In this document: positions 1 to 64,000 of the stretch, in pieces
How the letters are laid out: every line of letters begins with the position of its first letter
How positions within the stretch are numbered: the stretch's first letter is position 1
Assembly: GCA_964357175.1 (NCBI GenBank)
Contig: CAYHJU010000001.1
Coordinates: 32,871 to 96,870 of the forward strand
Direction of reading: 5' to 3'
Source of the DNA: an uncultured Candidatus Saccharibacteria bacterium
GTDB taxonomy: Bacteria; Patescibacteriota; Minisyncoccia; GWC2-36-17; CAYHJU01
Length of the DNA stretch: 64,000 bases
The notes under the pieces: generated by a model
Database searches by the model: none
Seen by the model: the letters and a program-made list of their open reading frames with translations, nothing else
What the model was told of the DNA's origin: nothing
Translations under genes and position numbers: made by a program

Positions 1-2
1 AT

Positions 3-1334
3 GAATTGTCGTATTTAATCAACAATTTTTCAAACAAAAGCCTTTTCGGTCAAAACAGGGGCAATCCTAGATCTAACTTAATGTGTTTTAATGTCAACAA
101 CATTTCACCCAAACACGATGATCTGAGCCGGCTTTTTGTTACCAAGCCATATTTTTCCGGTTCTGGCGGTCAGGAATCGCAAGCCGATCTTTCTGACGGA
201 TTGAAGGTCGTTGAAAAAACACTAAAGCCCGGAGACTCTATTGGCGTGGGTCTGGTTGTCGGAGACATTTCAGTTGTTGGTACCGGCACCGCTTCGTTTG
301 TTGATGGCAAGACCGTGTGGGCTTTTGGCCATTCAATATTTCAGTTTGGAGAAATTAATTTTCCCATGCTTGCCGCTGAAACTTGGGGCGCAATGTTAGG
401 GCAACCCAAACCTTGGAAAAACACTACCACCGGGGCGGTTATCGGCACATTTACCCAAGACCGCTTGACTGGTGTATATGGCCATCTTGGTCAAATGCCC
501 GATATGATTCCAATGACAGTAAATCTTGAAAGAAATGGCAAGAAACAAACTTTGCATTTCTATATTGTCAGGCAAAAAATGCTGACGCCCGTCCTGGTGG
601 AAAACATCATCGATAATTTACTCACAGAATTTAGCGACACTCAGGAGCTCACCGTCTTTTCTAGAGGCAAGATTTACATCAAGGGTGTTTCGGATAAATC
701 ATTTTATTTTTCAGAGCACGGTGAAGGTTTGGCGAGCGAGATGGGGAATTATTGTGCTAGAGAAATCAGGTTAGCCACTATTCCCAAAGATGATCTCTTT
801 GAGAAAAACGAACCTGCCGAACCTCTAAGGATCGAAGGCATTAACATTGATCTGTCAGTTTCGGAAGGCAACAAGACCTTTAGTGTTGAGGAAATCAAAA
901 ATGGTTCAGATGATGCCATTTTCAACTTAAACTTAAACTATGATCTCGATATCATTCTGAAAAATGGACAAGAACAAAAGACAGTGAGTTTTTCTTTGGC
1001 TATTCCGTATGGATTTAACGGTGAAATCGTAGTTTTGGCGGGTGATGCGGAAGCGATGACAACTTCTTTCGATAAAGAAAATTATCGCCAAAATACAAAA
1101 AGTTCTGAGCGGCAAGATGATTTTAGCACCTTGATTAGGGAATCGTTTAGTGGAGGAAGTTTGTATATTAAGATTTTTTATATTAGCAAAACTTCCGGGT
1201 CGGCATCTTCTGTGATGTTGCGTCCGACAATTCGAATGGAAATTTACGAGGTTTTTCTAGACAATATCGTGGTGGAGGGACAAAGGCATGCCCTCATCAA
1301 TGTAAGTAACACGAATGTAGGTAACACGAAATAA
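3..1334 (+). CDS. hypothetical protein, 5'-partial (reading frame is open to the window start)
   Basis: Long ORF in frame from nt 3 with no upstream stop inside the window; no family recognised by eye. Confidence 0.45.
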   Translation, partial: ELSYLINNFSNKSLFGQNRGNPRSNLMCFNVNNISPKHDDLSRLFVTKPYFSGSGGQESQADLSDGLKVVEKTLKPGDSIGVGLVVGDISVVGTGTASFVDGKTVWAFGHSIFQFGEINFPMLAAETWGAMLGQPKPWKNTTTGAVIGTFTQDRLTGVYGHLGQMPDMIPMTVNLERNGKKQTLHFYIVRQKMLTPVLVENIIDNLLTEFSDTQELTVFSRGKIYIKGVSDKSFYFSEHGEGLASEMGNYCAREIRLATIPKDDLFEKNEPAEPLRIEGINIDLSVSEGNKTFSVEEIKNGSDDAIFNLNLNYDLDIILKNGQEQKTVSFSLAIPYGFNGEIVVLAGDAEAMTTSFDKENYRQNTKSSERQDDFSTLIRESFSGGSLYIKIFYISKTSGSASSVMLRPTIRMEIYEVFLDNIVVEGQRHALINVSNTNVGNTK

Positions 1335-1342
1335 TTTTTTAT

Positions 1343-1380
1343 AACCCCCCACCTTAAAGGTGGGGGGTTCTTTTATTTTT
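1343..1380. terminator. bidirectional rho-independent terminator between convergent genes
   Basis: aaCCCCCCACCttaaaGGTGGGGGGtt hairpin flanked by T/A runs, sitting between the + ORF ending at 1334 and the - gene ending at 1458. Confidence 0.6.
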
Positions 1381-1457
1381 AGATGGGTCCAGAACAAAAG
1401 GGCAGACCTGTCTGCCGGCCCGCTTCGCCGAAGCCTCAGTGGGGTGAGTGGGCAGGG

Positions 1458-2192
1458 TTAATTTGCCAAAACTGCCGCTATGATTTTTCCGGCGCCGCCA
1501 ATTTTGAGCGCCTTGGCGCATGCGTCAAGCGTTGCGCCTGTTGTTAAGATGTCATCTATTAGCAAAATATTTTTATTTTTCAAGTCAGAGCCGGAGCTTA
1601 CTTGGAATGCGCCTTCCATATTTTTTAATCTCTCGTCTTTATTTTTTATTTGAGCTTGAGGAGAGGTATTTTTTATTCTTTTTAAAGATGTGACGTCCAA
1701 AAAAATATTAAAATATTCAGAAACTATTTTGGCTATAAGAAAAGATTGATTGAATCCACGCGACCTTTCTTTTTTAGGATGTAGCGGCACAGGCACCATG
1801 ACCCAAGAATTTTTTTCTTCTGGGGAAATTGTGTGCACGAAATTTTCCAATGATCCAATTATTAAAGAACTTAAAAGCTGGTTAAGTTCGTGGATGTTTT
1901 TATATTTGTATTCTTGAATCGTTTCTTTTAAAACGGGATCGCTGTAATTCGCGGCCACAAAGACACACCGAATTCTGTTTTTAGGATGGCACAAAAAATT
2001 GTTTTGGCTAAAATTTTCTACAGGCAGCCTTTTTCTGCAGGAAAAACAAATCGGCGCGTTAAATACTTGAATTTTCTCGCTACATTTTTCACACAGAGCC
2101 GCGCCTTCTTTTTGGCAACCGATACATTTTACCGGAATTAAAAAATCAAGCAAAAATTTTTTTAATTGAACGATAGATTTTTTATCTTCCAT
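1458..2192 (-). CDS. comFC: ComF family protein (ComFC-like phosphoribosyltransferase)
   Basis: N-terminal CxxC...CxxC zinc finger (CIGCQ..CEKCS, CFSCRK) plus C-terminal PRTase motif LLIDDILTTGATL; lies next to the type IV pilus genes. Confidence 0.75.
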   Translation of the reverse strand: MEDKKSIVQLKKFLLDFLIPVKCIGCQKEGAALCEKCSEKIQVFNAPICFSCRKRLPVENFSQNNFLCHPKNRIRCVFVAANYSDPVLKETIQEYKYKNIHELNQLLSSLIIGSLENFVHTISPEEKNSWVMVPVPLHPKKERSRGFNQSFLIAKIVSEYFNIFLDVTSLKRIKNTSPQAQIKNKDERLKNMEGAFQVSSGSDLKNKNILLIDDILTTGATLDACAKALKIGGAGKIIAAVLAN

Positions 2193-2268
2193 AACAATAT
2201 GTATATTTTACGTATTTTGTGATATAATAAACCTTGAAAGTCTAATTATCAAGAAAAAATCTTATTTT

Positions 2269-3363
2269 ATGGTTTGGTCTTTATTTGGATTTAGTAAAGA
2301 AAATTATTTGGGCGTAGATTTTGGCGAAAGCTCTATAAAGATAGTTGAATTGGAAGATAGCAAGGGCGCGCCATTTCTTAAAAACTATGCCGTGGCATCT
2401 TTAATTGATGTGCCTGAAAATTTAAATGGCGCACCTTCTCATAAGCCATTTTTCTCTGAAAATCAGTATGCCAAAACCGTGGGATCAATTTTAGATAAAT
2501 TGAACATTAAAGCCAAAAAGGCGTTTTTTTCTTTGCCCATATATCCCAGCTTTTCAACCACCATAGAGATACCGCTAATGTCAGAAAAAGAAATGGATCA
2601 GGCGGTTCCGCTGGAGGCGCGCAAGTATGTGCCGATTCCTCTGAATGAAGTGGTTTTGGATTGGAATTTTTTAGGAAAGACACGAAGTGATTCTACAGAG
2701 AAGATGCGTATTTTTATAGTTGCCGTTCCTAACAACATAGTGCAAAGCTATATAAGTATAGCTCATCAAAACAAATTGAAGGTTGAGGCCATGGAGCTTG
2801 AAACGTTTAGTTCTGCCAGAGCAGTATTAGGCCCTAACGAAGAACGTCCAGTAATGATAGTGGATATTGGAGCAAATTCTACCGATGTGGCCATAAGCTA
2901 TAAGGGGCAGGTGGAAATGAGTCACAATTTTGAGATTTCAGGATTTAACTTTACTTATGCTATAGCTAAAAGTTTAAACATAGATATTAATCGCGCGGAA
3001 CAGCTAAAAAGAAGCGCGGGACTCCTGGGAGGCGGGGGAGAACAAGAGCTTTCTTCCATAATGTTTCCCTTGCTGGATGCCGTCATAGAAGAAATAAGGC
3101 GCGCCGCGGCAAATTATGAACAAAAATATGGCCGCCCCATTAAAAAGGTTATCCTTGCAGGAGGATCTGCCAATCTCAAGGGTTTAATAAATTATTTTGT
3201 GAAACAATTAAATATAGAGGTGGGGTTGGCCAATCCGTTTTTATCAATAAAGTATCAGCCAGCGCTTGAAAAGACGCTTCGAGAACTTGGCCCAGAACTT
3301 GCGGTGGCTTGCGGACTGGCGCTTAAGGGGTTTGCGGCTAAGCGTCAAAAGCAAGAGAAGTGA
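2269..3363 (+). CDS. pilM: type IV pilus assembly protein PilM (actin-like ATPase fold)
   Basis: LGVDFGESSIKIVEL N-terminus and overall PilM/FtsA-like architecture; first gene of a pilMNO-pilB cluster. Confidence 0.8.
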   Translation: MVWSLFGFSKENYLGVDFGESSIKIVELEDSKGAPFLKNYAVASLIDVPENLNGAPSHKPFFSENQYAKTVGSILDKLNIKAKKAFFSLPIYPSFSTTIEIPLMSEKEMDQAVPLEARKYVPIPLNEVVLDWNFLGKTRSDSTEKMRIFIVAVPNNIVQSYISIAHQNKLKVEAMELETFSSARAVLGPNEERPVMIVDIGANSTDVAISYKGQVEMSHNFEISGFNFTYAIAKSLNIDINRAEQLKRSAGLLGGGGEQELSSIMFPLLDAVIEEIRRAAANYEQKYGRPIKKVILAGGSANLKGLINYFVKQLNIEVGLANPFLSIKYQPALEKTLRELGPELAVACGLALKGFAAKRQKQEK

Positions 3364-3465
3364 TCTTGACGCCTTACTGTTTTAATCTTAATTGTGTTAT
3401 AATTAGTATAGATATTAATGGCTAAATATAAGTACTAGATTCTAACTCCTAAATTCTAAATTATT

Positions 3466-3996
3466 ATGATTGACGTTTCACTTATACCTAAAGAGGCACC
3501 AAAATCATTTCCTATAAATAAGCTGTTTTCTTGGATTTCTCTTTTAGTTTTAATTATATCTGTCGTTGCGGGCGGGCTTATTGTCTTTATGCTCATATCT
3601 TCTAAGAATAATTTGGTCCAGCTCAATCAACAACTCCAGGAATTAGATAAAAATATAAATTCTCAACAAGAAACTATTCAGTTTGCCCAATCGGTTTTAG
3701 TAGCCGATCAAATTATTAGTAGCCACAAATACCCCAGCAGACTCATGGATTTTCTGGAGAAAAACACGAATATGTTTATACAGTGGACAAGCTTGAATGT
3801 TGATCTTTCCAACAAAACCGTTGATTTAAATGGTAGGGCACACGACCTTCTGGCTGTGGCTCAACAGATAAAACGCCTGGAAAACTCTAAGGTTGTTTCT
3901 GGTATTAAATTGGGAAGCGTGGCATCAGAAAACAATGGCGTCTCTTTTAAATTGAACTTTTCTTTAGACGGCAGCATTTTGTCTGTTAGGTATTAA
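3466..3996 (+). CDS. pilN: PilN-like bitopic pilus assembly protein
   Basis: Short cytoplasmic N-terminus, single TM segment, coiled-coil periplasmic part; positioned after pilM. Confidence 0.55.
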   Translation: MIDVSLIPKEAPKSFPINKLFSWISLLVLIISVVAGGLIVFMLISSKNNLVQLNQQLQELDKNINSQQETIQFAQSVLVADQIISSHKYPSRLMDFLEKNTNMFIQWTSLNVDLSNKTVDLNGRAHDLLAVAQQIKRLENSKVVSGIKLGSVASENNGVSFKLNFSLDGSILSVRY

Positions 3997-4021
3997 AATA
4001 AATTTTCAATAATTTCAAATT

Positions 4022-4552
4022 ATGCAAAAAATAACAACAGCTATCACAACCCTTGGTCTTGCCGTGATCGTCATTTTTGGGGTTTTGTGGCCAGCATATA
4101 AAATACTGAATAATTTAAAAGGAGAAATAAGTAATATTAATGATGCTATAGCGCAAAAAAATCAAGAGATGGAATCTCTGAAGTTTTTTTCGCAAAGGAT
4201 GAAAGAAATGGATCCGGCTCAAGTGAATCGTATCAATGCGCTGGCTCCTGCGCAAAGCCAGCCAGATCTTATTGCTGAAGTGAACGGCATGGCTTTGGCG
4301 AGCGGCCTGTCCATAAACACATTTAGTGAAACGCCCTTGGAGACTCAGACAGGAGGACCACTAAAGCAGTCGAGAGTAGAGATTTCTTTTAAAAGCGATT
4401 ACGCTAATTTAAAAAGATTTTTAAGTAATATGGAATTGAGCGCTCGGCTCTTTGAGTTGTCTGGCCTGTCTTTGAAAGCCGCGGGCGTTGAATTAGGGAA
4501 GGGCCAGTTGCCTCTTGATGTAAAAACTAATTTTGATATTTATTACAAATAA
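4022..4552 (+). CDS. pilO: PilO-like pilus assembly protein
   Basis: N-terminal TM segment then coiled coil; sits between pilN and pilB. Confidence 0.5.
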   Translation: MQKITTAITTLGLAVIVIFGVLWPAYKILNNLKGEISNINDAIAQKNQEMESLKFFSQRMKEMDPAQVNRINALAPAQSQPDLIAEVNGMALASGLSINTFSETPLETQTGGPLKQSRVEISFKSDYANLKRFLSNMELSARLFELSGLSLKAAGVELGKGQLPLDVKTNFDIYYK

Positions 4553-4565
4553 TTCGAATTTATTT

Positions 4566-4865
4566 ATGCCAAATTCAGAAATTTATAATATTAAAGGTAA
4601 TAGTGTATCGAATTTATTAATAATCCTCGTGATTGCCATAAGTGTGGTAGCGGCAGGAATATTTTTTCTGCCCCAATTAGTAGAATCTTATTTTTCTTAT
4701 GACCCGTCTTTGGTGGTTATAAGCCCAACCCTTTTGTTGCCAAAAAGTGGTGATAAAATTGTATCTAATGAGAGACAGCTAAATGATTTCCAATTGCCAC
4801 AAGGCATACCCCTCAATATAACGGAAAGTATTTTTGGACGAGCCAATCCCTTTGCTCCTTTATAG
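4566..4865 (+). CDS. small membrane protein (PilP-like position)
   Basis: ORF with one TM segment. Start moved to the internal ATG at 4566 to avoid overlapping pilO. Confidence 0.35.
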   Translation: MPNSEIYNIKGNSVSNLLIILVIAISVVAAGIFFLPQLVESYFSYDPSLVVISPTLLLPKSGDKIVSNERQLNDFQLPQGIPLNITESIFGRANPFAPL

Positions 4866-4874
4866 GTATAGTTT

Positions 4875-6617
4875 ATGACTAAAGAAAATAACTTTTTAAA
4901 TTATTTAACAAGCCAGGACAAATTAAGCGAGGCCAATTTAAAATCGGCCAGCGAAGAGGCGTCAAAAAACAGCCAGAATATAGAAGATGTTTTAATAGAA
5001 AAAAAATATTTGTCCGAACAGGAGCTTTATCAGCTTAAGGCTGATTTTTTAAATCTTGAATTAAGGTTTTTTTCAGAAACAGACACCATACCTTTTGACA
5101 TTTTGGCTTTAGTCTCACAAGAAGCGGCGGTCCAATACAAATTTATTCCACTCAATCGCACAGACGAGTATTTGCAGGCGGGAATGGTCCGCCCGGAAGA
5201 TTTTAAATCACAAGAAGCCCTGCACTTTATTGCGGCGCGGCTTGGCTTAAAAACAAAAGTGTTTTTAATAACGCCGCAGAGTTTCAATAACGCGCTGAAG
5301 CAATATCAAAGCTTGACGGGAGAAGTTAGCACTGCATTGGAAAAAATGACAGCCGAGCTTAAAGACGAAGAGATTGCGGATTTTCAGGAAAGTGGAAAAC
5401 AAAAAGACATTTCTTTGGTGCTTGAGGAGGCGCCCATCACAAAGGTTGTGGGGGTTGTGTTAAAGCACGCTGTTGAAGGTAGGGCCTCGGATATTCATAT
5501 TGAGCCGTTTCAGGACAGGATTCGTGTAAGATTTAGAGTAGACGGTGTTTTGTCCACCAGCCTTTTTTTACCCAAGGACGTGCTTTTGCAAATTGTGTCC
5601 CGTATAAAAATATTATCCGGACTGCAAATAGATGAAACTCGCAAGCCACAAGATGGAAGATTTCAAACTAAAATTAATGGCCGCGAGATAGATTTTCGTG
5701 TGTCTGTATTTCCCACTTCAAAAGGAGAAAAGGTGGCCATTCGCGTTTTGGATTCTTTAGTTGGAATTTCCACTTTTCTTGAGCTGGGTCTACAAGGCAG
5801 GAACGCCAAAAAAGTTCTTGAAGGCCTACAAAAACCTTTCGGATTGATAGTTAACACAGGTCCGACTGGTTCGGGCAAGTCTACCACTTTGTATGCCATG
5901 ATGCTCAAGCTCAACCAAGAGGGCGTTAATATAGTCAGCTTGGAAGATCCAGTAGAATATTTGCTTGAGGGCGTAAATCAATCCCAAGTAAGGCCAGAGC
6001 TGGGGTATGATTTTGCTTCAGGCCTTCGAAGTATTTTGCGCCAAGATCCGGACATTATAATGCTCGGAGAGGTGAGGGATAGAGAAACCGCGGGACTGGT
6101 CGTGCACGCCGCTTTGACGGGCCATATCGTTTTATCAACTCTTCACACCAACAATGCCATTGGCGCTATCCCGCGCCTTATAGACATGGGAGTGGAACCG
6201 TTTCTTATCCCGTCTTCGTTAACTATGGTGCTCGCTCAACGTTTAGTTAAAAAGCTGTGTGATTATTGTAAAGCTCCCATAAAGCCAATAGGCGAACTAA
6301 AGGATTTAGTAGAAGAGGCTATGTCGTCTTTTTCCGCGGAAGAATTAAAGGAGTTTGGTGTTGATGCTAAACAGATTTTTGAATCCAAGGGTTGCAAAAA
6401 ATGCGCAGGCAAAGGCACCAGGGGGCGCGTGGCGATTTATGAAATTTTAATGATGACGCCCCAGCTGGAAGAGATAATTTTGACAGAACCTTCCTCAGGT
6501 AAAATTGAGACAGAAGCTAAACGCCAGGGCATGGTTTCTATGAAGCACGATGGTATAATTAAGGCTCTGCAGGGGTTAGTTAGTTTGGAAGAAGTAATGA
6601 GGGTGGTTGAAGAATAA
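4875..6617 (+). CDS. pilB: type IV pilus assembly ATPase PilB (GspE family)
   Basis: Walker A GPTGSGKSTT, Asp box, His box, and a C-terminal tetracysteine motif CDYC...CKKC. Confidence 0.85.
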   Translation: MTKENNFLNYLTSQDKLSEANLKSASEEASKNSQNIEDVLIEKKYLSEQELYQLKADFLNLELRFFSETDTIPFDILALVSQEAAVQYKFIPLNRTDEYLQAGMVRPEDFKSQEALHFIAARLGLKTKVFLITPQSFNNALKQYQSLTGEVSTALEKMTAELKDEEIADFQESGKQKDISLVLEEAPITKVVGVVLKHAVEGRASDIHIEPFQDRIRVRFRVDGVLSTSLFLPKDVLLQIVSRIKILSGLQIDETRKPQDGRFQTKINGREIDFRVSVFPTSKGEKVAIRVLDSLVGISTFLELGLQGRNAKKVLEGLQKPFGLIVNTGPTGSGKSTTLYAMMLKLNQEGVNIVSLEDPVEYLLEGVNQSQVRPELGYDFASGLRSILRQDPDIIMLGEVRDRETAGLVVHAALTGHIVLSTLHTNNAIGAIPRLIDMGVEPFLIPSSLTMVLAQRLVKKLCDYCKAPIKPIGELKDLVEEAMSSFSAEELKEFGVDAKQIFESKGCKKCAGKGTRGRVAIYEILMMTPQLEEIILTEPSSGKIETEAKRQGMVSMKHDGIIKALQGLVSLEEVMRVVEE

Positions 6618-6638
6618 GATCTAATATTTAATTTTTGA

Positions 6639-6658
6639 CCTGCCTGCCGGCAGGCAGG
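6639..6658. repeat. perfect 20-nt palindrome CCTGCCTGCCGGCAGGCAGG, member of a dispersed family
   Basis: Exact palindrome 19 nt upstream of the receiver gene ATG; an identical copy at 18480-18499 and near-identical copies at 46740 and 48575. Confidence 0.7.
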
Positions 6659-6676
6659 GATTTAAACTTGAAATCT

Positions 6677-7060
6677 ATGGCAAAAGAAAAACAACACATT
6701 CTCTTGGTAGAGGACGATCCATTTTTGTCCGATATTTATTCTACGAAATTGGAAAGCGCCGGGTTTGGCTTGTCTGTGGCCTATGATGGGGAAGAGGTTT
6801 TTAAAAAAATTGAAGAAAAGACTCCTGAATTGATACTTTTGGATATAGTGTTGCCGAAAATGGACGGCTTTGAAGTTTTAAAAAAATTAAAATCTGACTT
6901 GAGGTTCAACAAAATTCCCGTGATCTTACTCACCAATTTGGGCCAGAAGGAAGATATAGATAAGGGCATGAGCTTGGGCGCGCAGGATTATTTAATAAAA
7001 GCCAATTTTATTCCATCGGAGATAGTAGAAAAAATTAAATGTTTTTTAAAAAGTAACTAA
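6677..7060 (+). CDS. single-domain response regulator (CheY-like receiver, PilH/PilG-like)
   Basis: ILLVEDD...D...K receiver-domain pattern. Start set at the internal ATG (MAKEK); located between pilB and pilT. Confidence 0.8.
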   Translation: MAKEKQHILLVEDDPFLSDIYSTKLESAGFGLSVAYDGEEVFKKIEEKTPELILLDIVLPKMDGFEVLKKLKSDLRFNKIPVILLTNLGQKEDIDKGMSLGAQDYLIKANFIPSEIVEKIKCFLKSN

Positions 7061-7068
7061 AAATATTT

Positions 7069-8139
7069 ATGAGCACCACAGAAGAAGAATTAAACGATTT
7101 GCTTTTTACAACGCTTAAGGAAAATGCGTCTGATTTACATTTGTCAGTCGGGCGTTATCCGACTTTGCGCGTTGATGGGTCTTTGTTGCCACTTACGCAA
7201 AAACCTATTTTAAATGGTGAAATGATAGAAAAAATAGCCACGGCCTTTATTACATCGGAACAAAAAGAGATGCTTTTTAGGGAAAGAGAGCTGGACTTGG
7301 CATATGACTTTAAGGGCAAGGCGCGTTTTCGTGTGAATATGTATTTTAATCAAGGCGCCATCGCGATTGCCTTACGCTTAATCACAGCCAAGGTACGCAC
7401 CATTGATGAGCTTGGTCTGCCCTCGATTTTACACAGATTTACCGATCTCAAGCAGGGATTTTTCCTCGTGGTGGGACCTTCGGGAAATGGCAAATCTACC
7501 ACTTTGGCGGCCATGGTGGACGAAATTAATCACAAAAGAGCGGAGCACATTATAACCATAGAAGATCCCGTGGAGTATATTTTTGAACAGGATTTATCGA
7601 TAATCAATCAAAGAGAGGTTGGGCGGGACACGATAAGTTTTCACGGCGCGCTAAGAGCTTCTTTGCGAGAAGATCCCAATGTCATCATGGTGGGTGAAAT
7701 GCGCGACGCGGAAACGATGTCTACTGCCATTACAGCGGCAGAAACCGGACATTTGGTGCTTTCTACGCTCCACACAAACAACGCTTCTCAAACCATAGAC
7801 CGTATCATAGACAGCTTTCCGGCCGAACAACAGGACCAGGTGAGAGCGCAACTTGCCGCCACTTTGGTGGGTGCAATATCGGAAAGATTGTTGCCGCGTA
7901 TTCGCGGGGGCAGGATTCCTGCCTATGAGATTATGGTGGCAAATTCTGCGGTAAAATCATTGATTCGTGAAAATAAGGTTCATCAACTGGATTTAGTCAT
8001 TGAAACCGGCGCCGAAGAAGGGATGATTTCTTTAAATAGGTCTTTAGCAAATTTAGTAAAAAGTGGAGAGGTGACTCTTTCTGCCGCAGAGCTTTATTCT
8101 TTAAATAGAAAAGAATTTCTTGCGCTCGTAGGAAAATAA
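7069..8139 (+). CDS. pilT: twitching motility ATPase PilT
   Basis: GPSGNGKSTTLAAM Walker A; PilT-type His box and length (~356 aa). Confidence 0.85.
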   Translation: MSTTEEELNDLLFTTLKENASDLHLSVGRYPTLRVDGSLLPLTQKPILNGEMIEKIATAFITSEQKEMLFRERELDLAYDFKGKARFRVNMYFNQGAIAIALRLITAKVRTIDELGLPSILHRFTDLKQGFFLVVGPSGNGKSTTLAAMVDEINHKRAEHIITIEDPVEYIFEQDLSIINQREVGRDTISFHGALRASLREDPNVIMVGEMRDAETMSTAITAAETGHLVLSTLHTNNASQTIDRIIDSFPAEQQDQVRAQLAATLVGAISERLLPRIRGGRIPAYEIMVANSAVKSLIRENKVHQLDLVIETGAEEGMISLNRSLANLVKSGEVTLSAAELYSLNRKEFLALVGK

Positions 8140-8141
8140 TT

Positions 8142-8283
8142 CACCCTGTTAAATAATTGAAAATTTTATATAAAATTTGAAATTAAAATTTGTCACTCAA
8201 ACATTTTTAAAACATTTAAGAAAATAACTAAAAATATAAAATACTACCCAGTTTAGATAGAAGCAAATTTTATTTAACAGGGT
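8142..8283. promoter_or_regulatory. inverted-repeat element CACCCTGTTAAATAA ... TTATTTAACAGGG flanking a ~110 nt AT-rich spacer upstream of pilC
   Basis: Arms at 8142-8156 and 8269-8283. The right arm plus AAGCAAATT is repeated at 10151-10174 upstream of the second pilin gene. Confidence 0.4.
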
Positions 8284-8291
8284 AAAAATCT

Positions 8292-9497
8292 ATGAGATTT
8301 GCATACGAAGCTAAAACTCAAGAAGGGCAGTCACAAAAAGGCGCTATCGACGCCGGGAGCGTTGAGGCGGCAGTAGATATTTTACAGCAAAGAAGACTCA
8401 TAGTGATAAAAGTTTCCGCTACTTCGGAGACGCCCTTTAATTTGTCATTGAAAGATGTTATAGGCAGAGTTAGCAAAAAAGACATAGCAATTTTTTCTCG
8501 TCAGGTGGCAACACTATTTGAAGCAAAAGTTCCCATTGTGGAATCATTAAAAACTTTATCTGAACAAGAAGACAAAAAGAAATTAAGAGACGTGATCGAT
8601 AGTTTGGCCTATGAGGTGGAAAGCGGCACACCGCTTTCGAAGGCTCTGTTGAAACATCCAGATGTTTTTTCCAATTTTTTCATTCAAGTGGTTCGTTCTG
8701 GTGAGGCCTCAGGAAAGCTGGGCGATGTGTTCAAATATTTGGCGGATTATTTAGAAAGAGATGTAGCGGTGCGCCAGAAAATCAAGGGCGCTCTTATTTA
8801 TCCCGCTTTCATATTAGTTGCGATGGCGGTGGTAATGGTTATTCTAATGACTTATGTTGTGCCTCAAATCAGCGCTATTTTAAAGGATCTGGGACAGACC
8901 CTGCCTTTAATAACGCTGGTGGTTGTGAGTATTAGTAATTTCGTCGCGTCTTTTTGGTGGCTAATTGCCATAATCTTTGGGACTCTTTTGATTTTTGGGT
9001 GGCGCTATATCCACACCAAAGATGGTAAGGCGGTCTGGGATAAATTAATTCTGGATTTTCCTATTATCGGAAATTTATTGCAGAAGACTTATATGATGCG
9101 TTTTGCCGAAACCCTGTCTTTGCTATTGGAAGGCGGCTTGCCTCTGCCGCAGTCATTGGAAATAACTTCAGATATGATAGACAATGAAGTTTATAGAGCT
9201 GTTTTAAATGATTCCGTAAAAGCCGTTCGTGAGGGATCGCAAATGAGCACTGTTTTGCGCCAAAGCGCGTATGTGCCGAAACTCGTTTCGCAAATGGTGA
9301 TGGTCGGAGAAAACACTGGTCGCATAGAGGATATGTTGCGCCATGTCTCCAAATTTTTTGCGAGTGAGGTAGATTCGGCAATTTCAGGATTGACCGCCAC
9401 CATAGAACCGATCTTGATAGTTGTCATAGGCGCTGGAGTGGGCGTTATAGTCGTTAGTATCATTATGCCTATTTATAATATTGCCGGATCGTTTTAA
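8292..9497 (+). CDS. pilC: type IV pilus platform protein PilC (GspF family)
   Basis: Two GspF repeats and three TM segments; ~400 aa. Confidence 0.85.
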   Translation: MRFAYEAKTQEGQSQKGAIDAGSVEAAVDILQQRRLIVIKVSATSETPFNLSLKDVIGRVSKKDIAIFSRQVATLFEAKVPIVESLKTLSEQEDKKKLRDVIDSLAYEVESGTPLSKALLKHPDVFSNFFIQVVRSGEASGKLGDVFKYLADYLERDVAVRQKIKGALIYPAFILVAMAVVMVILMTYVVPQISAILKDLGQTLPLITLVVVSISNFVASFWWLIAIIFGTLLIFGWRYIHTKDGKAVWDKLILDFPIIGNLLQKTYMMRFAETLSLLLEGGLPLPQSLEITSDMIDNEVYRAVLNDSVKAVREGSQMSTVLRQSAYVPKLVSQMVMVGENTGRIEDMLRHVSKFFASEVDSAISGLTATIEPILIVVIGAGVGVIVVSIIMPIYNIAGSF

Positions 9498-9531
9498 ATT
9501 AAAAATTTAAAGTGAAAAACTAAAAATATTT

Positions 9532-10044
9532 ATGATGAACAAAAAAAATAAAGGCTTTACCCTGCTCGAGCTTTTGGTGGTTATCGTTATCATTGGGCTT
9601 GTCTCTACGATAACCCTCACCTTTATTTATATGTCTAAAAATCGCGCTAAAAAATCGCGCATTGTATCCAATTTAGACCAAGTCAGAAAAACGGCCGAAC
9701 TTTTTTATAACGGTAATAATTATAGCTATATGGGCTTGAGTGATGCGCCGGACATATTGATTCTTAGGGAGGATGTGGTTAAGCAGGGTGGTCAGCTAAA
9801 TATTTATCCTAGCGTTGATTCCTATGTGGCTTATAGCGCGTATCCAGGCGCGGAAAACAACCATTATTGGTGTACAGATAGTCAAGGAAACTCAAAGGAT
9901 GTGACGGGCTATCCTTCGGGTAGCTGTAATAGTACGGGGGCCTGCCCTCCGGGCCAGACGAATCCATATGGGCAGTATCGATTTAGATCCGGCTGTGTGC
10001 GCGTTTCAGGATGTGGCACCAGCACATGCTCTTTGCCTTACTAA
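9532..10044 (+). CDS. type IV pilin-like protein (prepilin, class III signal peptide)
   Basis: MMNKKNKG|FTLLELLVVIVIIGL prepilin cleavage/methylation motif; Cys-rich C-terminus. Confidence 0.75.
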   Translation: MMNKKNKGFTLLELLVVIVIIGLVSTITLTFIYMSKNRAKKSRIVSNLDQVRKTAELFYNGNNYSYMGLSDAPDILILREDVVKQGGQLNIYPSVDSYVAYSAYPGAENNHYWCTDSQGNSKDVTGYPSGSCNSTGACPPGQTNPYGQYRFRSGCVRVSGCGTSTCSLPY

Positions 10045-10056
10045 ATGAAATGTATT

Positions 10057-10084
10057 TTGATGATTTTATAAACTGGTGTATAAT
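10057..10084 (+). promoter_or_regulatory. sigma70-like promoter (TTGATG-16-TATAAT) for the second pilin gene
   Basis: TTGATG at 10057-62 and TATAAT at 10079-84 with TG immediately upstream. It leaves a ~190 nt leader containing the inverted repeat at 10119-10174. Confidence 0.4.
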
Positions 10085-10118
10085 TAGAGCAAGGAAATAA
10101 TTTACGATTTTTAATTTT

Positions 10119-10174
10119 TACCCTGTTAAATAGAACATAGTTCTAATTTGCGAAGCAAATTATTTAACAGGGTG
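10119..10174. promoter_or_regulatory. inverted-repeat/hairpin element TACCCTGTTAAATA ... TATTTAACAGGGTG in the pilin leader
   Basis: Outer arms at 10119-10132 and 10161-10174, with inner palindromes (AGAACATAGTTCT, AATTTGCGAAGCAAATT). Same motif as at 8142-8283. Confidence 0.4.
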
Positions 10175-10272
10175 GAAATCCAATAAATCCTAAAAGGTCG
10201 GTCGCTTATTCGCTTTAAAAACGAATAAGAAGAAATGAAAATTATTTATAACTCTAATTTAAACTAAACAAT

Positions 10273-10680
10273 ATGAAAAAAAATAAAGGTTTTACTTTAA
10301 TCGAGCTTTTAGTCGTTATCGCCATTATCGGTTTATTATCAACGATTGTTTTGGTTTCTTTAAACAGCGCCAGAAACAAAGCCAAAGATGTCAGAATTAA
10401 AGCCGATTTAGCTCAGGTTCGTTCACTTGCTGAATTGAATGCTGACACAAGCAATACATATGTTTTGGCAGTACCTTCTTCTTACTCCACTCAATATGCA
10501 ACTTTAACAGCTGATATCGATGCGCAGGTTCCTCAAACAGTAGTTTACAATGCCACTGCGACCGCATATGGTGCTTCAGCCCAATTAACAGGAACTGGCG
10601 CTTTCTGGTGCGTTGATAGCACAGGCGTTTCTAAGGCCGAGGGCGCAACTTTGGGTGTAGGGGTCACAGTTTGTCCGTAA
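10273..10680 (+). CDS. pilA: type IV pilin (probable major pilin)
   Basis: MKKNKG|FTLIELLVVIAIIGLL prepilin motif; 135 aa; followed by a strong terminator. Confidence 0.8.
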   Translation: MKKNKGFTLIELLVVIAIIGLLSTIVLVSLNSARNKAKDVRIKADLAQVRSLAELNADTSNTYVLAVPSSYSTQYATLTADIDAQVPQTVVYNATATAYGASAQLTGTGAFWCVDSTGVSKAEGATLGVGVTVCP

Positions 10681-10704
10681 TCATTTCTTGATGATGTTTG
10701 TATT

Positions 10705-10748
10705 AATTCGGCGCCCCGCAAAGCGGGGCGCCGAATTGTTTTATTTCA
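10705..10748 (+). terminator. rho-independent terminator
   Basis: ATTCGGCGCCCCGCaaaGCGGGGCGCCGAAT 14-bp GC-rich stem followed by TTGTTTTATTT. Confidence 0.75.
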
Positions 10749-10926
10749 TCACCACACCCAAAAATCATCCAACCTATTTTTAAGATTTTTTATTCTACTT
10801 TATTTTTAACGACCGTCAGTAAAAAGGTAGAATAAATTCATTCTGTAAAATACGAACGATCGTCAGCAAAATACAGAATAAAATAAGGCGTTCGAGTTTT
10901 TGTTAATTTTATCCTATAATTAAACT

Positions 10927-11733
10927 ATGCTTATCATAGAATCAATTTTAATATTTTTATTCGGACTTTGTATCGGCAGTTTCTTAAATGTCGTTATTTT
11001 TCGTGTATTGTCAGGAGAAAGCCTGCGTGGTCGCTCGCACTGCCAAAAGTGTCTCAAGACCTTAAGATGGTATGAGCTTTTTCCGCTTGCAAGTTTTGTC
11101 TGGCAAAAAGGCAGATGCCGTTCGTGTCAAGAAAAAATTTCCTGGCAATATCCTTTGGCAGAATTGATTACAGCAGTATTATTTTTGTTAATCTTCCAAC
11201 ATTTTTATGGCAACTGGGCCGAGATGATTTTATGGATTGTGGTCGCATCAGCTTTTGTGGTTTTATTTTTCACGGATTTGAAAGAATATATTTTGCCGGA
11301 TGTTATTGTGATTCCTCTGATTGCCGTTTTATTTTTATACCGCACATTTCAATCTTTTTATCTGGGGAGTTTTGATTTTTTTGCAAATTTTGTCATCGCG
11401 TCCTTTCTAATCGCCTTGCCATTTTTTCTTTTTTATGCGATATCAGGCGGGAGAATGATTCGGACAGGAATATTTAAAATAGAATGGATGGGCATGGGGG
11501 ATTCAAAGCTAATATTTTTGGCAGGTCTTCTTTTGGGTTGGCCCAAAATTTTGATAGCGGTAATGTTCGCGGTGTTTTTAGGGTCTTTGTGGGGAATTTT
11601 GTTGATGTTTTTAAAAAAGTTTACGCTCAAAAGCGCCATGCCTTTTGGACCTTTTATAATTTTAGGCGCGTTTCTTTCTCTGTATTTTGGTGATATAATT
11701 TACGAGTGGTATATCAATTGGCTATTTTTTTAA
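10927..11733 (+). CDS. pilD: prepilin peptidase PilD (A24 family)
   Basis: N-terminal CxxC...CxxC zinc motif, 8 TM segments, conserved GMGDSKL Asp box. Confidence 0.85.
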   Translation: MLIIESILIFLFGLCIGSFLNVVIFRVLSGESLRGRSHCQKCLKTLRWYELFPLASFVWQKGRCRSCQEKISWQYPLAELITAVLFLLIFQHFYGNWAEMILWIVVASAFVVLFFTDLKEYILPDVIVIPLIAVLFLYRTFQSFYLGSFDFFANFVIASFLIALPFFLFYAISGGRMIRTGIFKIEWMGMGDSKLIFLAGLLLGWPKILIAVMFAVFLGSLWGILLMFLKKFTLKSAMPFGPFIILGAFLSLYFGDIIYEWYINWLFF

Positions 11734-11740
11734 ATTTTTA

Positions 11741-12268
11741 ATGGAAAATCCTTTAGATAAAAAGAATATAATGGGGTTCACGCTTGTTGAGCTTGCGGTT
11801 TCTATGCTGATAATTGGTCTTATATCAACTATCGTTTTGACTAATTATAACGCAGGCAGAAAACAGGAAGCCCTAAATCGTTCGGTCCAAAGATTGGCTG
11901 TGGCAATAAGACAGGCGCAAAATTACGCTCTTTTTTCCCGGGTTGGCACAAAATGCAGTACTCCCGCGGGGGGATACGGAATTTATGTGTCTTCTGCCTC
12001 ACAATATGTGATTTTTGGCGACTGTAGTGGAAATCGTTTGTATGATCTTGCCAGTGATGATTTAATCAGCACTATAAAGGTTGAATCCGACGTGCAAATA
12101 TCAAGCGCGTCACTTATATCTATGACGTTTGAGCCGCCAATAGGAAAGTTTTATTACAATGGTTTGGTGCCAACTGTATCCAATACGATTATTTTACAAA
12201 ATTCTTCTGATGTTACTAAACAGAAAATTACAAATATTTCCGCAAATGGGAGCGTGAGCGTGCAGTAA
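11741..12268 (+). CDS. minor pilin / pseudopilin
   Basis: MG|FTLVELAVSMLIIGL prepilin motif. Confidence 0.65.
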   Translation: MENPLDKKNIMGFTLVELAVSMLIIGLISTIVLTNYNAGRKQEALNRSVQRLAVAIRQAQNYALFSRVGTKCSTPAGGYGIYVSSASQYVIFGDCSGNRLYDLASDDLISTIKVESDVQISSASLISMTFEPPIGKFYYNGLVPTVSNTIILQNSSDVTKQKITNISANGSVSVQ

Positions 12269-12289
12269 TTTCAAATTTTAAAAAATAAC

Positions 12290-12868
12290 ATGATTAATTT
12301 TTTTAAAGGACAAAAAAACGGATTTACTCTCTTGGAAACGCTCGTAACCATAGTGGTTATCTCGGTGGGTGTTTTGGGTTCAATAAATTTAATAAATAAC
12401 AGTTTTGGCTTGGCGACCATCGCTAAAAATAAACTTATCGCCGCCGATTTGGCGCAAGAGGGGTTTGAGCTTGTGAGAAACATAAGGGATGTTAACTATT
12501 TAAATAACAATAACTGGCTACAAGGGCTTGATAGTTGTTTAACTTCCAGCGGATGCTTGATTGATCCCGTTTCGGGCGGTCAGGTTGTGACTGTGCCAGC
12601 TCCTTCTTCTATTGATGATGTTAAGATGTGCTATGGCACCAACGGATATTATTCTACTACGACAAATTGTGGCGCGTCTCAGGCCGTGAATTTTCAAAGA
12701 GTTATTAAAATTTCCCTAATTGGCGCAGGAGATGGGGGAATTAAAATAATTTCCAGAGTTCGTTGGCAAGAAAAGGGAATCTGGAAAGATTTTGGAACAG
12801 ATGGAGGCAATTTTGAATATCATCTTTGTGATTGGAAAAATCCAAATCCTAGTATTTCGTGTTATTAA
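12290..12868 (+). CDS. minor pilin (PilV-like)
   Basis: NG|FTLLETLVTIVVISVG prepilin motif. Confidence 0.65.
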   Translation: MINFFKGQKNGFTLLETLVTIVVISVGVLGSINLINNSFGLATIAKNKLIAADLAQEGFELVRNIRDVNYLNNNNWLQGLDSCLTSSGCLIDPVSGGQVVTVPAPSSIDDVKMCYGTNGYYSTTTNCGASQAVNFQRVIKISLIGAGDGGIKIISRVRWQEKGIWKDFGTDGGNFEYHLCDWKNPNPSISCY

Positions 12869-12887
12869 AAAAAGACTTTAATTCATC

Positions 12888-13520
12888 ATGCTTAATCTAA
12901 AAAATAATAATCACAAAACGGGGCCTGCCCCCACATCTTACTGTTTTGATGGTGGGACAATTGATCAATTGGCCGATGGTGCTTATTTAGCTTTGAAACA
13001 TAAAAAAAACAACAAGGTGTGGGGGTTTTCACTAATAGAATTAGTCGTTGCCTTGGGTGTGTTTTCCGTTATCAGTATGGCGCTGGTGGGGCTTTTTGTT
13101 TCATCGTTGCGTGGTGAAAGAAAGGCGTTGAATATGCAACTTGCGCAAGACAACGCGAGATTGGTTATGGAAATAATGGTAAGAGAATTGAGAGATGGAT
13201 CTAATGTGGCTTTTGGTAGCGATCAAAATGTGTCATTTAACGACAAAAACAACACGCCGATTACTTATTCTGTGAGCGCCTGTAGCCCTCCCAATGTGAC
13301 CAATAATTGTATTAAACGCGCGGCCAGTGGAAGTACGATAGATCTGGGGAGTGAAAATGTGAGCACAACTAATCTCAAATTTTTTGGCGTGAGTTCAAGC
13401 GCGTCTTTAAATCAGCCTAGAGTTACGATTTTTTTCACTATGGAAAGCGGAATGGCGCCATATAGCTCTAATATAAATCTACAAACGACCGTTTCTTTAA
13501 GAAATATAAAGTTACAATAA
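12888..13520 (+). CDS. minor pilin (PilW-like). True start is probably the downstream TTG at 12993
   Basis: Prepilin motif KVWG|FSLIELVVALGVF lies ~40 aa into the ORF. The in-frame TTG at 12993 would give a normal short leader. Confidence 0.55.
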   Translation: MLNLKNNNHKTGPAPTSYCFDGGTIDQLADGAYLALKHKKNNKVWGFSLIELVVALGVFSVISMALVGLFVSSLRGERKALNMQLAQDNARLVMEIMVRELRDGSNVAFGSDQNVSFNDKNNTPITYSVSACSPPNVTNNCIKRAASGSTIDLGSENVSTTNLKFFGVSSSASLNQPRVTIFFTMESGMAPYSSNINLQTTVSLRNIKLQ

Positions 13521-13521
13521 G

Positions 13522-13950
13522 ATGCGTGATATGATTTTAGAAAAATTTAAAAATCAGAGAGGGGTTAGCTTGTATCTGGGGATTATTATGCTCTCTTTGA
13601 TTTTTGCTATCGCCCTTATAATTTCCAATTTATTTTTAATTCGTCTGCAATTGTCGCGAGACATTTTAAATTCAGTACCATCTTTTTATGGAGCTGATTC
13701 TGCTTTGGAGTGCGCTCAATTGGAAATAACAAAACGAACCATAATAGACCCGGAGATTACTTGTTTGAGTTTGAAAGACTATATAATGGGCCCAACAAAT
13801 GGGGCGTGCAAACAAATCCCTATGAGCAATATGGTGAGTCCTGATTCTGCGGGCATAATTGATGCAACGTGCAGTGGCAATACTCTTGGCTCTTTGAGAT
13901 CAGCTGGATCTTTTAAAGGCACAAAACGTTCCACGGAAGTGAGTTTTTAA
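13522..13950 (+). CDS. PilX-like membrane protein (pilus-associated, hypothetical)
   Basis: N-terminal hydrophobic helix GVSLYLGIIMLSLIFAIALIISNLFL; last ORF of the pilin cluster. Confidence 0.35.
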   Translation: MRDMILEKFKNQRGVSLYLGIIMLSLIFAIALIISNLFLIRLQLSRDILNSVPSFYGADSALECAQLEITKRTIIDPEITCLSLKDYIMGPTNGACKQIPMSNMVSPDSAGIIDATCSGNTLGSLRSAGSFKGTKRSTEVSF

Positions 13951-16334
<2,384 letters not shown>

Positions 16335-16346
16335 CCGGCAATTTAT

Positions 16347-17789
16347 ATGTTAGATGAAAAATATACAATTGAAGATTTGCACGAAGGTTTTAAATCCAAA
16401 AAATTCAGCGCCGCTATGGTGGTGGAAAATTTTTTGAAAAGGATTGAAGAAAAAGACAAAGATATTTTTTCTTATCTTTTGGTGGATAAGGAGGGGGCTT
16501 TGGCGCAGGCAAGAGAGACAGACAAGCGCTTGTCTCAAAACTTAGATCTCCGCGAGCTTGAAGGCGTGCCAATGGCCATTAAAGACAATATTTTAGTTAA
16601 AGGTTTAAGATGTACGGCAGGATCTAAAATTTTGGAAAACTTTATCGCCCCATATGACGCAACGGTTATCAGAAAATTAAAAGATGCAGGGGCAATTATT
16701 TTAGGTAAAACAAATTTAGATGAGTTTGCTATGGGTTCGTCCACGGAGAATTCGGCTTTTGGGATAACGCATAATCCTTACGATTTTGATAGAGTGCCGG
16801 GCGGTTCATCTGGCGGCTCAGCCGCCGCCACGGCCAGTTTTCAGTGTATGGGCGCTTTGGGGTCCGACACGGGCGGTTCTATACGTCAGCCAGCGTCCTT
16901 TTGCGGCGTAGTGGGGTTGCGTTCTACCTATGGCAGGGTTTCACGATTTGGCGCTATTGCCATGGCATCTTCTTTGGATCAAATAGGCCCTTTTGCAAAT
17001 AGCGTTTCTGACGTAAGGAAAATTTTTAATGTTTTGTCTGGCCAGGATGAGCTGGACTCCACTACCGCGCCTAAAAATATTAAACCAGAGATACGCAAAA
17101 AAGATAAAGGTGGTACACTAAAGATTGGCCTCCCTAAAGAATATTTTTCTGACAGCCTTAATTCTCAAATGCGACAAAAAATGAATGAGGCCATAGAAGT
17201 TTTTACTAAAATGGGAGCAGAAATGAAAGAAATTAGCTTGCCCACTACGGATGTATCTCTGGCGACATATTATGTTTTAGTTCCGGCTGAAGTCAGCGCG
17301 AATTTGGCTCGCTACGACGGGGTGAAATATGGCTACTCAAAAGAGGCTGAGAATTTAATCGAAAATTATTTAAAGACTCGAAGGGATGGTTTTGGCAAAG
17401 AGGTAAGGCGCCGTATTTTTTTGGGGACATATGTTTTATCGGCGGGATATTATGATGCGTATTATCTCAAGGCCCAGAAAGTTCGAACAAAGATTATTGA
17501 AGATTTTAAGCGCGCGTTTCTTGATGTGGATTTTTTGCTTACGCCCACCACTCCTACGCCTGCTTTTAAAATAGGGGAAATGACCAAAGATCCATTGTCT
17601 ATGTATTTGGCGGACATCTTTACAGTACCGACAAGCGTCGCCGGACTTCCGGCCATATCTGTACCATTTGGGAAAGTTGACTATGAAAATAAAAATTTGC
17701 CTTTTGGTGTGCAAATAATATCTAGATGGTTTGATGAAGATAATCTTTTAGATATAGCCGAAAAATTTGAACAATTTTCTAAAATTTAA
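16347..17789 (+). CDS. gatA: Asp/Glu-tRNA amidotransferase subunit A (amidase)
   Basis: Amidase signature GGSSGGSAAA and Ser-cisSer-Lys triad context; 480 aa. Confidence 0.9.
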   Translation: MLDEKYTIEDLHEGFKSKKFSAAMVVENFLKRIEEKDKDIFSYLLVDKEGALAQARETDKRLSQNLDLRELEGVPMAIKDNILVKGLRCTAGSKILENFIAPYDATVIRKLKDAGAIILGKTNLDEFAMGSSTENSAFGITHNPYDFDRVPGGSSGGSAAATASFQCMGALGSDTGGSIRQPASFCGVVGLRSTYGRVSRFGAIAMASSLDQIGPFANSVSDVRKIFNVLSGQDELDSTTAPKNIKPEIRKKDKGGTLKIGLPKEYFSDSLNSQMRQKMNEAIEVFTKMGAEMKEISLPTTDVSLATYYVLVPAEVSANLARYDGVKYGYSKEAENLIENYLKTRRDGFGKEVRRRIFLGTYVLSAGYYDAYYLKAQKVRTKIIEDFKRAFLDVDFLLTPTTPTPAFKIGEMTKDPLSMYLADIFTVPTSVAGLPAISVPFGKVDYENKNLPFGVQIISRWFDEDNLLDIAEKFEQFSKI

Positions 17790-17794
17790 AAAAC

Positions 17795-18334
17795 ATGCAG
17801 ATTTTTTTTGATATATATTACTTTTTTTATGACTTCTTCACTTCGAGCTCCTGGCAAAGCATTTATTTTTGGCTGCAAGTTTTTGCGGCTTTAGTGTCTA
17901 TCGCGTTAATTTTTGGCATAGTGGTTCTAACAAGAAAATTAAATACTGTGAAGGTGAAACTGAAAGAAGTAGAAACATTAATTGAAGGGGTTCCTCAATA
18001 TGAAAATCCAGTACTGCATGATTTTACAGACGAGTGGAAAGCGATAAATAAAAAGTTTGAATCAGGCCAACAGTCAGATTGGAAATTAGCTATAATGGAA
18101 GCGGATAATTTACTGGATAGTATTTTTCAACAAATGCGCGTATATGGTGAAGATATGGGTGAGAGATTAAAATCCTTGTCTAAAGAACAGCTAAGCAACA
18201 TAGACGATGTGTGGAAAGCGCACAAATTGCGCAATGAATTGGCGCATAGTTTTTCAAGCGAAGTGAGAGAAAAAGAGGTTAAGGCGGCACTTGACGCTTA
18301 CGAGCAAGCAATGAAATATTTAGGAGTCTTATAA
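17795..18334 (+). CDS. hypothetical membrane protein
   Basis: N-terminal TM segment; no recognisable family. Confidence 0.4.
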   Translation: MQIFFDIYYFFYDFFTSSSWQSIYFWLQVFAALVSIALIFGIVVLTRKLNTVKVKLKEVETLIEGVPQYENPVLHDFTDEWKAINKKFESGQQSDWKLAIMEADNLLDSIFQQMRVYGEDMGERLKSLSKEQLSNIDDVWKAHKLRNELAHSFSSEVREKEVKAALDAYEQAMKYLGVL

Positions 18335-18459
18335 CATAAAAGAATATAGAATCTAGGAGTTAGAATTTAGCAATAGCACAAACGGATTAGAAATCAGAGC
18401 TTGTAAATTTTTTGAAAACTGATAAAATTTTTAGCGTGTAATGCGTGGCATAAAAATAT

Positions 18460-18516
18460 GCGCCCGTAGCTCAGTGGTACCTGCCTGCCGGCAGGCAGGG
18501 AGCAGCTCCCTTTTAT
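18460..18516 (+). pseudogene. truncated 5' copy of tRNA-Lys (positions ~1-37) with a 20-nt palindrome inserted in the D-loop
   Basis: GCGCCCGTAGCTCAGTGGTA[CCTGCCTGCCGGCAGGCAGG]GAGCAGCTCCCTTTTA matches the intact tRNA-Lys at 18779 up to the anticodon loop and then diverges. Even the 2 nt upstream (AT) are shared. Confidence 0.6.
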
Positions 18517-18522
18517 ATAATT

Positions 18523-18768
18523 ATGATTCAATATTACATTTATGCTATAAAGAGTTACAAAGACGGAAGATTATATGTAGGAATAAGTAGAAATCCGGAG
18601 AGTAGATTAATCGAGCACAATTCTGGAATGACAAAATCTACAAAACCTTTCCGACCGTGGAAAATTGTGTTTAAAAGATTTATTGGTGACAGGAAGTCAG
18701 CTAGGATTGAGGAAAAGAAATTAAAGTCAGGATATGGTAAAGAGTTCTTAAAAAAATTGACTAGATAA
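18523..18768 (+). CDS. stand-alone GIY-YIG nuclease domain protein (81 aa)
   Basis: YYIYAIKS...GRLYVGIS...R...EHN motif layout of the GIY-YIG fold. Stop is 10 nt before the intact tRNA-Lys. Confidence 0.75.
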   Translation: MIQYYIYAIKSYKDGRLYVGISRNPESRLIEHNSGMTKSTKPFRPWKIVFKRFIGDRKSARIEEKKLKSGYGKEFLKKLTR

Positions 18769-18778
18769 AAACAAACAT

Positions 18779-18854
18779 GCGCCCGTAGCTCAGTTGGTAG
18801 AGCAGCTCCCTTTTAAGGAGATTGTCGTAGGTTCGATTCCTACCGGGCGCACCA
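18779..18854 (+). tRNA. tRNA-Lys (anticodon UUU), CCA encoded
   Basis: Cloverleaf folded by hand: acceptor GCGCCCG/CGGGCGC, D-arm GCTCAGTTGGTAGAGC, anticodon loop CTTTTAA, T-arm GTAGGTTCGATTCCTAC, ACCA. Confidence 0.85.
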
Positions 18855-18945
18855 ATTAGTGAGACCGACCGAGAGGCTTAAAATCAACCTTTTTGATCAA
18901 GTTTTAAGATAAACCGGTAATGTATGCATGCGCTACCTTCAAAGC

Positions 18946-18974
18946 TTGACTTTTTTAAAAAATAGGTATATAAT
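18946..18974 (+). promoter_or_regulatory. consensus sigma70 promoter TTGACT-N17-TATAAT
   Basis: TTGACT at 18946-51 and TATAAT at 18969-74 with an exact 17-nt spacer; it points into the GC-rich cassette. Confidence 0.55.
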
Positions 18975-19028
18975 GTGTCTACACTTAAATCAGGTTCTTT
19001 AATAATATAAAACTTTCAATTTTCAGCG

Positions 19029-19085
19029 CATGAGGCGAGCGTTTAGCAGATTAAATATTTTATTCTCTTAAACGCTCGTCTCATG
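19029..19085 (+). promoter_or_regulatory. 17-bp inverted repeat (leader hairpin) at the boundary of the GC-rich segment
   Basis: CATGAGGCGAGCGTTTA ... TAAACGCTCGTCTCATG with one mismatch. A second hairpin CCCGAGCGTCTCGGG+TATTTT at ~19125-19145 looks like a terminator/attenuator. Confidence 0.45.
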
Positions 19086-19165
19086 TGAGGCTGAGTCCCA
19101 CCTGTCGGTAGGCAGGCGCCAGCCCGAGCGTCTCGGGTATTTTCAAACTGTACAGGAGGTGTGCG

Positions 19166-19945
19166 ATGAGTAAAGACGTTGTAAGCCGTAGCCTGTCGGT
19201 GCATAAAGAGCACGAAGTGCTCCTGAAGCTCGAGGCCGCAGGTCTCACCGACGAACTCGCCCAGAAAGTCATCGGCTCCAAGGACAACGATCTTGCCACG
19301 AAGGTGGTGAGGTTGATTCAGAACGGTGGCTTTGAGGCCACCTCCTCCCAGAAGCGTGCCCGTGAGATCATGGGCAATAATTTCTTCGGCGTCGAAGAGA
19401 ATTTTAAACACTTCGGCATATACTACGCTATGGGTCCAGATGCCCGAAAGGCTCTTTCCGAAGTTCCCTTCACCGAAGAAGTTCTACAGGCGCACAAGGA
19501 CACTCACGTCCTCGTCGCAACCTTCCCACTTTCCATTCTCGACATTCGTAGCAAAGCTCCACGTAGCCTCTTCTACCGTCACGAAGACGCCTGGTGCAAC
19601 AGCCAGCGCTTTGCCAAGGACAAGGGAGAAGTCGCCTGGCATCTGGTCAGAAAAACCCCAGTTCAGAACTCCACCAACAGAACCTGGTCGGATCAGCAGT
19701 CTCTCCTTTCCCAGGATGAAGAAACTCCCACGGCCCGTGTCCTGACCTACACCATCATCGGTCACTTCCTGGCAACTGGAGAACGCCTGTTCGAACACAT
19801 CTATGTCCGTACATCGTCGGTGGTTTCGGACGACGACGGGGGCAGCGTTGGCTACTTCGGCTCCGGTGGTCTGCGCGTCGACAGCCGCTGGGATGACGGT
19901 CGCAGCGGCGATCTGGGTGTCTCGTCCTCCCGGAAGTCCAACTGA
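19166..19945 (+). CDS. hypothetical protein encoded in an anomalously GC-rich (~55 % by eye) segment
   Basis: 259-aa ORF preceded by a strong SD (ACAGGAGG, 7 nt before ATG); GC-rich third codon positions; no family recognised. Confidence 0.5.
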   Translation: MSKDVVSRSLSVHKEHEVLLKLEAAGLTDELAQKVIGSKDNDLATKVVRLIQNGGFEATSSQKRAREIMGNNFFGVEENFKHFGIYYAMGPDARKALSEVPFTEEVLQAHKDTHVLVATFPLSILDIRSKAPRSLFYRHEDAWCNSQRFAKDKGEVAWHLVRKTPVQNSTNRTWSDQQSLLSQDEETPTARVLTYTIIGHFLATGERLFEHIYVRTSSVVSDDDGGSVGYFGSGGLRVDSRWDDGRSGDLGVSSSRKSN

Positions 19946-19996
19946 ACATTGATCCGCCAGCTGGCGGATTGAAAATTTGATTCTTTTGAATCATTG

Positions 19997-20035
19997 AGCC
20001 CTCGGCGTAAAAACGCCGAGGGCTTTTCTTTTTAT
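19997..20035 (+). terminator. strong rho-independent terminator
   Basis: AGCCCTCGGCGtaaaaaCGCCGAGGGCT perfect 11-bp GC stem followed by TTTCTTTTTAT. Confidence 0.75.
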
Positions 20036-20381
20036 AAATATAGTAGGTATAATTTATACATCCCGCTAATGCAGGCGCGACTACGGTTTCGTCTCGCGGG
20101 ATATATAATTTTGCCGCATTATCGCTTATTACGCACAAAAACTAAACAGCGCATATTTAAAAAATTTAAAAATCGTGTGGGAGAATATAAGTCAGGTAAA
20201 ATTAGCAGGGATAAACTTGAACAATCGTTACAGTCCTATCTGGGCACTCTGTCTCACGCTGATGCTTATGACCTAAGCGAAGATTTGAAAAATCAGGTTT
20301 GGTTTTCAGGTTAAACGATTTTAATCTGTTTGGTCGCCATCGTGATTTTACTTTTGAGACAAGCCAGCTCATGTTGGAAAA

Positions 20382-20410
20382 TTGACACCTTTGTTGATTC
20401 GCGATAAAAT
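20382..20410 (+). promoter_or_regulatory. sigma70-like promoter of the thr operon (TTGACA-N17-TAAAAT)
   Basis: TTGACA at 20382-87 and TAAAAT at 20405-10; the leader-peptide ORF starts 10 nt downstream. Confidence 0.5.
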
Positions 20411-20419
20411 GATATTAAT

Positions 20420-20482
20420 ATGACAAATAAACAAATTTTTACCACCACTACTACAACGACTACAACCACTTTTAGTGGCTGA
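20420..20482 (+). CDS. thrL: thr operon leader peptide (Thr-codon rich), MTNKQIFTTTTTTTTTTFSG
   Basis: 20-codon ORF containing 11 Thr codons, 10 consecutive (ACC ACC ACT ACT ACA ACG ACT ACA ACC ACT). It sits between the promoter and a terminator hairpin, immediately upstream of the aspartokinase-homoserine dehydrogenase gene. Confidence 0.75.
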   Translation: MTNKQIFTTTTTTTTTTFSG

Positions 20483-20521
20483 GGTTTGTTGTTGAGATAT
20501 TTAAATATTATAAACACAACA

Positions 20522-20548
20522 GACCTTAGCCAAGAGGTCAATTTTTTT
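20522..20548 (+). terminator. attenuator terminator of the thr leader
   Basis: GACCTTagccAAGAGGTC hairpin followed by AATTTTTTT. The upstream GGTTTGTTG...CAACAGACC pairing can act as the alternative antiterminator and overlaps the terminator stem. Confidence 0.6.
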
Positions 20549-20561
20549 ACTTATTAAAATT

Positions 20562-23054
20562 ATGAAAATTCTAAAATTCGGCGGCTCATCTGTCGCTAAT
20601 GCGGAAAATATCAATAAAGTTATTCAAATTGTAATGCAATCACCCAAAAGGCGAAACGATATCGTCGTTGTGTCGGCTCTTGGCGGTGTTACGGACGATC
20701 TTATAAGGCTTGCCACTCTTGCCTCAAAAGGAGAAAGCGATTACGGATTACTATTTAAAAATCTTTGCAAGAAACACAACGAGGTCATAAAAAAATTAAT
20801 TAAGACTAAGAATCAAAAACAGGCGCTTGAAGAAGCGAAGAAAAAATATGACGAATTAGAAAAAATATTACAAGGTATTTTTCTTATAAAAGAACTTTCA
20901 TTGCGTTCACTGGATACGGTCATGAGTTTTGGTGAGCAATTATCAGCGCAGATCATTGGCGAAGCGATAAATAGCCGAGGTGTTGCGTGTAAATTTGTAG
21001 ATGCCCGAAATCTTATCAAAACGGATGACAATTTTGGTTCGGCGAATGTAGATGCCTTAAAAACACATAAGCTCATTTCAAATTATTTTAAGAAAAGCTC
21101 CATGCTTTCCATAATGGGCGGATTTATCGCCTCAAATAGCTCGGGAATAGTTACCACGCTTGGTCGGGGCGGTTCTGACTACAGCGCGTCTTTGATAGGG
21201 GCGGCGCTCAACGCCGCTGTGATCGAAATTTGGACTGATGTTGATGGTGTAATGACAGCAGATCCCCGTAAGGTAGAAAAGGCGTTTCCTCTTGCAGAAA
21301 TATCCTATGAGGAAGCAGGAGAGCTTGCGCATTTTGGCGCAAAAGTCATACATCCAAAAACTATGAAGCCGGCGCGATTAAAAAACATTCCTATTCTTAT
21401 TAAAAACACATTCAATCCGCAGGCTATAGGCACTAAAATAGGCAAGGGGAAGATCGGGCAGGCCTTCGCCTCGCCGATCCGCATCACGCCGAAGGTTTCG
21501 GTAGGGCGAGAGTGGCTTCGGCCATGCGAGCAGGATTTTCTCATCAAAGGAATATCTTCATTGAGCAATGTTTCTTTATTGCGTCTGCAATCTAATAATG
21601 GCAAAAACATAGGTGAAATTACGGCACAATTATTTGACGCATTGTGTAGATTTGATATTGAGGTTTTGCTCACTACCCAGTCATCGCACGAACAAGCACT
21701 TTCCATAGCGTTAAGCAGTAAGGAGGCTCAAAGGGCAAAAAATATTATTGAGCGGGCGTTTGAATTGGAGTTGCAAACACGACAAATGCTGCCTGTTTCT
21801 ATAAAAGAAAATCTTTCAATAGTCGCCATTGTGGGTAAACAAATGAAGGGTGTGCCAGGCATTTCGGGAAGACTATTTAACACTTTGGGAAATAATAAAA
21901 TTAATATAGTTGCTATCGCTCAAGGGTCGTCTGAATTAAACGTGTCGGCTGTAATTGGCGCAGAAGATGAAACAAGAGCGCTTCAAGTGATTCACGAGGC
22001 ATTTTTTGGCGCGGCTGATGAGACTGTCAGTCTTTTTCTTGTGGGGACAGGATTGATTGGATCAACATTGCTTACGCAAATAAAAAAACAAGAATCACAA
22101 ATTCGTCTGCGTGGTTTGGCAAACAGCCGATTTATGTTATTTGATGGGCAGGGCATTTCATTAGAAAGTTGGGAAAAACTTTTGCCGCAAGGAAAATCAA
22201 TGAACGTACAGAATTTTGTTGCCCAAATGACTGAATTGAATTTACCAAGAAGCGTGTTTGTGGATTGTACTGCCAGCGATGACATTGCTTCCTTGTATGA
22301 AAAAATTATCAGTGCCGGTATTGCCATTGTTACTCCAAACAAAAAGGCAAACTCCGGACCGTTTATGAGGTATCAAAGATTAAGAAATTTAACTAAAAAA
22401 AATCACACACCATTTCTTTATCAAACAAATGTAGGCGCTGGACTCCCGATTATTCACAGCATACAAAATCTTATTTCAAGTGGAGACGAAATACTCAAAA
22501 TAGAAGGCGTGCTTTCCGGAACATTGAGTTACATATTCAATACATTTTCAAAGAGCGATAAATTATTTAGTCAAATTGTTTCTGATGCGCAAAACAAGGG
22601 ATATACCGAGCCAGATCCTCGAGATGATTTGGGCGGCATGGATGTTGCTCGTAAAATTCTTATTCTGGCACGAGAAATTGGCCTAAAAATGGAAATGGGG
22701 CAAGTGCGCATTGAACAATTGCTGTCAAAGGAGTGTCTAGGGGCTAATTCAGTTGATAAATTTTTTACTGCGCTTAAAAAACTCGATAGTAGTTTTGAAA
22801 AAAGAAAAAGACAAGCGCAAAAAAATAACAAAACATTACGCTACATAGCATCACTACAAAAAGGCGGGGCGAGAATTTCTTTGCAAGAAATTGGTCAAGA
22901 TCATCCATTTTTCCATCTTGAGGGCAATGACAACATTGTTTCCATAACAACAAAACGATATAGCGCAACTCCGCTAGTTATTAAAGGGCCTGGAGCCGGA
23001 GCCGAAGTAACTGCCGGTGGCGTATTAGCTGGCGTTCTTAGTATATTTAACTAA
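20562..23054 (+). CDS. thrA: bifunctional aspartokinase / homoserine dehydrogenase
   Basis: N-terminal amino-acid kinase domain (KFGGSSV), ACT domains, C-terminal homoserine dehydrogenase; 830 aa. Confidence 0.9.
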   Translation: MKILKFGGSSVANAENINKVIQIVMQSPKRRNDIVVVSALGGVTDDLIRLATLASKGESDYGLLFKNLCKKHNEVIKKLIKTKNQKQALEEAKKKYDELEKILQGIFLIKELSLRSLDTVMSFGEQLSAQIIGEAINSRGVACKFVDARNLIKTDDNFGSANVDALKTHKLISNYFKKSSMLSIMGGFIASNSSGIVTTLGRGGSDYSASLIGAALNAAVIEIWTDVDGVMTADPRKVEKAFPLAEISYEEAGELAHFGAKVIHPKTMKPARLKNIPILIKNTFNPQAIGTKIGKGKIGQAFASPIRITPKVSVGREWLRPCEQDFLIKGISSLSNVSLLRLQSNNGKNIGEITAQLFDALCRFDIEVLLTTQSSHEQALSIALSSKEAQRAKNIIERAFELELQTRQMLPVSIKENLSIVAIVGKQMKGVPGISGRLFNTLGNNKINIVAIAQGSSELNVSAVIGAEDETRALQVIHEAFFGAADETVSLFLVGTGLIGSTLLTQIKKQESQIRLRGLANSRFMLFDGQGISLESWEKLLPQGKSMNVQNFVAQMTELNLPRSVFVDCTASDDIASLYEKIISAGIAIVTPNKKANSGPFMRYQRLRNLTKKNHTPFLYQTNVGAGLPIIHSIQNLISSGDEILKIEGVLSGTLSYIFNTFSKSDKLFSQIVSDAQNKGYTEPDPRDDLGGMDVARKILILAREIGLKMEMGQVRIEQLLSKECLGANSVDKFFTALKKLDSSFEKRKRQAQKNNKTLRYIASLQKGGARISLQEIGQDHPFFHLEGNDNIVSITTKRYSATPLVIKGPGAGAEVTAGGVLAGVLSIFN

Positions 23055-23060
23055 TTTTTT

Positions 23061-24152
23061 ATGGCAAAAATAAGCAATAAAATTCCAGTCGGCATACTTG
23101 GCGCAACCGGTATGGTTGGACAGCGTTTTATTTCGTTGCTGAAAAATCATCCCTACTTTGAAGTGGCGTGTCTTGCCGCTTCAGAGAGATCAGCGGGTAA
23201 AATATATAAAGAAGCAGTTTTGGGGCGATGGGCGCAAAAAGAATCTATACCACGCAACGTGAGCATGATGATGGTATATTCTATTGAAAATGATATAGAC
23301 ACCATTGCGCAAAAAGCCCGTTTTGTATTTTCAGCAATAGACGCAGAAAAAGAATTTATTAAAAAAATAGAAGAGGCATATGCCTCACGCGGTCTCCCTG
23401 TCGTTTCTAACAACTCGGCTCACAGATGGACAGAAGATGTGCCGATGATTATGCCTGAAATAAATCCCCAGCATCTCAATATCATTAACGCGCAAAGAAA
23501 AAAACGTGGCTGGACGACAGGATTTATTATCACCAAACCAAATTGTTCAATTCAATCTTATGTCCCACTACTTCATGCGTGGAAAAACTTCAAGCCCCAG
23601 AAAGTAATCGTCTCCACGTATCAGGCAATTTCTGGTGCGGGCAAAACATTTAAAACTTGGCCGGAAATGATTGACAATGTTATTCCATATATTGGTGGGG
23701 AAGAAGAAAAGTCAGAAAAAGAACCATCAAAAATTTGGGCAAATATTAAAGAGGGTAAATTTGAAATGGCAAACACGCCACAAATTTCAGCAAATTGCAT
23801 ACGGGTTCCCGTTTCGGACGGACACATGGCGGCAATCAATATACAATTTGCGAAAAAGGCAGACAAGAAACAACTCATTGAAGCGCTAAAAAAATTTAAA
23901 AATCCTTTGGACGTCTTAAATTTACCTTCTGCTCCGAAACCGTTTTTAACTTATTTTGAGGAAAACAATCGGCCACAAACACGTCTTGATAGAGATTTAC
24001 ACGGTGGTATGGGAATCAGTGTTGGCCGTTTAAGAGAGGATTCCGTTTTGAGCTGGAAGTGTGTTGCTCTATCACATAACACTCTACGGGGCGCCGCAGG
24101 TGGTAGCGTGCTCAATGCAGAACTGTTGGTAAAGCTGGGTTATATAAAGTAG
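23061..24152 (+). CDS. asd: aspartate-semialdehyde dehydrogenase
   Basis: GILGATGMVGQR Rossmann motif, active-site Cys context (NCS), C-terminal dimerisation domain. Confidence 0.9.
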   Translation: MAKISNKIPVGILGATGMVGQRFISLLKNHPYFEVACLAASERSAGKIYKEAVLGRWAQKESIPRNVSMMMVYSIENDIDTIAQKARFVFSAIDAEKEFIKKIEEAYASRGLPVVSNNSAHRWTEDVPMIMPEINPQHLNIINAQRKKRGWTTGFIITKPNCSIQSYVPLLHAWKNFKPQKVIVSTYQAISGAGKTFKTWPEMIDNVIPYIGGEEEKSEKEPSKIWANIKEGKFEMANTPQISANCIRVPVSDGHMAAINIQFAKKADKKQLIEALKKFKNPLDVLNLPSAPKPFLTYFEENNRPQTRLDRDLHGGMGISVGRLREDSVLSWKCVALSHNTLRGAAGGSVLNAELLVKLGYIK

Positions 24153-24157
24153 GGAAT

Positions 24158-24829
24158 ATGAAATTATCACAAAAACAATTTGATCAATTGTTGCAAAAAA
24201 ATAAATTGGTACTGAGCTTAATCGGCATGTCTAATATCGGCAAAACCCATTGGTCAAAAAAACTTACCAAGATTAATTTTAAGCACATCAATTGTGATGA
24301 TCTTGTTGAAGCAAAACTTGCCCTTGAGCTTAAAGCGTGCGGGCATTCTGGCATTAAGGACGTGTCTTTGTGGATGGGCCAGCCTTACGACAAAAGATTC
24401 CTCGTTTGCCAACAAAAATATTTGAAATTTGAAAAAGAGGTAATGAAACAAATATTTATGCAGATTGAGAGTAAAAAAGGACAAAATATTGTTATTGATA
24501 CGACCGGTAGTTTTGTGCACGCTGGCACTAGCGCGTGTTCTCAATTAAAAAAACATACGCTGGTGATCTATATTGAGGCGAGGGATTCTGTGAAGGAGAA
24601 AATGTTTGAACGATATATCAAAAAACCAAAGCCCGTTGTATTTGGAGATGTTTTTGCTCCAAAAAAGGGAGAAACAAATAAGCGGGCTCTTAAAAGATGT
24701 TATTTGAAATTGCTTGATCTGCGCAGTAATCTATATGATCAATGCGCGGATATTAGTATCTCTTGTGAAATTATCAGCCAAGATATGGACGCCAAACAAT
24801 TTATTTCACTAATAAGAAAATCTTTATGA
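24158..24829 (+). CDS. P-loop kinase of the shikimate-kinase/NMP-kinase-like fold (function unknown; occupies the thrB position)
   Basis: Walker A GMSNIGKT followed by a CDDLVE Asp motif, ~220 aa. Stop overlaps the thrC start (ATGA), so it is translationally coupled within thrA-asd-X-thrC. Confidence 0.55.
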   Translation: MKLSQKQFDQLLQKNKLVLSLIGMSNIGKTHWSKKLTKINFKHINCDDLVEAKLALELKACGHSGIKDVSLWMGQPYDKRFLVCQQKYLKFEKEVMKQIFMQIESKKGQNIVIDTTGSFVHAGTSACSQLKKHTLVIYIEARDSVKEKMFERYIKKPKPVVFGDVFAPKKGETNKRALKRCYLKLLDLRSNLYDQCADISISCEIISQDMDAKQFISLIRKSL

Positions 24830-26124
24830 AATTTTATAGCACGAAACACAGTGGCCCAGAAGTTGAGCTGAAAGAGGCTGTAATGAGCGGCCTTGCTCCG
24901 GATGGGGGCCTATATATGCCGAGCGCTATACCAAAGCTTGAGAGTGATTTTTTTGAGCAGGCAGACAAAATGTCTTTTATGGACATCGCTTTTGAGGTGG
25001 GCGAGCGTTTTTTTGCTCCGGATGTGCCGGAGGGCATTCTGCGCCCTATCATCAATGAGTCGTTTAATTTCGAAGTGCCTCTTGTGGAATTGGATAAAAA
25101 TCTTCACGTGCTGGAATTATTTCATGGCCCTACACTTGCGTTTAAAGATTTTGGCGCTCGTTTTATGGCGCGCTTGCTCGGTTATTTTGCGCGACAATCC
25201 CAAAAGAAAATAACGATACTTGTTGCGACATCAGGAGATACAGGAGGCGCGGTCGCGCATGGATTTTTTAATGTAGACGGCATTCAGGTGGTTATTTTGT
25301 ATCCCAGTAAAAAAGTTAGCGCTTTACAAGAAAAACAATTAACAACTATGGGCGGAAACATCAGGGCGCTTGAAGTTCAGGGAAATTTTGATGATTGTCA
25401 ACAAATGGCGAAACAGGCCTTTCTTGACGAAGATCTAAAACAAGCCATGATGCTGGTCTCGGCAAACTCTATTAACATCGCGCGCTTGTTGCCTCAATCA
25501 TTCTATTTTGTTTATCTTTGCGCAAAATTAAACAAACTGGGCAAACCAATCGTAGCTTCTGTTCCTAGTGGCAATTTTGGCAATCTGAGCGCCGGACTTA
25601 TTGCCAAAAAGATGGGCGCGCCGATTCATAAATTTGTCGCCTCAACAAATCGAAATGACATAGTGCCACAATATTTAAAAACAGGCCATTTTGAGGCCAG
25701 ATCGTCTGTTTCCACCATTTCTAATGCCATGGATGTCGGTAATCCAAGCAATTTTGCAAGGATGCTGGAATTATACGACTCTAATGTTGAGAAAATGAAG
25801 CATGACGTATACGGTGTAAGTTTTTCGGACACACAGACAAAAGAAGCGATGGCAGAAGTGTTCAAGAAGTATAATTATATAATGGATCCTCACGGGGCAG
25901 TCGCGTATTTGGGCCTTTGCGATTATCTAAAAAGCTCCGATGAATCTTCGGGAGTGTTTTTGGAAACCGCTCATCCCGCAAAATTTTCTGATATTGTAGA
26001 GCAAGCCATTGGCGTGGCACCACCCATGCTAGACAGGCTCAAGGCATATCTTAGTCGTGAAAAACAATCAACTTTGATAGAGAATAAATTTTCTGACCTA
26101 AAAGAATTTCTTCTGAATCAATAA
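24826..26124 (+). CDS. thrC: threonine synthase
   Basis: PLP-lysine motif HGPTLAFKDFG; fold-type II PLP enzyme; 432 aa. Confidence 0.9.
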   Translation: MKFYSTKHSGPEVELKEAVMSGLAPDGGLYMPSAIPKLESDFFEQADKMSFMDIAFEVGERFFAPDVPEGILRPIINESFNFEVPLVELDKNLHVLELFHGPTLAFKDFGARFMARLLGYFARQSQKKITILVATSGDTGGAVAHGFFNVDGIQVVILYPSKKVSALQEKQLTTMGGNIRALEVQGNFDDCQQMAKQAFLDEDLKQAMMLVSANSINIARLLPQSFYFVYLCAKLNKLGKPIVASVPSGNFGNLSAGLIAKKMGAPIHKFVASTNRNDIVPQYLKTGHFEARSSVSTISNAMDVGNPSNFARMLELYDSNVEKMKHDVYGVSFSDTQTKEAMAEVFKKYNYIMDPHGAVAYLGLCDYLKSSDESSGVFLETAHPAKFSDIVEQAIGVAPPMLDRLKAYLSREKQSTLIENKFSDLKEFLLNQ

Positions 26125-26304
26125 ATACGATGCGAGAAAATATGATCGGCTGGTTTTGTGCATAATTTTTTGTTAAAATATGTTTGAATGTGATTGTAAG
26201 GTCGCATTAAATTCTGACAGACCATTTGCAACATTTTTAAAAATCTAATAATATAGGAGCAGACGACAGCTCCTTAAAATTTAAAAATCAAGCGGAGAAA
26301 AACC

Positions 26305-27027
26305 ATGACAAACGAAAAACCAAGCGTAAAAATAGTCGTAATGTTTATGGGAAAACCGGGGGCCGGAAAAGGCACCCAGGCAGATTCTTTGGTTGAAAAA
26401 TATGGACTTGTACATTTTAATACCGGTGATGAAATTCGTCACAGAGTTTACAGCCCTCAAAACGAAGAAGATGAAAAAGAGCGTGATCTTTACAATTCTG
26501 GTCAATTAAACAGTTTTCCGTGGGTAGCAAAACTGGTAACGGAAAATTCTCACAAATATTTTGAAGAAGGTGGGGGGTTGGTTTTTTCTGGATCTCCTAG
26601 GTCTTTGTATGAAGCTGAAATATTGATTCCTCAACTAATTAGTGATTATGGAAAAGAAAGCGTTGTGGTTATTCTGCTTGACGTAGATGATGAGGACTCG
26701 GTAATCAGAAATTCTAAGCGCATTACTTGTGACAAGTGCGGGTTTACCATGGGACTAACTCAAGCCATGGAAGATGGGATTGAGCCGACACCAACACAGT
26801 GTCCAAAATGCGGCGGCATGCTAATCAAAAGAGTTTTAGACAGCGAGGAAAAAATTCGCAACGAACGTTTGCCTGCCTACAAAAAAAACACCGAGCCGGT
26901 GCTGGACTATATGCGTCAGCAGGGAATTTTGCGAGAAGTAGATGGTCGTCCATCTCAAGAAACCGTTTATCTCAAGGTTTTGGAAATCGTTTCTCCCATG
27001 GCAGAAAAGTTCGAGCTTAAGGATTAA
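26305..27027 (+). CDS. adk: adenylate kinase (zinc-lid type)
   Basis: GKPGAGKGTQ P-loop and lid CDKCG...CPKCGG. Confidence 0.9.
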   Translation: MTNEKPSVKIVVMFMGKPGAGKGTQADSLVEKYGLVHFNTGDEIRHRVYSPQNEEDEKERDLYNSGQLNSFPWVAKLVTENSHKYFEEGGGLVFSGSPRSLYEAEILIPQLISDYGKESVVVILLDVDDEDSVIRNSKRITCDKCGFTMGLTQAMEDGIEPTPTQCPKCGGMLIKRVLDSEEKIRNERLPAYKKNTEPVLDYMRQQGILREVDGRPSQETVYLKVLEIVSPMAEKFELKD

Positions 27028-27088
27028 TTTGCCAATTTTGTTAAGAAAAACTATAATAAAACCACTCTTTATGGGGTGGTTTTTTCAT

Positions 27089-27856
27089 ATGGCATATTCT
27101 ATTAAATCGTCAAAAGATATAGAAATTTTAAAAGAGGGAGGAAAAATTCTGGCCCATGTTTTGGATATTTTAGAAAAAGCATCAGAACCAGGAATGACCA
27201 CCATGGAATTAAATATGCTTACAGAAAAAGAAATTAAAATTTGCGGTGGCAAGCCGTCATTTTTAAATTATCGCGCTCCCGGAGCGGAGGGCCGTAGATT
27301 TCCCGCGGCGCTGTGCACCTCTTTAAATTCAGAGGTCGTGCATGGGGTGCCTTCCGGCTATGTTTTAAAAGAAGGCGATCTTTTAAAAATTGACTGCGGA
27401 TTGTGGTTTAAAAATTTATGTACTGATTCGGCTCGCACAGTTTTTATTGGGCAAAATCCCGACCCAAAATCACAAAAACTTATTAACGTCACCCGCGAAT
27501 CTTTAATGCTGGGAATTCAAGGGGCGCTGGAAGGCAACAGGATGGGGGATATCGGCTGGGCGATTGAAAGCCATCTTCAAAAAAACGGATTTTCTGTTAT
27601 TAAAGAGTTGGTGGGACATGGGGTCGGATATAGCGTGCACGAAGATCCTAATGTTCCAAATTACGGCTCAAAAGGCAAGGGTCTTTTATTAAAAGAGGGC
27701 ATGGTTTTAGCGATAGAGCCAATGGCGAGCGAGGGCGGATCTTCTATACGACTGGGAGGCCCTTTTGAATTTGTGACAGCAGACAATTCTCGCGCGGCGC
27801 ACTTTGAGCATACAATAGCCATCACTAAAAAGGGTCCTGTGATACTAACACAATAA
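27089..27856 (+). CDS. map: methionine aminopeptidase type I
   Basis: Metal-binding D, D, H, E, E pattern (pita-bread fold). Start set at the internal ATG (MAYSIKSS) to avoid overlapping adk. Confidence 0.85.
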   Translation: MAYSIKSSKDIEILKEGGKILAHVLDILEKASEPGMTTMELNMLTEKEIKICGGKPSFLNYRAPGAEGRRFPAALCTSLNSEVVHGVPSGYVLKEGDLLKIDCGLWFKNLCTDSARTVFIGQNPDPKSQKLINVTRESLMLGIQGALEGNRMGDIGWAIESHLQKNGFSVIKELVGHGVGYSVHEDPNVPNYGSKGKGLLLKEGMVLAIEPMASEGGSSIRLGGPFEFVTADNSRAAHFEHTIAITKKGPVILTQ

Positions 27857-27859
27857 AAT

Positions 27860-28249
27860 ATGGTAGAAAAATTAAAAAAATATTTAGGTATTGATTTTGG
27901 CTCAAAAAGAATTGGCCTGGCCTTGGCAGATGAAAAAAATCGAATAGCAACGCCATTTGAAGTTTATGAAAATGGCGATGATGTCATCGGAAAAATAATA
28001 GATCTCTGCTTAGAGGAAAATATTGTAAAAATTATAGTAGGCATACCGCTCAATTTTAAAATGAAAAAAACCCAGCAGTCGTTTGAAGTTGAAAAGTTCA
28101 TCCAAGAACTTCAAGGGGCCGTTTCTTGTCCTATAGAAACGGAAAATGAAATATTTACTTCAAAAATTTCAGAAAGAGGCAAAAACAAGAAAATAGACTC
28201 TTCCTCTGCCGCGCTAATACTTCAGAGTTGGCTGGATAAAAAAAGATAA
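27860..28249 (+). CDS. ruvX: Holliday-junction resolvase-like RuvX/YqgF
   Basis: LGIDFGSKRIGLALAD N-terminal motif; ~130 aa. Confidence 0.85.
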   Translation: MVEKLKKYLGIDFGSKRIGLALADEKNRIATPFEVYENGDDVIGKIIDLCLEENIVKIIVGIPLNFKMKKTQQSFEVEKFIQELQGAVSCPIETENEIFTSKISERGKNKKIDSSSAALILQSWLDKKR

Positions 28250-28310
28250 AATCGGCGCTTATTTATGTTATAATTTCTATATAATAAATATCAAAATAGC
28301 ACTATTAAAT

Positions 28311-29060
28311 ATGGATGGAAAAATATTTTTATCAATAATCATTCCCGCCTACAAAGAAAGTAAGCGTATTGGGTCAACTTTGTCAGAGATAAAAAACTAT
28401 GTGGATTCCAAAGACTATGTATCGGAGGTTTTGGTGGTGGTTGACGGTTCTCCTGACGACACCGCCGAAGTGGCAAAAAGTTATGCTGATAAAATTAAAA
28501 ACTTCAGGGTGTTTAATAATCCGCAAAACCACGGTAAGGGCTATGTGGTCAGACAGGGCCTTCTTGAGGCAAAAGGAGAGGCGCGCTTGTTTTTAGATGC
28601 GGACGGATCAACCTCAATATCTCATTTAGATCCGTTTTTAGAAGAAATGAAGAAGGGCTGCGACGTTATCATTGGCTCTAGAAAAATTAAGGATGCCTAT
28701 ATTCAGATTCACCAACCATTTTTTCGAGAAGTCATGGGTAGCGCGGGGAATTGGCTCATAAGAATAGTTTTGGGACTTTGGAATTATCCTGACACCCAAT
28801 GTGGATTTAAATTACTTAGCGGCAGGGCGGCTGAGGCAATAGCTGGTCGTATGGTGGTGGATCGTTTTGGATTTGATTTTGAACTTTTGGTTTTGGCTAA
28901 AAAATTAGGATTTAAAATAAAACAGATGCCTATTCGGTGGCTCAACGAAGAGGGCTCCACCGTGGGGCTCACAGGACCCAACGGATTTATTCAGGTTTTA
29001 GTAGATCTTTTTAAAACCAGGGCGCGGCTTTGTCTTGGCAAATACCACTTGAATAAATAA
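28311..29060 (+). CDS. family 2 glycosyltransferase (polyprenyl-phosphate glycosyltransferase-like)
   Basis: SIIIPAYKE N-terminus and DxD (LDADG) motif; GT-A fold. Confidence 0.8.
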   Translation: MDGKIFLSIIIPAYKESKRIGSTLSEIKNYVDSKDYVSEVLVVVDGSPDDTAEVAKSYADKIKNFRVFNNPQNHGKGYVVRQGLLEAKGEARLFLDADGSTSISHLDPFLEEMKKGCDVIIGSRKIKDAYIQIHQPFFREVMGSAGNWLIRIVLGLWNYPDTQCGFKLLSGRAAEAIAGRMVVDRFGFDFELLVLAKKLGFKIKQMPIRWLNEEGSTVGLTGPNGFIQVLVDLFKTRARLCLGKYHLNK

Positions 29061-29078
29061 TAGGCAGATTCCATTTAA

Positions 29079-30110
29079 ATGAAAAAACTTGATATAAAAA
29101 ACAGTTTGGGACAAATTTCTGAGTTAAGAAAAGACCTAGTATCGGGAAGCTGGGTTATTATTGCCCCCAAAAGAACACAACGCCCATTCAATTTTAAGGG
29201 GGTGCCTGTATTTAAACGATTAAAAAATTCTATCAAAAATTGTCCGTTTGAAGATCCACAGCTTTCCGGACACGAAGCGCCATCCTTGATTTTAAAAAGC
29301 GATAAAAATAAAAATCAATGGGCAATTCAGGTAGTAAAAAATAAATATCCGGCATTAGATGGTGGCACACAAAAGATAAAACACGATGGACCCTATGAAT
29401 TTAAAGACGGTATCGGGGTTCATGAAATCGTCATTTTAAAAGATCATAATAAAAATTTATACCAGCTTTCCGTCGGTCAGGTGGGTGAGCTTGTCAGGGC
29501 TTATGTCTTGCGTTATCAGGAGCTGTCTCTTCTTCCTTATATCTCCTACATTTCCATTTTTCACAACAGCGGTCCGAGTGCGGGCGCCTCAATTGAACAT
29601 CCGCACTCGCAAATTATGGCGCTACCTATCATTCCTCCTGATGTAGGGCGTAGTATCCGCGGTTCTTTAAATTTTCACCGCAAAACGAGAAAATGCGTGC
29701 ATTGCGTTATGATTGATTTTGAAAAAAAATCAAAAAAGCGCGTAGTTTTTGAAAATAAAAAGTTTATAGCATTCGCGCCTTTTGCTTCAAATCAATCATT
29801 TGAAGTGAGGATTTTCCCTAAAAAACACTCTCCGCAGTTTGAATTTATGAGCGCGGAAGATATTAAATATTTTTCCGATATTTTAAGCGCGGTGCTTAAA
29901 AAAATCAGCAAAGCCCTAGGTGGTCCGGATTACAATTTTTTTATTCACACCGCACCTGTTGCCGCGTTTTATTACACGCATTATCATTGGCATTTGGAGA
30001 TTTTACCTAAAAGGGGGACCTATGCCGGACTGGAGCTTAGTACGGATGTTATTATTGTCTCTATCTCGCCCGAGGATGCCGCTAAAATTTTAAAAAATAC
30101 CAAAATATGA
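29079..30110 (+). CDS. galT: galactose-1-phosphate uridylyltransferase-like (HIT superfamily)
   Basis: CPFE/CxxC zinc motif and HPHSQ active-site His-x-His-x-Gln. Confidence 0.7.
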   Translation: MKKLDIKNSLGQISELRKDLVSGSWVIIAPKRTQRPFNFKGVPVFKRLKNSIKNCPFEDPQLSGHEAPSLILKSDKNKNQWAIQVVKNKYPALDGGTQKIKHDGPYEFKDGIGVHEIVILKDHNKNLYQLSVGQVGELVRAYVLRYQELSLLPYISYISIFHNSGPSAGASIEHPHSQIMALPIIPPDVGRSIRGSLNFHRKTRKCVHCVMIDFEKKSKKRVVFENKKFIAFAPFASNQSFEVRIFPKKHSPQFEFMSAEDIKYFSDILSAVLKKISKALGGPDYNFFIHTAPVAAFYYTHYHWHLEILPKRGTYAGLELSTDVIIVSISPEDAAKILKNTKI

Positions 30111-30742
30111 TCAGTCAAATCGTAGGGTCAATAAGCAGTTTTGCTTTATATGTTATAGATTCGATGGGATATTTTGGGGTGTTTTTATTGATGGCGCTGG
30201 AAAGTTTTAATATTCCGATACCCTCGGAAGTCATTATGCCGTTTGCTGGTTTTTTAGCCGCCAAGGGCTCGATGTCTTTTTGGTGGGTGGTGGCCTTGGG
30301 AGTCGTTGGTAATTTGGTGGGTTCAATATTCAATTATTATCTGGGATATTTTGGCGGCAGATCTTTTTTGATAAAATTTGGTAAATATTTTTTTGTTCAT
30401 GAAAAAGACTTAGTGTTGGCCGACAAGTGGTTTGCCAGGTTTGGTTTGCGCGCAGTATTTTTTAGCCGCATGTTGCCTGTTATCAGAACTTTTATATCCT
30501 TGCCAGCCGGCATAACAAAAGTTCCATTTATCAAATTTGCTACCTATACTTTTTTGGGCGTTATACCTTGGAGCATAGCCTTGACCTATGTGGGATTTTA
30601 TTTAGGAGAGCGTTGGGATGTCTTGCATGTTTGGTTTCAAAAACTGGACTGGCTGATTGTAGTCGCGATAATATTGGCAATTTTGTGGTGGATTTTTAAG
30701 CATAGAAAATTTATTCATAATGTTGAAAAAAATGAAAAATAA
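30107..30742 (+). CDS. DedA/SNARE-associated family membrane protein
   Basis: Multi-TM ~210 aa with the DedA-like G..G..F.. pattern. Confidence 0.7.
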   Translation: MISQIVGSISSFALYVIDSMGYFGVFLLMALESFNIPIPSEVIMPFAGFLAAKGSMSFWWVVALGVVGNLVGSIFNYYLGYFGGRSFLIKFGKYFFVHEKDLVLADKWFARFGLRAVFFSRMLPVIRTFISLPAGITKVPFIKFATYTFLGVIPWSIALTYVGFYLGERWDVLHVWFQKLDWLIVVAIILAILWWIFKHRKFIHNVEKNEK

Positions 30743-31490
30743 AAAAATTATAGTAGCAAACTGGAAAATGAATCCGACATCTTTTCAGGAGGCTCAAAAA
30801 ATTTTAAAAAACACCATTAAATCGGTGAAGCCGTCTAAAAAATCCGAAGTGGTTTTTTGTGTGCCGTTTGTATGGTTAGAGAAGATTGGGCGTTTATTAA
30901 AAAATAAGCAAGGATACTCTTTGGGAGCTCAAAATGCCTTTTGGGAAAGCGAATCGGGAGCTTTTACAGGAGAAATTTCCCCAATTATGCTAAAAAATCT
31001 GGGCGTTCAGTATGTCATTTTGGGGCATTCAGAAAGAAGAAGATGGCTCAAAGAAAATAATGAAGTGGTAAATAAAAAAGTTAAAAGCGCGCTGGAAGCA
31101 GGGCTCAAGGTTATTTTGTGTGTAGGGGAGTGGGACAGGCAAGATGCAAACTATGTGGATTTTGTTATTGAACAATTAAAATCAGCGACGGCTGGGTTGT
31201 CTGTCCGAGATCTGAATAGTCTAATAGTGGCGTACGAGCCGGTGTGGGCGATTGGAAGCGGACTGTCGGACACCCCAGATAATGCGATGTCTATGGCCAT
31301 TTTGATTAAAAAAACTATCAGCAATCAATTTTCAAAAAAACGCTCAATTAAAGTCAAGGTTTTATATGGGGGGTCGGTAAATTCTGAAAATGCAGGCAAA
31401 TTTTTAAAACAAGAATCCATTGACGGAGCGCTTGTGGGCAGGGCGAGCCTAGATTCCAAAAACTTTGCAGAGATAGTGAGGTCATTTTAA
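30720..31490 (+). CDS. tpiA: triosephosphate isomerase
   Basis: VANWKMN, catalytic AYEPVWAIGSG, GGS loop. Confidence 0.9.
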   Translation: MLKKMKNKKIIVANWKMNPTSFQEAQKILKNTIKSVKPSKKSEVVFCVPFVWLEKIGRLLKNKQGYSLGAQNAFWESESGAFTGEISPIMLKNLGVQYVILGHSERRRWLKENNEVVNKKVKSALEAGLKVILCVGEWDRQDANYVDFVIEQLKSATAGLSVRDLNSLIVAYEPVWAIGSGLSDTPDNAMSMAILIKKTISNQFSKKRSIKVKVLYGGSVNSENAGKFLKQESIDGALVGRASLDSKNFAEIVRSF

Positions 31491-31580
31491 GTTGACTTTT
31501 GAAGCTAAATGCGTTAAAAATATAGGTAATAGCTTTTGGCTACTATTTACTACTTTCTATTTTCTAAATTCTGTTTTCGT

Positions 31581-31654
31581 CGCGGGGTAGAGCAGCCCGG
31601 TAGCTCGCCTGGCCCATAACCAGGAGGTCGTTGGTTCAAATCCAACCCCCGCAA
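31581..31654 (+). tRNA. initiator tRNA-fMet (CAU)
   Basis: Near-identical to bacterial tRNAfMet: CGCGGGG acceptor with C1xA72 mismatch, CCTGG/CCAGG anticodon stem, loop CCCATAA, T-arm GGTTCAAATCC. Confidence 0.85.
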
Positions 31655-31662
31655 CAATTTTA

Positions 31663-31710
31663 AAACAACACCTCGCCATAGCGAGGTGTTGTTTTAAATC
31701 CTTTTTTTTG
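31663..31710 (+). terminator. rho-independent terminator after tRNA-fMet
   Basis: AACAACACCTCGCcataGCGAGGTGTTGTT followed by a T9 run. Confidence 0.65.
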
Positions 31711-31738
31711 GTATTTTATTAGAGGTGGAGCCTTAAAC

Positions 31739-31811
31739 GGCTGGGTAGCTCAGTGGTTAGAGCGGAGCCCTCATAAAGCTTAGGTCGTGGGTTCGACTCC
31801 CACCCCAGCCA
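31739..31811 (+). tRNA. tRNA-Met (CAU; elongator Met, or Ile2 if lysidinylated)
   Basis: Acceptor GGCTGGG/CCCAGCC, D-arm GCTCAGTGGTTAGAGC, anticodon loop CTCATAA, T-arm GTGGGTTCGACTCCCAC. Confidence 0.75.
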
Positions 31812-31826
31812 CTTAACATTATATTT

Positions 31827-33353
31827 ATGCAAAACAATCTTTGCGACTTAGAGATTTTAAAGAAAAAACACGAGCATTTGCTGGAAAAAATACCGCAGGA
31901 ATTTTGGTACAGTTTAGTTTTTGACAATGCGCTTTTGGTGCCGGGGAAATCTTTGCCATCGCGCGATCCTCAAAGGGGCGGAGCTGATATTTCCGGTAAA
32001 TTTTCAAGGCACATTGATCTTAAGGTGCCACTAATCAGCTCTAACATGAATAGTGTCACAGAGGCGCGTATGGCGATAGCTATGGCGCGTCTTGGTGGAA
32101 TAGGGGTTTTGCATAGATTTTGCAGTATTGAGGACGAGGCAAAGATGGTGGCGGATGTAAAAAGGGCCGAGGGATTTAAGATAGATGATCCCTATAAAGT
32201 TCACTTTAAGGCAACCTTGGGTGAGGCCCAGGAATTAATGTCAGACAAAAACACCTCGGGACTTTTGGTGGTGGACAATAGAGATAAATTGGTGGGTATT
32301 TTCACTAGGCGCGATATGCCTATTAGGGGAGAAAAGAGTATTTTAATAAAAAATTTGATGACACCTCGAAACAAATTGGTGGTGGCGCCAGAAGATGTAA
32401 ATATTGAAAAAATAATTAAAATTTTTGATAAAACTAAAAAAGAAAAATTGCCACTCGTGGATAAAAAAGACAGGGTCGTGGGGCTTGTTACTAAAAAAGA
32501 TATAGAAAAATTGTTATTTTATAAAAATTCTACCAAAGACAAAAATAGCCGTTTGCAAGTTGCCGCGGCTATCGGTGTGACGGAAGATGAAAAAGAACGG
32601 GCGAAAGAGCTGGTGAAAATTGGAGCGGACGCTTTAGTGGTTGATATAGCCAACGGCCATTCAGACAGTTTGATAAAAATGCTTGCATTTTTAAAGAAAA
32701 AATTTCCCGAAGTTGATGTAGTGGCGGGAAATGTAGCCACATATCAGGCCGCTAAAGATTTGATAGAAGCCGGAGCAGATGCCATAAAAGTGGGAATTGG
32801 TTCAGGAGCAGCCTGCAAGACAAGAGAGCAGACTGGTTTTGGTGTTTCGCAAATTTCAGCTATCTTGCAAGCATCGGCTTTGGACAGCGGTGTGCCATTG
32901 ATTGCCGACGGCGGGGTTCGCAAACCGGCCGACTTTGTGAAAGCTTTGGCCGCGGGCGCTTCCAGCGTTATGATGGGTGGTATTTTTGCCAGTACCGATG
33001 AATCGCCCGGAATAATCGTAGACAAGGGATCGCGGGGCAAGTTTAAAATATACCAAGGGATGGCTTCATATAAGGCTGTCTTGGACAGAATTGTGCGTTC
33101 GGGAGAGGGGATCAAGATGGAAAAAATACGCGCCTTGGAGGATGTTTCAGAAAACGTAGACGAGGGCGTTTCGGGCGAGGTGCGTTATAGCGGATCAGTG
33201 GCGCAAATATTTAAAGAATATGCCGGTGGAGCGCGTTCGGCTTTTAGCTATGGATCTTCGCAAAACCTTAAAGAATTTCAAAAATCAGTCCAGTTTGTCT
33301 ATCAAACAGAAAGCGGTGCCCGCGAAAGCGCCCCGCACGATATGATTTATTGA
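31827..33353 (+). CDS. guaB: IMP dehydrogenase
   Basis: Catalytic loop GIGSGAACKTREQTGFG with active-site Cys, tandem CBS domains, TIM barrel; 508 aa. Confidence 0.9.
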   Translation: MQNNLCDLEILKKKHEHLLEKIPQEFWYSLVFDNALLVPGKSLPSRDPQRGGADISGKFSRHIDLKVPLISSNMNSVTEARMAIAMARLGGIGVLHRFCSIEDEAKMVADVKRAEGFKIDDPYKVHFKATLGEAQELMSDKNTSGLLVVDNRDKLVGIFTRRDMPIRGEKSILIKNLMTPRNKLVVAPEDVNIEKIIKIFDKTKKEKLPLVDKKDRVVGLVTKKDIEKLLFYKNSTKDKNSRLQVAAAIGVTEDEKERAKELVKIGADALVVDIANGHSDSLIKMLAFLKKKFPEVDVVAGNVATYQAAKDLIEAGADAIKVGIGSGAACKTREQTGFGVSQISAILQASALDSGVPLIADGGVRKPADFVKALAAGASSVMMGGIFASTDESPGIIVDKGSRGKFKIYQGMASYKAVLDRIVRSGEGIKMEKIRALEDVSENVDEGVSGEVRYSGSVAQIFKEYAGGARSAFSYGSSQNLKEFQKSVQFVYQTESGARESAPHDMIY

Positions 33354-33366
33354 TTATATTTATGTT

Positions 33367-33401
33367 TAAAAAACTCCTCTCTGCTGAGAGGAGTTTTTTA
33401 A
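33367..33401. terminator. bidirectional terminator between guaB and the R-M operon
   Basis: AAAAAACTCCTCTCTGCTGAGAGGAGTTTTTT: symmetric hairpin with an A-run 5' and a T-run 3'. Confidence 0.7.
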
Positions 33402-33422
33402 ATAACTTATTTTTTAATGAAT

Positions 33423-34124
33423 TTATTTATTTTTTAATTTTTTTATTTCCATCTCAATCTCTTTTAAAACTTCTTTATTTCCAATCTCTCCATCTAAACT
33501 AAAAATAATAAATACTCCTCCTTTATATTTTTTTTCAAAATCAGCAAAATTCGCCTCCATTCTTTCTGATATGGAATAATTGCCGAAATTTGCTTTTGCT
33601 GTTATTGGTTTGATTTGTATTCCAAAGGCATGTTTACCAACAAGCCCCAAATAATCTATGTCGCCGGCATGATCTAAATCGGTTTCGCTTTCAACAAATT
33701 TTACTTCCGGAAAATGTTTTGCTAGCCCATCATTTACTACGGATTTTTCACGAATAAAGCCATCATAAGTACGATTTACCGTCAGATTGTAGATATAGTC
33801 CATGCAATCTTGCAGGGACAGTTCATTAAATGCTGCTTGCCACTCAGGAATTACAACTTCGGTAATTTTCTCATATAAACGTTCGCCTAATTCTTTTAAA
33901 ATTTTCGGCGTTATTTTTATGGGACTTTTGTTTTCGGTATATGCTTTTTCAAAATACCACTTTTTCCATTCCCCAATTGTTTTGGGCTGGCATTCTCTTA
34001 TCAACGCCATTACTGCGCCAACTTTATTTGGTCGAGATAATTGATAAGTTTGGCAGGCATAATTTAAAACCTTTTCCTTTTTACCGAAATCCATTGAAAA
34101 TTTTCCCGATATTTTATTTGCCAT
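33423..34124 (-). CDS. candidate type II restriction endonuclease (partner of the adjacent methyltransferase)
   Basis: 233-aa ORF overlapping the 3' end of the MTase gene (operon). Possible PD-(D/E)xK-like D...DIDYLG...IQIK segment; no firm family assignment. Confidence 0.4.
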   Translation of the reverse strand: MANKISGKFSMDFGKKEKVLNYACQTYQLSRPNKVGAVMALIRECQPKTIGEWKKWYFEKAYTENKSPIKITPKILKELGERLYEKITEVVIPEWQAAFNELSLQDCMDYIYNLTVNRTYDGFIREKSVVNDGLAKHFPEVKFVESETDLDHAGDIDYLGLVGKHAFGIQIKPITAKANFGNYSISERMEANFADFEKKYKGGVFIIFSLDGEIGNKEVLKEIEMEIKKLKNK

Positions 34125-35409
34125 AACTATACTTTAATAAATTACTAAATTTGTCTTTATATTTATATTCCATCTCGGTGTCAGGTAAGGCTAGTCCATT
34201 TTTTATTAAATGAGCGTTGATAAAAGTTTTATTCTGTAAATAAAGATAAGCTAATAAATTATTTTTATCATCATATTTTTGAGAATCAAATTTCATAAAC
34301 ACCCTTTGCCCCTTTGTTTTTTTGGACAAATAATCTATGGCCTTGCCATTAATTTTGAGATCTTGTTTTATGCCAATTAGTCTAATAATTAAACCATTGC
34401 TCAACCTAATGATTTCAGGGCTAATTATTTCTTTTACTGAGAATAGACTCTCTTTTTTTGATTGGTTATTATCAATTTTTGATCCGAACTGTAATTTTTT
34501 AGGATCTATTTTTTTATCCAATTTATGTGGATCTTTAAATATGTATGGCAATCGACTTAAGTTTTCATTAAAATCGGCATTTTTTCTACTCTTAATGAAT
34601 TCAAAAGAATTATTATTAAAATTAAATGAATCAACGACACCAATTTTAGTTTTGATGATTGGTAAAAACTCAGAATTAATTTCGTACCCGACCGAATTTC
34701 TATCAAGATTTTTTGCAGCTAAGGATGTAGTTCCGCTTCCTAAAAATGGATCCAACACAGTATCGTCAACAAATGAAAACATTTTTATTAGCCTCCGCGG
34801 TAATTCTTCCGGAAACATTGCAATATGGCCATCTTGTCTGGCTCCGCCAAAATTCCAATGACCCTGAAAATATTGATTCCACTCCTCTTTGCTTAATTTA
34901 GATTTTTCCTTTATCTCTTTATCAATTTTGGGCGCATCGCCTTGTTTTTTAAATATTAAAATAAATTCATAATCTAATTTTATAATTCCGTTTCTTGGAT
35001 ATGGAAAGCTGCCCATTATGGTTGCTCCGCCAGTAGTGTTCATAGTGGTGGATTTTTGCCAAATAATTGCTCCCATATAATCAAGTCCGATCGTTTCGCA
35101 AAATTTAATAACCTCTGTTCTTATGGGGATTACCTTGTAACGACCATAATAAACAGAGCGAGCAAATTGATCGCCGATATTTATACAAAGACGACAGCCA
35201 TTTTTTAAAACTCGATTACATTCGCTCCAAACCAAATTCAAATGATTGATGTATTTTTCATAACTATCATTAAAACCAATCTGATTATCTGAACCGTAAT
35301 CCTTTAATTGCCAATATGGTGGCGATGTAATAATTAAATGTACGCTCTCGTTTGGCAATTCTTTCATTGCCCGCGAATCGCCACTAATTATTTTATGACT
35401 TGTTTTCAT
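34114..35409 (-). CDS. beta-class N4-cytosine/N6-adenine DNA methyltransferase with a C-terminal SNase-like (thermonuclease-fold) extension
   Basis: Motif IV SPPY (IITSPPYW) precedes motif I (DPFLGSGTT), i.e. beta-class order. The C-terminal ~130 aa align to staphylococcal nuclease (IRLIGI..., DKNNLLAYLYL, INAHLIKNGLA) but lack the DTPE catalytic motif. Confidence 0.75.
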   Translation of the reverse strand: MKTSHKIISGDSRAMKELPNESVHLIITSPPYWQLKDYGSDNQIGFNDSYEKYINHLNLVWSECNRVLKNGCRLCINIGDQFARSVYYGRYKVIPIRTEVIKFCETIGLDYMGAIIWQKSTTMNTTGGATIMGSFPYPRNGIIKLDYEFILIFKKQGDAPKIDKEIKEKSKLSKEEWNQYFQGHWNFGGARQDGHIAMFPEELPRRLIKMFSFVDDTVLDPFLGSGTTSLAAKNLDRNSVGYEINSEFLPIIKTKIGVVDSFNFNNNSFEFIKSRKNADFNENLSRLPYIFKDPHKLDKKIDPKKLQFGSKIDNNQSKKESLFSVKEIISPEIIRLSNGLIIRLIGIKQDLKINGKAIDYLSKKTKGQRVFMKFDSQKYDDKNNLLAYLYLQNKTFINAHLIKNGLALPDTEMEYKYKDKFSNLLKYSYGK

Positions 35410-35503
35410 AACAACTATAATTTTAGCAAAATCAAGCGATTTTGTGAAATTCTACAAAAAATCAACACCCACTTAAAATGTTTATTTTGTTTTTATATAA
35501 ACC

Positions 35504-35851
35504 TTATCTAAGGTAAGGATTCTTTGCTCGAAGAGAATCTACGTCATCTTTTAGCCCAGACTGTTTAATGTCCAATTTTAACTGGTCTTCTTTTGTCGTG
35601 TGAATCTGTTCGAGCAGGTTGTCGTTTCGCTCTCGATCGCTTTTATTTGACAGTAACACTTGCACCGCTACGGTTACAACAATTAAAATCGTGGCAATAA
35701 CTACAGCTATAATGATGTTAAAATTTCTCAACTCTTGTTTATCGGCCAACTGCTCTATTTTTACTAGACGTTTAGAAAGCTCATCGAGTGTTTCAGATTG
35801 TGCCTTAACAACATCGAATATCTTGGTTTTTGAAGGTGTCTGATCTATCAT
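35504..35851 (-). CDS. hypothetical bitopic membrane protein with coiled coil
   Basis: Central TM helix IIIAVVIATILIVVTVAV flanked by charged coiled-coil segments. Confidence 0.35.
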   Translation of the reverse strand: MIDQTPSKTKIFDVVKAQSETLDELSKRLVKIEQLADKQELRNFNIIIAVVIATILIVVTVAVQVLLSNKSDRERNDNLLEQIHTTKEDQLKLDIKQSGLKDDVDSLRAKNPYLR

Positions 35852-35853
35852 GT

Positions 35854-36087
35854 TTACTTATAAAAACCAACTATTTTTAGGTGATTATCCGGTTGTTTCA
35901 CTACTGCTACATCTAAATATTTATACAAATGAAAATCAACGCCCCCAAAAGCGACGCCTCTTTGAAAAATTACACCTGGTCCAAAAAAAACCCCATTTAT
36001 TTCTACCTGAACTTTAGGAGACAGTGAGCCGTCCAGTAATTCTTGGAAGACATCTAAAAATTTATAGCGCCTTGGTTGTTCGTCCAT
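35854..36087 (-). CDS. hypothetical small protein
   Basis: 77-aa ORF abutting the downstream ORF (2-nt gap), probably co-transcribed. Confidence 0.3.
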   Translation of the reverse strand: MDEQPRRYKFLDVFQELLDGSLSPKVQVEINGVFFGPGVIFQRGVAFGGVDFHLYKYLDVAVVKQPDNHLKIVGFYK

Positions 36088-36162
36088 ATGTTCATTCTAT
36101 CTCATTCAAAACAATATAACAAAAATTATTATTTTATTTCAGTTACAACTTAGTAATTTGTG

Positions 36163-36237
36163 CGGACCGTAGGGGATTTGAACCCCTGGTCTCCTCCGTG
36201 ACAGGGAGGCGTGTTAACCGGGCTACACCAACGGTCC
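36163..36237 (-). tRNA. tRNA-Asp (GUC)
   Basis: Minus strand: acceptor GGACCGT/ACGGTCC, anticodon stem CCTCC/GGAGG, loop CTGTCAC, T-arm AGGGGTTCAAATCCCCT, discriminator G. Confidence 0.8.
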
Positions 36238-36238
36238 A

Positions 36239-36487
36239 TTAATTAATATGTAATTTTTTAAACAAAATCTCCTTTTGCTGACTGTGTGTTTTTAATTCTA
36301 TTTCGCGTTTTAATGCGTCCACTTTCATTAGGTAAGCTTCATAATAGAGTAATGTAAATGGTGCGTATGACTTGGTCGACTTAACCTTTTTAGCATTATG
36401 CTCTTCAAATCTTCTTTTGAGATCTGATGTGGATCCTATATATATCCATTTCTTTATACCACTTTTTATTACATAAACATAATGCAT
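36239..36487 (-). CDS. stand-alone GIY-YIG nuclease domain protein (82 aa)
   Basis: MHYVYVIKS...KWIYIGST...R..EHN motif layout, paralogous to the ORF at 18523. Stop is 2 nt from the tRNA-Asp 5' end. Start set at the internal ATG (the ORF track extends into the pseudo-tRNA). Confidence 0.75.
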   Translation of the reverse strand: MHYVYVIKSGIKKWIYIGSTSDLKRRFEEHNAKKVKSTKSYAPFTLLYYEAYLMKVDALKREIELKTHSQQKEILFKKLHIN

Positions 36488-36499
36488 GTTCAAGTTATT

Positions 36500-36560
36500 A
36501 TTAAGCGAACCCTGGCTATCACCCTGCGGGTGACCACCCGTAGGGTGGCACCAACGGTCC
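36500..36560 (-). pseudogene. truncated 5' copy of tRNA-Asp with two palindromic hairpins inserted in the D-arm
   Basis: Minus strand reads GGACCGTTGGTG[CCACCCTACGGGTGG][TCACCCGCAGGGTGA]TAGCCAGGGTT..., matching tRNA-Asp positions 1-12 and ~13-22 around the inserted hairpins. Confidence 0.5.
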
Positions 36561-36699
36561 ATCTAATACAAAAATTTTATCATAAAAATTAGTAAAAGCA
36601 AATTAGCTTTGCCACGTTTGACGTGGCTTTGCTTTAAATGTTTAAATTCATTATACTGATTTAAGTCAGGAAACAAGCGTGAGTTTATAATACAAAAAC

Positions 36700-37293
36700 A
36701 TGGAAGTAAAACATCTTCAATTTGAATTGAATAAGAGTTATTTGAGAGGCAAAACTTTTATATATCCCACGGACACTTGCTATGGTCTGGGGTGTTTGCT
36801 ATCTGACGAGGAGGCAATCAAAAAAATTTATCAAATTAAAAAAAGAGACGTCGGCAAACCATTCAGTATCATGGTTTTAGACAAGTTGATGTTTAAAAGA
36901 TACGGCCAGGTTGATAAAAATGTAGAAATTTTAATAGACAAATATTTGCCCGGAGCGCTTACCATAGTCGTTTCCAAGGGCAGAAAAATACCCAATTTTT
37001 TTAACGAGGGATTTGATAGCGTGGGCATTCGTATACCAAACAATAAATTTTGTTTGAAATTGATCAAAATCGCCAAAGAGCCGATTATTACCACGAGCGC
37101 CAATATTTCCGGAGAGAATAGCTTATATAGGCCCGCGGATATTTTAAACGAATTTTCGGGAAAAAGTTTTAGTGAGAGACCGGACATATTCTTTAATGGC
37201 GGCACGCTATGCGAAGTGAAGCCCTCTACCATCGTGAAAGTGGGTGGTGATAATCTGGAGGTCTTGCGTCAAGGAGAACTTAAAATATCTTAA
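36700..37293 (+). CDS. tsaC: L-threonylcarbamoyladenylate synthase (YrdC/Sua5 family)
   Basis: YPTDTCYGLGC motif and YrdC fold length (~197 aa). Confidence 0.8.
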   Translation: MEVKHLQFELNKSYLRGKTFIYPTDTCYGLGCLLSDEEAIKKIYQIKKRDVGKPFSIMVLDKLMFKRYGQVDKNVEILIDKYLPGALTIVVSKGRKIPNFFNEGFDSVGIRIPNNKFCLKLIKIAKEPIITTSANISGENSLYRPADILNEFSGKSFSERPDIFFNGGTLCEVKPSTIVKVGGDNLEVLRQGELKIS

Positions 37294-37335
37294 ATTGTTT
37301 GGCGAGCCATAATTTTTATTGTATAATTTGATTAT

Positions 37336-37803
37336 ATGAGAATAAATAAATTATTGGTAATTTCAGCTGTTATTTTAGTGGGCGCTTTTTTGTTCGCCGC
37401 ATTTGTGTTGCCAGTATTTGCCCAAAGCGGTAATCCCGAAAATCCTCTGAAGTTTGGCAGTGTGGGAGAGCTAATCAATCAAATTGCTGATTTTATAATT
37501 ATCGTGGCCTTGCCTATCGCTACCATTATGATAATTTACGCGGCGTTTTTGTTTATCACAGCGGGAGGCAGTGAAGAAAGAGTAAAAAAGGCCAGACAGG
37601 TCATCATTTTGGCCGTGGTGGGCATAGCTATACTTTTGATAGCCAAAGGGGCGGCGATAGTAATTAAAGATGTTTTGGGAGTGAATCCGTCTCCGACAAA
37701 TTCTCCATCTTCAATAAATTCACCAGCCTCAACAAATTCACTAAACTCCACAATCTCCCCGTCCCCAACAGCTTCAACTGGGCCTTTAACTATTATATTC
37801 TAG
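37336..37803 (+). CDS. TrbC/VirB2-like pilin-type membrane protein with Pro/Ser-rich tail (hypothetical)
   Basis: Signal peptide (..VFA|QSG), then two hydrophobic helices separated by a short charged loop (TAGGSEERVKKARQ), then a low-complexity S/P/N-rich C-terminus. Confidence 0.35.
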   Translation: MRINKLLVISAVILVGAFLFAAFVLPVFAQSGNPENPLKFGSVGELINQIADFIIIVALPIATIMIIYAAFLFITAGGSEERVKKARQVIILAVVGIAILLIAKGAAIVIKDVLGVNPSPTNSPSSINSPASTNSLNSTISPSPTASTGPLTIIF

Positions 37804-37810
37804 TGAATAT

Positions 37811-38698
37811 TTGCCAAATGGTGAAGCGACAAAGGATTATCCTCCGCAAACTATGCAGGTTTCGGGGGGAGCGCCAGCCTACGCTTGGAGCGTTTCGGGC
37901 GGATCTTTGCCGCCTGGCATAAGCATGAATAGCTCAGGGGCTGTTTTCGGAATACCTACTAAAAGCGGTAGTTATAATTTTGCAATAAAAACAATAGATA
38001 GTCTTAAGAATTCTGTCAGTAAAAATTTTCAATTAACCGTCAATTCGCCTCCAGACGCTTCCAAGTGTGTTACGATAGACGGGAGCGGTTCCATTGGCAT
38101 AGAGCTTATTGCTCGCGATACAGGTTTTATGGACATAGGTCAGAGTTGTGGTGCCAGGTGGAGTCTACAATCTTTTTTGGCTGGTGACGAAAGAAAAAAG
38201 TGGGTGGCTTTTGCCGATAGTTTGAAACCGGTTTTACACAATTTTAAACCAATCACTGCCGCCAGATGGACTCTTTATAGATCCGACGATTTTGGCGCTT
38301 CTGCCTGTCAAAATGTTTCTGAAAAAGTTTATGTGGTTCCCTGCGACTATGGGTTTAGAGCCAATGCCTTTATGGGCGGACATGAAGTTCGCCTGGCTCT
38401 TTCTGATGATTATACAGTGCTTGCTCATGAAATAGGTCATTCTTTTGCTAATTTGTACGATGAATATTCAGAAGCCGGTCGCGAGCCCCTAGAGGGTGGT
38501 GCTGGAAATTGTATCAAACTTCAAAACATAAAAGATTGTCCATGGTCTACCGGTTGTTTTGATGGTTGTAACTATCAGAGCGCTGGAAAGGGTTGGTATA
38601 GAGACGCCCAACAAGACCTTATGGCTAGTGGTCAGATAAACGATGATCAATATGGTCCGATTGATATGAAAATTATTAGAGCGCTTCTTTCAAAATAA
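37811..38698 (+). CDS. zinc metallopeptidase, M64 (IgA-peptidase)-like, with N-terminal putative Ig-like domain
   Basis: HEIGHSFANLYDEY (HExxH...DEY) signature. N-terminal 'putative Ig' motif (..GSLPPGISMNSSGAVFGIPT..). ORF track starts at a TTG; first ATG is at 37853. Confidence 0.55.
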   Translation: MPNGEATKDYPPQTMQVSGGAPAYAWSVSGGSLPPGISMNSSGAVFGIPTKSGSYNFAIKTIDSLKNSVSKNFQLTVNSPPDASKCVTIDGSGSIGIELIARDTGFMDIGQSCGARWSLQSFLAGDERKKWVAFADSLKPVLHNFKPITAARWTLYRSDDFGASACQNVSEKVYVVPCDYGFRANAFMGGHEVRLALSDDYTVLAHEIGHSFANLYDEYSEAGREPLEGGAGNCIKLQNIKDCPWSTGCFDGCNYQSAGKGWYRDAQQDLMASGQINDDQYGPIDMKIIRALLSK

Positions 38699-38700
38699 AT

Positions 38701-39375
38701 ATGAAATATTTAAAATCGCACCAATCATTTATAAATCTTTTTATCGCGCTAATTATTTTTATTTGGGCGGTACCAGTTATTGTTAACGCGGAAGTTTTAA
38801 GATTGAATCTGTATTATGATGGCGGAACTATTCGCTGGGACAAAATGGCTTCAGAGAGCATTCAATATTTTCAAGATCTAAATTTTATAAAATCTGAAAC
38901 AGGAGATTATCGGGGAAATATTATTTCTTTTCGGGGCGCAGTTTTGGATGATTTTAAGTTAAATTTAGTTCCTGTAATTTGTTCTGACGGTGTGACTAAA
39001 GACGGTAAAATGACAGGTGGTTGCGCACCCATTTCCAAAGGAACCATGGCTATTAATATTCCTTACTATAACAATGGAAATCTATTTAAAATTTTTGATA
39101 AAACTGGCAAAATGATTTTGGTTGTGGACCTAACATCCTTTGCTTCTTGCAATGAAAATAAGATTTGTGAAGCCAATCTTAAAGAAAATCAAGACAACTG
39201 TTCATCTGACTGCCCTCCTTCGCTGGGTTCCGTTGCCACACCGACCCCTTCGCCAACTTCTGGCGGCGGAGCGGGCAGTTTGATTTTGTGGACAGCTATT
39301 ATTCTTGGCGCATTAATTTTAGGAGTGATCACATATTTTATTATTAAAAAATATCGTCAAAATTCACTACAATAA
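38701..39375 (+). CDS. secreted Cys-rich protein with C-terminal TM anchor (hypothetical)
   Basis: N-terminal signal/TM, several Cys, TPTPSPTSGGG linker, C-terminal hydrophobic helix plus KKYRQ stop-transfer. Confidence 0.4.
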   Translation: MKYLKSHQSFINLFIALIIFIWAVPVIVNAEVLRLNLYYDGGTIRWDKMASESIQYFQDLNFIKSETGDYRGNIISFRGAVLDDFKLNLVPVICSDGVTKDGKMTGGCAPISKGTMAINIPYYNNGNLFKIFDKTGKMILVVDLTSFASCNENKICEANLKENQDNCSSDCPPSLGSVATPTPSPTSGGGAGSLILWTAIILGALILGVITYFIIKKYRQNSLQ

Positions 39376-39499
39376 ACTTAACACAAAAACCTCGACTAAA
39401 CGGGGTTTTTGCTTATTTTGGCATAGTTATCAAACATATTGCTTCTTCGCGCTTTAAATCAGATGGCAAATAGATTATAATAAAATTGAATTAAACAGT

Positions 39500-40582
39500 A
39501 TGAACGCATTTGAAATAACAATTTTAATAATTTTTCTGGGGGCGTTAGCTTTGTTTTGGTATTCAAAAAGATCTTCAAAATCGGTCTCAGATCAGGAATC
39601 TTCTTTGGAAAAAATAAACTCTGTTTTTGACAATAAGTTTGGACTATTTGCCCAGCAACTAAATGATATCAATCAACGAATTGATTCTCGTCTGGCTGAA
39701 GTGGGTACGCGTCTGGATTCGCGCTTGAGAGAAAATAAAGATTCTTTAGACAAAAGCTCACAGGCGGCCGGTTCGGGCATTTTGAGTGTGAGTAAAGAAA
39801 TAGTGCGTCTTACCCAATCTTTAGAATCTATAGATAAAAAGGTGCAAGAAGTATCTTCTTTTCAGGAAATGTTTCGCGCTCCAAAGCTTCGTGGCAGATG
39901 GGGAGAACTGCATCTTGAGCATATTTTAGGGCAATACTATCCTAAAGATATGTTTGAAATGCAACATTATTTTAAAAGCAAAGAGGCGGTGGATGCTGTG
40001 CTCAAGCTTCCCAATGGGCGGCTTTTGCCTATAGATGAAAAATTTCCACGCGAAGATTTTGAAAGAATGATCAATGAAGAAGATGAGATTAAGAAAGCCG
40101 AATTTAGAAAAAGTTTTGTGGATGCCATAAAAAGAGAGATTTCAGATATTGCCAGTAAATATATACTACCAGCAGAAAGCACGACGGACGTGGCGCTCCT
40201 GTTTTTACCGGCCGAAACTATTTTTTATGAGCTCATAAATAATGTCCGCGATTCTGATCTGGCAGAGTTTGCTATGAAAAAAAGAGTTATTTTAACATCG
40301 CCCAACACTTTTTATCTAACAGTGCAAAGCATATCTCACTGGGCTAAGGATGTTCGCATTAGTGAAGAAACCAAAAATGTTTTGAAAAGATTACAGAGGA
40401 TAAAAACGGACGCGGATAAATTGGTAGATGAATTTAATAAGCTTGGCAAACATCTGCAAAACGCCACATCTTCCTTTGATGATTCTCAAAAAAGAGTCGA
40501 GCTTTTAGGCGACAGGGTAGGGAATTTGCTGGAAAAAGATGAATTGAAAGAGGTCGCGGAAATTAAGACGATAGGGGAATAG
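39500..40582 (+). CDS. rmuC: DNA recombination protein RmuC
   Basis: N-terminal TM, long coiled coil, C-terminal RmuC nuclease-like region (LPNGRLLPIDEKFP...). Confidence 0.7.
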   Translation: MNAFEITILIIFLGALALFWYSKRSSKSVSDQESSLEKINSVFDNKFGLFAQQLNDINQRIDSRLAEVGTRLDSRLRENKDSLDKSSQAAGSGILSVSKEIVRLTQSLESIDKKVQEVSSFQEMFRAPKLRGRWGELHLEHILGQYYPKDMFEMQHYFKSKEAVDAVLKLPNGRLLPIDEKFPREDFERMINEEDEIKKAEFRKSFVDAIKREISDIASKYILPAESTTDVALLFLPAETIFYELINNVRDSDLAEFAMKKRVILTSPNTFYLTVQSISHWAKDVRISEETKNVLKRLQRIKTDADKLVDEFNKLGKHLQNATSSFDDSQKRVELLGDRVGNLLEKDELKEVAEIKTIGE

Positions 40583-40625
40583 AGGGCATTGACACTCACA
40601 TTTTATCTGCTAAACTTTATTTTGT

Positions 40626-40934
40626 ATGATTGCTGTAATAGAAACAGGGGGAAAACAATATTTGGTTTCTCCTAAGAAAAAAATTAGAATAGAAAAAATT
40701 GAAGCCGAAGAAAATAAGTCGGTTGATTTTGATAAAGTCTTGCTTGTGGTAGACGGTGAGAATGTGAAATTGGGTAAGCCCTATGTTGAGGGCGCAAAGG
40801 TGTCGGCCAAAGTTTTAAAGCAAGGCAAGCTCAAAAAAGTTATAGTTTTCAAATATCACGCTAAGAAGAGGTACCATAAGAAAAAAGGCCACCGCCAACC
40901 ATATACAGAAGTAGAAATAGTATCTATAAAATAA
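40626..40934 (+). CDS. rplU: 50S ribosomal protein L21
   Basis: [12 protein letters not shown]... canonical bL21 N-terminus; 102 aa. Confidence 0.9.
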
Positions 40935-40968
40935 TCCCGCCCTTTTGGCGGGATTATTGCTTTTTTTA
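40933..40968 (+). terminator. rho-independent terminator after rplU
   Basis: AATCCCGCCcttttGGCGGGATT followed by ATTGCTTTTTTT. Confidence 0.7.
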
Positions 40969-41024
40969 AACATAATTTATACTTTTATCAGGTCTTTAAA
41001 AATCTCAAAGAGAGGGAGGAGAAG

Positions 41025-41471
41025 ATGACACTTACATCACTTGCAATCCTTTGTTTCTTGGCGGTGTGCTGGGTGACGATTTCTGAGAGCATTAAATTTG
41101 CGCGCAGGCTAAAGAATAATCACTCTATTTCAGAGATTAGCTGGCGCAATTTATTCGATGCCGGTTTTTGGCTGGGTCAATTAGTCAATATTGTTTTGAG
41201 TTTTATGGCGTGGCTCCTTTGTGTTGAATGGGGTATTTCTTGGGCGCTTGCTTTTATTGCTTTGGTTCAAATTATTCTGTGCGCAATTTTTTGGAGTACA
41301 ATGCATTGGCCGCGTCTTTTTATGTGGAATCTTGGTATTGTTGTTTTTGGATTGGGCGCATGGATTATGTGGAGCGATAGTTTTGTTTCGATAGCTATTG
41401 TTTATATGGCAGCCTCTTTGATTATTGTAAATATTGCAGGTAGACTCATTTGTCTATTTTCTAAGAAGTAA
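41025..41471 (+). CDS. hypothetical polytopic membrane protein
   Basis: 4 predicted TM helices; followed by terminator AAAAATCCCGCTcaaaAGCGGGATTTT (41474-41508). Confidence 0.4.
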   Translation: MTLTSLAILCFLAVCWVTISESIKFARRLKNNHSISEISWRNLFDAGFWLGQLVNIVLSFMAWLLCVEWGISWALAFIALVQIILCAIFWSTMHWPRLFMWNLGIVVFGLGAWIMWSDSFVSIAIVYMAASLIIVNIAGRLICLFSKK

Positions 41472-41698
41472 CAAAAAAATCCCGCTCAAAAGCGGGATTT
41501 TACTTTATATATATTTTATTTACGAACATTTGAAACGCGAAATTATAATTTGTTGGCAAGCCCGAATGCTGTGATGATAAACAGAACTTAATTAAAAGTT
41601 TAAAGTGAAAAATTAAAAGTTGAAGTGCAAAGTTTAAAATTTTTAACTTATAACTTTAATTTTTCATTTTTAATTTTCCACTTTCTACTTACTATTTG

Positions 41699-42298
41699 CT
41701 ACTTTCTATTTTCCATGGCGCTCAACATTGTTTCTTCGTCTGTGTATTCTATTGCGCCTCCCGATGGCAGTCCTCGGCCGATGCGCGTTATTTTCACTGG
41801 ATATTTTTCCAGTGATTTTTTTAAATAAAGCGAGGTAGCTTCTCCGTCTGTTGTTTGGTCAAAGGCTAAAATTATTTCGGATTTTGGATTTAGCGAAGCG
41901 ACTCTTTCTAAAAATTCTTTTATATGCAAAGACGCCGCTTCTTTTTTTGAGGATATCGTTCCGCCTAAAATATGATAAATTCCTTTAAATCTCCCAGTGG
42001 CTTCTATCGCCAGGGCGTCTTGTTCTTTGGCGACCACGGCTACAATTTTTTGGTCGCGGTCTGAATTTTCACAAAAAATACACTTATTAAAACTCGCCTC
42101 AAAATGCATAAAACACTTTGGGCACACTTTGATAAAAGTTCGAGCTTCATTTAGAGCCTGGACGAGCTGTTCCTGAGACGTCTTGGATTGGCTTAAAAAC
42201 CAAAACGCGATGCGAGCCGCTTGATGCGGCCCGGCTCCGGGGAATTTTTGGAAGATTTGAATAAGTTTTTGTAATTTTTCAGGAAGCATTTCTATCAA
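41699..42298 (-). CDS. recR: recombination protein RecR
   Basis: HhH, C4 zinc finger (CPKC...CIFC), Toprim domain; 199 aa; 4-nt overlap with dnaB. Confidence 0.9.
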   Translation of the reverse strand: MIEMLPEKLQKLIQIFQKFPGAGPHQAARIAFWFLSQSKTSQEQLVQALNEARTFIKVCPKCFMHFEASFNKCIFCENSDRDQKIVAVVAKEQDALAIEATGRFKGIYHILGGTISSKKEAASLHIKEFLERVASLNPKSEIILAFDQTTDGEATSLYLKKSLEKYPVKITRIGRGLPSGGAIEYTDEETMLSAMENRK

Positions 42299-43683
42299 GC
42301 GCTATATTGTTCCGTGGGTTCTACCGGATTTTCGTGTTCCATATCCGGATTTTTAAAAGTGGCGTACTTTTCTTCAAAGTTAAGTATGCACCTGCCAGTG
42401 GGGCCATTTCTGTGTTTAGAAATCAAGATTTCGGAGTCTCTGTTTAAACTGTTGTCTTCTCCGCGCTCTCTATGTATAAAAATTACCAAGTCGGCATCCT
42501 GTTCAATGGATCCAGATTCTCTTAGGTCGGATAATTTGGGCCTGCCACCTCGCTGTTCTATGGCTCGAGAAAGCTGAGAAAGAGCAAGTATTGGTATGTT
42601 TAATTCCTTAGCTAAGCCTTTTAGGGATCTTGAGATTTCTGTTATTTGTTGGACCATATTGTCAGATTTTGTGCGTGCCTGCATAAGCTGAAGATAATCC
42701 ACTATGATAAGCCCCAGATCTTTGTGTTCAGCCTGTAGACGGCGCGCCATAGCGCGCATTTCCATAATATTTGTAGCCGAAGAATCGTTTATGTAGATGG
42801 GCGCTCCTGACAGGCTTGCCAGCGCCTTATTTATTCGTTCAAAATCACCCTCATCTTTTTTAAGCTGTCCGGTGTGCAGTCTCCAAAGATCAACATATGA
42901 TTCTGCTGATATAAATCTATCTACCAATTGCTCTTTGGACATTTCCAAACTGAATATGCCTACAGGAATTTTTTCTTTGACGGCAGCATGCCTTGCTATA
43001 TCAAGAGCGAGAGATGTTTTTCCCAAGCTTGGGCGCGCCGCAAGCACTATCAAGTCGGACTTTTGTAGTCCGGAAAGAATTTTGTCTAAATAATCAAATC
43101 CTGTAGGCACGCCCCTGACCATTCCGCCCTTTTGAAGTTTTTCTATTCTAGAAAAGGCGCCTTCGATTTCATCGTTTATGTGCGAAAAGCTTTTTTGTAG
43201 AGATTTTTGTGAAATTTGAAATATTTTTTGTTCGGCTTTATCAAGCAATTCTTCCACATCCTCTTCTTCCCGAAAGCCCAGTTCGGATATTTCGTATGAT
43301 GCCTGTATCATGTCGCGCATTATTTTTTTGCGCCTTATCATGCGGGCATAACTATCTAAATGTGATGGAGCCACTACAGTGTTTGCTAAAGATGTTAAAT
43401 AGTCAGCTCCTCCCACTTCGTCCAGCTGTCTTTTTTCCGCAAGGCGAGAAGTGATGCTTAAGTGATCTATGGGTTCTTGTTTCTCATAAAGATCAAGCGC
43501 CGCTTGATAGATAAGTTTATTGACCCTGCTATAAAAATCTTCGGGAGTTATGATATTTGCTACTCTGTCCAGGGCTTCTTTGTGCATCATGAGCATTCCC
43601 AAAACGGCCTGTTCAGCTTGTACATTTTGCGGAGGAAGCTGGTTGGCCTTTATAGAGTTTTTTGTAAATTCAAGATTGCTCAT
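42295..43683 (-). CDS. dnaB: replicative DNA helicase DnaB
   Basis: N-terminal DnaB domain; RecA-like core with Walker A ARPSLGKTS and Walker B IVDYLQL; 462 aa. Confidence 0.9.
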   Translation of the reverse strand: MSNLEFTKNSIKANQLPPQNVQAEQAVLGMLMMHKEALDRVANIITPEDFYSRVNKLIYQAALDLYEKQEPIDHLSITSRLAEKRQLDEVGGADYLTSLANTVVAPSHLDSYARMIRRKKIMRDMIQASYEISELGFREEEDVEELLDKAEQKIFQISQKSLQKSFSHINDEIEGAFSRIEKLQKGGMVRGVPTGFDYLDKILSGLQKSDLIVLAARPSLGKTSLALDIARHAAVKEKIPVGIFSLEMSKEQLVDRFISAESYVDLWRLHTGQLKKDEGDFERINKALASLSGAPIYINDSSATNIMEMRAMARRLQAEHKDLGLIIVDYLQLMQARTKSDNMVQQITEISRSLKGLAKELNIPILALSQLSRAIEQRGGRPKLSDLRESGSIEQDADLVIFIHRERGEDNSLNRDSEILISKHRNGPTGRCILNFEEKYATFKNPDMEHENPVEPTEQYSA

Positions 43684-43733
43684 AAGTATTTATGTCTACA
43701 GGTAATATATATCAATTAAACTTGATCAGCAAG

Positions 43734-44648
43734 TTACAACCATTTTTTATACCTAAAGATAGCGAAGGATATAAATACGCTTAAAGGAGTCAAGATTATA
43801 ATCACTAATGCTTCCAATGGGACGCTCCAATATGATCTATGAAAAACAAAATTATTTGAGAAAATGCTTATCATCAAAGCCGGGGGCATTAAGGCTACCG
43901 ATAGTATAGTTAAAGTTTTTACTATTTTATTGGTGCGGTCAGAGATTAAGGAATTATTGGTATTTTGTAGTGACTCTAGGGTGTCTTTGTAGCTTTCGAG
44001 CAGATTCCACACCTTCATATAATCTCCCAATAAATCTGTAAAAAAAGGCTTTTCTTTCTCATCAAACCACGCGTCACTTCTAGCTTCTAGCGACTCCAGC
44101 GTTCCGCGTTCTGGCTTTACAGTTCTATAAAAATTCAGAACATCACGATGTACAATTGATATTTCTCGCACCATCTCTTCTTCCTGTCCAGAAAAGATGG
44201 CGTTTTCTATGCTCTCGATATTTTTTCCAATGTGATCTAATTCTCGCATAGAGAAAACTAGAAGATTGTGTATGATGTGATAAATTAATTGGCCTGAGTT
44301 TTTACCAAAACAGATTGATCGGTAGCTTTCATCTTTTTCGCACTTATTCCAAATATCTCCCAGCGGCTCTATTTCATTGTAATGAACAGTAATGACCATG
44401 CCCTGAAAAATTATAAAATCAACTTCAGCAGACTGGCTGGCTCTTTTTTCTGGGTTAAAAACAGGGAAATGCATAATCATGTAGAAATAGTTTGGATATT
44501 GTTCAACCGTTGGGCGCATACTTGGCCGACGAAGTTGTTCTAAAACTACCGCGTGTACTCCATGCTCTTTTTTTAAAAATTCTATATCAGAATCAGTCGG
44601 ATTTTGGATATTTATCCAAGTCACGTCTTTTGTTTCAATTTTTTGCAT
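43734..44648 (-). CDS. CorA-like divalent cation transporter with non-canonical SNN in place of GMN
   Basis: Cytoplasmic N-domain plus two C-terminal TM helices with the ...MPPALMISIFSNNF... loop aligned to CorA's ...YGMNF... signature. Confidence 0.5.
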   Translation of the reverse strand: MQKIETKDVTWINIQNPTDSDIEFLKKEHGVHAVVLEQLRRPSMRPTVEQYPNYFYMIMHFPVFNPEKRASQSAEVDFIIFQGMVITVHYNEIEPLGDIWNKCEKDESYRSICFGKNSGQLIYHIIHNLLVFSMRELDHIGKNIESIENAIFSGQEEEMVREISIVHRDVLNFYRTVKPERGTLESLEARSDAWFDEKEKPFFTDLLGDYMKVWNLLESYKDTLESLQNTNNSLISDRTNKIVKTLTILSVALMPPALMISIFSNNFVFHRSYWSVPLEALVIIILTPLSVFISFAIFRYKKWL

Positions 44649-44658
44649 AATTTATTTT

Positions 44659-44792
44659 ACCCCCACACCTAATTGGTGCGCGAAGCATTAAAATTTAGTT
44701 GATAATTTTTTAAAGTGATAATTATATTAATGGGTTATTAAATAATCTATCTCGGCTTCGCGAAAAATTTTGCACCAATTAGGTGTGGGGGT
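44659..44792 (-). promoter_or_regulatory. 21-bp perfect inverted repeat (ACCCCCACACCTAATTGGTGC / GCACCAATTAGGTGTGGGGGT) with ~90-nt loop. It would sequester the SD-like GGGGGT 11 nt upstream of the CorA-like start, and also terminates the upstream gene
   Basis: Arms at 44659-44679 and 44772-44792, with an inner IR CGCGAAGC/GCTTCGCG. Begins 1 nt after the stop of the upstream GT gene and ends 10 nt before the CorA-like ATG. Confidence 0.45.
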
Positions 44793-46625
44793 CTATTTTA
44801 ATTTATAAATAAAAATAGATTGACCGGCTCGGGCAAATGGTTTTTCTTGCAAGAGCCACGAATACTCATCGGGGACCTGTCTTTTAAATCCTTTGGTGAG
44901 TTCCCCCGAAACATTTTGTAAAAATGTGGTTGATATCGCAAACCATTTTCCATCATATTTTGGCAAGGACGAATTCCACGCCTCCACCTTCGGTCCCAGC
45001 TCAAAGCGTGGATTTCCTCCGCCAAAATAATCTACTCCTATTTTATCAATAAAATTGCGATCTACAAAGTCTCTTAGCCGATACAAATCCTGCCCCCAAT
45101 CATAATTTGAGTCTACCACATATTTGTATCCGTTAGTTGGCCCTCCAGCTATCTCATTAAAATATGATAAAAACATCGGAGCGCTCAAAAGCGAGCTTAC
45201 AATGTACCAGGCAAGAAGAACCAAGACAATCGAAAATTTTCCGGCATAAGAAAAAGCATGTTTTATTCTTAGCCACATAGCCGTTAAAATATTTTGTGGA
45301 ATATATTCAAGCGTTGTGCGCATCCAGTCAGATAATTTAACGCTTACCAAAATATACATCATCGGGATCAGGGGCATTAAGTGTCTTGCCCCTATATTCA
45401 GATTTGACTTCATGGAGTAGGCCATGTAAAAAATCACGAAGCACAGCAGGGCAAAAATTTCAAAATTTTCTCTTGACCAATTCAGCGTTTTTGTGACGGC
45501 TTGACTGAAGTTTTGCGGCCGTCTTTCCCAGATTAAATAAAGCGAGTAACAAAGTGCCGTAAGCACCATTATTAAAAACGCCAAGGGCTCTTTAAGGACA
45601 TATACCACGGGGAAGTAGTACCACCATCCGGCGTTCGTTACGTCGCCCAAAAAGTAAGCCGTGTTTCCTCCGACGGCTCTTTGCGTAACCATTAAAATGC
45701 CCAAAAAGAATTGCCCCAAGGGGCGCAAGATAGGATTTTTTATCAGCCAAAAATCTAAATCAGCTAAAGGTTTACTGGAAAAAGATTGGAGTATGGACTG
45801 TGCGTCAGAGAGCTGTTTTTCTTGTGGATAATTCCACACATGCGGCATATACCACAAGTTAATAACAACCGCTCCCAATATGCCGATAAGAATTACCCCA
45901 CCGATGATTTTGAAAAATGAGACCCAGCTTTTTTGGTGGGCCATATACCACCAAAGCGTTAAAAAGAAAAAGAATGGTACAAGTAAAAATACAGAAAATT
46001 TGGTGAGCTGTGCCAGGCCGAAAATAATTCCTGCCAATAATAAATTTTGCCAGGAATTTTCCTTCAAATATTTTATAAAAAAATAAGTGGCAATAATTAT
46101 TCCCGCGGCGGCTCCTACATCTGTTGTTACCAAGTGTCCATGCGCTAGTATGGTGGGGGAGAAAGCGTAAAGTGCCAAGGCCAGCGAGGCGGCCCAATTT
46201 CCAGCGATTTTTCTTGTCCAAAAAAATACAAAAAATCCTAAAAGTAGCGTTATTAAAATCGGTCCGATACGAGCCCAAAAAACTATCTGATGCCCGTTGT
46301 TTCCCGACCCCCACAAAAAATCGTGCCCTAATGCCCATTGATCGTTTACATTTTTTTGCCAGGCATCAGTTTGTGTGGGGAAGTTTAAATTTAAAAACTG
46401 AAGCGGCAGTCCTGCTAAATCTTTTATTAAGGGAGGGTGCTCGGGGTTTAAGCGCGCGTCAAAAAATTTTAAATATGAATATCCGGCGGTGATATGAGGC
46501 GACTCGTCGACTATCGCCGCGTCATCTTTAGCGGCTTGAATTAAAAGAATCGCCATCACGCTCAAAAGTAATATCGGAACAACCCAAATTAAATTTTGTT
46601 TAAGTTTAGTTATGTTCATATACAT
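44793..46625 (-). CDS. polytopic membrane glycosyltransferase (GT39/ArnT-like, 4-amino-arabinose/dolichyl-phosphate-mannose transferase family)
   Basis: ~12 TM helices with large extracytoplasmic loops. Start set at MYMNITKLK (46625) rather than the ORF-track start at 46805; GGGGGT SD-like sits 4 nt upstream. Confidence 0.55.
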   Translation of the reverse strand: MYMNITKLKQNLIWVVPILLLSVMAILLIQAAKDDAAIVDESPHITAGYSYLKFFDARLNPEHPPLIKDLAGLPLQFLNLNFPTQTDAWQKNVNDQWALGHDFLWGSGNNGHQIVFWARIGPILITLLLGFFVFFWTRKIAGNWAASLALALYAFSPTILAHGHLVTTDVGAAAGIIIATYFFIKYLKENSWQNLLLAGIIFGLAQLTKFSVFLLVPFFFFLTLWWYMAHQKSWVSFFKIIGGVILIGILGAVVINLWYMPHVWNYPQEKQLSDAQSILQSFSSKPLADLDFWLIKNPILRPLGQFFLGILMVTQRAVGGNTAYFLGDVTNAGWWYYFPVVYVLKEPLAFLIMVLTALCYSLYLIWERRPQNFSQAVTKTLNWSRENFEIFALLCFVIFYMAYSMKSNLNIGARHLMPLIPMMYILVSVKLSDWMRTTLEYIPQNILTAMWLRIKHAFSYAGKFSIVLVLLAWYIVSSLLSAPMFLSYFNEIAGGPTNGYKYVVDSNYDWGQDLYRLRDFVDRNFIDKIGVDYFGGGNPRFELGPKVEAWNSSLPKYDGKWFAISTTFLQNVSGELTKGFKRQVPDEYSWLLQEKPFARAGQSIFIYKLK

Positions 46626-46739
46626 ACATTTTACCCCCACATCCACCTTAGCGCAAAGAGATAAAATCGGTGTTGATTCATAGACTGATATTTTGAAATT
46701 AGAGATATTAATATGTGTTGTGGGTGTGGGGCCTGCCTG

Positions 46740-46759
46740 CCGGTAGGCAGGGTTTACTC
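46740..46759. repeat. CCTGCCTGCCGGTAGGCAGG, one-mismatch copy of the dispersed 20-nt palindrome
   Basis: Intergenic, ~115 nt upstream of the GT gene start. Confidence 0.65.
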
Positions 46760-46832
46760 CCACCGTCGCTTTGGAGCAATTCAACAAAAAACCCGCCCCA
46801 TTCATTTAAAATGAATGGGGCGGGTTTAGTAA

Positions 46833-47177
46833 TTATTTGACGGAGCTTAATATCTTTTCAAAAACCTTCGGTTCTTTGTTGGCGAGTTCGGCGAGAATTT
46901 TTCTGTCCAATTTCACATTATTTTTCTTGAGCTGGCTTATGAATTTACTATAGCTCAATCCTTGTATGTGGCTTGCGGCATTGATCTGTATATTCCATTT
47001 GGCGCGCGCGACACCTTTCTTTTTGCGGCGATCGCGGAAAGCATAGCTCCAGGCGTGCAGAAGCGCTTCTTTGGCGGCGCTTTCTTTGGTGCTTCGTCTC
47101 AATAAAAATCCCTTAGTGTATTTTAAGGTTTTGCGGCGTCTTTTGATGGCGATATTGCCTCTTTTTACTCTTGTCAT
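46833..47177 (-). CDS. rplT: 50S ribosomal protein L20
   Basis: MTRVKRGNIAIKRRRK... canonical bL20. Confidence 0.9.
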   Translation of the reverse strand: MTRVKRGNIAIKRRRKTLKYTKGFLLRRSTKESAAKEALLHAWSYAFRDRRKKKGVARAKWNIQINAASHIQGLSYSKFISQLKKNNVKLDRKILAELANKEPKVFEKILSSVK

Positions 47178-47233
47178 ATTGTATTAGAATCTTCCGCCCG
47201 AGGCGGACCAGCCTTGGGCTGGAGAATTTAAAT

Positions 47234-47428
47234 TTATGTCGTTAACGATCTCAATATTCTGGAATTGGTTTTTCCTACGCTGTATTCTTTGCTTTTTCTT
47301 TGTTGGACAATCGAGCTTTTTTTTGCGCGAAAATGATCCACTCCCATTTTGCGGCGCATCATTTTGCCTGTGCCTGTGACTTTAATTCTTTTTGTAACTG
47401 CTTTTTTGGTTTTTAGTTTTCCGTTCAT
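47234..47428 (-). CDS. rpmI: 50S ribosomal protein L35
   Basis: KLKTKKAVTKRIKVTGTGK... canonical bL35; 64 aa. Confidence 0.85.
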   Translation of the reverse strand: MNGKLKTKKAVTKRIKVTGTGKMMRRKMGVDHFRAKKSSIVQQRKSKEYSVGKTNSRILRSLTT

Positions 47429-47433
47429 ATTAT

Positions 47434-48009
47434 TTATTTAGTGGCGGATATTATCATCGATAAGATTCTGCCTTGCTTGATTAATCCTTGTTCAACTTTA
47501 GTCTTTAGTATAAACATTGATAGCAAATCGTCAAATTTTTTACGCGCTATATCCTGGTGAGCGTTTTCTCGCCCATGAAGCATCAGATCGATTTTTACTT
47601 TGTGCCCTTCTTTCAAAAATTTTTCTGCTTGTCTGACGCGGGTCTCCATGTCGTGCGGTGAAGAAGAAAATCCGATACGAATAATCTTTACTTCTGACTG
47701 CTTGGAATGTTTTTGATTTCCTTTTTCTCTCTTGCTAATCTCATAGAGGAATTTTCCATAGTCTGTAATTTTTGCCACAGGAGGATTGGCGGTAGGAGAT
47801 ATTTCCACCAGATCCAGGCCTTTGCTCTGGGCAACTTTTAACGCCTCATAAAGAGGCATTACTCCCAACGCTTGGTTTTTTTCATCCATCACACGAAGCT
47901 CGAGAGCCCTTATTTGCTGATTTTTTCTATAAAATTTTGCTATATCTATTGTTTTTTTAAATTGTAACGAGGTGTCCGCCCAAGGCGAGACACTCAATTT
48001 TTCAGCCAA
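47434..48009 (-). CDS. infC: translation initiation factor IF-3 (non-ATG start codon)
   Basis: IF3 N- and C-domain sequences within the conserved infC-rpmI-rplT operon. ORF begins with TTG immediately after an in-frame stop, consistent with IF3 autoregulation via atypical start codons. Confidence 0.85.
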   Translation of the reverse strand: MAEKLSVSPWADTSLQFKKTIDIAKFYRKNQQIRALELRVMDEKNQALGVMPLYEALKVAQSKGLDLVEISPTANPPVAKITDYGKFLYEISKREKGNQKHSKQSEVKIIRIGFSSSPHDMETRVRQAEKFLKEGHKVKIDLMLHGRENAHQDIARKKFDDLLSMFILKTKVEQGLIKQGRILSMIISATK

Positions 48010-48033
48010 TCACTAAAGCTCTTGGGAAAAATT

Positions 48034-48052
48034 GGTGGAGATGGAGGGAATT
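48034..48052. repeat. 19-nt direct repeat of the tmRNA 3' end (GGTGGAGATGGAGGGAATT), att-site-like
   Basis: Identical 19-mer at 48187-48205, which is the T-arm/acceptor/CCA end of ssrA on the minus strand. The two copies flank 134 nt. Confidence 0.6.
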
Positions 48053-48186
48053 CTCCTCACCCGATATTTTGCACGTTCGTTCCAAACAGGCAAAATATCT
48101 CCTTCGGAGCCGGGGTTTTTTAAAAATCAAAGCAGTTTGATTTTTAAAAATACCCTTCAATTCCCTCAAGTTGTTAAGGGAATTTC

Positions 48187-48565
48187 GGTGGAGATGGAGG
48201 GAATTGAACCCTCGTCCAAAAATGATGGACAACCGATTTTAGAAGCTTGTTCCCATTAGTTTTGTACATTGCGTCTTTAAATAGGAAAAAATGTGCGCAA
48301 CGCTTGCCTTTGTTTGTTTAGAGCCAACAATTAAGGCAAATGATTGGCTCGAACCTGTTAATATAACACCGCTTGAACTTAACAGGTATGGGTTAAAGCG
48401 ATGGCTTTCACGCTAAATTAGGCAAAAGCAAGCACGGGAGTAGCAAAAGCTACGCGCGCTTTTGAGAATAAGTTTGCACTTATTGGTGATCAACTTTTTA
48501 CGAAGTGGTTGATCGGCTTCGGCTTCAACGATTGCTTGCTATTTCTGTCGAATCAAAACATCCCC
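48187..48565 (-). ncRNA. ssrA: tmRNA (SsrA); predicted tag peptide (A)NLFSKARVAFATPVLAFA
   Basis: Minus strand 5' GGGGAUGUUUUGAUUCGACAG... (tmRNA consensus GGGG..G.UUCGAC). 3' end ...GAGGGUUCAAUUCCCUCCAUCUCCACC gives a tRNA-Ala-like T-arm plus acceptor with G3.U. Internal ORF GCA AAC UUA ... GCU UUU GCC UAA begins with the GCA resume codon. smpB is adjacent. Confidence 0.7.
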
Positions 48566-48574
48566 ATATTTACC

Positions 48575-48594
48575 CCTGCCTACCGGTAGGTAGG
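48575..48594. repeat. CCTGCCTACCGGTAGGTAGG variant of the dispersed palindrome, in the tmRNA promoter region
   Basis: Lies 10 nt upstream of the tmRNA 5' end, between smpB and ssrA. Confidence 0.55.
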
Positions 48595-48627
48595 CCCACA
48601 CCTACTTGTGGGTGGTGGCTGGTTTAC

Positions 48628-49071
48628 TTAAAAGAACCTGCCTGATGTAATTTCTCTTTGCGCCTCGCGTTTTTTGATAACCTCTCTTTTGTCGGACATT
48701 TTTTTATGGCGCGCAAGAGCTATTTCAACTTTAATCAAACCTTTCGTAGTATACACTTTGGTTGGCAAAAGTGTCAAGCCGCTCTCCTTGGTTTTTCCCA
48801 TTAAGTAGTCAACTTCCTTTCTTTTTAAAAGAAGTCGGCGCGCTCGTTCCTGGTCATATCCCTTGGGCGCATTTTTCACTTGGTAGGGCGGAACGCTTGT
48901 ACCGATAAGCCAAGCCTCACCGCCACGCACAATAATATAAGACCCCGCTAAACTGATGTGTCCGGTTTTTATTGATTTTACCTCCTGTCCATTCAATTCT
49001 ATTCCTGCTTCAAATTTTTCCAGGAATTGATAATCAAATCCTGCTTTTTTGTTGAAAAATTCCAATTGCAT
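48628..49071 (-). CDS. smpB: SsrA-binding protein SmpB
   Basis: Canonical SmpB sequence (GIELNGQEVKS..., C-terminal basic tail); 147 aa. Confidence 0.9.
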   Translation of the reverse strand: MQLEFFNKKAGFDYQFLEKFEAGIELNGQEVKSIKTGHISLAGSYIIVRGGEAWLIGTSVPPYQVKNAPKGYDQERARRLLLKRKEVDYLMGKTKESGLTLLPTKVYTTKGLIKVEIALARHKKMSDKREVIKKREAQREITSGRFF

Positions 49072-49384
49072 ATTTTTATTGTACAGTTTTTTGTCTGGCG
49101 GTCAAAGAAAATTTAAATCCTTATTGATTTTATTAAGAAAAGTTATTTTTATTCCCTAAACGATTTTTATCGAACATTTGCGCAGCGAAGACATAATTTA
49201 ATGATAAGTTTGAGCGGTCCGCCCAAGGCGGATAAGTCCGCCCTGGGCGGATTGGTTCAAGTTGTTTGAAGCCAGCCCCTTTGGATTATCCAAAGGGGCT
49301 GGCTGAGTTTTGAATCAAAGCGAAAAAGAATCTTAAATTATCTGAGCAAGCATCTGAGAGATAAAAAGCGTTTAAAGAAATTAG

Positions 49385-50458
49385 TTATATTTTCCAATTC
49401 GCGTCCACTTTAATTTTTTTCCAAGATGTTGCTTTATTTTTTAAATAGTAAGAAGCGACAGCGATCATCTGGGCGTTGTCGGTGCAAAGAGATTTTTTGG
49501 GGCAGTAAAATGATGCGCCTATTTTTTTTGATGCTTTTTTCATTTCGCTCACCAATTTTTCATTGGCCGCTACTCCACCGCCTAAAATGATAGATTTAAC
49601 TTTATATTTTTCTGCGGCACGCATAGTTTTAGTGACCAAGACATCTACAATCGCTTTCTGTATGGAGGCGCACAAATCATCTTTTTGTTTTTCACTAAGT
49701 TTTCCTAAAGATTTCACCAGATATAAAACAGCCGTTTTTAATCCTGAAAAGCTAAAATCCCAGCCCGAGGCTGGTCCGCCTCTGGCGGAGAAATTTACCT
49801 TTGCATTGAGCATTGGGCGCGGCAAATTAAATGCGACAGGATTTCCCACTTCAGCTCTTTTGGCGACGGCTGGCCCTCCTGGATACCCAATCTCCAAAAT
49901 TCTCGCCGCTTTATCAAATGTCTCGCCCGCGGCGTCGTCTCTGGTTTTTCCGATAGTTTTAAAATCCAGATGTTTTTTCATTAAGACAAGCTGGGTGTGA
50001 CCTCCGGAAACTATTAGGGCCAAGGCCGGAAATTTAATTTTATTATTTTCTAAAAAATTTGCGTAAATGTGTGCAATCAAATGGTTTGTTGGCACAATTT
50101 TTTTCTTCCAAGAAAAAGCGAGGGTCTTAGCGGCGCTTACGCCCATTAAAAGAGAGGGAGAAAGGCCTGGCCCAGAGGTGACGGCTATAAAATCAATTTT
50201 TTTAATAAGAGTCTTGATGTCAATTTTTAATTTTTCTTTTGCTTTGGTGAGGGTGCTATAAATGACAGGCGGCAAATTTTCTTCATGCGCCCTGCATGCC
50301 AAATTTGGCACAATTCCTCCAAAGGGGGAATGAATTTCATCCTGTGAAGATGTGGTGTTTGCGAGTATTTCAAAAGACGGGTTTTTGACAGGTCCGCTTA
50401 CTTTTAAAATTGCCGCTCCCGTATCATCGCAACTTGTTTCAATAGATAGAATTAACAT
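49385..50458 (-). CDS. tsaD: tRNA N6-adenosine threonylcarbamoyltransferase TsaD
   Basis: MLILSIETSCDDT N-terminus, HxxH metal site context, ASKH fold; 357 aa. Confidence 0.9.
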   Translation of the reverse strand: MLILSIETSCDDTGAAILKVSGPVKNPSFEILANTTSSQDEIHSPFGGIVPNLACRAHEENLPPVIYSTLTKAKEKLKIDIKTLIKKIDFIAVTSGPGLSPSLLMGVSAAKTLAFSWKKKIVPTNHLIAHIYANFLENNKIKFPALALIVSGGHTQLVLMKKHLDFKTIGKTRDDAAGETFDKAARILEIGYPGGPAVAKRAEVGNPVAFNLPRPMLNAKVNFSARGGPASGWDFSFSGLKTAVLYLVKSLGKLSEKQKDDLCASIQKAIVDVLVTKTMRAAEKYKVKSIILGGGVAANEKLVSEMKKASKKIGASFYCPKKSLCTDNAQMIAVASYYLKNKATSWKKIKVDANWKI

Positions 50459-50460
50459 TT

Positions 50461-51576
50461 TTATTCAACATCTGTGTTAAACTTTTTAAAGTGTTTAAAA
50501 AAATCATCTTCGGCAATTTGTCTTAAACCTGCCCTACCATAAGCATCTTTAATTAATCTAGCAATTTCTAAAAAGTGACCAGTAAAATATGCTCGAGCAA
50601 ATTTATCAAAAATCTCTTCTTCTGATTTAAATTTATCAGGATGTTTTTCAAGAATACCATTTATTATTTTCCAAAATCTATTTCGAGCTTCGGAGTAGGT
50701 ATAACTACAAAAGAACCCCTCCTTATCAATGAATGCAATGGGGGGCAATTCATCCCCCGAATTCTCTTGTTGAAAAATTGGTTGAAAAGCTTTTACTGCT
50801 TTAGATTTCCCTTCAAATTCTCTTTGTAATGTTGGGATTTTAGGAAAATATTTTTTCTCAAATCTTATAGCTAACTCTTCGGTCAAGGCTTCATTAAAAT
50901 CCATAAAATAAACACTTTTGTTTTTAGGGCTCCTCATTTCAAGACCGCATCTCCTTGTGTCTGCTTCCAATTTTTCTGGACCAATTTTTTTTATTGTGAC
51001 TGATTGAAAGGAATTAAAGTGCAGCATTTCATGAACTATTGTTAAAGCTTTTTTTAAGGGGATGTTTATTTGTGGACTAGACCCTAGTAAAATAGATTGT
51101 CTATCTGTAGAGTGTATTGCTAGAGCTTCTGTGCCGCCAAACCCACCAAATCCCAGTTGATCAAATACAGACTTATCAACTTTGGACGGATTTAGAAAAT
51201 GAATGTTCTTTTCAGGCACATCAATGGGTTGTCCGCCATATTCTGAAACGAATTTTGCCATATTTAAATTAATTTGTTCTATGGTTTCTGTCTCTTCAGG
51301 AGTTTTTGATCTTTCTATATCTTTTAGTTCTTTTATAGACGAAAAAAATTTAAGGACATTTTTGACGATTGGTTCGTGAGAAATAGGCTGTTCCTCAAAA
51401 AGAAGTTGATAATATTTTTTAACCCTATCTTCTTCGGGGGTTGTTAAGGTACCAACAATCTTAAGAAGGCCGGAAGTTCTTTCCTGTGTTGGAATATTAG
51501 GATTTTTTGGGCTTGACGGTTCATCGGATTGTTCGTCCTTCTGTTTTTCTGGATGTTTAAATAATTCAAACATACA
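50461..51576 (-). CDS. hypothetical HExxH zincin-like protein
   Basis: VHEMLHF motif in a ~370-aa ORF. Start set at the internal Met (MFELFK...). No family assignable. Confidence 0.45.
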   Translation of the reverse strand, partial: CMFELFKHPEKQKDEQSDEPSSPKNPNIPTQERTSGLLKIVGTLTTPEEDRVKKYYQLLFEEQPISHEPIVKNVLKFFSSIKELKDIERSKTPEETETIEQINLNMAKFVSEYGGQPIDVPEKNIHFLNPSKVDKSVFDQLGFGGFGGTEALAIHSTDRQSILLGSSPQINIPLKKALTIVHEMLHFNSFQSVTIKKIGPEKLEADTRRCGLEMRSPKNKSVYFMDFNEALTEELAIRFEKKYFPKIPTLQREFEGKSKAVKAFQPIFQQENSGDELPPIAFIDKEGFFCSYTYSEARNRFWKIINGILEKHPDKFKSEEEIFDKFARAYFTGHFLEIARLIKDAYGRAGLRQIAEDDFFKHFKKFNTDVE

Positions 51577-51707
51577 ATTATTATCTATCATTAAAAAGAT
51601 GACTAAATTAATCTTGCCACGTCTCTTGTTTTTAATCAACCTTGATATATAATACTAAAAAAATTATACTATTAATAAAGCTTTATCGAGACATGCTTGC
51701 CACCACG

Positions 51708-51772
51708 AAGCCTTGGCGAAGTGTGGCTTGCCTCGACGTAGCTTTAGCGAAGTCGGGGCCTCGTCGTCTAGC
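51708..51772 (+). repeat. imperfect tandem duplication (~30 nt x2) of the tRNA-Glu 5' end and its upstream 15 nt
   Basis: Unit 1 GCCTTGGCGAAGTGTGGCTTGCCTCGACGTA (51710-40) vs unit 2 GCTTTAGCGAAGTCGGGGCCTCGTCGTCTA (51741-70). Unit 2 runs into the tRNA. Confidence 0.4.
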
Positions 51773-51830
51773 CCGGTCAGGACGCCAGGTTTTCATCCTG
51801 GTAACACGGGTTCGAATCCCGTCGAGGCTA
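51757..51830 (+). tRNA. tRNA-Glu (UUC)
   Basis: Aligns to bacterial tRNA-Glu: acceptor GGCCTCG/CGAGGCT (G1.U72), D-arm GTCTAGCCCGGTCAGGAC, anticodon loop TTTTCAT, T-arm ACGGGTTCGAATCCCGT. Confidence 0.8.
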
Positions 51831-51845
51831 CTTAATAAAATTAAA

Positions 51846-51878
51846 TCCTCCCACAAGGAGGCTTTTAATTTTATTAAT
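51846..51878 (+). terminator. terminator after tRNA-Glu
   Basis: CCTCCcacaaGGAGG hairpin followed by CTTTTAATTTTATT. Confidence 0.5.
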
Positions 51879-52129
51879 TTTCGGCGGGATTCGAACAGTA
51901 AAGGGAAAGGGGTCGGGAAAACGGGAGTTTTCCCGTTGCGGAAATATTAAAACCGCTGGGTTTTAAAATCGCGAAGCGATTGTTCGATTTTCCGTCGAGA
52001 CTACTGATTATTTTAATAAAAACAGCCCATTTGCATTGCAATATTCTTCTGCGGTTTTATTTTGCTTTACATATTCTGCTGAACCGTACTAAACTAAAAG
52101 TAGGTTAAAAACAAATCCAATATTAAAAC

Positions 52130-52936
52130 ATGAAATTTTTTAGAGGTTTTTTAGAAGCAAAATCTGAAGGACAAAGACAAGAAATTAAAGGACAAGAAAT
52201 TAAAGAACAAGAGGCACAAAACGCAGAAGTCCCGAGACCCGAATTAACAGAAGAACAAATCAGAGAAAAGCTGTCTAAATTAGGGGATATTGAAGAATTG
52301 GCAAAAAGCGTTAGGGATCCTTTTAAGCCGAGCTCGATAAAAGCTCTGGCTCGTTTGGTCATTAAAATAGAATCTGACCTGCCTTCCTATGATACGGTTT
52401 TAAGCGACGAAGCCAGCGGACGCCTTCCCAGTCTATTTTTGAGCAAAATAATTAATAATGCCAGATTAAAAAATGGACAAGACTCGCTTCAAACATATTT
52501 CATTACTGCCGGACGTTATCAGGATCCTGAAAAAGCAAAAGCGGTGAAAGATTTTCTGGCTAGTAAAAAAGACAAAATCGGCAAAGCTTTGGTGGTGACA
52601 GAATATATTTGTACGGGTGCTGTAATTCAGGGGCTTGTAGAGGCGATGAAAAGACTCGGAATTAATTTTGATGTGGCCGCTGTTTCAATAAATGAAGAAA
52701 ATGATATTATTAAAAACAACCACATTCGTTATGGAACGATTCAAAGTGAAGGCTCGCTTGGGACGTCAGGTGGATTAGGGTTTTATCGTCATTTTGCTAG
52801 CGGAGTGATCAAAGATAACACTGATCCATCCCCTCACCTTGAGGCGAGATATCCATACGATAGGGGCGACATTAACCGAGCCAGAAAAGACATAGATTTC
52901 TTAGCTAAGGAGTTTATTGATAAATTGTTAAGCTGA
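52130..52936 (+). CDS. hypothetical protein (degenerate PRTase-like segment)
   Basis: 268-aa ORF with a KALVVTEYICTGAV stretch reminiscent of the type I PRTase PRPP loop but lacking the DD; followed by terminator CAAGGATGCGTGTCCTTG+T8 (52982-53012). Confidence 0.35.
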   Translation: MKFFRGFLEAKSEGQRQEIKGQEIKEQEAQNAEVPRPELTEEQIREKLSKLGDIEELAKSVRDPFKPSSIKALARLVIKIESDLPSYDTVLSDEASGRLPSLFLSKIINNARLKNGQDSLQTYFITAGRYQDPEKAKAVKDFLASKKDKIGKALVVTEYICTGAVIQGLVEAMKRLGINFDVAAVSINEENDIIKNNHIRYGTIQSEGSLGTSGGLGFYRHFASGVIKDNTDPSPHLEARYPYDRGDINRARKDIDFLAKEFIDKLLS

Positions 52937-53087
52937 TTTACCTGATAAATTTTCTCTTGCCAGGTATACTTCAAAAAAACAAGGATGCGTGTCCTTGTTT
53001 TTTATTTTGATTTTTTAAATCTTTACAAAAAACAAAAATAAACATATACTCTCTTTAGATTTTGGTTCTTTAAAAAGGAGGGTCAAG

Positions 53088-54959
53088 GTGACGAGTAAAA
53101 AGAAATCACAAGCGCCGGAAAAAAATACTGGAGCTGAGAATTTTAGATGGGATCTCAAGTGCATGTACAGGGGCGTTGACGATCCGCAGATTGATTTAGA
53201 TATCGCGGCATTGGTTGAGATGATTAAAAATTTTTACGCAGCCCATAAAGGTAGGCTTGGAGAAACGCTCAGTCAAGCGATCACGGACTACGCCAATATC
53301 AGCATGCTTGAAAGTAAGGTTTTTGTGTATTTGTTTCTTAAACAAAGCACGAATGTTGGCGATGCTGTGGTTAAATCTAAAATTGCCGATGCAAAAATAA
53401 AACTGAGCAGGGCGTCGGGAGAATATCTAACTTTCTTTGATATCGAGTTGGTTGCTTTGAGCGAAGAGATGCTTGCGAAACTATATAAAAATTATCCAGT
53501 TGTTGCCAAGTATCGTCCCTGGATAGAACATACCCGTATTTTCAAGCCACACCTATTGAGTGAGTCAGTAGAGTCTGCTCTTACCAAGCGCAGTCCATTT
53601 GGCTCAGGCTCCTGGAGCGAGTTTTTTGATGAATTGGAATCGGATTTGAAATTTAAGTTTCAGGGTAAAAATAAAACATTGACAGAAATGCTTGATCTGC
53701 TGACGGAATCAAAAGACGCCAAAGAAAGAGCTCGGCTGCTGAAAATTATTAATTTGGGATTGGGCGGGATGTTTGCTAAATATTCTGCGCAAAATCTCTA
53801 CATGGTAGTCGGTTCTAAGGTGGTGGAAATTCGGGAGCGCTCTTATAAACATCCGATGGAATCACGCAATAAGTCCAATCAGATTCCTGACGCGGTAGTG
53901 GATGCCCTGCACAGGGCCGTCGAAGATGTGGCTGGCCCGCTTGCCAGACGCTACTATCGCCTTAAGGCTGCGCATCTTGGTTTGAAAAAGTTGAGATGGA
54001 GTGATCGTAACGCGCCGATGCCATTTTCTGACACAACCATTGTGCCATTTAAGGAGGCGCTCAAGATTGTTGTCGATGCCTATCAAAGTTTTAGTCCAAC
54101 GCTCGCCAAGCTCATTCGTAAATCTATTAAAAATAAACGCATTGATGCTCCAGCTGGAAAAGGCAGGCGGGACGGAGCCTATAACTGTTCTATTGTCTTG
54201 CCTGGTAATATTCCCACATCATTTACCTTTTTGAACTACTTGGGCTCTGGCGGAGATGTGATGACTTTGGCTCATGAATTGGGTCATGGTGTGCATGGAC
54301 TACTTGCGGGTCAGGCCCAAGGGCCTCTGATGTGTCACGCCCCAACTGCTTATGCTGAGACAGCGTCGGTTTTTGGCGAAATGACCACCTATAACTTTTT
54401 GAAGAAACGGCTCACTGCAGAGAAAAACAATGAGGCTCTGCTCGCGCTGATTATGAGTAAAATTGATGATATTCTTAACACGATGGTTCGACAAATTGGA
54501 TTTTCCAATTTTGAACGCCGGCTTCACGGCATGGATCCATCTTATCGCGAGTGGAAAGAGGTTAAAAAGCTTTCGGTTGAAGAACTCGATGCTCTTTGGC
54601 TAGAAACGCTGAAATGTCTCTATGGTGAAGATGGGGAAGTTTTTACTTATGAAAACGCACAGCACCTTTGGAGCTACATCCCTCATTTTCACAGGCCGTT
54701 CTATGTTTACGGATATTCTTTTGGAGAGCTTCTGACCCAAAGCATTTACGCTCAGCAAGAGAAAATGGGCAAGCGTTTTGAACCTTTATATCTGGACATG
54801 TTGAGATCGGGCTCTACTAAGAATGTGGTGGAGTTACTCAAGCCATTTGGCCTTGATCCAACCAACGAGCATTTCTGGATTGATGGCATTACAGCTGGTT
54901 TGGGCGCTATGATTGAAGAGGCGGAAGAGTTGTCGCGCAAAATGGGAATTTCTGTTTAA
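53088..54959 (+). CDS. pepF: oligoendopeptidase F (M3B family)
   Basis: HELGHGVH zinc motif with downstream Glu, ~620 aa M3 layout; GTG start 7 nt after AAGGAGG. Confidence 0.8.
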   Translation: MTSKKKSQAPEKNTGAENFRWDLKCMYRGVDDPQIDLDIAALVEMIKNFYAAHKGRLGETLSQAITDYANISMLESKVFVYLFLKQSTNVGDAVVKSKIADAKIKLSRASGEYLTFFDIELVALSEEMLAKLYKNYPVVAKYRPWIEHTRIFKPHLLSESVESALTKRSPFGSGSWSEFFDELESDLKFKFQGKNKTLTEMLDLLTESKDAKERARLLKIINLGLGGMFAKYSAQNLYMVVGSKVVEIRERSYKHPMESRNKSNQIPDAVVDALHRAVEDVAGPLARRYYRLKAAHLGLKKLRWSDRNAPMPFSDTTIVPFKEALKIVVDAYQSFSPTLAKLIRKSIKNKRIDAPAGKGRRDGAYNCSIVLPGNIPTSFTFLNYLGSGGDVMTLAHELGHGVHGLLAGQAQGPLMCHAPTAYAETASVFGEMTTYNFLKKRLTAEKNNEALLALIMSKIDDILNTMVRQIGFSNFERRLHGMDPSYREWKEVKKLSVEELDALWLETLKCLYGEDGEVFTYENAQHLWSYIPHFHRPFYVYGYSFGELLTQSIYAQQEKMGKRFEPLYLDMLRSGSTKNVVELLKPFGLDPTNEHFWIDGITAGLGAMIEEAEELSRKMGISV

Positions 54960-55050
54960 TGAAATTGGATTAAAAAATAAAGCGTCCCGCAAGATGGGGC
55001 GCTTTTTACTTTTAAATGGCGCGAGGACGTTAAAAATATTTACGCGATGC

Positions 55051-55079
55051 TTGACAAAGCTTTTGAATTGGTGTAGCGT
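55051..55079 (+). promoter_or_regulatory. sigma70-like promoter TTGACA-N17-TAGCGT
   Basis: TTGACA at 55051-56 and TGTAGCGT at 55072-79; followed by GAGGAGGGTCAAG 8 nt before the ATG at 55106. Confidence 0.4.
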
Positions 55080-55105
55080 GGACATTAAGAGAGGAGGGTC
55101 AAGTT

Positions 55106-55483
55106 ATGTGGCGTCCAGAAGCTTCTAAAGGTTGGCCAACAGAACGGGAAGTAATGCCGGAAGAGGTTTTGGAGCAGGGCAAGAGTCTCGTGGGCCAGAT
55201 GGTCAATCTTGGCTCAATTCTGAGCCCTCATTATGTCGCCATTATGAACTTCATTCCCAAAAGCGGTGAAGCGGTGAGAGGTTCTGACGGTTCAATTCAG
55301 TTCCTTGAAAAACCCAAGTTCGCGGTGGTCTCTGCCAAGACCGGATGTGGACATCCGGTAGATCCAGAGGACATCAAGCTTCTCACCGATATGCGTCATG
55401 ATTTGAATCATGTTGACGATTTCCGTAGGGCTGCGCGTCTCATGCTGTACAATCCGCCGAACACAGGCCTTAACGGATGCTAA
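55106..55483 (+). CDS. hypothetical protein (125 aa) in GC-elevated DNA
   Basis: ORF with strong SD, own promoter, and terminator hairpin GGTCCCGAtttaCTCGGGAC+T-run at 55489-55520. Confidence 0.45.
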   Translation: MWRPEASKGWPTEREVMPEEVLEQGKSLVGQMVNLGSILSPHYVAIMNFIPKSGEAVRGSDGSIQFLEKPKFAVVSAKTGCGHPVDPEDIKLLTDMRHDLNHVDDFRRAARLMLYNPPNTGLNGC

Positions 55484-55555
55484 AATCTTTGGTCCCGATT
55501 TACTCGGGACTTTTTCTTTTTAAAAACCAAAATAAAAAACCCGCACAATGCGGGT

Positions 55556-56230
55556 TTATGTCGTTGAATGGTAATATTTGAACATTAAAAATTTAGCAAA
55601 CCCACTCATTTCATGTTGATATATTTTTAATCTAGAGTCGTGCCCGATTTTTTCTTCAAGGGTAAACATTGAGGTTAGTTTAAAGTCATCCTGCATCCAT
55701 CCCATGCCGCCATTAAATAGTCTGAAATCTGCGTCAGAAAACGTCAAAATTTTTAATCTTACTATTTTTGCGATATGGGACTTATTTTTGTAAAACTCTT
55801 CAAGTAGTCTGTTTAGTTTAATTTCAAGTAATTTAGTTTCGGCGCGCCATTTTTTGTGTTTTTTAGTTTCTGGATTAATGGAATATTTTTCTTGGGCTAT
55901 ATCAATTACTGTGCAAAATAAATCTATGTTGGTTTTTCTAACATCCTCTATTTCTTGTTTGATTCCCAATTTTCTGGCCGTTTGGTTTATGATATAATTT
56001 TGTTTAACAAATTTTTCGTCAGGACGATTGGGGGCCGCAATATCCACCCAAGGCGCGCCCATCGAGTGATCTGTGTGCCCCTCGCACGATTGATATGTGA
56101 TAAACCCATTTAGAATGAGGGCCACAACAAGCGATTTTATATTCTTATCAATAGGCATTCCTAGTCTGTCTGTCCGGCCAGTAATTTCTTTTAAGGTTTG
56201 TTTGTGTCGAGCCCTTTTGGTGTCGCGCAC
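55556..56230 (-). CDS. hypothetical protein (224 aa)
   Basis: Clean ORF bounded by bidirectional terminator AAAAAACCCGCACAATGCGGGTTT (55538-55562); no family recognised. Confidence 0.4.
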   Translation of the reverse strand: MRDTKRARHKQTLKEITGRTDRLGMPIDKNIKSLVVALILNGFITYQSCEGHTDHSMGAPWVDIAAPNRPDEKFVKQNYIINQTARKLGIKQEIEDVRKTNIDLFCTVIDIAQEKYSINPETKKHKKWRAETKLLEIKLNRLLEEFYKNKSHIAKIVRLKILTFSDADFRLFNGGMGWMQDDFKLTSMFTLEEKIGHDSRLKIYQHEMSGFAKFLMFKYYHSTT

Positions 56231-56468
56231 AATTTCCTCCGAGCTTATTAAAGAGCTACTTATGCCTTACTCTAATTTAAATTATATGTAAGTCAAGCTG
56301 AAAGATTAGAAAAATTTGAGGGATGTGGATCTAAATGGTGTTGTCGCAAAAAAGGATATATGTTTAAATTTTTGGTTTTGATATTAGTTGTTTTGTTTGT
56401 TTTTGTTTTCTTTTCATAAATTTTAAAAATATGGTAAAATAATCGTATAGAACATAGCAATTATAAAT

Positions 56469-56747
56469 ATGTCAAAAAAAGCAATTTATCTATCAATCGC
56501 GGTCGTTTCGTTGGTTGTTTTGATAACTCTGGGGTATTTTGGTTGGGTAAAATGGAAGGAATATAGATTATCGCCAGAAGATAAACTTTTAAATAGTGCT
56601 GGGGAGTCCGCAGACAAAATAACTGAAAGCGCGTCCAAAGGTGTATTGCCGCCAATTCAAGTAAATCCATTGGACAGCAAGCCAGACATTAATCCTGCCG
56701 ACAAGGCCAACCCGTTTAAAGATATAAAAACTAATCCCTTCGACTAG
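56469..56747 (+). CDS. small bitopic membrane protein
   Basis: N-terminal TM helix AIYLSIAVVSLVVLITLGYFGW; preceded by extended -10 TGGTAAAAT (56428-36). Confidence 0.4.
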   Translation: MSKKAIYLSIAVVSLVVLITLGYFGWVKWKEYRLSPEDKLLNSAGESADKITESASKGVLPPIQVNPLDSKPDINPADKANPFKDIKTNPFD

Positions 56748-56868
56748 CTCAGGATTTGTTCTGAGTATAATCGAAGAAATAGCCCATTCGAATAATAATT
56801 ATTCACCCCGTTAGATACTTACCAAAAAATTATTTTGAGTAAATGTTAACGAGGATGAAACAAAAAAT

Positions 56869-58545
56869 ATGAAAATGTATAAGCAAAACTTATCTAACGG
56901 GGTAAAAACTAAACATCTTATTGTTGGTTCCGTTATTATAAGTTCTCTGATAATCGGCTCGGCTGTTTTGATCGGTAAGGTTTTTGCTCAAGAGGCGGGC
57001 GGAGTTGCCAGTATCCAATATCCGGTCAAAGAATTGGGCGGTTGTAAAGATGAGGCGGCTTGCAGGTCTTATTGTGATAAGACCGAGAACACGAGCGCCT
57101 GTTTAAATTTTGCTGAAAAAAACAATTTAATGCCCAAAGAAGAAATCGAGAGGGCAAAAAAATTTGTGGCATCTGGGAGCAAGGGTCCGGGTAATTGTCG
57201 CGGTAAAAATGAGTGCGAGACTTATTGTAACGACATAACCCGCATTGATGAATGCGTCGCCTTCGCCGAAAAAAATAATTTGATGACTGCGAATGATTTG
57301 GTAGAGGCCAAAAAAGTTCAAGCCGCTATCAAAAGAGGCGTGAAGCCTCCGGCCTGTGGAAATAAAGACCAGTGCGACGCTTATTGTAGCGAAGCCGGTC
57401 ATATGGAAGAATGTATTTCTTTTGCTTCGGAGGCCGGTTTTATTCAGGGCAAAGAACTTGAAGATGCCCAGAAAATGTTGGTAGCCATTAAAAAAGGAGT
57501 GAAGCCGTTACCATGTCGTGGCAAGGATGCTTGCGATGCCTATTGTAGTAGCCCCGATAATATGGAGGCGTGTATAAGCTTTGCTTCGGAGGCCGGTTTT
57601 ATGAGCGATCAGGAAAAAGCTGATTCCCAAAAAATGTTGCAGGCTTTGAAAAAGGGAATCAAACCACCGGCCTGCAAGGGCAAGGAGGAGTGTGATAATT
57701 ATTGTTCACAAGATGCGCACTTTGAAGAATGTCTTAAATTTTCCGAAGCGGCTGGATTTATGAATGCGGAGGAAGCCGCTATGGCTCGGAAAACTGGAGG
57801 CAAGGGTCCAGGAGGCTGTAAGAGTAAAGATGAGTGTGAGGCCCTTTGTAATAATCCAGACAATCAAGAAATGTGCTTTAATTTTGGAAAAGAAAACGGC
57901 ATGATTCCACCGGAAGATTTAAAGAGAATGGAAGAAGGAAAGCAAAAATTTCAAGAAACATTAAACCAGGCGCCATCATCTGTGCTTGAATGTCTTGATT
58001 CTCAGATTGGAGCGGAGATGATGGCAAAATTCAAAAGTGGCACGACTATGCCACCTAAAGAAATTGGAGGTCAGATGAAAAATTGTTTTGAAAAAATGAT
58101 GGGTCCGGGTGAACCAGGTGCAGGTGGCGCGATGGCGCCTGGCGGACAGTCCGCGCCGGGCGGATCTTCGGGTTTTGGTAGTGGCGGACAATTTGCACCA
58201 GGCACCAGCGACCCAAATATTCAACCCGGACAATTTCCACCAGCAGGACCGGGTGCTTGCCAAAATCCTGAAGAATGTCAAGGACAACAGCAAATGCCAA
58301 ATAATATGATGGCACCTCCGCAACCATGCCAAGGAGAAAATTGTGGTCCAACAGAGCCTATGGGTCAACCTGGAGAATATCAATCAGCGCCACCCGGATC
58401 TTTCTTGCCGCCGATAAATCAGCAATCACCATTAAACCAACAGCCACTGATAAATAATATTGTGCCGCCTCCAAGTGGCGCCATTACTCCAGAGTCACTG
58501 CCGGGTTTCTTTTTAAATGTATTTTTATTGATGTTTGGTCTTTAA
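56869..58545 (+). CDS. secreted protein with six tandem ~50-aa four-cysteine repeats and a Pro/Gly/Gln-rich C-terminal region
   Basis: N-terminal TM/signal, then repeats of the form C.GK.EC..YC....... .EC..FA...G(F/L)M....L..A.K, then low-complexity PGQ-rich tail and terminal hydrophobic segment. Confidence 0.6.
   Translation: MKMYKQNLSNGVKTKHLIVGSVIISSLIIGSAVLIGKVFAQEAGGVASIQYPVKELGGCKDEAACRSYCDKTENTSACLNFAEKNNLMPKEEIERAKKFVASGSKGPGNCRGKNECETYCNDITRIDECVAFAEKNNLMTANDLVEAKKVQAAIKRGVKPPACGNKDQCDAYCSEAGHMEECISFASEAGFIQGKELEDAQKMLVAIKKGVKPLPCRGKDACDAYCSSPDNMEACISFASEAGFMSDQEKADSQKMLQALKKGIKPPACKGKEECDNYCSQDAHFEECLKFSEAAGFMNAEEAAMARKTGGKGPGGCKSKDECEALCNNPDNQEMCFNFGKENGMIPPEDLKRMEEGKQKFQETLNQAPSSVLECLDSQIGAEMMAKFKSGTTMPPKEIGGQMKNCFEKMMGPGEPGAGGAMAPGGQSAPGGSSGFGSGGQFAPGTSDPNIQPGQFPPAGPGACQNPEECQGQQQMPNNMMAPPQPCQGENCGPTEPMGQPGEYQSAPPGSFLPPINQQSPLNQQPLINNIVPPPSGAITPESLPGFFLNVFLLMFGL
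57013..57900 (+). repeat. in-frame tandem coding repeats (~150 nt x6) inside the Cys-rich protein gene
   Basis: Recurrent segments encoding ...C(D/E)AYCS...M(E/D)(E/A)CISFASEAGF... at 57361, 57517, 57670. Confidence 0.5.
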
Positions 58546-58673
58546 TCTAAACTAATCAAAAATGAGCCCAATTATAGAGGAACTAAAAAATGAACATAAA
58601 CAAATTCTTGCCATTCTTGGTAAAATAGAAACAACTCAAGATCTCAATGATAAAAAATATATTTAAATAAAAA

Positions 58674-60626
58674 ATGCCAAATCAAGATCGATCAGAAAAT
58701 ATAAAAAATACGCGTTATGGTGAGGGCAAATATAGGGCACTTTTTATGGCGTCTCGTGACGCCGTTATGACTCTTGAGGCGCCGTCCTGGAAGTTTACAT
58801 CTGGAAATCCGGCCACAGTAGAAATGTTTAAGGCAAAGGATGAGGCAGAATTTTTATCTTATGAGCCGTGGAAATTATCTCCCAAGCTTCAACCGGATGG
58901 TCGCGCTTCTGACAAAAAAGCTAAAGAAATGATTGAAAAAGCGATGCGCGAGGGATCTAATTTTTTTGAGTGGACGCACAAGCGTTTAAATGGCGAGAAT
59001 TTTTTCGCAGAAGTTTTATTATCAAGAGTTGAGTATGACGGAGAAGCGTTTCTTCATGCTGTGGTCAGGGATGTTACTGAGCAAAAAAAAATGGCAGAAA
59101 AGTTAAAAGAACAGGAAGAAGAAAAATTTAGGACCGTTTTTGATGGCGCAAGTGACGGAATGCTTTTGATGGATATATCGATCAAAAAATTTTACCTTTA
59201 CAATAAGGCAATTTGCCGAATGTTGGGATATGGTCCCGAAGAGATAAAAAATTTAAGCGCCACAGATATTTGTTCAAAAAACGATTCGGCTTATGTTTTG
59301 AAGCAATTCGATAGATTGACAGCAGGAGAAATTGAATCAATTGATGGTGTTGCAATAAAAAGAAAAGACAGCAGTGTTTTTTATGCTGATATTACCGGTT
59401 CTAAAATAATAATAAGCGGTAAAATGTATTGTTTGGGCATTTTCAGAGATGTAACTGAACATAAAAAAATGGAGGAAGAGCTCAAGAACAAATATGAAGA
59501 GATAGAAAAAGAAAAAGAAGAAACTAGGTTGTTGGCTCAAAATTTGGAGAAATTTAAGCTTGCTGTGGAAAGCGCCTCTGATCATATAGTGATTACTGAC
59601 GCAGAAGGCATTATTTTATATGCGAATAAAGCAACAGAACATATCACGGGGTATCCAATAAGGGAAATTATTGGAGCGAAGGCAGGAAAACCCTGGGGTG
59701 GACTAATGGACAAAGATTTTTATGTAAAAATGTGGAAAGTGATTAAACAAGACAAGAAAACTTTTAAAGGAGAAATTAAAAATAAACGTAAAAATGGGCA
59801 AATTTATGATGCTGAAACGAGCATTTCTCCCATATTTAATAAAAATGGCGAGGTGGAATTTTTTGTTAGTATAGAACGCGACATAACAACAGTAAAAGAA
59901 ATTGATCGGGCAAAAAGTGAGTTTGTTTCTCTGGCGTCGCACCAGCTTCGTACTCCGCTTACAGCAATCAGTTGGTATTTAGAAGAGGTGTTTGATGAAA
60001 AAACTGGAAAGCTTAATAAACAACAAAAAGAATATTTAAACGAGGTACAAAATAGTAGCCGCAGAATGATCGATCTAATAAACAACCTTTTGAATCTTTC
60101 CAGAATTGAGCTTGGCACATTTGCTATTATGCCAAGATCCACCGATTTGGTTGAATTGGCTGAAGACGCGATAAAAGACGTTGTCCTACAGGCGAGATTA
60201 AAAAAAATCAAAATAGAAAAAGATTACGAAGAGGGCTTATCAAAAATTAATCTCGATCCAAAGTTAACTGCGATGGTTTTTCAAAATCTTGTTTCTAATG
60301 CAATAAAATATACTCCAGAGAACGGGGAAATAAACATAAAAATAAAAAAAGAAGGCGAAAATGCGCTTATCGTGGTAAAAGATACCGGCTACGGAATACC
60401 CAAAGACGCACAATCTAAAATTTTTACTAAATTTTATCGTGCCGACAATGTTCGCACACAGGATCCCAACGGTAACGGATTGGGGCTTTATATTGTAAAA
60501 GCGATAGTAGAAAAATCCAAGGGAAAAATCTGGTTTGAGTCTGAAGAGGACAAGAGCCTGCCTGCCGGTAGGCATGGCACGACATTCTTTGTTTCTTTAC
60601 CTTTGGGAAAAGCCGAAAGTAAATAA
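58674..60626 (+). CDS. cytoplasmic sensor histidine kinase with three PAS domains
   Basis: No TM segments; PAS/PAC repeats; HisKA H-box SHQLRTPLTAISWY; HATPase_c N/G boxes (NAIKYT, GNGLGL). Confidence 0.8.
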   Translation: MPNQDRSENIKNTRYGEGKYRALFMASRDAVMTLEAPSWKFTSGNPATVEMFKAKDEAEFLSYEPWKLSPKLQPDGRASDKKAKEMIEKAMREGSNFFEWTHKRLNGENFFAEVLLSRVEYDGEAFLHAVVRDVTEQKKMAEKLKEQEEEKFRTVFDGASDGMLLMDISIKKFYLYNKAICRMLGYGPEEIKNLSATDICSKNDSAYVLKQFDRLTAGEIESIDGVAIKRKDSSVFYADITGSKIIISGKMYCLGIFRDVTEHKKMEEELKNKYEEIEKEKEETRLLAQNLEKFKLAVESASDHIVITDAEGIILYANKATEHITGYPIREIIGAKAGKPWGGLMDKDFYVKMWKVIKQDKKTFKGEIKNKRKNGQIYDAETSISPIFNKNGEVEFFVSIERDITTVKEIDRAKSEFVSLASHQLRTPLTAISWYLEEVFDEKTGKLNKQQKEYLNEVQNSSRRMIDLINNLLNLSRIELGTFAIMPRSTDLVELAEDAIKDVVLQARLKKIKIEKDYEEGLSKINLDPKLTAMVFQNLVSNAIKYTPENGEINIKIKKEGENALIVVKDTGYGIPKDAQSKIFTKFYRADNVRTQDPNGNGLGLYIVKAIVEKSKGKIWFESEEDKSLPAGRHGTTFFVSLPLGKAESK

Positions 60627-60654
60627 TCTATCAAAGACATTTTTATATAAATAC

Positions 60655-61839
60655 ATGCCAATCCAATCATCTATTCTCAACGCCATCTTTGACACCACAC
60701 TGGCATTGTATAGGGTTGCAGATAAGATTTTTGACGACAATTTTTTTAAAAAGAAATTGCGCAGATGTGGCCTAGAGATTCTAATCTTGGTTCAAGCTGT
60801 TTTTTCTGGTGATAATTTTGATCAAAACGCCCACTTTGCTTTGGAGAAAAAAATAGATGACATTTTATTATTATTAAAATTTGGGAAGTCTTATTACCAT
60901 TTAGTTAATCCCCTTAATTTTTCTATACTAATAAATTCTTATGAATCACTACAACCGGAAATCTATCAAAGTTTGGCTTCAGTAGAAAAGGCGACAAAAG
61001 CTCGTTTTGTTAAAAATACGGAGAACGAGTCCGATCAACCAACCAAGGATTTTATGGAAAAAGATGAATTTGTATATTTAGCCTCTCACCAATTGCGAAC
61101 CCCGTTGTCTGCGATTAGTTGGTATGCTGAGATGCTTTTGTCCGAAGATGCTGGCAATATCAATCAACAACAGAAAAAGTATTTGGAAGAAGTTTATAAT
61201 AACAGTCAAAAAATGTCGCAGCTAATAAATACTCTCTTAAACATTTCTCGAATTGAATCGGGATGTTTCGCTGTGGAAATAAAACCACTCAATTTTTCTG
61301 TGATTTTAGATGATGTATTGCTGGAGCTTGATCATGAAATTTCTAATAAAAAAATTACTATTGAAAAAATTTATAACCCTACGCCAACAGTAAAAGCCGA
61401 TTATCATTTGGCATATGTTATTTTTCAAAACTTAATATCTAATTCCATCAAATATACTCCTGAGGGAGGGGAGATAAAAATTGAAGTTAATTTTTTAAAA
61501 AACGAAAAAGAGATTAATCTTAAAATAAAAGAATGCGTTTTGATTAAAATTTCAGATAATGGTTATGGTATTCCAAAAAATCAGCAAGAAAAAGTTTTTA
61601 CTAAGTTATTTCGGGGAGACAACATTAAAAACAAGGATTCCGCAGGATTTGGCATCGGTTTGTACACGGTAAAATTAATGTCAGATCGCTGTGGGTTTAA
61701 AATATGGTTTGAGTCTGAAGAGGACAGTGGTCTGTCTGCCAGTAGGCATGGCACGACCTTTTATATCGCTATTCCCTTGGAGGGAATGAAAGAAAAAGAG
61801 GGTTCGGAAGATAAAAAAAATGAGCATAGTTTAAGTTAA
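60655..61839 (+). CDS. histidine kinase (no PAS; N-terminal domain of unknown function)
   Basis: H-box SHQLRTPLSAISWY, N-box NSIKYT, G-box GFGIGL. Start set at the ATG at 60655 to avoid overlapping the preceding kinase. Confidence 0.75.
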   Translation: MPIQSSILNAIFDTTLALYRVADKIFDDNFFKKKLRRCGLEILILVQAVFSGDNFDQNAHFALEKKIDDILLLLKFGKSYYHLVNPLNFSILINSYESLQPEIYQSLASVEKATKARFVKNTENESDQPTKDFMEKDEFVYLASHQLRTPLSAISWYAEMLLSEDAGNINQQQKKYLEEVYNNSQKMSQLINTLLNISRIESGCFAVEIKPLNFSVILDDVLLELDHEISNKKITIEKIYNPTPTVKADYHLAYVIFQNLISNSIKYTPEGGEIKIEVNFLKNEKEINLKIKECVLIKISDNGYGIPKNQQEKVFTKLFRGDNIKNKDSAGFGIGLYTVKLMSDRCGFKIWFESEEDSGLSASRHGTTFYIAIPLEGMKEKEGSEDKKNEHSLS

Positions 61840-61876
61840 CTTAATCATAAAAACATGCTAAAATAAAGGCAAGATG

Positions 61877-62287
61877 ATGAATCAACCCAAAACAATTTTA
61901 ATTGTGGAGGACGAGCAAAATTTGTTAGATGTGCTTGCTGATAAGCTTGGTGCCAGCGGCTTTTCTGTGCTTAAAGCCGAAAATGGCGAAAAAGGTTTAG
62001 ATTTAGCGTTAAAATATCATCCAGATTTAATTTTATTAGACATTCTTATGCCCAAAATGGACGGTTTAACAATGGTGCGCAGACTAAGAGAAGATGTGTG
62101 GGGTAGTACCGCATCGGTTATCATTTTGACCAATTTGGTGGATAATGAAAAAGTGATGGAAGCTGTGAAAAATAAAGTCAGTGACTATTTAATCAAAACT
62201 GATTGTAAATTGAAAGACTTGGTTGAAATGATTAAAAAGAAATTAGGCTTAAATCGGACGTTTCAATCGTCCGTCTACTATTATTGA
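61877..62287 (+). CDS. single-domain response regulator (receiver only)
   Basis: ILIVEDE...DLILLDILMPKMDG...K receiver signature; no output domain. Confidence 0.8.
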   Translation: MNQPKTILIVEDEQNLLDVLADKLGASGFSVLKAENGEKGLDLALKYHPDLILLDILMPKMDGLTMVRRLREDVWGSTASVIILTNLVDNEKVMEAVKNKVSDYLIKTDCKLKDLVEMIKKKLGLNRTFQSSVYYY

Positions 62288-62323
62288 TTTTAGAATTTTA
62301 AAATATAAATCTAAAATCAATAC

Positions 62324-64000
62324 ATGAAAAAATTTTTAAAATTTAGTTTGATATTAGCCTTGTTGATCACTATGGGTGGCTATGCGCCCGCTGTTTTTGC
62401 GACAGCTACAGTTACACCGGCCACGGGTGGATCGGCCATATCGGCTGATACCACCGGAGGATCTTATGCCGCGCTAGCCGGACCAATAATTTTAGAAGGG
62501 GCCACCGCTGATATTGGAACAGGGACAATTATACTGAATGCTCCATCTGGATTTAATTTTAATACTGTCGCAAGTAGCGTTACTGCCACACGAACTGATG
62601 TCGCGGGAACTGGGTGTAATCCTTCTAGAAGACTATTGATAAATGCCGGAGCTTCACAAATAGTCACTCCCACCGCGACAACGATTACTATAAATATAAC
62701 ACGAATAACTTCTAGCGGATGCCGTAACATTATAACTTGGACAGGCATTCAGGTTCGTCCGACAGCGGGCACTCCTTTGGCCTCTGGCAATATTGTCAAA
62801 ACCGGGACTTCATCAATCGTTGGTGTTACCAATAGCGTTACTAATTTTGGCGCATTGACCGAAGTCGCTGGCGCTAAAAATAAACTTGCTTTTACAACCG
62901 AACCTTCATCTGCGGCTACTATTGGAGTCGATTTTGCAACCAAACCGGTTGTGACAGTTCAAGATCAATTTGGAAATACCAGAATTTCTGACAGCGCAAG
63001 CACCATTAGTCGTGGCGCGGTTTTGTCTACTCAGGCTTGCGGTGGTACTGCAGGATCTGGCGTTTTGACATCGATCCCTGCAAATGGCGCCACTGTGGCT
63101 TCTGGTGTGATGAATTATACCGCCATGCAATATTCGTCTGCAGAGAGTATTAAAATTTGTGCCAGCTCTACTGGTGTAACTTCTGCCTTAAGCAACGCAA
63201 TTGTTGTTAGTAAGGTGAATACAACAACTGTAGTTGTGTCCTCTGGCAATCCTTCAGTTTATGGTCAACCAGTAACTTTTACCGCTACGGTAACTCCGGC
63301 GAATGGTGGTCCGCCAAGTGGAACCGTTACATTTAAAGATGGGCCCACTACTATTGGTACAGGAATTTTAAATGGCGCTAATCCTGGAGTTGCTGTTTTT
63401 TCCATCAGCAATCTTTCTGTTTTGGGATCACCGCACTCTATTACAGCTGTGTACGGAGGTGATAGTAATTTTAATGGAAGTACATCCAGCACCATTTCTC
63501 AAACAATTACCGGCAAATCTTTAACCGTCTCCGGAATCACGGCCAGTGACAAATTATATGATGGCAATACGACGGCGACGCTCATAGGAGCTCCCGGTAC
63601 ATTAGTTGGCGTAATGTTAGGAGATGATGTTTCTTTGGCGGGAACCGCCATTGGTACTTTTGACACTCCAGATGTTGGCGCTGGCAAGACTGTAACTATA
63701 AGCGGGCAATTTTTAGCTGGAGTAGACGCCCCAAATTACACTTTGATAGAGCCGACAACTGTTGCCAGCATTACTAATAATATTCCGACAATCACCTCGA
63801 TCAATCCGACCTTCATCAATACCAATGATCCAGGATTCACACTAACAGTTAATGGTTCTAATTTTGTTGCTGGCTCAACGGTGAATTTTAATGGTTTTGC
63901 CCGCGTTACAACATATGTTTCCAGCACTCAATTAACTGTTGCAATTTTAAATTCTGATTTAATCACAGCAGGAACATTCCCGATTACTGTCACCAATCCA
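62324..64000 (+). CDS. large surface protein with bacterial Ig-like repeat domains, 3'-partial (runs off the window)
   Basis: Signal peptide MKKFLKFSLILALLITMGGYAPAVFA; T/S/G/V-rich beta-rich repeats with YDGNTTAT- and NYTLIEPTT-type motifs. The minus-strand ORFs listed here are antisense artefacts. Confidence 0.6.
   Translation, partial: MKKFLKFSLILALLITMGGYAPAVFATATVTPATGGSAISADTTGGSYAALAGPIILEGATADIGTGTIILNAPSGFNFNTVASSVTATRTDVAGTGCNPSRRLLINAGASQIVTPTATTITINITRITSSGCRNIITWTGIQVRPTAGTPLASGNIVKTGTSSIVGVTNSVTNFGALTEVAGAKNKLAFTTEPSSAATIGVDFATKPVVTVQDQFGNTRISDSASTISRGAVLSTQACGGTAGSGVLTSIPANGATVASGVMNYTAMQYSSAESIKICASSTGVTSALSNAIVVSKVNTTTVVVSSGNPSVYGQPVTFTATVTPANGGPPSGTVTFKDGPTTIGTGILNGANPGVAVFSISNLSVLGSPHSITAVYGGDSNFNGSTSSTISQTITGKSLTVSGITASDKLYDGNTTATLIGAPGTLVGVMLGDDVSLAGTAIGTFDTPDVGAGKTVTISGQFLAGVDAPNYTLIEPTTVASITNNIPTITSINPTFINTNDPGFTLTVNGSNFVAGSTVNFNGFARVTTYVSSTQLTVAILNSDLITAGTFPITVTNP

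What the first reader, a model, noticed from the sequence alone, without database searches (positions are those of the whole stretch)
6639..6658. Dispersed perfect 20-nt palindrome CCTGCCTGCCGGCAGGCAGG at multiple intergenic sites
Exact copies sit 19 nt upstream of the pilus-operon receiver gene (6639-6658) and inside the pseudo-tRNA-Lys D-loop (18480-18499). One-mismatch or variant copies sit upstream of the GT39-like gene (46740-46759) and in the tmRNA promoter region (48575-48594). Degenerate relatives occur at 1407-1420 and 19101-19116. A 20-bp perfect palindrome recurring near promoters is what a dimeric transcription-factor operator or a REP-like mobile hairpin looks like. Its presence inside the tRNA fragment favours mobility or insertion. 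A related CCTGCCGGTAGGCATGGCACGAC occurs in-frame in both histidine kinase genes (encoding LPAGRHGT); that may be coincidence or a historical in-frame insertion.
Basis: seen in the sequence. Interest (0 to 1): 0.5.

Follow-up and report, generated by a model that had tools for sequence, protein, structure and literature searches.

The report
Cross-phylum mobile 20-bp palindromic insert
The 20-base palindrome is a real, tiny piece of mobile DNA that occurs letter-for-letter in many bacterial phyla, drops precisely into hairpin loops, and almost always accompanies small GIY-YIG nuclease genes lodged at tRNA genes; I found no description of this selfish-DNA pairing, and it is not a regulator's binding site.

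Summary
The palindrome P (CCTGCCTGCCGGCAGGCAGG) is real. There are two exact copies, three close variants and one decayed copy in 64 kb, against none in shuffles.

It behaves as an inserted, mobile hairpin, not an operator:
- Relatives have orthologous sites without it. One is a precise 20-nt, duplication-free empty site.
- In a histidine kinase it forms a 7-residue in-frame insertion absent from 119 of 120 homologues.
- The same 20-mer occurs in at least 120 genome stretches from many phyla, with unrelated flanks.

The main new result is an association. I fetched 80 metagenome loci by similarity to the window's 81-aa GIY-YIG protein alone. Of the 77 with enough upstream sequence, 59 carry P or a near-variant (39 exact) just upstream of the gene. 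There it sits in a loop, mostly the D-loop/stem junction, of a duplicated fragment of the tRNA gene that follows.

In the window, this 319-nt unit (18460-18778) is present or absent within a single aquifer population, with otherwise identical sequence.

The nuclease is of the SLX1/YhbQ structure-selective type.

I infer that P is a hairpin element inserted at breaks in hairpin loops, and that it shields the nuclease cassette from deletion. The enzymology is untested. I found no published description.

The parts
6639..6658 (.). Solo exact copy of P in the pilB-to-receiver-gene spacer
   Evidence: Orthologous spacers in relatives are 12-19 nt long and lack P (L260-L263, L265, L266). L264 has a 1-mismatch copy in different flanks.
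18460..18778 (+). 319-nt cassette: pseudo 5' half of tRNA-Lys carrying P, plus the GIY-YIG gene. It is a presence/absence polymorphism.
   Evidence: L269, from the same aquifer population, equals the window with exactly these 319 nt removed: 0 mismatches over 4222 nt.
18460..18479 (+). Pseudo-tRNA-Lys positions 1-21 (one T missing in the D-loop)
18480..18499 (.). Exact P inserted at the junction of the D-loop and the 3' D-stem (GGTA|P|GAGC) of the pseudo-tRNA
   Evidence: This is the position found in 32 of 60 insertions in independent loci.
18500..18515 (+). Pseudo-tRNA-Lys positions 22-37 (3' D-stem to anticodon loop)
18523..18768 (+). 81-aa GIY-YIG nuclease gene (SLX1/YhbQ/UPF0213-like)
   Evidence: Pfam PF01541, E=3.9e-14. 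Profile matches to PDB 1zg2 and 1ywl (UPF0213) and to SLX1 chains.
18779..18854 (+). Intact tRNA-Lys(TTT), whose 5' half is duplicated upstream
46732..46751 (.). Solo P variant (CCGGTAGG) between the rplT terminator and the PMT-family glycosyltransferase gene, in the loop of a host hairpin
   Evidence: L257 has the empty site GTGTGGAGGCAAAC|CCCCACACCCACAACAC. Fold.
48575..48594 (.). Solo P variant (A8-T13 compensated, plus T17) between smpB and the tmRNA gene
   Evidence: Absent from L257. L253 has only a TAGGCAGG right-arm-like stretch.
60555..60575 (+). 21-nt in-frame insertion (encodes SLPAGRH) holding a decayed P in the HATPase domain of a histidine kinase
61731..61750 (+). The same insertion, more decayed (encodes GLSASRH), in the paralogous kinase
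19097..19116 (.). Probable decayed P (4 mismatches, right arm intact)
36239..36560 (-). Second cassette of the same build, on the minus strand. Pseudo 5' part of tRNA-Asp (36560-36549), interrupted by two other 15-nt GC hairpins (36548-36534 and 36533-36519). Then an 82-aa GIY-YIG gene (36487-36239), directly followed by intact tRNA-Asp (36237-36162).

Best explanation
P is a miniature selfish insertion: a 20-bp perfect palindrome (8-bp stem, CCGG loop).

What it does:
- It enters DNA precisely, without target-site duplication.
- It prefers loops or loop/stem junctions of sequences that can themselves form hairpins.
- It survives mostly between genes and occasionally in frame within genes.

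Its constant partner is a small free-standing GIY-YIG nuclease gene of the structure-selective SLX1/YhbQ type. That gene nests at tRNA genes between the intact tRNA and a duplicated fragment of it. P (or a similar roughly 20-nt GC hairpin) interrupts the duplicated fragment, most often at the D-loop/3' D-stem junction.

Shown here:
- precise insertion
- presence/absence polymorphism
- spread across phyla
- loop preference
- the statistical link to the nuclease cassette

Inferred:
(a) The nuclease, or breaks it makes at stem-loop junctions of single-stranded or extruded DNA, is what lets P be copied or pasted into new loops.
(b) Inside the cassette, P is kept because it breaks the direct repeat into stretches of about 22 nt or less and poisons recombinants. 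Recombination downstream of P would build a dead tRNA. This hinders loss of the nuclease gene.
(c) tRNA-gene conservation lets the cassette, with P aboard, cross wide taxonomic distances, after which P multiplies locally.

The four solo copies in this window are most likely passengers with no regulatory role.
For: Non-random and widespread:
- 0 matches in shuffles.
They include cultured isolates, span locus GC of 0.26-0.72, and have unrelated flanks.
- My estimate for uniform composition is about 2 expected matches.
- 48 stretches in IMG/VR.

Precise insertion:
- In tRNA fragments the extra sequence is exactly the 20 nt, with no duplication.
- Empty orthologous site in L257.
- Spacer polymorphism in relatives.
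- 7-residue insertion in the kinase, absent from 119 of 120 homologues.
- P nested inside P near its loop.

Loop preference:
- 52 of 60 hairpin insertions in pseudo-tRNAs are at unpaired positions or junctions, 32 of them at one junction.
- Flanks of genomic copies pair over 8 bp or more in 6.6% of cases, against 0.9% of controls. Examples include terminator loops.

Link to the nuclease:
- Loci were chosen by protein similarity only. 59 of 77 have P or a variant with up to 3 mismatches ending 16-100 nt upstream of the ORF; 39 are exact.
- Nearly all have a same-strand tRNA gene abutting or overlapping the ORF's 3' end.
- A mirror form puts P in a 3' tRNA fragment downstream of the ORF. P therefore follows the duplicated fragment, not the ORF's 5' end.

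The cassette is a discrete mobile or losable unit: filled and empty alleles differ by exactly 319 nt in one population.

The nuclease looks functional and structure-selective in type:
- 75 of 80 ORFs are intact, with conserved Tyr, Tyr-x-Gly, Arg, His and Glu.
- Profile matches to UPF0213 and SLX1 structures.
- The Slx1/YhbQ/YazA family is described in PMC7017083.

Repeat interruption: uninterrupted identity between the pseudo-copy and the tRNA is mostly 23 nt or less.
Against: - No enzymatic step has been shown.
- About 95% of genomic P copies have no GIY-YIG gene within the 8-kb stretch held. Whole genomes could not be checked for co-occurrence.
- Many of the 80 loci share descent (for example the tRNA-Arg-CCT group), so the counts overstate the number of independent events.
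- An 80-aa nuclease has no ligase or polymerase function, so other host factors must be assumed.
- Some pseudo-copies keep 29-44 nt of uninterrupted identity (L221, L215, L179). This weakens the anti-deletion argument.
- The empty allele may be a loss rather than the ancestral state.
- The intact downstream tRNA copy is not protected by P, so a simple story of immunity to self-cleavage does not work.
- At 6639 the window differs from relatives by about 41 nt, not by P alone.
Confidence: 0.68

Rival explanations
1. P is the operator of a dimeric transcription factor that co-regulates the pilus operon, the glycosyltransferase, tmRNA and other genes.
For: P is a perfect 20-bp dyad. Three window copies lie upstream of genes or RNAs.
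Against: - The sites are absent from the orthologous spacers of relatives whose flanking proteins are 76-94% identical.
- Copies also lie inside a pseudo-tRNA, inside a kinase gene and in terminator loops.
- The identical 20-mer occurs in many phyla with unrelated neighbours.
- The distance to start codons is not fixed.
Confidence: 0.03
2. P is a REP element mobilised in trans by a RAYT (IS200-like Y1 HUH transposase), as in proteobacterial REP/BIME systems.
For: - P is a short, GC-rich, extragenic palindrome.
- The common variant reads CCG-GTAG-GCAGG, which contains the REP-type GTAG (37+23 of 183 copies).
- Three IS200-like ORFs occur in Bacteroidota loci. One starts 15 nt from P (L047).
Against: - No Y1 transposase ORF was found in the window by phmmer with the L047 protein.
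- Only 1 of 3 RAYT-like genes is next to P, and it is not flanked on both sides.
- The dominant form has GCAG, not GTAG.
- REPs are imperfect and lineage-specific, whereas P is perfect and identical across phyla.
- The strong association is with GIY-YIG genes (59 of 77), not with Y1 genes.
Confidence: 0.08
3. P is not copied from other copies. It is built anew at double-strand breaks. Both 3' ends receive the same short tail (CCTG repeats ending in CCGG), and the tails anneal through the self-complementary CCGG. This gives a perfect palindrome with no duplication.
For: - Perfect symmetry and no target duplication.
- Length variants differ by whole CCTG/CAGG units: CCTGCCGGCAGGCAGG, CCTGCCTGCCTGCCGGCAGG, CCTGCAGG.
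- The sequence is identical in distant phyla.
Against: - No polymerase or template is known or encoded nearby.
- Unit-length variants are equally explained by slippage.
- Lineage-typical variants, such as the T13 form common in Chitinophagia/Sphingobacteriia loci, suggest copying from resident copies.
- Other unrelated hairpins (TCCGCC..GGCGGA, CCTCCC..GGGAGG) occupy the same sites.
Confidence: 0.08
4. P is only a built-in functional module of the nuclease cassette, for example a leader hairpin that stabilises the mRNA made from the tRNA promoter. Solo copies are leftovers of decayed cassettes and were never independently mobile.
For: - In the main architecture P lies 16-50 nt upstream of the start codon, in the transcript leader.
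- In the sense orientation the G-T wobble variant outnumbers the A-C variant 7 to 1.
- There are compensated variants: A8-T13, and G1-C20 in L232.
Against: - In the mirror architecture P lies downstream of the ORF.
- Solo copies are exact 20-21-nt insertions with no tRNA or ORF remnants around them.
- P is nested in P and sits in terminator loops.
Confidence: 0.08
5. Chance, low-complexity sequence or an assembly or library artefact.
For: Most carriers are metagenome-assembled genomes.
Against: - 0 matches in shuffles.
- Identical sites appear in four independent assemblies of the same population.
- P is present in cultured isolates.
- It has a consistent biological context.
- The direct repeats are too short (15-16 nt) to collapse at usual k-mer sizes (my inference).
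Confidence: 0.01

Closest known systems
Mitochondrial palindromic GC clusters (yeast GC42 and relatives; Neurospora PstI palindromes flanking tRNA genes; Allomyces double-hairpin elements)
   Same: These are short GC-rich palindromes scattered in AT-rich genomes. They are polymorphic between strains, transferred between species, and merge or nest into one another (PMC4478555). From my own knowledge, they also insert into genes and sit next to tRNA genes, in genomes rich in free-standing GIY-YIG/LAGLIDADG ORFs.
   Different: They are organellar, longer (about 30-50 nt or more), and several classes show short target duplications. No defined partnership with a nuclease gene has been established for them. 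P is bacterial, 20 bp, free of duplication, and statistically tied to one nuclease family.
REP/BIME elements with RAYT transposases (own knowledge)
   Same: Extragenic GC-rich hairpins, multiple copies per genome, no autonomous coding capacity. The GTAG of the P variant resembles the REP head.
   Different: REPs are imperfect, lineage-specific, often paired as REPINs, and linked to a Y1 HUH transposase. P is a perfect palindrome shared by many phyla and is linked to a GIY-YIG gene.
Rickettsia palindromic elements (own knowledge)
   Same: Palindromic repeats that insert in frame into protein-coding genes and into RNA genes without destroying them. Here this applies to the kinase and, for the second hairpin family, to TsaD.
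   Different: RPEs are about 100-150 bp and confined to one genus. No nuclease partner is known.
Free-standing GIY-YIG homing endonucleases, e.g. phage T4 SegB in the tRNA gene cluster (PMC2330249, abstract seen)
   Same: A GIY-YIG gene lying among or next to tRNA genes and behaving as a presence/absence polymorphism.
   Different: The Seg and I-TevI enzymes carry a DNA-binding domain and are 200 aa or more. This protein is about 80 aa, the catalytic domain only, and is closest to UPF0213/SLX1. The partial tRNA duplication interrupted by a palindrome is not part of the Seg paradigm. Homing has not been shown here.
SLX1/YhbQ/YazA URI-domain structure-selective nucleases (PMC7017083)
   Same: Sequence-profile similarity of the nuclease. 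A structure-selective enzyme would fit insertion at stem-loop junctions.
   Different: SLX1 has a zinc-finger domain and works with SLX4 in repair. No link to mobile palindromes or tRNA genes is described for it.

Membership tests
REP/RAYT system | Imperfect palindrome with a conserved 5' GTAG head | tested here: not met
   The dominant form is a perfect palindrome with GCAG. GTAG occurs only in the T13/A8 variants (60 of 183 copies).
REP/RAYT system | A RAYT (Y1 transposase) gene in the genome, typically flanked by its REPs | tested here: inconclusive
   None in the 64-kb window. There are 3 IS200-like ORFs in 120 P-bearing loci, and only one is adjacent to P, on one side. Whole genomes were not available.
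REP/RAYT system | Lineage-specific sequence | tested here: not met
   The identical 20-mer occurs in many phyla.
Transcription-factor operator | Conserved presence and position at orthologous promoters | tested here: not met
   Absent from, or different at, all three orthologous spacers in relatives.
Transcription-factor operator | Confined to regulatory regions | tested here: not met
   Copies lie in a pseudo-tRNA, in coding sequence and in terminator loops.
MITE (transposase-dependent miniature inverted-repeat element) | Terminal inverted repeats plus target-site duplication | tested here: not met
   Insertions into tRNA sequence and the L257 empty site show exactly 20 nt added and no duplication.
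MITE (transposase-dependent miniature inverted-repeat element) | A parent insertion sequence with matching ends | not tested
   No IS with CCTGCCTGCC-type ends was looked for beyond the loci held. No recurrent transposase was found near P.
Intrinsic terminator | GC hairpin followed by a T run | tested here: not met
   Only 12 of 183 copies have a tail with 6 or more T in 9 nt on either side.
Free-standing GIY-YIG homing-endonuclease element | GIY-YIG catalytic domain with conserved catalytic residues | tested here: met
   PF01541. Tyr, Tyr-x-Gly, Arg, His and Glu are conserved in 75 intact ORFs.
Free-standing GIY-YIG homing-endonuclease element | Presence/absence polymorphism at a fixed genomic site | tested here: met
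   Filled and empty alleles differ by exactly 319 nt, with 0 mismatches elsewhere.
Free-standing GIY-YIG homing-endonuclease element | The enzyme cleaves the empty allele, and the element-bearing allele is immune | not testable with these tools
   This needs biochemistry. The intact downstream tRNA copy is unchanged, so immunity is unexplained.
Mitochondrial-type GC-cluster mobile palindromes | GC-rich palindrome in an AT-rich genome, with a sporadic and polymorphic distribution | tested here: met
   The window is about 40% GC and P is 75% GC. Polymorphism.
Mitochondrial-type GC-cluster mobile palindromes | Organellar location and homology to known GC-cluster classes | tested here: not met
   The host is a Parcubacteria chromosome. 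Exact sequence-string searches of the literature found no match.

The most novel reading that the evidence does not exclude
P, and sister hairpins such as TCCGCC-N4-GGCGGA, would be structure-defined mobile elements whose 'transposase' is not a transposase. It would be an 80-residue SLX1/YhbQ-type GIY-YIG nuclease that cuts at stem-loop junctions. On this reading the nuclease gene nests at tRNA genes, uses P to guard its own flanking repeat, and uses tRNA conservation to cross phyla. That would be a new class of bacterial selfish DNA and a bacterial counterpart of the long-unexplained mitochondrial GC clusters.
Probability: 0.3. Interest if true: 0.85.

Novelty: new variant of a known kind. 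Interest (0 to 1): 0.72.

Why it matters
- How short palindromic repeats spread is known only for REP/RAYT. For mitochondrial GC clusters and Rickettsia elements it remains open. Here a very small element has a clear candidate enzyme partner, defined insertion sites and natural filled and empty alleles, so the question can be tested directly.
- The small YhbQ/UPF0213 nucleases are widespread and have no known function. This gives them a concrete genomic role.
- There is a practical consequence for annotation of Patescibacteria and Bacteroidota genomes. These cassettes create tRNA fragments, ORFs that run into tRNA genes, and 7-11-residue insertions in conserved proteins. All of these can be mis-annotated.

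Tried and rejected
- **Operator reading:** rejected on non-conservation at orthologous sites.
- **Terminator reading:** rejected, because few copies have T tails.
- **Recurrent neighbouring protein:** all-against-all BLAST of ORFs from 120 P loci found no shared neighbour apart from a few GIY-YIG and three IS200-like ORFs.
- **RAYT link:** weak.
- **Carriage by cultured phages or plasmids:** no tblastn match for the nuclease, and only 2 relatives in IMG/VR.
- **Strain polymorphism at the solo sites:** none. Four assemblies of the same population were at least 99.97% identical there.
- **An error of mine, corrected:** I first read tRNAs 'about 300 nt downstream' as tandem cassettes. That came from my distance formula. 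Those tRNAs in fact overlap the ORF's 3' end.
- **Immunity idea:** P protecting the cassette from its own nuclease does not hold in simple form, because the intact downstream tRNA keeps the same sequence.
- **Literature:** exact-sequence and keyword searches found no description. The library lacks most subscription journals, so this is not proof of novelty.
- **NCBIfam:** no specific family for the 81-aa protein.

Full report
**1. Observation**

P = CCTGCCTGCCGGCAGGCAGG. Copies in the window:
- exact at 6639-6658 and 18480-18499
- three mismatches at 48575-48594
- two mismatches at 60557-60576, inside a histidine kinase gene

None of 100 dinucleotide-preserving shuffles gave a match at up to 3 mismatches.

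The window is about 40% GC. It comes from a Parcubacteria genome in Hainich aquifer metagenomes. Its SmpB is 90% identical to that of Parcubacteria GW2011_GWA2_39_18.

Of the two 'degenerate relatives', 19097-19116 is a plausible decayed copy and 1407-1420 is not demonstrable. As single-stranded DNA, P forms an 8-bp stem with a CCGG loop, -8 kcal/mol.

**2. Local contexts**

- **6639.** P lies in the spacer between a PilB-type ATPase gene and a receiver-domain gene.
- **46732.** P lies between the rplT terminator and a PMT-family glycosyltransferase gene, inside the loop of a host hairpin.
- **48575.** P lies between smpB and the tmRNA gene.
- **18460-18854.** This region reads as follows:
  - tRNA-Lys positions 1-21
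  - P
  - tRNA-Lys positions 22-37
  - 7 nt
  - an 81-aa GIY-YIG ORF
  - 10 nt
  - intact tRNA-Lys
- **tRNA-Asp, minus strand.** A second cassette of the same build sits here. Its pseudo-fragment carries two other 15-nt GC hairpins instead of P.

**3. P is an insertion, and it is polymorphic**

- *Empty site.* In L257, a relative with 76% SmpB identity, the rplT-downstream spacer reads GTGTGGAGGCAAAC|CCCCACACCCACAACAC. The window has the 20 nt of P exactly at the bar. Of the next 33 nt on the right flank, 31 are conserved. There is no duplication.
- *pilB-receiver spacer.* It is 12-19 nt long and P-free in three related lineages. A fourth has a 1-mismatch P in different flanks.
- *tmRNA-upstream copy.* It is absent from L257.
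- *Kinase.* SLPAGRH is a 7-residue (21-nt) insertion between EDK and GTTF. It is absent from 119 of 120 homologues. It is shared in decayed form by the paralogous kinase next door, so it predates their duplication.

**4. Distribution**

They come from Bacteroidota (including cultured Winogradskyella, Olivibacter and Flagellimonas), many Patescibacteria classes, Omnitrophota, Planctomycetota, Nitrospirota, Chloroflexota, Ignavibacteria, Bdellovibrionales and proteobacterial MAGs.
- I estimate about 2 matches by chance for uniform composition.
- The flanks are unrelated.
- 29% of copies lie within long ORFs, against 79% of random positions. Where P is read through, the frame is usually LPAGRQ.
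- Only 12 of 183 copies have T-rich tails.
- The flanks pair with each other more often than control flanks do: stems of 8 bp or more in 6.6% against 0.9%. Some copies sit in terminator loops, and P is found inserted into the loop of another P.
- 48 stretches occur in IMG/VR contigs.

**5. The association that explains the tRNA copy**

Among P-selected loci, every GIY-YIG ORF of this family that lay beside P showed the window's architecture. Examples are L025 (Bacteroidota), L052 (WWE3) and L093. L118 has a P-like sequence replacing 19 nt of the fragment.

For an unbiased test I fetched 80 metagenome loci by similarity to the protein alone.
- *tRNA neighbour.* Nearly all loci have a same-strand tRNA gene abutting or overlapping the ORF's 3' end. 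At least 16 tRNA species are involved: Arg, Lys, Asn, Leu, Met, Phe, His and Thr isoacceptors.
- *Stop codon.* In many loci the ORF's stop codon lies inside the tRNA gene.
- *P upstream.* Of the 77 loci with at least 100 nt of upstream sequence, 59 carry P or a variant with up to 3 mismatches ending 16-100 nt upstream of the ORF. In 39 it is exact.
- *What the upstream sequence is.* Alignments show it is a copy of the 5' part of the downstream tRNA, with exactly P added.
- *Position of the 60 GC-rich hairpin insertions mapped onto tRNA structure:*

| Position in the tRNA | Number |
|---|---|
| D-loop / 3' D-stem junction | 32 |
| Within the D-loop | 7 |
| T-loop (GGTTC\|GATTCC) | 5 |
| Anticodon-loop junctions | 4 |
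| Single-stranded linkers | 4 |
| 5' stems (5 of them one nucleotide from the loop) | 7 |
| Not classifiable | 1 |

- *Other hairpins.* Other roughly 19-20-nt hairpins occupy the same or a second site: TCCGCC-N4-GGCGGA-CAGG, CCTCCC-N4-GGGAGG and CCTGTC-type.
- *Mirror form.* The order is intact tRNA-Leu, then the ORF, then P plus a copy of the 3' part of the tRNA. P therefore tracks the duplicated tRNA fragment, not the ORF's 5' end.

The pseudo-fragments have no obvious function. Their loop-restricted insertions therefore point to the insertion mechanism rather than to selection. This step is inference.

**6. The cassette is a discrete unit**

- Contig L269, from the same aquifer population, is identical to the window over 4222 nt except that 18460-18778 (319 nt) is missing. 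That leaves the native upstream sequence joined to an intact tRNA-Lys.
- Three other contigs carry the filled junction.
- Gain by insertion or homing cannot be told apart from loss by recombination within the 15-nt repeat upstream of P.
- In L169 the ORF is 93% identical. Its pseudo-fragment has the window's acceptor sequence (GCGCCCG), but the adjacent intact tRNA-Lys is of another type (GCCTCGA). So the fragment-P-ORF unit has been juxtaposed with different tRNA alleles.

**7. The protein**

- It matches Pfam GIY-YIG.
- A profile of six members matches the UPF0213 structures 1zg2 and 1ywl and several SLX1 chains.
- 75 of 80 ORFs are intact. The catalytic Tyr, Tyr-x-Gly, Arg, His and Glu are conserved.
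- It was not found in cultured phages or plasmids, and it is rare in IMG/VR.

**8. Mechanism, with what is shown and what is inferred**

*Shown:*
- precise, duplication-free 20-nt insertion
- preference for loops
- polymorphism
- spread across phyla
- tight linkage to the nuclease cassette
- indel behaviour of the cassette

*Inferred:*
- A structure-selective nuclease that cuts at stem-loop junctions of transiently single-stranded DNA would create the observed target sites. The displaced sense strand of a heavily transcribed tRNA gene is one such substrate. The same enzyme could also release or expose P, whose ends coincide with the foot of its own stem. Host ligation or repair would complete the transfer.
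- Within the cassette, P cuts the direct repeat into stretches mostly of 23 nt or less. Any crossover downstream of P would then yield a tRNA carrying P. This should lower the rate at which the nuclease gene is lost.
- tRNA conservation offers homology for transfer between distant hosts.

*Weak hints that the sense-strand hairpin matters:*
- The G-T wobble variant outnumbers the A-C variant 7 to 1 in the sense orientation.
- There are compensated variants: A8-T13 in the window's 48575 copy and in L240, and G1-C20 in L232.

*Rivals* are scored in their own section: operator, REP/RAYT, de novo synthesis at breaks, a purely cassette-internal module, and artefact.

**9. Comparison and novelty**

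The closest analogues are:
- mitochondrial GC clusters, which are mobile, nest or merge, and transfer between species (PMC4478555)
- REP/RAYT systems
- Rickettsia palindromic elements
- free-standing GIY-YIG genes such as T4 segB in a tRNA cluster (PMC2330249)

P fails the defining tests for REP, MITE, terminator and operator. It meets only the general description of a mobile GC palindrome.

No paper in the searchable library mentions the sequence or the architecture. I therefore rate it as a new variant of a known kind. I give about a 0.3 chance that the nuclease-hairpin partnership is a mechanistically new class.

Noticed in passing
window 47193-47222, 49760-49789 (inside tsaD, 49385-50458 minus strand), 19953-19968, 49218-49252: A second GC-hairpin family, TCCGCC-N4-GGCGGA, often followed by CCAGCC-N4-GGCTGG. 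It has 5 copies in the window and 45 sites in 27 of the loci held, with 0 in reversed-sequence controls. It is also present in a Planctomycetales locus (L030) and in pseudo-tRNAs beside GIY-YIG genes (L183, L185, L234). In TsaD it forms an 11-residue in-frame insertion absent from relatives at 91% and 84% identity.
   Followed up: partly
window 36162-36560 (minus strand): A second GIY-YIG cassette at tRNA-Asp. Its pseudo 5' fragment is interrupted by two other 15-nt hairpins (CCACCCTACGGGTGG and TCACCCGCAGGGTGA) instead of P. Similar CCCAC..GTGGG hairpins flank the P copies at 46732 and 48575.
   Followed up: partly
L186, L190, L196, L204, L229 and many others of L169-L248: The GIY-YIG reading frame runs into the downstream tRNA gene and ends at a TAG or TAA inside it (in GTAGCTC, GGATAGAGC, or the anticodon loop of tRNA-Arg-CCT). 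RNase P processing of the tRNA would therefore remove the stop codon from the mRNA.
   Followed up: partly
L169 1-520: Downstream of the intact tRNA-Lys lies a further tRNA-Lys fragment with two P copies, one in the D-loop and one in the anticodon loop, and no ORF. The fragments match the window's tRNA-Lys type, not the intact gene between them.
   Followed up: partly
L047 3500-4175: An IS200-like (RAYT-like) Y1 transposase ORF starts 15 nt after a P variant. It is preceded by a run of four other small hairpins. Two more such ORFs are in L073 and L010, not next to P.
   Followed up: partly
L089 3861-4145: A GIY-YIG domain lies in frame within a long ORF that looks like a type I restriction specificity subunit. 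P is read through 41 nt upstream of the domain. This may be a cassette inserted into a gene.
   Followed up: no
L257 780-1050: A minus-strand tRNA preceded by pieces of itself that are split by long AT- and GC-rich hairpin insertions. A 2-mismatch P lies nearby at 709. No GIY-YIG ORF is visible.
   Followed up: no
L253 1632-2777: The TsaD of the 90% relative carries a different 35-residue insertion near its C-terminus that is absent from the window and from L257.
   Followed up: no
window 19000-20500: A stretch of higher GC (0.45) just downstream of tRNA-Lys, with overlapping ORFs on both strands. It has a 27-nt inverted repeat at 19029-19085. A 259-aa ORF (19166-19945) has no Pfam match. It may be foreign DNA at the tRNA locus.
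   Followed up: no
window 57173-57851: Three coding repeats 159 nt apart (71-nt cores, 62-77% identical), rich in Cys codons, inside the 558-aa ORF 56869-58545.
   Followed up: no

Follow-up and report, generated by a model that had tools for sequence, protein, structure and literature searches.

A putative selfish nuclease-and-hairpin cassette in the tRNA-Lys transcription unit of an uncultured Candidatus Saccharibacteria bacterium

Introduction

Among the closest described parallels to the locus reported here are mobile endonuclease ORFs (mORFs) of mitochondria that carry a replacement gene terminus, known from atp6 of Allomyces and from atp6, atp9, cox2, and nad3 of Glomus (PMC3630166). The arrangement by which an mORF is recognized, with the intact gene on one side of the ORF and a displaced partial copy of it on the other, is present in the bacterial DNA analyzed here and at more than 40 related loci. 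That DNA is a stretch of 64,000 nucleotides (hereafter the window) from an uncultured Candidatus Saccharibacteria bacterium, in which a stand-alone GIY-YIG nuclease gene lies between a truncated, palindrome-bearing copy of tRNA-Lys and the intact tRNA gene. In Patescibacteria and Bacteroidota, few unexplained ORFs are as common as small GIY-YIG genes that stand alone. UPF0213 proteins with structures in the PDB lack an assigned function, and to our knowledge none has been linked to tRNA genes. Mini-elements that are palindromic and insert into genes include Rickettsia palindromic elements, mitochondrial GC clusters, and double-hairpin elements. Repetitive hairpin-forming elements are also the stated subject of earlier work (PMC2800124).

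Organization of the tRNA-Lys and tRNA-Asp loci

A first-pass annotation of the window had described a 5' copy of tRNA-Lys with a palindrome in its D-loop, followed by a GIY-YIG ORF and the intact tRNA gene, and this order is borne out by direct repeats, by ARAGORN and Rfam, and by Pfam (Table 1). The truncated and intact copies share two direct repeats in register: 18454-18475 corresponds to 18773-18794 (22 nt, 21/22 identical; 6 leader nt and tRNA positions 1-16) and 18500-18515 to 18800-18815 (16/16 identical), the latter spanning the 3' strand of the D-stem, the 5' strand of the anticodon stem, and the loop up to CTTTTA. The GGTA at 18476-18479 also agrees with the intact tRNA, and the two copies are identical apart from one indel, a D-loop T missing upstream (CAGT-GGTA versus CAGTTGGTA). 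Thirty-six of 37 tRNA positions are thus kept in the upstream copy, in line with the roughly 37 of 38 that had been anticipated. The palindrome, hereafter pal, is inserted cleanly, with no target duplication, and the suggestion that it might fold holds for single-stranded DNA, in which it forms an 8-bp stem (-8 kcal/mol).

Table 1. Features of the tRNA-Lys and tRNA-Asp loci and dispersed pal copies in the window.
Feature	Position	Strand	Description
Promoter-like site, tRNA-Lys unit	18401..18428	+	TTGTAA, 16-nt spacer, TG-extended TAAAAT; consensus match only
Truncated tRNA-Lys copy, part 1	18454..18479	+	6 leader nt and tRNA positions 1-20, minus one D-loop T
pal, perfect 20-nt palindrome	18480..18499	+	CCTGCCTGCCGGCAGGCAGG; between D-loop GGTA and D-stem GAGC
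Truncated tRNA-Lys copy, part 2	18500..18515	+	Positions 22-37; ends inside anticodon loop
Stand-alone GIY-YIG nuclease gene	18523..18768	+	81 aa; subfamily 1; Slx1/UPF0213-like
Intact tRNA-Lys(UUU)	18779..18854	+	Functional copy; ARAGORN and Rfam
Degenerate pal-family hairpin	19097..19116		CCCACCTGTCGGTAGGCAGG; 243 nt downstream of tRNA-Lys, GCTGAGT just before
Solo pal, perfect copy	6639..6658		Intergenic spacer
Solo pal, 1 mismatch	46732..46751
Solo pal variant	48575..48594		10 nt upstream of tmRNA 5' end
pal variant	60557..60576		Within histidine-kinase ORF, in-frame LPAGRH
Decayed pal variant	61731..61750		Equivalent position in adjacent paralogous kinase ORF
Intact tRNA-Asp(GUC)	36162..36237	-
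Stand-alone GIY-YIG nuclease gene	36239..36487	-	82 aa; subfamily 2
Double hairpin module	36519..36548	-	Two 15-nt hairpins, CCACCCTACGGGTGG and TCACCCGCAGGGTGA; cognate to GIY-YIG subfamily 2
Truncated tRNA-Asp copy	36549..36562	-	2 leader nt and positions 1-12; ATGGACCGTTGGTG repeated, 14/14

A 7-nt AT-rich linker separates position 18515 from the ATG of the ORF, which begins 7 nt past tRNA position 37, the spot of an anticodon-loop intron. The stop ends 10 nt upstream of the intact tRNA-Lys, whose leader (18769-18778) is a partial repeat of the native leader. The only promoter-like site of the unit lies upstream of the truncated copy; it scores no better than shuffles, and it is conserved at the related loci L085 and L084. 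The 319-nt insert encodes only the 81-aa ORF, the duplicated part of the tRNA is its 5' half, and no integrase gene was found in or beside the 319 nt. Rfam searches of both loci returned tRNAs alone, arguing that neither holds a ribozyme or a known leader; no Intron_gpI signal appeared at E <= 1 at either locus, and the same search picks up the genuine introns of L019 and L042. Where pal meets the tRNA fragment there is a terminator-like hairpin, which was not treated as functional because it is not conserved in L003 or in the tRNA-Asn loci. The degenerate pal-family hairpin downstream of tRNA-Lys may, with considerable uncertainty, be an eroded remnant of an older tRNA copy; clear downstream tRNA remnants are present for comparison in L003 and L033.

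Only two GIY-YIG ORFs occur in the window, and each lies directly before the 5' end of a tRNA encoded on its own strand. The layout had been said to recur at tRNA-Asp, which is correct for the order of the parts but not for their detail. There the nuclease belongs to another clade (34% identical to the Lys-locus protein), the hairpin is a different, double one, only about 5 more tRNA nt (TAGCC) follow it, and the stop ends 1 nt before the intact tRNA. The double hairpin module has 4 sites in the window versus 0.03 expected.

A minimal Slx1-like nuclease

The Lys-locus ORF matches the GIY-YIG family PF01541 (E = 4e-14, Pfam), and the PF01541 scores of 53.2 and 58.3 bits exceed the cutoff of 22.6, which G3 and G4 of L084 pass too. 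Residues Y7, Y18, G20, R28, E31, H32, N33, and E64, among others, are invariant in a family alignment of 18 sequences. By analogy with I-TevI, UvrC, and Slx1, we take the invariant Tyr and Arg to be catalytic and the Glu to bind metal. A PDB profile search retrieved the UPF0213 proteins 1ywl (E = 3e-10) and 1zg2 as well as SLX1 chains, and an AF2 model (pLDDT 90.7) has Slx1 as its best fold match (TMq 0.72-0.75, rmsd 1.8-2.3 A). By sequence and predicted fold the nuclease is thus closest to the UPF0213/Slx1-type GIY-YIG clade. The RING/zinc-finger domain of Slx1 is absent, the 81 aa corresponding to the nuclease core only, and neither Pfam nor the AF2 model revealed a second domain or a DNA-binding module. 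With no DNA-binding domain apart from the nuclease core, an 81-aa protein of this kind is unlikely to home to a specific sequence.

The ORF is under strong purifying selection (dN/dS 0.066 at dS 0.60 against its counterpart in L003). A profile search returned 3457 cluster representatives of the family at E <= 1e-10, and in an ORF tree that rests on an alignment of only 78 columns the clades sort with tRNA type. PADLOC turned up no meaningful match to a defence system. Phage carriage is not supported, since a scan of viral contigs with the protein profile found zero relatives. Separately, one IMG/VR contig (L080) carries a distant cassette.

Hairpins within and beyond the window

The pal 20-mer has 5 sites in the window at <= 3 mismatches, versus 0 in shuffles, and a degenerate-pattern search located 7 sites versus 0 expected. 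The same 20-mer adjoins relatives of the ORF in about 30 loci from several phyla. Insertions of pal into tRNA copies are clean, and their sites vary among the D-, anticodon-, and T-loops; nested and tandem pals occur among related loci, and a pal variant lies upstream of the promoter in L085 but not in the window. Exact copies were also found in 35 IMG/VR contigs, most of them without a GIY-YIG gene within reach. Beside the nuclease gene the hairpin is always ORF-proximal, 12-43 nt before the ATG or, where the tRNA comes first, 4-7 nt after the stop. Among pal variants, a G·T form was split 5 versus 1 between strands by eye, a sample too small to use.

Subfamily 2, found at Asp, Ser, and Glu tRNA genes, always carries two 15-nt hairpins of the form YCASCC-nnn-GGSTGR, with compensatory stem changes and variable loops, and its relatives at tRNA-Ser and tRNA-Glu adjoin the same double module as at tRNA-Asp. 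Among extended ORF calls, 30 of 99 in subfamily 1 contain a peptide encoded by pal, versus 0 of 16 in subfamily 2. On these sequence patterns, pal belongs with one nuclease clade, as the hairpin cognate to GIY-YIG subfamily 1, and is not a chance interruption of the tRNA copy. It is, in addition, a dispersed mini-element by itself.

Three other accounts of pal were considered. A palindromic repair scar of the P-nucleotide type was rejected because the sequence is constant whatever its flanks. The idea that pal merely breaks homology between the repeats and so stabilizes the cassette is weakened by the tRNA-first form, which keeps 50 nt of uninterrupted repeat, and by the formation of tandem arrays. 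A DNA-uptake sequence is unlikely, since pal is common to several phyla and, inside a single genome, changes along with the nuclease clade.

Related loci and the empty allele

The search for related loci was built on subfamily-1 sequences only. Relatives of the ORF at 66-93% identity all follow the order of fragment with pal, ORF, and intact tRNA-Lys or tRNA-Asn. The first-pass annotation would have been refuted by related genomes with the ORF at this position and no tRNA fragment; every relative examined has one adjoining. All 33 genome loci with the subfamily-1 motif are tRNA-associated and include a hairpin-bearing truncated tRNA copy. The tRNA is downstream of the ORF in 23; in three, plus one partial locus, it lies upstream and a 3' fragment with pal lies downstream; in five the tRNA 5' end is truncated or runs into a group I intron, confirmed or likely; and one stops at a contig edge. 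Among loci of the fragment-first type, the fragment extends to the anticodon loop, with the ATG 0-13 nt further on, in 17 of 21. Hosts of subfamily 1 include many Patescibacteria, Omnitrophota, Sphingobacteriales, and cultured Flavobacteriaceae, and the occupied genes are those of Lys, Asn, Arg, Leu, Phe, Gly, and Ile tRNAs. Altogether, the three-part layout is present in more than 40 related loci. We found no description of this cassette or of the pal sequence in the searchable literature.

Several of these loci record a more complex history. In L003, L033, and L043, the ORF and an intact tRNA stand between the 5' and the 3' remnant of an older tRNA. The acceptor halves of the two remnants match, and the acceptor stem of the intact tRNA is unlike theirs; the resident tRNAs appear to have been replaced there by a foreign piece. 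A model in which pal, the ORF, and tRNA positions 1-20 were inserted as one element at the pal site was rejected because it predicts chimeric acceptor stems, and the intact tRNAs of L003 and L033 are self-consistent. In L019 and L042 the cassette coexists with a true group I intron in the downstream tRNA-Asn. Other loci contain tandem arrays and nested remnants of older cassettes.

Comparison of orthologous tRNA-Lys loci, which had been proposed as a check, uncovered an empty allele. In L104 the promoter and leader are joined directly to the intact tRNA-Lys, and the locus is exactly 319 nt shorter than in the filled alleles of L105, L106, L108, and L110, which come from the same well and the same groundwater population. 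The flanks of empty and filled alleles are 99.8-99.9% identical, the junction between the two states falls inside the direct repeat, and the promoter-like site is unchanged in L104, directly upstream of the intact tRNA. The cassette at tRNA-Lys is therefore a presence/absence polymorphism at a defined site within one population. At the orthologous tRNA-Lys locus of a close relative, L084, a third GIY-YIG clade is accompanied by a third hairpin, TCCGCCAGCCGGCGGA, so that hairpin type switches with nuclease clade even there. The cassette is old at this locus: it is 88.9% identical to that of L003, equal to the divergence of the flanking genes.

A selfish cassette as the favored explanation

We consider the segment to be probably one copy of a widespread selfish nuclease-plus-hairpin cassette that colonizes tRNA transcription units at the anticodon-loop position. 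In that reading its three linked parts are a minimal Slx1/UPF0213-type GIY-YIG gene of about 250 bp, a clade-specific hairpin or palindrome, and a partial tandem duplication of the host tRNA gene. The first-pass annotation had preferred a mobile cassette at a tRNA gene, or a selfish nuclease riding on a tRNA promoter, to a simple pseudogene, and that suggestion is strengthened by the empty allele, by the fragment beside every relative, by the other clade and hairpin in L084, and by the promoter-like site upstream. Pairing of pal and nuclease by clade, dispersal of pal, and conservation of the design across phyla go beyond what it had proposed.

Relative to the empty allele, 319 nt have been added between the tRNA-Lys promoter and the tRNA. 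Function of the tRNA is kept because a complete second copy lies downstream of the ORF, the upstream half-copy being dead and hairpin-bearing, and the direct repeats of 16-22 nt allow seamless loss that regenerates a normal tRNA gene. The ORF presumably has no promoter of its own and would be read from the tRNA promoter, with the tRNA then freed by normal 5' processing. Being read in this way would make the cassette hard to silence without harming an essential single-copy tRNA. How the cassette moves we infer, with lower confidence, from the sequence patterns. The nuclease may be structure-specific, with the cognate hairpin or folded tRNA-gene DNA as its substrate; if the break is then repaired through tRNA homology, with flanking homology within a species, the cassette could be copied into tRNA genes, and such repair would create partial duplications and tRNA remnants. 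Mitochondrial mORFs spread in this manner, taking along a replacement piece of the gene they occupy. Hairpins may also spread alone as mini-insertions without target duplication, as REP elements do with RAYT.

Some observations sit less easily with a selfish cassette. The intact tRNA retains the D-loop sequence of the hairpin-hit copy, so that no obvious immunity would result if the tRNA gene were the target. Hairpin and ORF are not one contiguous inserted block, because locally derived tRNA sequence lies between them, and the constant presence of the hairpin is not accounted for.

More tentatively, cassettes and solo hairpins might together constitute a new class of prokaryotic mobile element, in which an Slx1-like GIY-YIG core recognizes a cognate DNA hairpin, unlike an HUH transposase or an integrase, and mobilizes both the hairpin and its own gene. 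It is conceivable, though we would not bet on it, that the hairpin moves in a REP-like manner, with no target duplication and a preference for loops of folded tRNA-gene DNA, and that tRNA genes are remodeled and replaced across bacterial phyla. Thousands of small 'GIY-YIG nuclease family protein' genes lack an explanation, and such an element could perhaps account for a considerable proportion of them.

Competing explanations

The age of the cassette and the strong purifying selection would also fit a gene useful to its host. Such a domesticated gene would be a small Slx1-like enzyme of ordinary repair or maintenance, expressed from tRNA operons in reduced genomes, its hairpins serving as mRNA elements (5' or 3' stabilizers, or translational control) and the tRNA fragments being recombination by-products. 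A dN/dS of 0.066, vertical persistence for as long as the flanks have diverged, the consistently ORF-proximal hairpin, and the compensatory stem changes that preserve pairing all agree with this account, as does the precedent that 5'-UTR hairpins of free-standing endonuclease genes control translation (PMC2677866). We nevertheless regard it as unlikely, since a hairpin identical at 20/20 positions across phyla exceeds the needs of an RNA stem, solo hairpins are scattered over genomes with coding sequence included, and presence/absence varies inside one population. Tandem arrays and nested leftovers of earlier cassettes argue against it as well, as do the replacement by another clade and its hairpin at the orthologous locus of a close relative and the two clades with two hairpin types in the window alone. 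A classical free-standing homing endonuclease, which would cut a sequence in naive tRNA genes and be copied in by double-strand-break repair while the hairpin simply destroys the site in the leftover fragment, is somewhat less probable again. The GIY-YIG fold, weak matches to phage homing-endonuclease families, the polymorphic site (L104 versus the filled alleles), and the tendency of ORF clades to track tRNA type in the 78-column tree are in its favor, and T4 SegB is a GIY-YIG homing enzyme in a tRNA gene cluster (PMC2330249). However, a bare nuclease core of 81 aa provides no DNA-binding domain, one subfamily occupies Lys, Asn, Arg, Leu, Phe, Gly, and Ile genes of differing sequence, and the putative site is unchanged in the adjoining intact tRNA; what is constant across loci is the hairpin, not the tRNA sequence.

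We give little credence to a relic of an anticodon-loop group I intron with a GIY-YIG gene, whose ribozyme was lost and whose tRNA was rescued by recombination with an intron-less copy. In most loci the ORF does sit at the anticodon-loop position, NCBIfam yielded just one match, weak and under the cutoff, to a model for group I intron endonucleases, and group I introns are common in Patescibacteria tRNA genes (PMC13011429). Yet neither locus has a ribozyme signal, the ORF is flanked by only 7-10 nt, cassettes stand beside true group I introns in the downstream tRNA-Asn of L019 and L042, and the endonucleases reported in Patescibacteria tRNA-Asn introns are HNH-type, not GIY-YIG (PMC13011429). 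Neither the mirror-image form, with the intact tRNA first, nor the hairpins would be explained. Least credible is coincidence, whether of a tRNA pseudogene from tandem duplication, an unrelated REP-like repeat, and an unrelated small ORF, or, as a variant, a scar left at an att site by an integrase-driven element. Integrated elements commonly have partial tRNA duplications beside them, and pal does occur elsewhere in the genome, but the comparative data already contradict this account: more than 40 independent loci share the three-part layout, the window's two GIY-YIG ORFs both conform to it, no integrase gene lies in or beside the 319 nt, and the duplication covers the 5' half of the tRNA instead of its 3' end.

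Implications and comparison with known systems

If the selfish-cassette reading is correct, the numerous small GIY-YIG genes would gain a context as selfish residents of tRNA operons, each with its own hairpin, and stray tRNA fragments and spurious N-terminal extensions ('LPAGRQ', 'AELVD') in gene calls would be explained. It would also identify a 20-nt palindrome unchanged across phyla. Cultured Flagellimonas and Allomuricauda strains that contain the cassette would offer a tractable system, allowing one to study how gene mobility and the turnover of tRNA genes can be driven by a hairpin together with a nuclease that is no more than a structure-specific core. The cassette is further relevant to the annotation and reconstruction of tRNA sets in reduced genomes.

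Like mORFs, the cassette places an endonuclease ORF (LAGLIDADG in mORFs, or GIY-YIG in atp9) within an essential gene or at its end; thanks to a duplicated piece the gene stays intact, and the displaced native piece becomes a dead remnant (PMC3630166). The mORF is co-transcribed with the gene, as we infer here, and its inserted piece is sometimes foreign (PMC3630166), as it appears to be in L003, L033, and L043. Unlike mORFs, the cassette resides in a bacterial chromosome, its putative target is a tRNA gene and not one for a protein, the duplication usually covers the 5' half, the ORF is a bare 81-aa Slx1-like core, and a clade-specific hairpin is always present in the dead copy. REP/RAYT systems (REPINs) offer a second parallel, with short palindromes dispersed over the genome, a gene for the cognate nuclease that has its own palindrome on its flanks, a repeat type that follows enzyme clade, and insertion without target duplication. 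They differ in using an HUH/Y1 (IS200/IS605-like) transposase rather than a GIY-YIG nuclease, whereas here the gene sits in tRNA units with tRNA duplication, the 20-mer is common to several phyla, and mobilization of the hairpin is putative.

Among nucleases, the free-standing GIY-YIG homing endonucleases of phages, such as the T4 Seg proteins with SegB in the T4 tRNA cluster (PMC2330249), share the fold, the habit of intergenic selfish genes, and an association with tRNA regions. Seg enzymes exceed 200 aa, have DNA-binding modules, and are not known to cause tRNA duplication or to have a cognate hairpin. The best sequence and fold matches are Slx1 and bacterial UPF0213 (PDB 6seh, 7cq3, 1zg2, 1ywl). 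Slx1 cuts branched DNA such as flaps and junctions, which suits a hairpin-linked role here; unlike Slx1, the protein has no RING/zinc-finger domain and no Slx4 partner. Integrase-driven islands and prophages likewise occupy tRNA genes and restore them with a carried or duplicated segment, but they duplicate the 3' end, span several kilobases or more, and encode an integrase, none of which applies here. Finally, pal resembles palindromic mini-elements in being a short hairpin-forming insertion, GC-rich in an AT-rich genome, that is found in intergenic DNA, in RNA genes, and in frame within protein genes, here two kinase genes of the window. It differs from them in being far shorter (20 nt), common to several phyla, and tied to a specific nuclease clade.

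Architecture of the tRNA-Lys and tRNA-Asp Loci

The first-pass annotation described, at tRNA-Lys, a truncated hairpin-bearing tRNA copy followed by a stand-alone GIY-YIG gene and the intact tRNA, and repeat searches together with ARAGORN, Rfam, and Pfam bore out every measurable detail of that layout (see table). The two direct repeats lie in register, and the upstream copy also shares GGTA with the intact copy and lacks one D-loop T. The encoded protein consists of a GIY-YIG domain only (Pfam E = 4e-14). The claim that the layout recurs at tRNA-Asp on the minus strand also held, with different parts: about five further tRNA bases lie between the hairpins and the ORF, and tRNA-Asp begins 1 nt past the stop codon. 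The 64 kb window has no other GIY-YIG ORFs. The sole promoter-like site at tRNA-Lys is upstream of the fragment, and the Asp locus carries the same TGATAAAATTTTT, each a match to consensus only. The junction of the palindrome (pal) with the tRNA fragment forms a terminator-like stem that is probably incidental, because it is not conserved at the orthologous locus L003 or at the Asn loci.

Features of the two cassettes and of hairpin sites elsewhere in the window
Feature	Position	Strand	Remarks
Promoter-like site, Lys	18401-18428		TTGTAA-16-TGaTAAAAT
Direct repeat 1	18454-18475 = 18773-18794		21/22 identical; 6 leader bases + tRNA positions 1-16
pal CCTGCCTGCCGGCAGGCAGG	18480-18499		Perfect palindrome; clean insertion, GGTA / GAGC on either side
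Terminator-like stem	18497-18511		AGGGAG-CAG-CTCCCT, then TTTTAT
Direct repeat 2	18500-18515 = 18800-18815		16/16 identical; D-stem 3' strand to anticodon loop, up to CTTTTA
81-aa GIY-YIG ORF	18523-18768	+	ATG 7 bases past fragment; stop ends 10 nt before tRNA-Lys
Intact tRNA-Lys(UUU)	18779-18854	+	ARAGORN + Rfam
GC-rich island	19000-20050		Directly downstream of tRNA-Lys
Inverted repeat	19029-19085		27-nt arms, 85% complementary, 3-nt loop; upstream of 259-aa ORF
Degenerate pal-family hairpin	19097-19116		After the inverted repeat
Repeat of tRNA-Asp start	36562-36549	-	14 nt; repeat search
Two 15-nt hairpins, Asp	36548-36519	-
82-aa GIY-YIG ORF	36487-36239	-	34% identical to Lys-locus ORF
pal variant	48575-48594		10 nt upstream of tmRNA 5' end; beside another short hairpin (CCCACA...TGTGGG)
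pal-family sites	60557-60576, 61731-61750		In frame, same position near C-terminus of two adjacent ORFs

Empty and Filled Alleles

The Patescibacteria population behind the window lives in groundwater at Hainich (well H41), and lookup of the neighbouring 179-aa protein recovered further contigs of this population. A presence/absence polymorphism was found at tRNA-Lys: the filled, window-like allele occurs in L105, L106, L108, and L110, and in the empty allele (L104 and two similar places) the promoter and leader (...GGCATAAAAATAT) are joined directly to the intact tRNA. The two differ by exactly 319 nt, and the junction falls within the direct repeat. The Asp cassette was filled in all seven contigs recovered. 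The variable loop of the intact tRNA-Lys is also polymorphic in this population (GAGATGGTC in L105 vs GAGATTGTC in L106, the window allele); L003 and the related locus L010 have the G variant.

Flanks of empty and filled alleles differ at five positions in 3.2 kb, at most the difference between two filled alleles. A very recent gain by recombination is a conceivable, if less simple, origin for the filled alleles. The L003 locus is also filled, with a cassette 88.9% identical to that of the window, and because this equals the divergence of the flanking genes, the Lys cassette is old. An old cassette makes the empty allele most simply a recent, seamless loss via the direct repeats.

The island downstream of tRNA-Lys (50-59% GC vs about 37% background) contains a 259-aa ORF with no Pfam match. 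It is absent in L003, and L084, a related locus from another genome, has a different 218-aa ORF there; this is therefore a variable region beside the tRNA.

Distribution of the Design

Relatives of the Lys-locus ORF (66-93% identity) are in every case preceded by a 5' tRNA fragment (Lys or Asn) and the same pal and followed by the intact tRNA, the stop codon often being the TAG at tRNA positions 8-10. A motif scan for this subfamily (subfamily 1), using one genome per species, yielded 33 loci in Patescibacteria, Omnitrophota, Flavobacteriaceae (including cultured Flagellimonas crocea, Allomuricauda sp. CP2A, and Muricauda sp. TY007), and Sphingobacteriales. The design is conserved across these phyla, with a tRNA association and a hairpin-bearing truncated tRNA copy at 33/33 loci. 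The common form (23/33) comprises the 5' fragment, the ORF, and an intact tRNA starting within about 60 nt (Lys, Asn, Arg-CCT, Leu-UAA, Leu-CAA, Phe, or Gly). Three loci and one partial case are mirror images, in which intact tRNA and ORF precede a 3' fragment with pal (Arg-CCT, Ile), and L032 is a tandem array of two such units. At five loci the ORF precedes a tRNA 5' end that is either truncated or runs into a group I intron (confirmed for L019 and L042), and one locus ends at a contig edge.

The fragment reaches the anticodon loop, with the ATG 0-13 nt beyond, in 17 of 21 common-form loci, so the ORF occupies the position of an anticodon-loop intron; the right-hand junction is the tRNA 5' end (-27 to +1). 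RF00028 group I introns split tRNA-Asn after the cassette in L019 (1464-1747) and L042 (1493-1714), and thus one tRNA gene can host both kinds of invader. Similar sequences in L015 and L017 fall under the Rfam threshold.

At L003 (Lys), L033 (Arg), and L043 (Ser, subfamily 2), 5' and 3' remnants of an older, displaced tRNA flank the ORF and intact tRNA. The acceptor halves of these remnants pair mutually, each remnant bears hairpins, and the acceptor stem of the intact tRNA differs from theirs; L048 has a downstream remnant too. This three-part state occurs at about 5/30 loci; fragment and adjacent tRNA are identical, or almost so, at roughly 70% of loci.

Searching 1.84 billion cluster representatives with a family profile gave 16,480 relatives at E <= 1e-3, of which 3,457 reached E <= 1e-10. 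Gene callers often extend cassette ORFs into upstream sequence: of 99 subfamily-1 calls with 92 aa or more, 30 include pal translated in some frame (e.g., LPAGRQ, PACRQA, CLPAGR, or close variants), and other extended calls hold translated tRNA arms (e.g., AELVD, which comes from the tRNA-Leu D-arm, and the T-arm peptides FES and GSIP). Extended subfamily-2 calls contained pal peptides in 0/16 cases. A 107-aa call at the Asp locus (36239-36562, minus strand) starts MDRWCHPTGGHPQGD, reading upstream through hairpins and tRNA fragment. Such over-extension places spurious N-termini (LPAGRQ, AELVD) among protein database entries.

Nuclease Clades and Their Hairpins

Nuclease clade and hairpin type covary. 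Relatives of the Asp-locus protein (subfamily 2, 59-67% identity) precede tRNA-Ser or tRNA-Glu, and their 5' fragments match those tRNAs and carry two 15-nt hairpins (YCASCC-nnn-GGSTGR) with compensatory stem changes (TCA...TGA vs CCA...TGG) and variable loops. L084, which matches the window at 85-89% identity in its flanks, holds at the same tRNA-Lys locus a third GIY-YIG clade, about 31% identical to the others; here the same GCGCCCGTAGCTCA fragment carries a third hairpin type, TCCGCCAGCCGGCGGA, within its D-loop. Clade-specific hairpins at the Asp, Ser, and Glu loci and this swap at the Lys locus indicate that cassettes turn over as nuclease and hairpin pairs.

A fourth GIY-YIG ORF (85 aa, L084 2182-2500), 53% identical to the Asp-locus protein, separates gatA from the 179-aa gene; in the window, 5 nt lie between these two genes. 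Flanked by 15-nt inverted repeats (CCCCCACACCTAATT and AATTAGGTGTGGGGG) and adding four codons to gatA, this insertion is a non-tRNA site of the same kind of module. The post-cassette tRNA-Lys of L084 is truncated (3380-3440), positions 1-22 being joined to GTTCG and another hairpin; its 3' half was not found within the 5.5 kb examined, so a functional tRNA-Lys must be elsewhere in that genome.

Every dead tRNA copy contains a hairpin, always near the ORF and with local tRNA sequence in between; the D-loop of the intact tRNA is identical to that of the hairpin-bearing copy, yet lacks the hairpin. Within tRNA copies pal is a clean insertion, flanked by contiguous tRNA sequence with no duplication or deletion, and it behaves like an independent mini-element. 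Sites include GGTA^GAGC (commonest), GGTA^GCTC, Leu D-loop sites, GGGA^CTCAAAA, the anticodon loop CTTA^TAAAG, TTAAG^GAGA, and the T-loop, and pals are nested or in tandem in L013, L014, L023, and L036.

Seven pal-family sites occur within the window vs none expected. No duplication of tmRNA sequence was seen at the pal variant beside that gene. The two in-frame sites encode ...ESEEDKSLPAGRHGTTF... and ...ESEEDSGLSASRHGTTF... in ORFs that we take to be histidine kinases, apparently paralogous, which suggests an old hairpin insertion retained as a protein loop and duplicated along with the gene. In the related locus L085, a pal variant absent from the window stands immediately upstream of the tRNA-Lys promoter.

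The exact 20-mer also occurs in 35 IMG/VR contigs, mostly high-GC, and most have no GIY-YIG gene within reach of pal. In L073 (2239-2330) pal occupies the variable region of a tRNA-Met gene, which ARAGORN nonetheless recognizes as a 92-nt tRNA; pal might be tolerated there as a long variable arm. The same gene recurs in L050 (around 8616), minus part of its T-arm (both contigs 64-68% GC). At L049, L051, L057, L072, and other high-GC IMG/VR loci, pal often lies within short imperfect tandem-repeat tracts that place the same 7-14 nt on both sides (e.g., CACAGAGA[pal]CACAGAGA), with no GIY-YIG gene near pal.

Function, Mechanism, and Parallels

The Lys-locus ORF is under purifying selection (dN/dS 0.066 and dS 0.60, window vs L003), and Y7, Y18, G20, R28, E31, H32, N33, and E64 are among the columns invariant in 18 aligned sequences. 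The family profile matches the UPF0213 proteins 1ywl (E = 3e-10) and 1zg2, then SLX1. For an AlphaFold model (pLDDT 90.7), the best structural match is the nuclease domain of Slx1 (TMq 0.72-0.75, rmsd 1.8-2.3 A), with UvrC far behind. Slx1 is a structure-specific nuclease acting on branched DNA, as PDB entry titles agree, and a hairpin-linked substrate is by analogy plausible.

Because the sole promoter-like site lies upstream of the fragment, we infer that the ORF would be expressed from the tRNA promoter. Its position between promoter and essential tRNA may shield the gene from silencing, and the direct repeats would offer a route to seamless loss. More tentatively, the substrate of the nuclease could be its own hairpin or tRNA-gene DNA in folded form; using tRNA homology as an anchor, break repair or recombination could copy the cassette and generate the duplications; and hairpins might spread in trans.

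No description of the arrangement or of pal was found in the full-text literature searched, a limited collection that included a 2026 survey of tRNA-gene introns in Patescibacteria (PMC13011429). That the cassette represents a new class of hairpin-dependent mobile element is a genuine possibility, though we lean somewhat against it. Two documented systems are its nearest parallels. One is the pairing of REP elements with RAYT enzymes. The other is the mobile endonuclease ORFs of mitochondria, which bring a replacement gene terminus while the native terminus remains as a remnant (PMC3630166). The cassette seems to resemble two known kinds of element, palindromic repeat systems and selfish endonuclease ORFs with compensating gene duplication.

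Follow-up and report, generated by a model that had tools for sequence, protein, structure and literature searches.

A probable threonine-sensing transcription attenuator with a likely leaderless leader ORF ahead of the thrA operon of a CPR bacterium

Which role can a run of threonine codons have directly upstream of thrA in a CPR genome? To our knowledge, CPR/Patescibacteria are usually described without amino-acid biosynthesis, and almost nothing is known of the gene regulation of these bacteria. In a first-pass annotation of the window, as we call the whole 64 kb stretch of DNA that was analysed, the region between the promoter and the aspartokinase-homoserine dehydrogenase gene had been read as a ribosome-mediated transcription attenuator. 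Our analysis arrived at the same reading: a promoter, an ORF with a Thr run, a stop codon inside segment 2, two pairings that exclude each other (2:3 and 3:4) and a U-tract are all present, and they are conserved among relatives. Based on sequence and predicted folding, we consider it very likely that this element senses charged tRNA-Thr and controls the thrA-asd-kinase-thrC operon. It had also been called a textbook case, which is overstated for the copy in the window, with the weakest terminator of the set; the element also scores below the Rfam threshold for Thr_leader.

The proposed promoter TTGACA-N17-TAAAAT ahead of thrA and the proposed leader of 20 codons, 11 of them for Thr, were both located:

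20382 to 20410, + strand: sigma-70-type promoter TTGACA-17-TAAAAT, 11 of 12 consensus positions (TTGACA 20382-20387, 17-nt spacer, TAAAAT 20405-20410)
20420 to 20482, + strand: putative leader peptide ORF (thrL-like) of 20 codons, MTNKQIFTTTTTTTTTTFSG, with ATG start and UGA stop
20441 to 20470, + strand: ten consecutive Thr codons, the candidate sensing codons (ACC ACC ACT ACT ACA ACG ACT ACA ACC ACT)

The site at 20382-20410 was the top-ranked promoter-like site across positions 19900-26400, and TTGACA-17-TAnnnT was found upstream in all ten homologous loci that were compared (the window and nine relatives). Eleven of the 20 leader codons encode Thr, ten of them in a row, and all four ACN codons are represented. 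The remark that the automated ORF track had seen only the antisense of this ORF, as a run of valines, was correct, since the antisense ORF at 20311-20541 on the - strand holds a run of ten V (V10). Together with the ten Thr (T10) on the opposite strand, this V10 is the sole homopolymeric amino-acid run of at least seven residues in the six frames of the 64 kb window. Farther upstream, a diversity-generating retroelement was considered for a high-GC ORF (19166-19945) and an ORF with a fragment of a reverse transcriptase (20069-20314), and it was rejected because a search for repeats of the template/variable type gave none.

Between the leader ORF and the terminator hairpin lies a G/U-rich stretch, followed by an A/U-rich loop. 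Three helices were predicted for the region:

20448 to 20496, + strand: hairpin 1:2, formed by the Thr codons and the G/U-rich segment 2 with its UGA (-14.3 kcal/mol, nascent RNA)
20468 to 20538, + strand: predicted antiterminator 2:3, ACUUUU..UGGCUGAGGUUUGUUGUUG paired with ACAACAGACCUUAGCCA+AGAGGU (MFE fold, -29.6 kcal/mol)
20522 to 20548, + strand: predicted intrinsic terminator 3:4, GACCUU-AGCCAA-GAGGUC, AA, U7 (-7.9 kcal/mol)

The terminator hairpin itself covers 20522-20539, with a 6-bp stem that includes one G.U pair and a loop of 6 nt; the T7 tract follows at 20542-20548, leaving 13 nt to the thrA ATG (20562). The first-pass annotation had given this terminator as GACCTT...AAGGTC with a T7 tract. 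Terminator and T7 are present, but the 3' arm reads GAGGTC (20534-20539) and the AA stands before the U7. Likewise, the alternative pairing that it had proposed was recovered in so far as GGTTTGTTG (20483-20491) pairs with CAACAGACC (20515-20523), but the antiterminator is far longer and spans 20468-20538. Hairpin 1:2 had been missing from the earlier description. The 5' arm of the antiterminator covers the end of the leader ORF with its UGA stop (20480-20482), and the 3' side uses 20516-20538, including the 5' arm of the terminator, its loop and its 3' arm minus the last base. Because the 3' arm of 2:3 engulfs the terminator arms in this way, 20468-20538 was assigned as the antiterminator. 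According to the folding models, the 2:3 and 3:4 pairings are mutually exclusive, in the four-segment layout of classical attenuators, and hairpin 1:2 is the predicted protector or pause hairpin, forming when the leader is untranslated.

The region 20411-20561 folded at -29.6 kcal/mol, compared to -15.8 +/- 2.8 kcal/mol for its shuffles (z = -4.96), and none of 200 shuffles was as good. In an alignment of the ten sequences the helices 1:2, 2:3 and 3:4 were paired in 92.6%, 95.9% and 93.3% of the alignment cells, respectively, whereas slid controls, in which the partners were displaced by 1-3 columns, reached 29-55%, 22-52% and 20-55%. Pairs changed on both sides numbered one for 1:2, none for 2:3 and one for 3:4 among these ten highly conserved sequences, and covariation shuffles equalled the observed values for helices 1:2 and 2:3. 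The near-absence of covariation is to be expected, given the high sequence conservation and the need of each segment to pair with two partners, with one segment encoding Thr as well. The support for the helices is conservation and energetics, not covariation. Terminator-like sites were also more frequent than in shuffled sequence across 19900-26400 (15 compared to 6.7 +/- 2.5), and intrinsic terminators look to be used in this genome.

The effect of a translating ribosome was modelled by leaving no base free to pair between the 5' end and the twelfth nucleotide after the A-site codon, a footprint size that was assumed from general knowledge of ribosome protection. The alternative structures on which the earlier reading depended are energetically plausible, and constrained folding switched in the expected direction with the position of this footprint. 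With the mask at the stop codon, the terminator was predicted in all ten leaders (the window and its nine homologues). When the ribosome was placed on an early or middle Thr codon, eight of the ten leaders formed the antiterminator in place of the terminator. For the window this held at every Thr position, and in most of the homologues the terminator returned once the stall had reached the last two or three Thr codons. For L083 and L169, whose terminators are strong, this equilibrium calculation retained the terminator with the ribosome at most of the Thr codons, and switching by thermodynamics alone fails there. Since the real decision between terminator and antiterminator is kinetic, we treat the result for these two loci as a limit of equilibrium folding and not as evidence against the mechanism.

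To find relatives, species-representative genomes were searched, and there the thrA matches were no closer than about 51% identity and all came from FCB-group bacteria or other phyla. Close relatives were drawn instead from metagenome contigs and from a collection of 5.8 billion proteins. They form a thrA clade of about 45 proteins, 53-89% identical, some of which are labelled Candidatus Levybacteria or Candidatus Kerfeldbacteria. Upstream DNA was compared for 13 loci of this clade, counted apart from L161 and L162, which belong to the window's own organism. Nine of the 13 (thrA 57-86% identical), two of them labelled Levybacteria and Kerfeldbacteria, share the promoter, the Thr-rich ORF and the three helices, so that the leader is indeed conserved in nine relatives that keep thrA, as had been asked of it. 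Their leader peptides read MTNKQIFTTTTTTTTIFGG, MMSRLLQTTTTTTTTTSGG, MKDKSIQTTTTTTTTTPGG, MINRQLQSTTTMTTTTSGG, MIDRSIQITTTTTTTTSGG, MAGKLLSTLSALATTVTTTTTTTSGG, MTTTFRLTTTTTTTTTHKW.., MYKGIITTLTTILTPNG and MKNVYITTLTTIITPAG; leader ORFs rich in both Thr and Ile occur only in L166 and L171. Segments common to the ten leaders are GGCUGA(c)GUUUGUUGU, ACAACcGACCUCAGCC and GAGGUCGG-U5-9, a set that can also be written GGCUGA / ACCUCAGCC / GAGGUCGG-Un across the nine relatives. The other four of the 13 loci (thrA 53-66% identical) were without a functional leader: none was found in L165, L167 and L170, and the one in L172 is decayed, with the terminator retained and the leader ORF lost. These four loci indicate that the attenuator is dispensable.

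From the conserved elements and their predicted energetics, we infer the following response to threonine. Transcription would begin at the TTGACA-17-TAAAAT promoter, and the 20-codon leader would be translated from a leaderless or near-leaderless start. When Thr-tRNA is plentiful, the ribosome would pass the ten Thr codons and reach the UGA at 20480, where its footprint would mask segment 2, as the UGA lies inside this segment. Segment 3 would then be free to pair with segment 4, the hairpin GACCUU/GAGGUC with its U7 would form, and RNA polymerase would halt 13 nt before thrA. When Thr-tRNA is scarce, the ribosome would stall within roughly the first seven Thr codons and leave segment 2 exposed, upon which the long 2:3 antiterminator would swallow both terminator arms and transcription would enter thrA. 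If the leader were not translated at all, the Thr codons would pair with segment 2 (1:2), and the standard model would again allow 3:4 and termination.

The terminator of the window raises the question whether this particular copy still works. It could be a decaying relic with a weakened terminator that is mostly read through, leaving the operon effectively constitutive. At -7.9 kcal/mol the terminator is the weakest of the ten, the others ranging from -9.9 to -17.8 kcal/mol. Two C-G pairs that close the base of the stem in most relatives (CCGACCUC...GAGGUCGG) have been lost here, the stem contains a G.U pair, and the AA spacer separates it from the U-tract. The antiterminator (-29.6 kcal/mol) outweighs 1:2 and 3:4 together (about -22 kcal/mol), the MFE fold of the free RNA is the antiterminator, and decay does occur among related leaders, as the lost ORF of L172 shows. 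However, the window also has the longest pure Thr run of the set (10), with an intact ATG, stop codon and U7 and all three helices; its closest relative, L081, has the same 6-bp terminator stem in an intact element; and masking of segment 2 always leads to the terminator as the predicted fold. We therefore regard a relic as unlikely and prefer a working attenuator, of which the copy in the window may be leaky.

A working attenuator of this kind depends on translation of the leader, and here the variation among the ten loci is informative. The leader ATG and an in-frame stop are kept in all ten. The N-terminal codons, which lie outside hairpin 1:2, vary but remain open (MTNKQIF, MMSRLLQ, MKDKSIQ, MINRQLQ, MIDRSIQ, MAGKLLSTLSALA), indels in the ORF are of 3 nt and 21 nt, both multiples of three, and the third positions of the ACN codons are variable. 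In L169 an insertion of 1 nt shifts the leader stop 15 nt downstream, and segment 2 still contains the stop. The invariant ATG, the open and divergent N-termini, the indel lengths and the variable third positions together argue that the leader ORF is under coding selection. The same observations bear on an element that acts as RNA only, in which the ACN repeats serve pairing with segment 2, the ORF is untranslated, and the choice of fold is left to a protein, a small molecule or an sRNA. The Thr-codon region does lie in the conserved hairpin 1:2, so pairing alone could constrain its codons, and no SD precedes the ATG. Absence of an SD is, however, the rule in the window's genome. Moreover, the encoded amino acid is the end product of the operon, the stop codon sits within segment 2 as the ribosome model needs, and no T-box or riboswitch model of Rfam matched positions 20250-20650 at gathering level or at E <= 10. 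Altogether, we consider control without translation of the leader highly improbable. Translation-dependent termination by Rho, or an effect on mRNA stability, with polarity in place of an intrinsic terminator, is scarcely credible, since, although the weak hairpin of the window could be insufficient alone, a hairpin directly followed by U5-U9 is conserved in all ten loci and also in the decayed L172, and this terminator hairpin competes precisely with the antiterminator.

We also considered how translation of the leader would start. In the window the -10 box ends 9 nt before the leader ATG, and these nine nucleotides are without a Shine-Dalgarno (SD) motif. The spacing between the -10 hexamer and the leader ATG is 7-9 nt in eight of the ten loci, 12 nt in L171 and 14 nt in L169. 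With such spacing the 5' UTR would be about 0-4 nt, too short for an SD, and the transcript would start at the leader AUG or 1-4 nt before it. The promoter geometry suggests that the leader peptide is translated from a leaderless or near-leaderless ORF. An SD is absent before most genes of the window, TATAAT stands 6-8 nt ahead of the ATG at several of them (10927, 36700, 37336), and in L165, one of the loci where no leader was found, thrA itself is preceded by TTGACA-17-TACACT-7-GTG. Leaderless leader peptides have been documented in Deinococcus deserti, where a role in attenuating the transcription of amino-acid and tRNA-synthetase genes was predicted for 14 of them (PMC4007540). The CPR loci resemble this case in that the -10 box adjoins the ATG (7-9 nt in 8/10 loci). 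They differ in that the start sites of D. deserti were mapped by dRNA-seq, whereas the start given here follows from promoter geometry; D. deserti moreover belongs to another phylum, and the passages of PMC4007540 on which we draw quote no thr example. The probable leaderless start, together with the general scarcity of SD motifs in the window, offers a testable handle on translation initiation in CPR.

With regard to known RNA families, Rfam at gathering thresholds gave only tRNAs, a tmRNA and one RT-14 RNA in the window and nine related loci. In permissive scans Thr_leader (RF00506) was aligned from end to end in the proper register and was the sole biologically sensible weak match. It scored 14.7 bits (E = 3.4) for the window; in L083 it had the top bit score, with 23.9 bits, and the gathering threshold is 55. 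The CPR leader, predicted to work like thrL, is not a member of the Rfam Thr_leader family. It shares with the thr leader of E. coli a short Thr-rich leader ORF upstream of thrA, the 1:2, 2:3, 3:4 architecture, an intrinsic terminator just before thrA and a stop codon in the segment that competes with the terminator. The E. coli thrL leader mixes Thr and Ile codons, whereas in the window no Ile interrupts the Thr run; among the ten CPR leaders, only L166 and L171 mix both. In comparison to E. coli, the window further has no SD and a -10 box 9 nt from the ATG, so that its leader is probably leaderless, and its operon is thrA-asd-(SKI-like kinase)-thrC instead of thrABC.

A covariance model was built from the ten leaders with 1:2 and 3:4 as its structure. 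It scored the CPR set at 71-139 bits and other loci at 21-44 bits, the latter placed precisely in front of thrA, in loci that carry the labels Bacteroidetes, Rikenellaceae or Saccharibacteria or on unlabelled metagenome contigs. An alignment of four of these weaker matches shows a terminator element AACCGGCUUCA...GAGCCGGUUUUUU in every one and GGCUGAAG in L010 and L087. Thr-rich mini-ORFs lie 55-117 nt upstream of thrA in about 13 of some 135 more distant loci; a looser filter flagged about 16, a few of which are unconvincing. Examples labelled Bacteroidota are ..VYTTTTTP, ..FTTSTTSTP and ..LQTTTTTMLGCG. The Bacteroidota-labelled thr leaders are matched by the CPR model at 31-44 bits, with GGCUGAAG and AACCGGCUUCA...GAGCCGGUUUUUU in common, and the thrA of the CPR clade is closest to that of FCB-group bacteria, at about 50% identity. 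Candidate thr leader-peptide attenuators in Bacteroidetes/Chlorobi and other non-proteobacterial groups were reportedly described by Vitreschak and colleagues in 2004; PMC1262725 cites this work as its reference 8. In the CPR set the pure Thr runs are longer than in the Bacteroidetes/Chlorobi leaders, and the promoter is of the sigma-70 type (TTGACA/TAnnnT). As judged by these sequence comparisons, the CPR leaders are a tight sub-family within a wider group of thrA leaders that they share with FCB bacteria. As Rfam misses the element, the alignment of ten sequences and the model could seed a new or extended family. Among the open-access papers that were searched, none was found to connect transcription attenuation or leader peptides to Patescibacteria, CPR or Parcubacteria.

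The genes that the attenuator would control are co-directional and closely packed, and the start of thrC overlaps the stop of the kinase gene by 4 nt:

20562 to 23054, + strand: thrA, bifunctional aspartokinase/homoserine dehydrogenase of 830 aa (Pfam AA_kinase, ACT_9, NAD_binding_3, Homoserine_dh)
23061 to 24152, + strand: asd, aspartate-semialdehyde dehydrogenase of 363 aa (Pfam Semialdhyde_dh, Semialdhyde_dhC)
24158 to 24829, + strand: P-loop shikimate-kinase-like kinase of 223 aa (weak matches to SKI and NF040667)
24826 to 26124, + strand: thrC, threonine synthase of 432 aa (Pfam Thr_synth_N, PALP, THR4_C)

Three of these products are assigned by their domains. The 223-aa kinase matched NCBIfam NF040667, the family of shikimate-kinase-like homoserine kinases of the Desulfovibrio type, at 38 bits over residues 19-60 only, far below the cutoff of 197 bits, and a search of PDB sequences with this protein gave no meaningful match. 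Along its whole length it shares 47% identity with the C-terminal domain of P0120, a protein of 1067 aa in which aspartokinase-homoserine dehydrogenase is fused to a kinase domain. A P-loop kinase gene of 197-223 aa also lies between asd and thrC in L163, L164, L166, L169, L171 and L172. This fusion with thrA and the conserved position in the operon point to a homoserine kinase. A homoserine kinase related to shikimate kinases has been proven in Desulfovibrio (DvMF_0971; PMC5764234). If the 223-aa protein does phosphorylate homoserine, the whole route from Asp to Thr would be encoded in this operon.

The thrA of the window is present on contigs from the Hainich groundwater well H41. The earlier characterization of the genome as CPR-like agrees with the labels of related sequences. 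Proteins identical or at least 90% identical to those of the window carry the NCBI labels 'Patescibacteria group bacterium' and 'Parcubacteria group bacterium' as MAGs, and a CPR origin is supported by several such independent MAG labels, including the thrA relatives labelled Levybacteria and Kerfeldbacteria. The mechanism proposed here is classical. New are the host lineage (CPR), a start of translation that is likely leaderless, an element that Rfam does not contain and a compact, possibly mobile Asp-to-Thr cassette, and the gain is one of taxonomic range and annotation, not of principle. Within these limits the locus is a clear and conserved case of classic cis-regulation in CPR that would control a complete threonine pathway. 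By implication, transcription in CPR cells is coupled to translation and can end at intrinsic terminators, and the charging of tRNA-Thr is monitored.

Finally, we tentatively propose, with rather less than even confidence, that the whole unit may be a compact cassette able to spread between genomes, made up of the promoter, the attenuator with its leaderless Thr leader and the genes thrA-asd-(SKI-like homoserine kinase)-thrC. It would have passed horizontally among distant CPR lineages (Parcubacteria-type, Kerfeldbacteria, Levybacteria) and, in the end, to FCB-group bacteria or from them, often settling beside tRNA genes or transposases. If so, ultra-small and supposedly auxotrophic CPR cells could gain regulated amino-acid prototrophy, and they would run coupled transcription-translation sensing from leaderless mRNAs. 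Near-identical leaders are found in differing flanking contexts. tRNA genes adjoin the operon in the window, L081, L082, L166 and L171, and in L164 the operon is flanked by transposases and a resolvase.

The context of the thr operon looks like that of a genomic island, and tRNA genes or tRNA ends were found just upstream of the operon in the window as well as in the related thrA loci L081, L166 and L171. In the related locus L082, the same pair of tRNA-Ala and tRNA-Val genes flanks the thr genes on either side (5551-5711 and 9656-9814 of that locus), and L164, from a Kerfeldbacteria MAG, carries two transposase genes upstream of the operon and a resolvase gene downstream (2909-4784 and 10968-11777). 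The region that precedes the operon in the window contains the following features:

18459-18516, 5' half of a tRNA-Lys with a 21-nt hairpin insert (cctgcctgccggcaggcaggg)
18523-18768, GIY-YIG homing-endonuclease-like ORF, after the tRNA-Lys 5' half
18779-18854, intact tRNA-Lys(UUU), after the endonuclease-like ORF
19166-19945, ORF of 259 aa with a strong AGGAGG Shine-Dalgarno sequence
19996-20025, strong terminator after the 259-aa ORF
20069-20314, ORF of 81 aa, with a match to part of a reverse-transcriptase PHROG

At 420-520 of L081, a tRNA-Lys precedes a tRNA-like copy with two hairpins like the 21-nt insert of the window, and the block corresponding to 19166-20314 is missing in this locus between the tRNA-Lys and the thr promoter. 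The GC content of the 259-aa ORF is 54-57%, compared to roughly 39% for the genome, and searches of this ORF against Pfam and PHROG gave no match. A DGR-type repeat was looked for around the block 19166-20314 and was not found.

Within the operon, the slot between asd and thrC is occupied in the window by one gene:

24158-24829, plus strand, P-loop protein of 223 aa

This protein gave shikimate-kinase and Desulfovibrio-type homoserine-kinase signals, both of them sub-threshold only. It shares 47% identity with the C-terminal domain of P0120, a protein in which aspartokinase-homoserine dehydrogenase is fused to a kinase-like domain, and six related operons have a P-loop kinase gene (197-223 aa) in the same slot. 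The 223-aa protein is a candidate for a non-orthologous homoserine kinase family. The adjacent asd (23061-24152) is a single intact ORF of 363 aa in the window, whereas in L161, the locus of the same organism in the Hain_H41 R1 assembly, the gene prediction gives two genes, of 153 and 161 aa (5500-6591); the split is due to an assembly error or else to a variant in the population.

In the related locus L165, from a Levybacteria MAG, thrA has no leader, TTGACA-17-TACACT-7-GTG stands right at the start of the gene (4926-5003), and the kinase-like gene is divergent. In the related locus L172 (3870-3987) the leader ORF is lost and the terminator is kept, and the locus scores 35 bits against the covariance model of the thr leaders.

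Across the window, most genes have an A/T-rich region upstream and no Shine-Dalgarno sequence. As TATAAT lies 6-8 nt ahead of the ATG in several of them (for example at starts 10927, 36700 and 37336), this suggests that leaderless mRNAs occur in this organism. Strong Shine-Dalgarno sequences are present in few genes, clustered at 19166, 41025 and 53088-56869. The window also contains a tmRNA gene:

48187-48565, minus strand, tmRNA with the predicted tag peptide ANLFSKARVAFATPVLAFA

The tag peptides of tmRNAs commonly end in LAA or VAA; the last residues predicted here are AFA instead.
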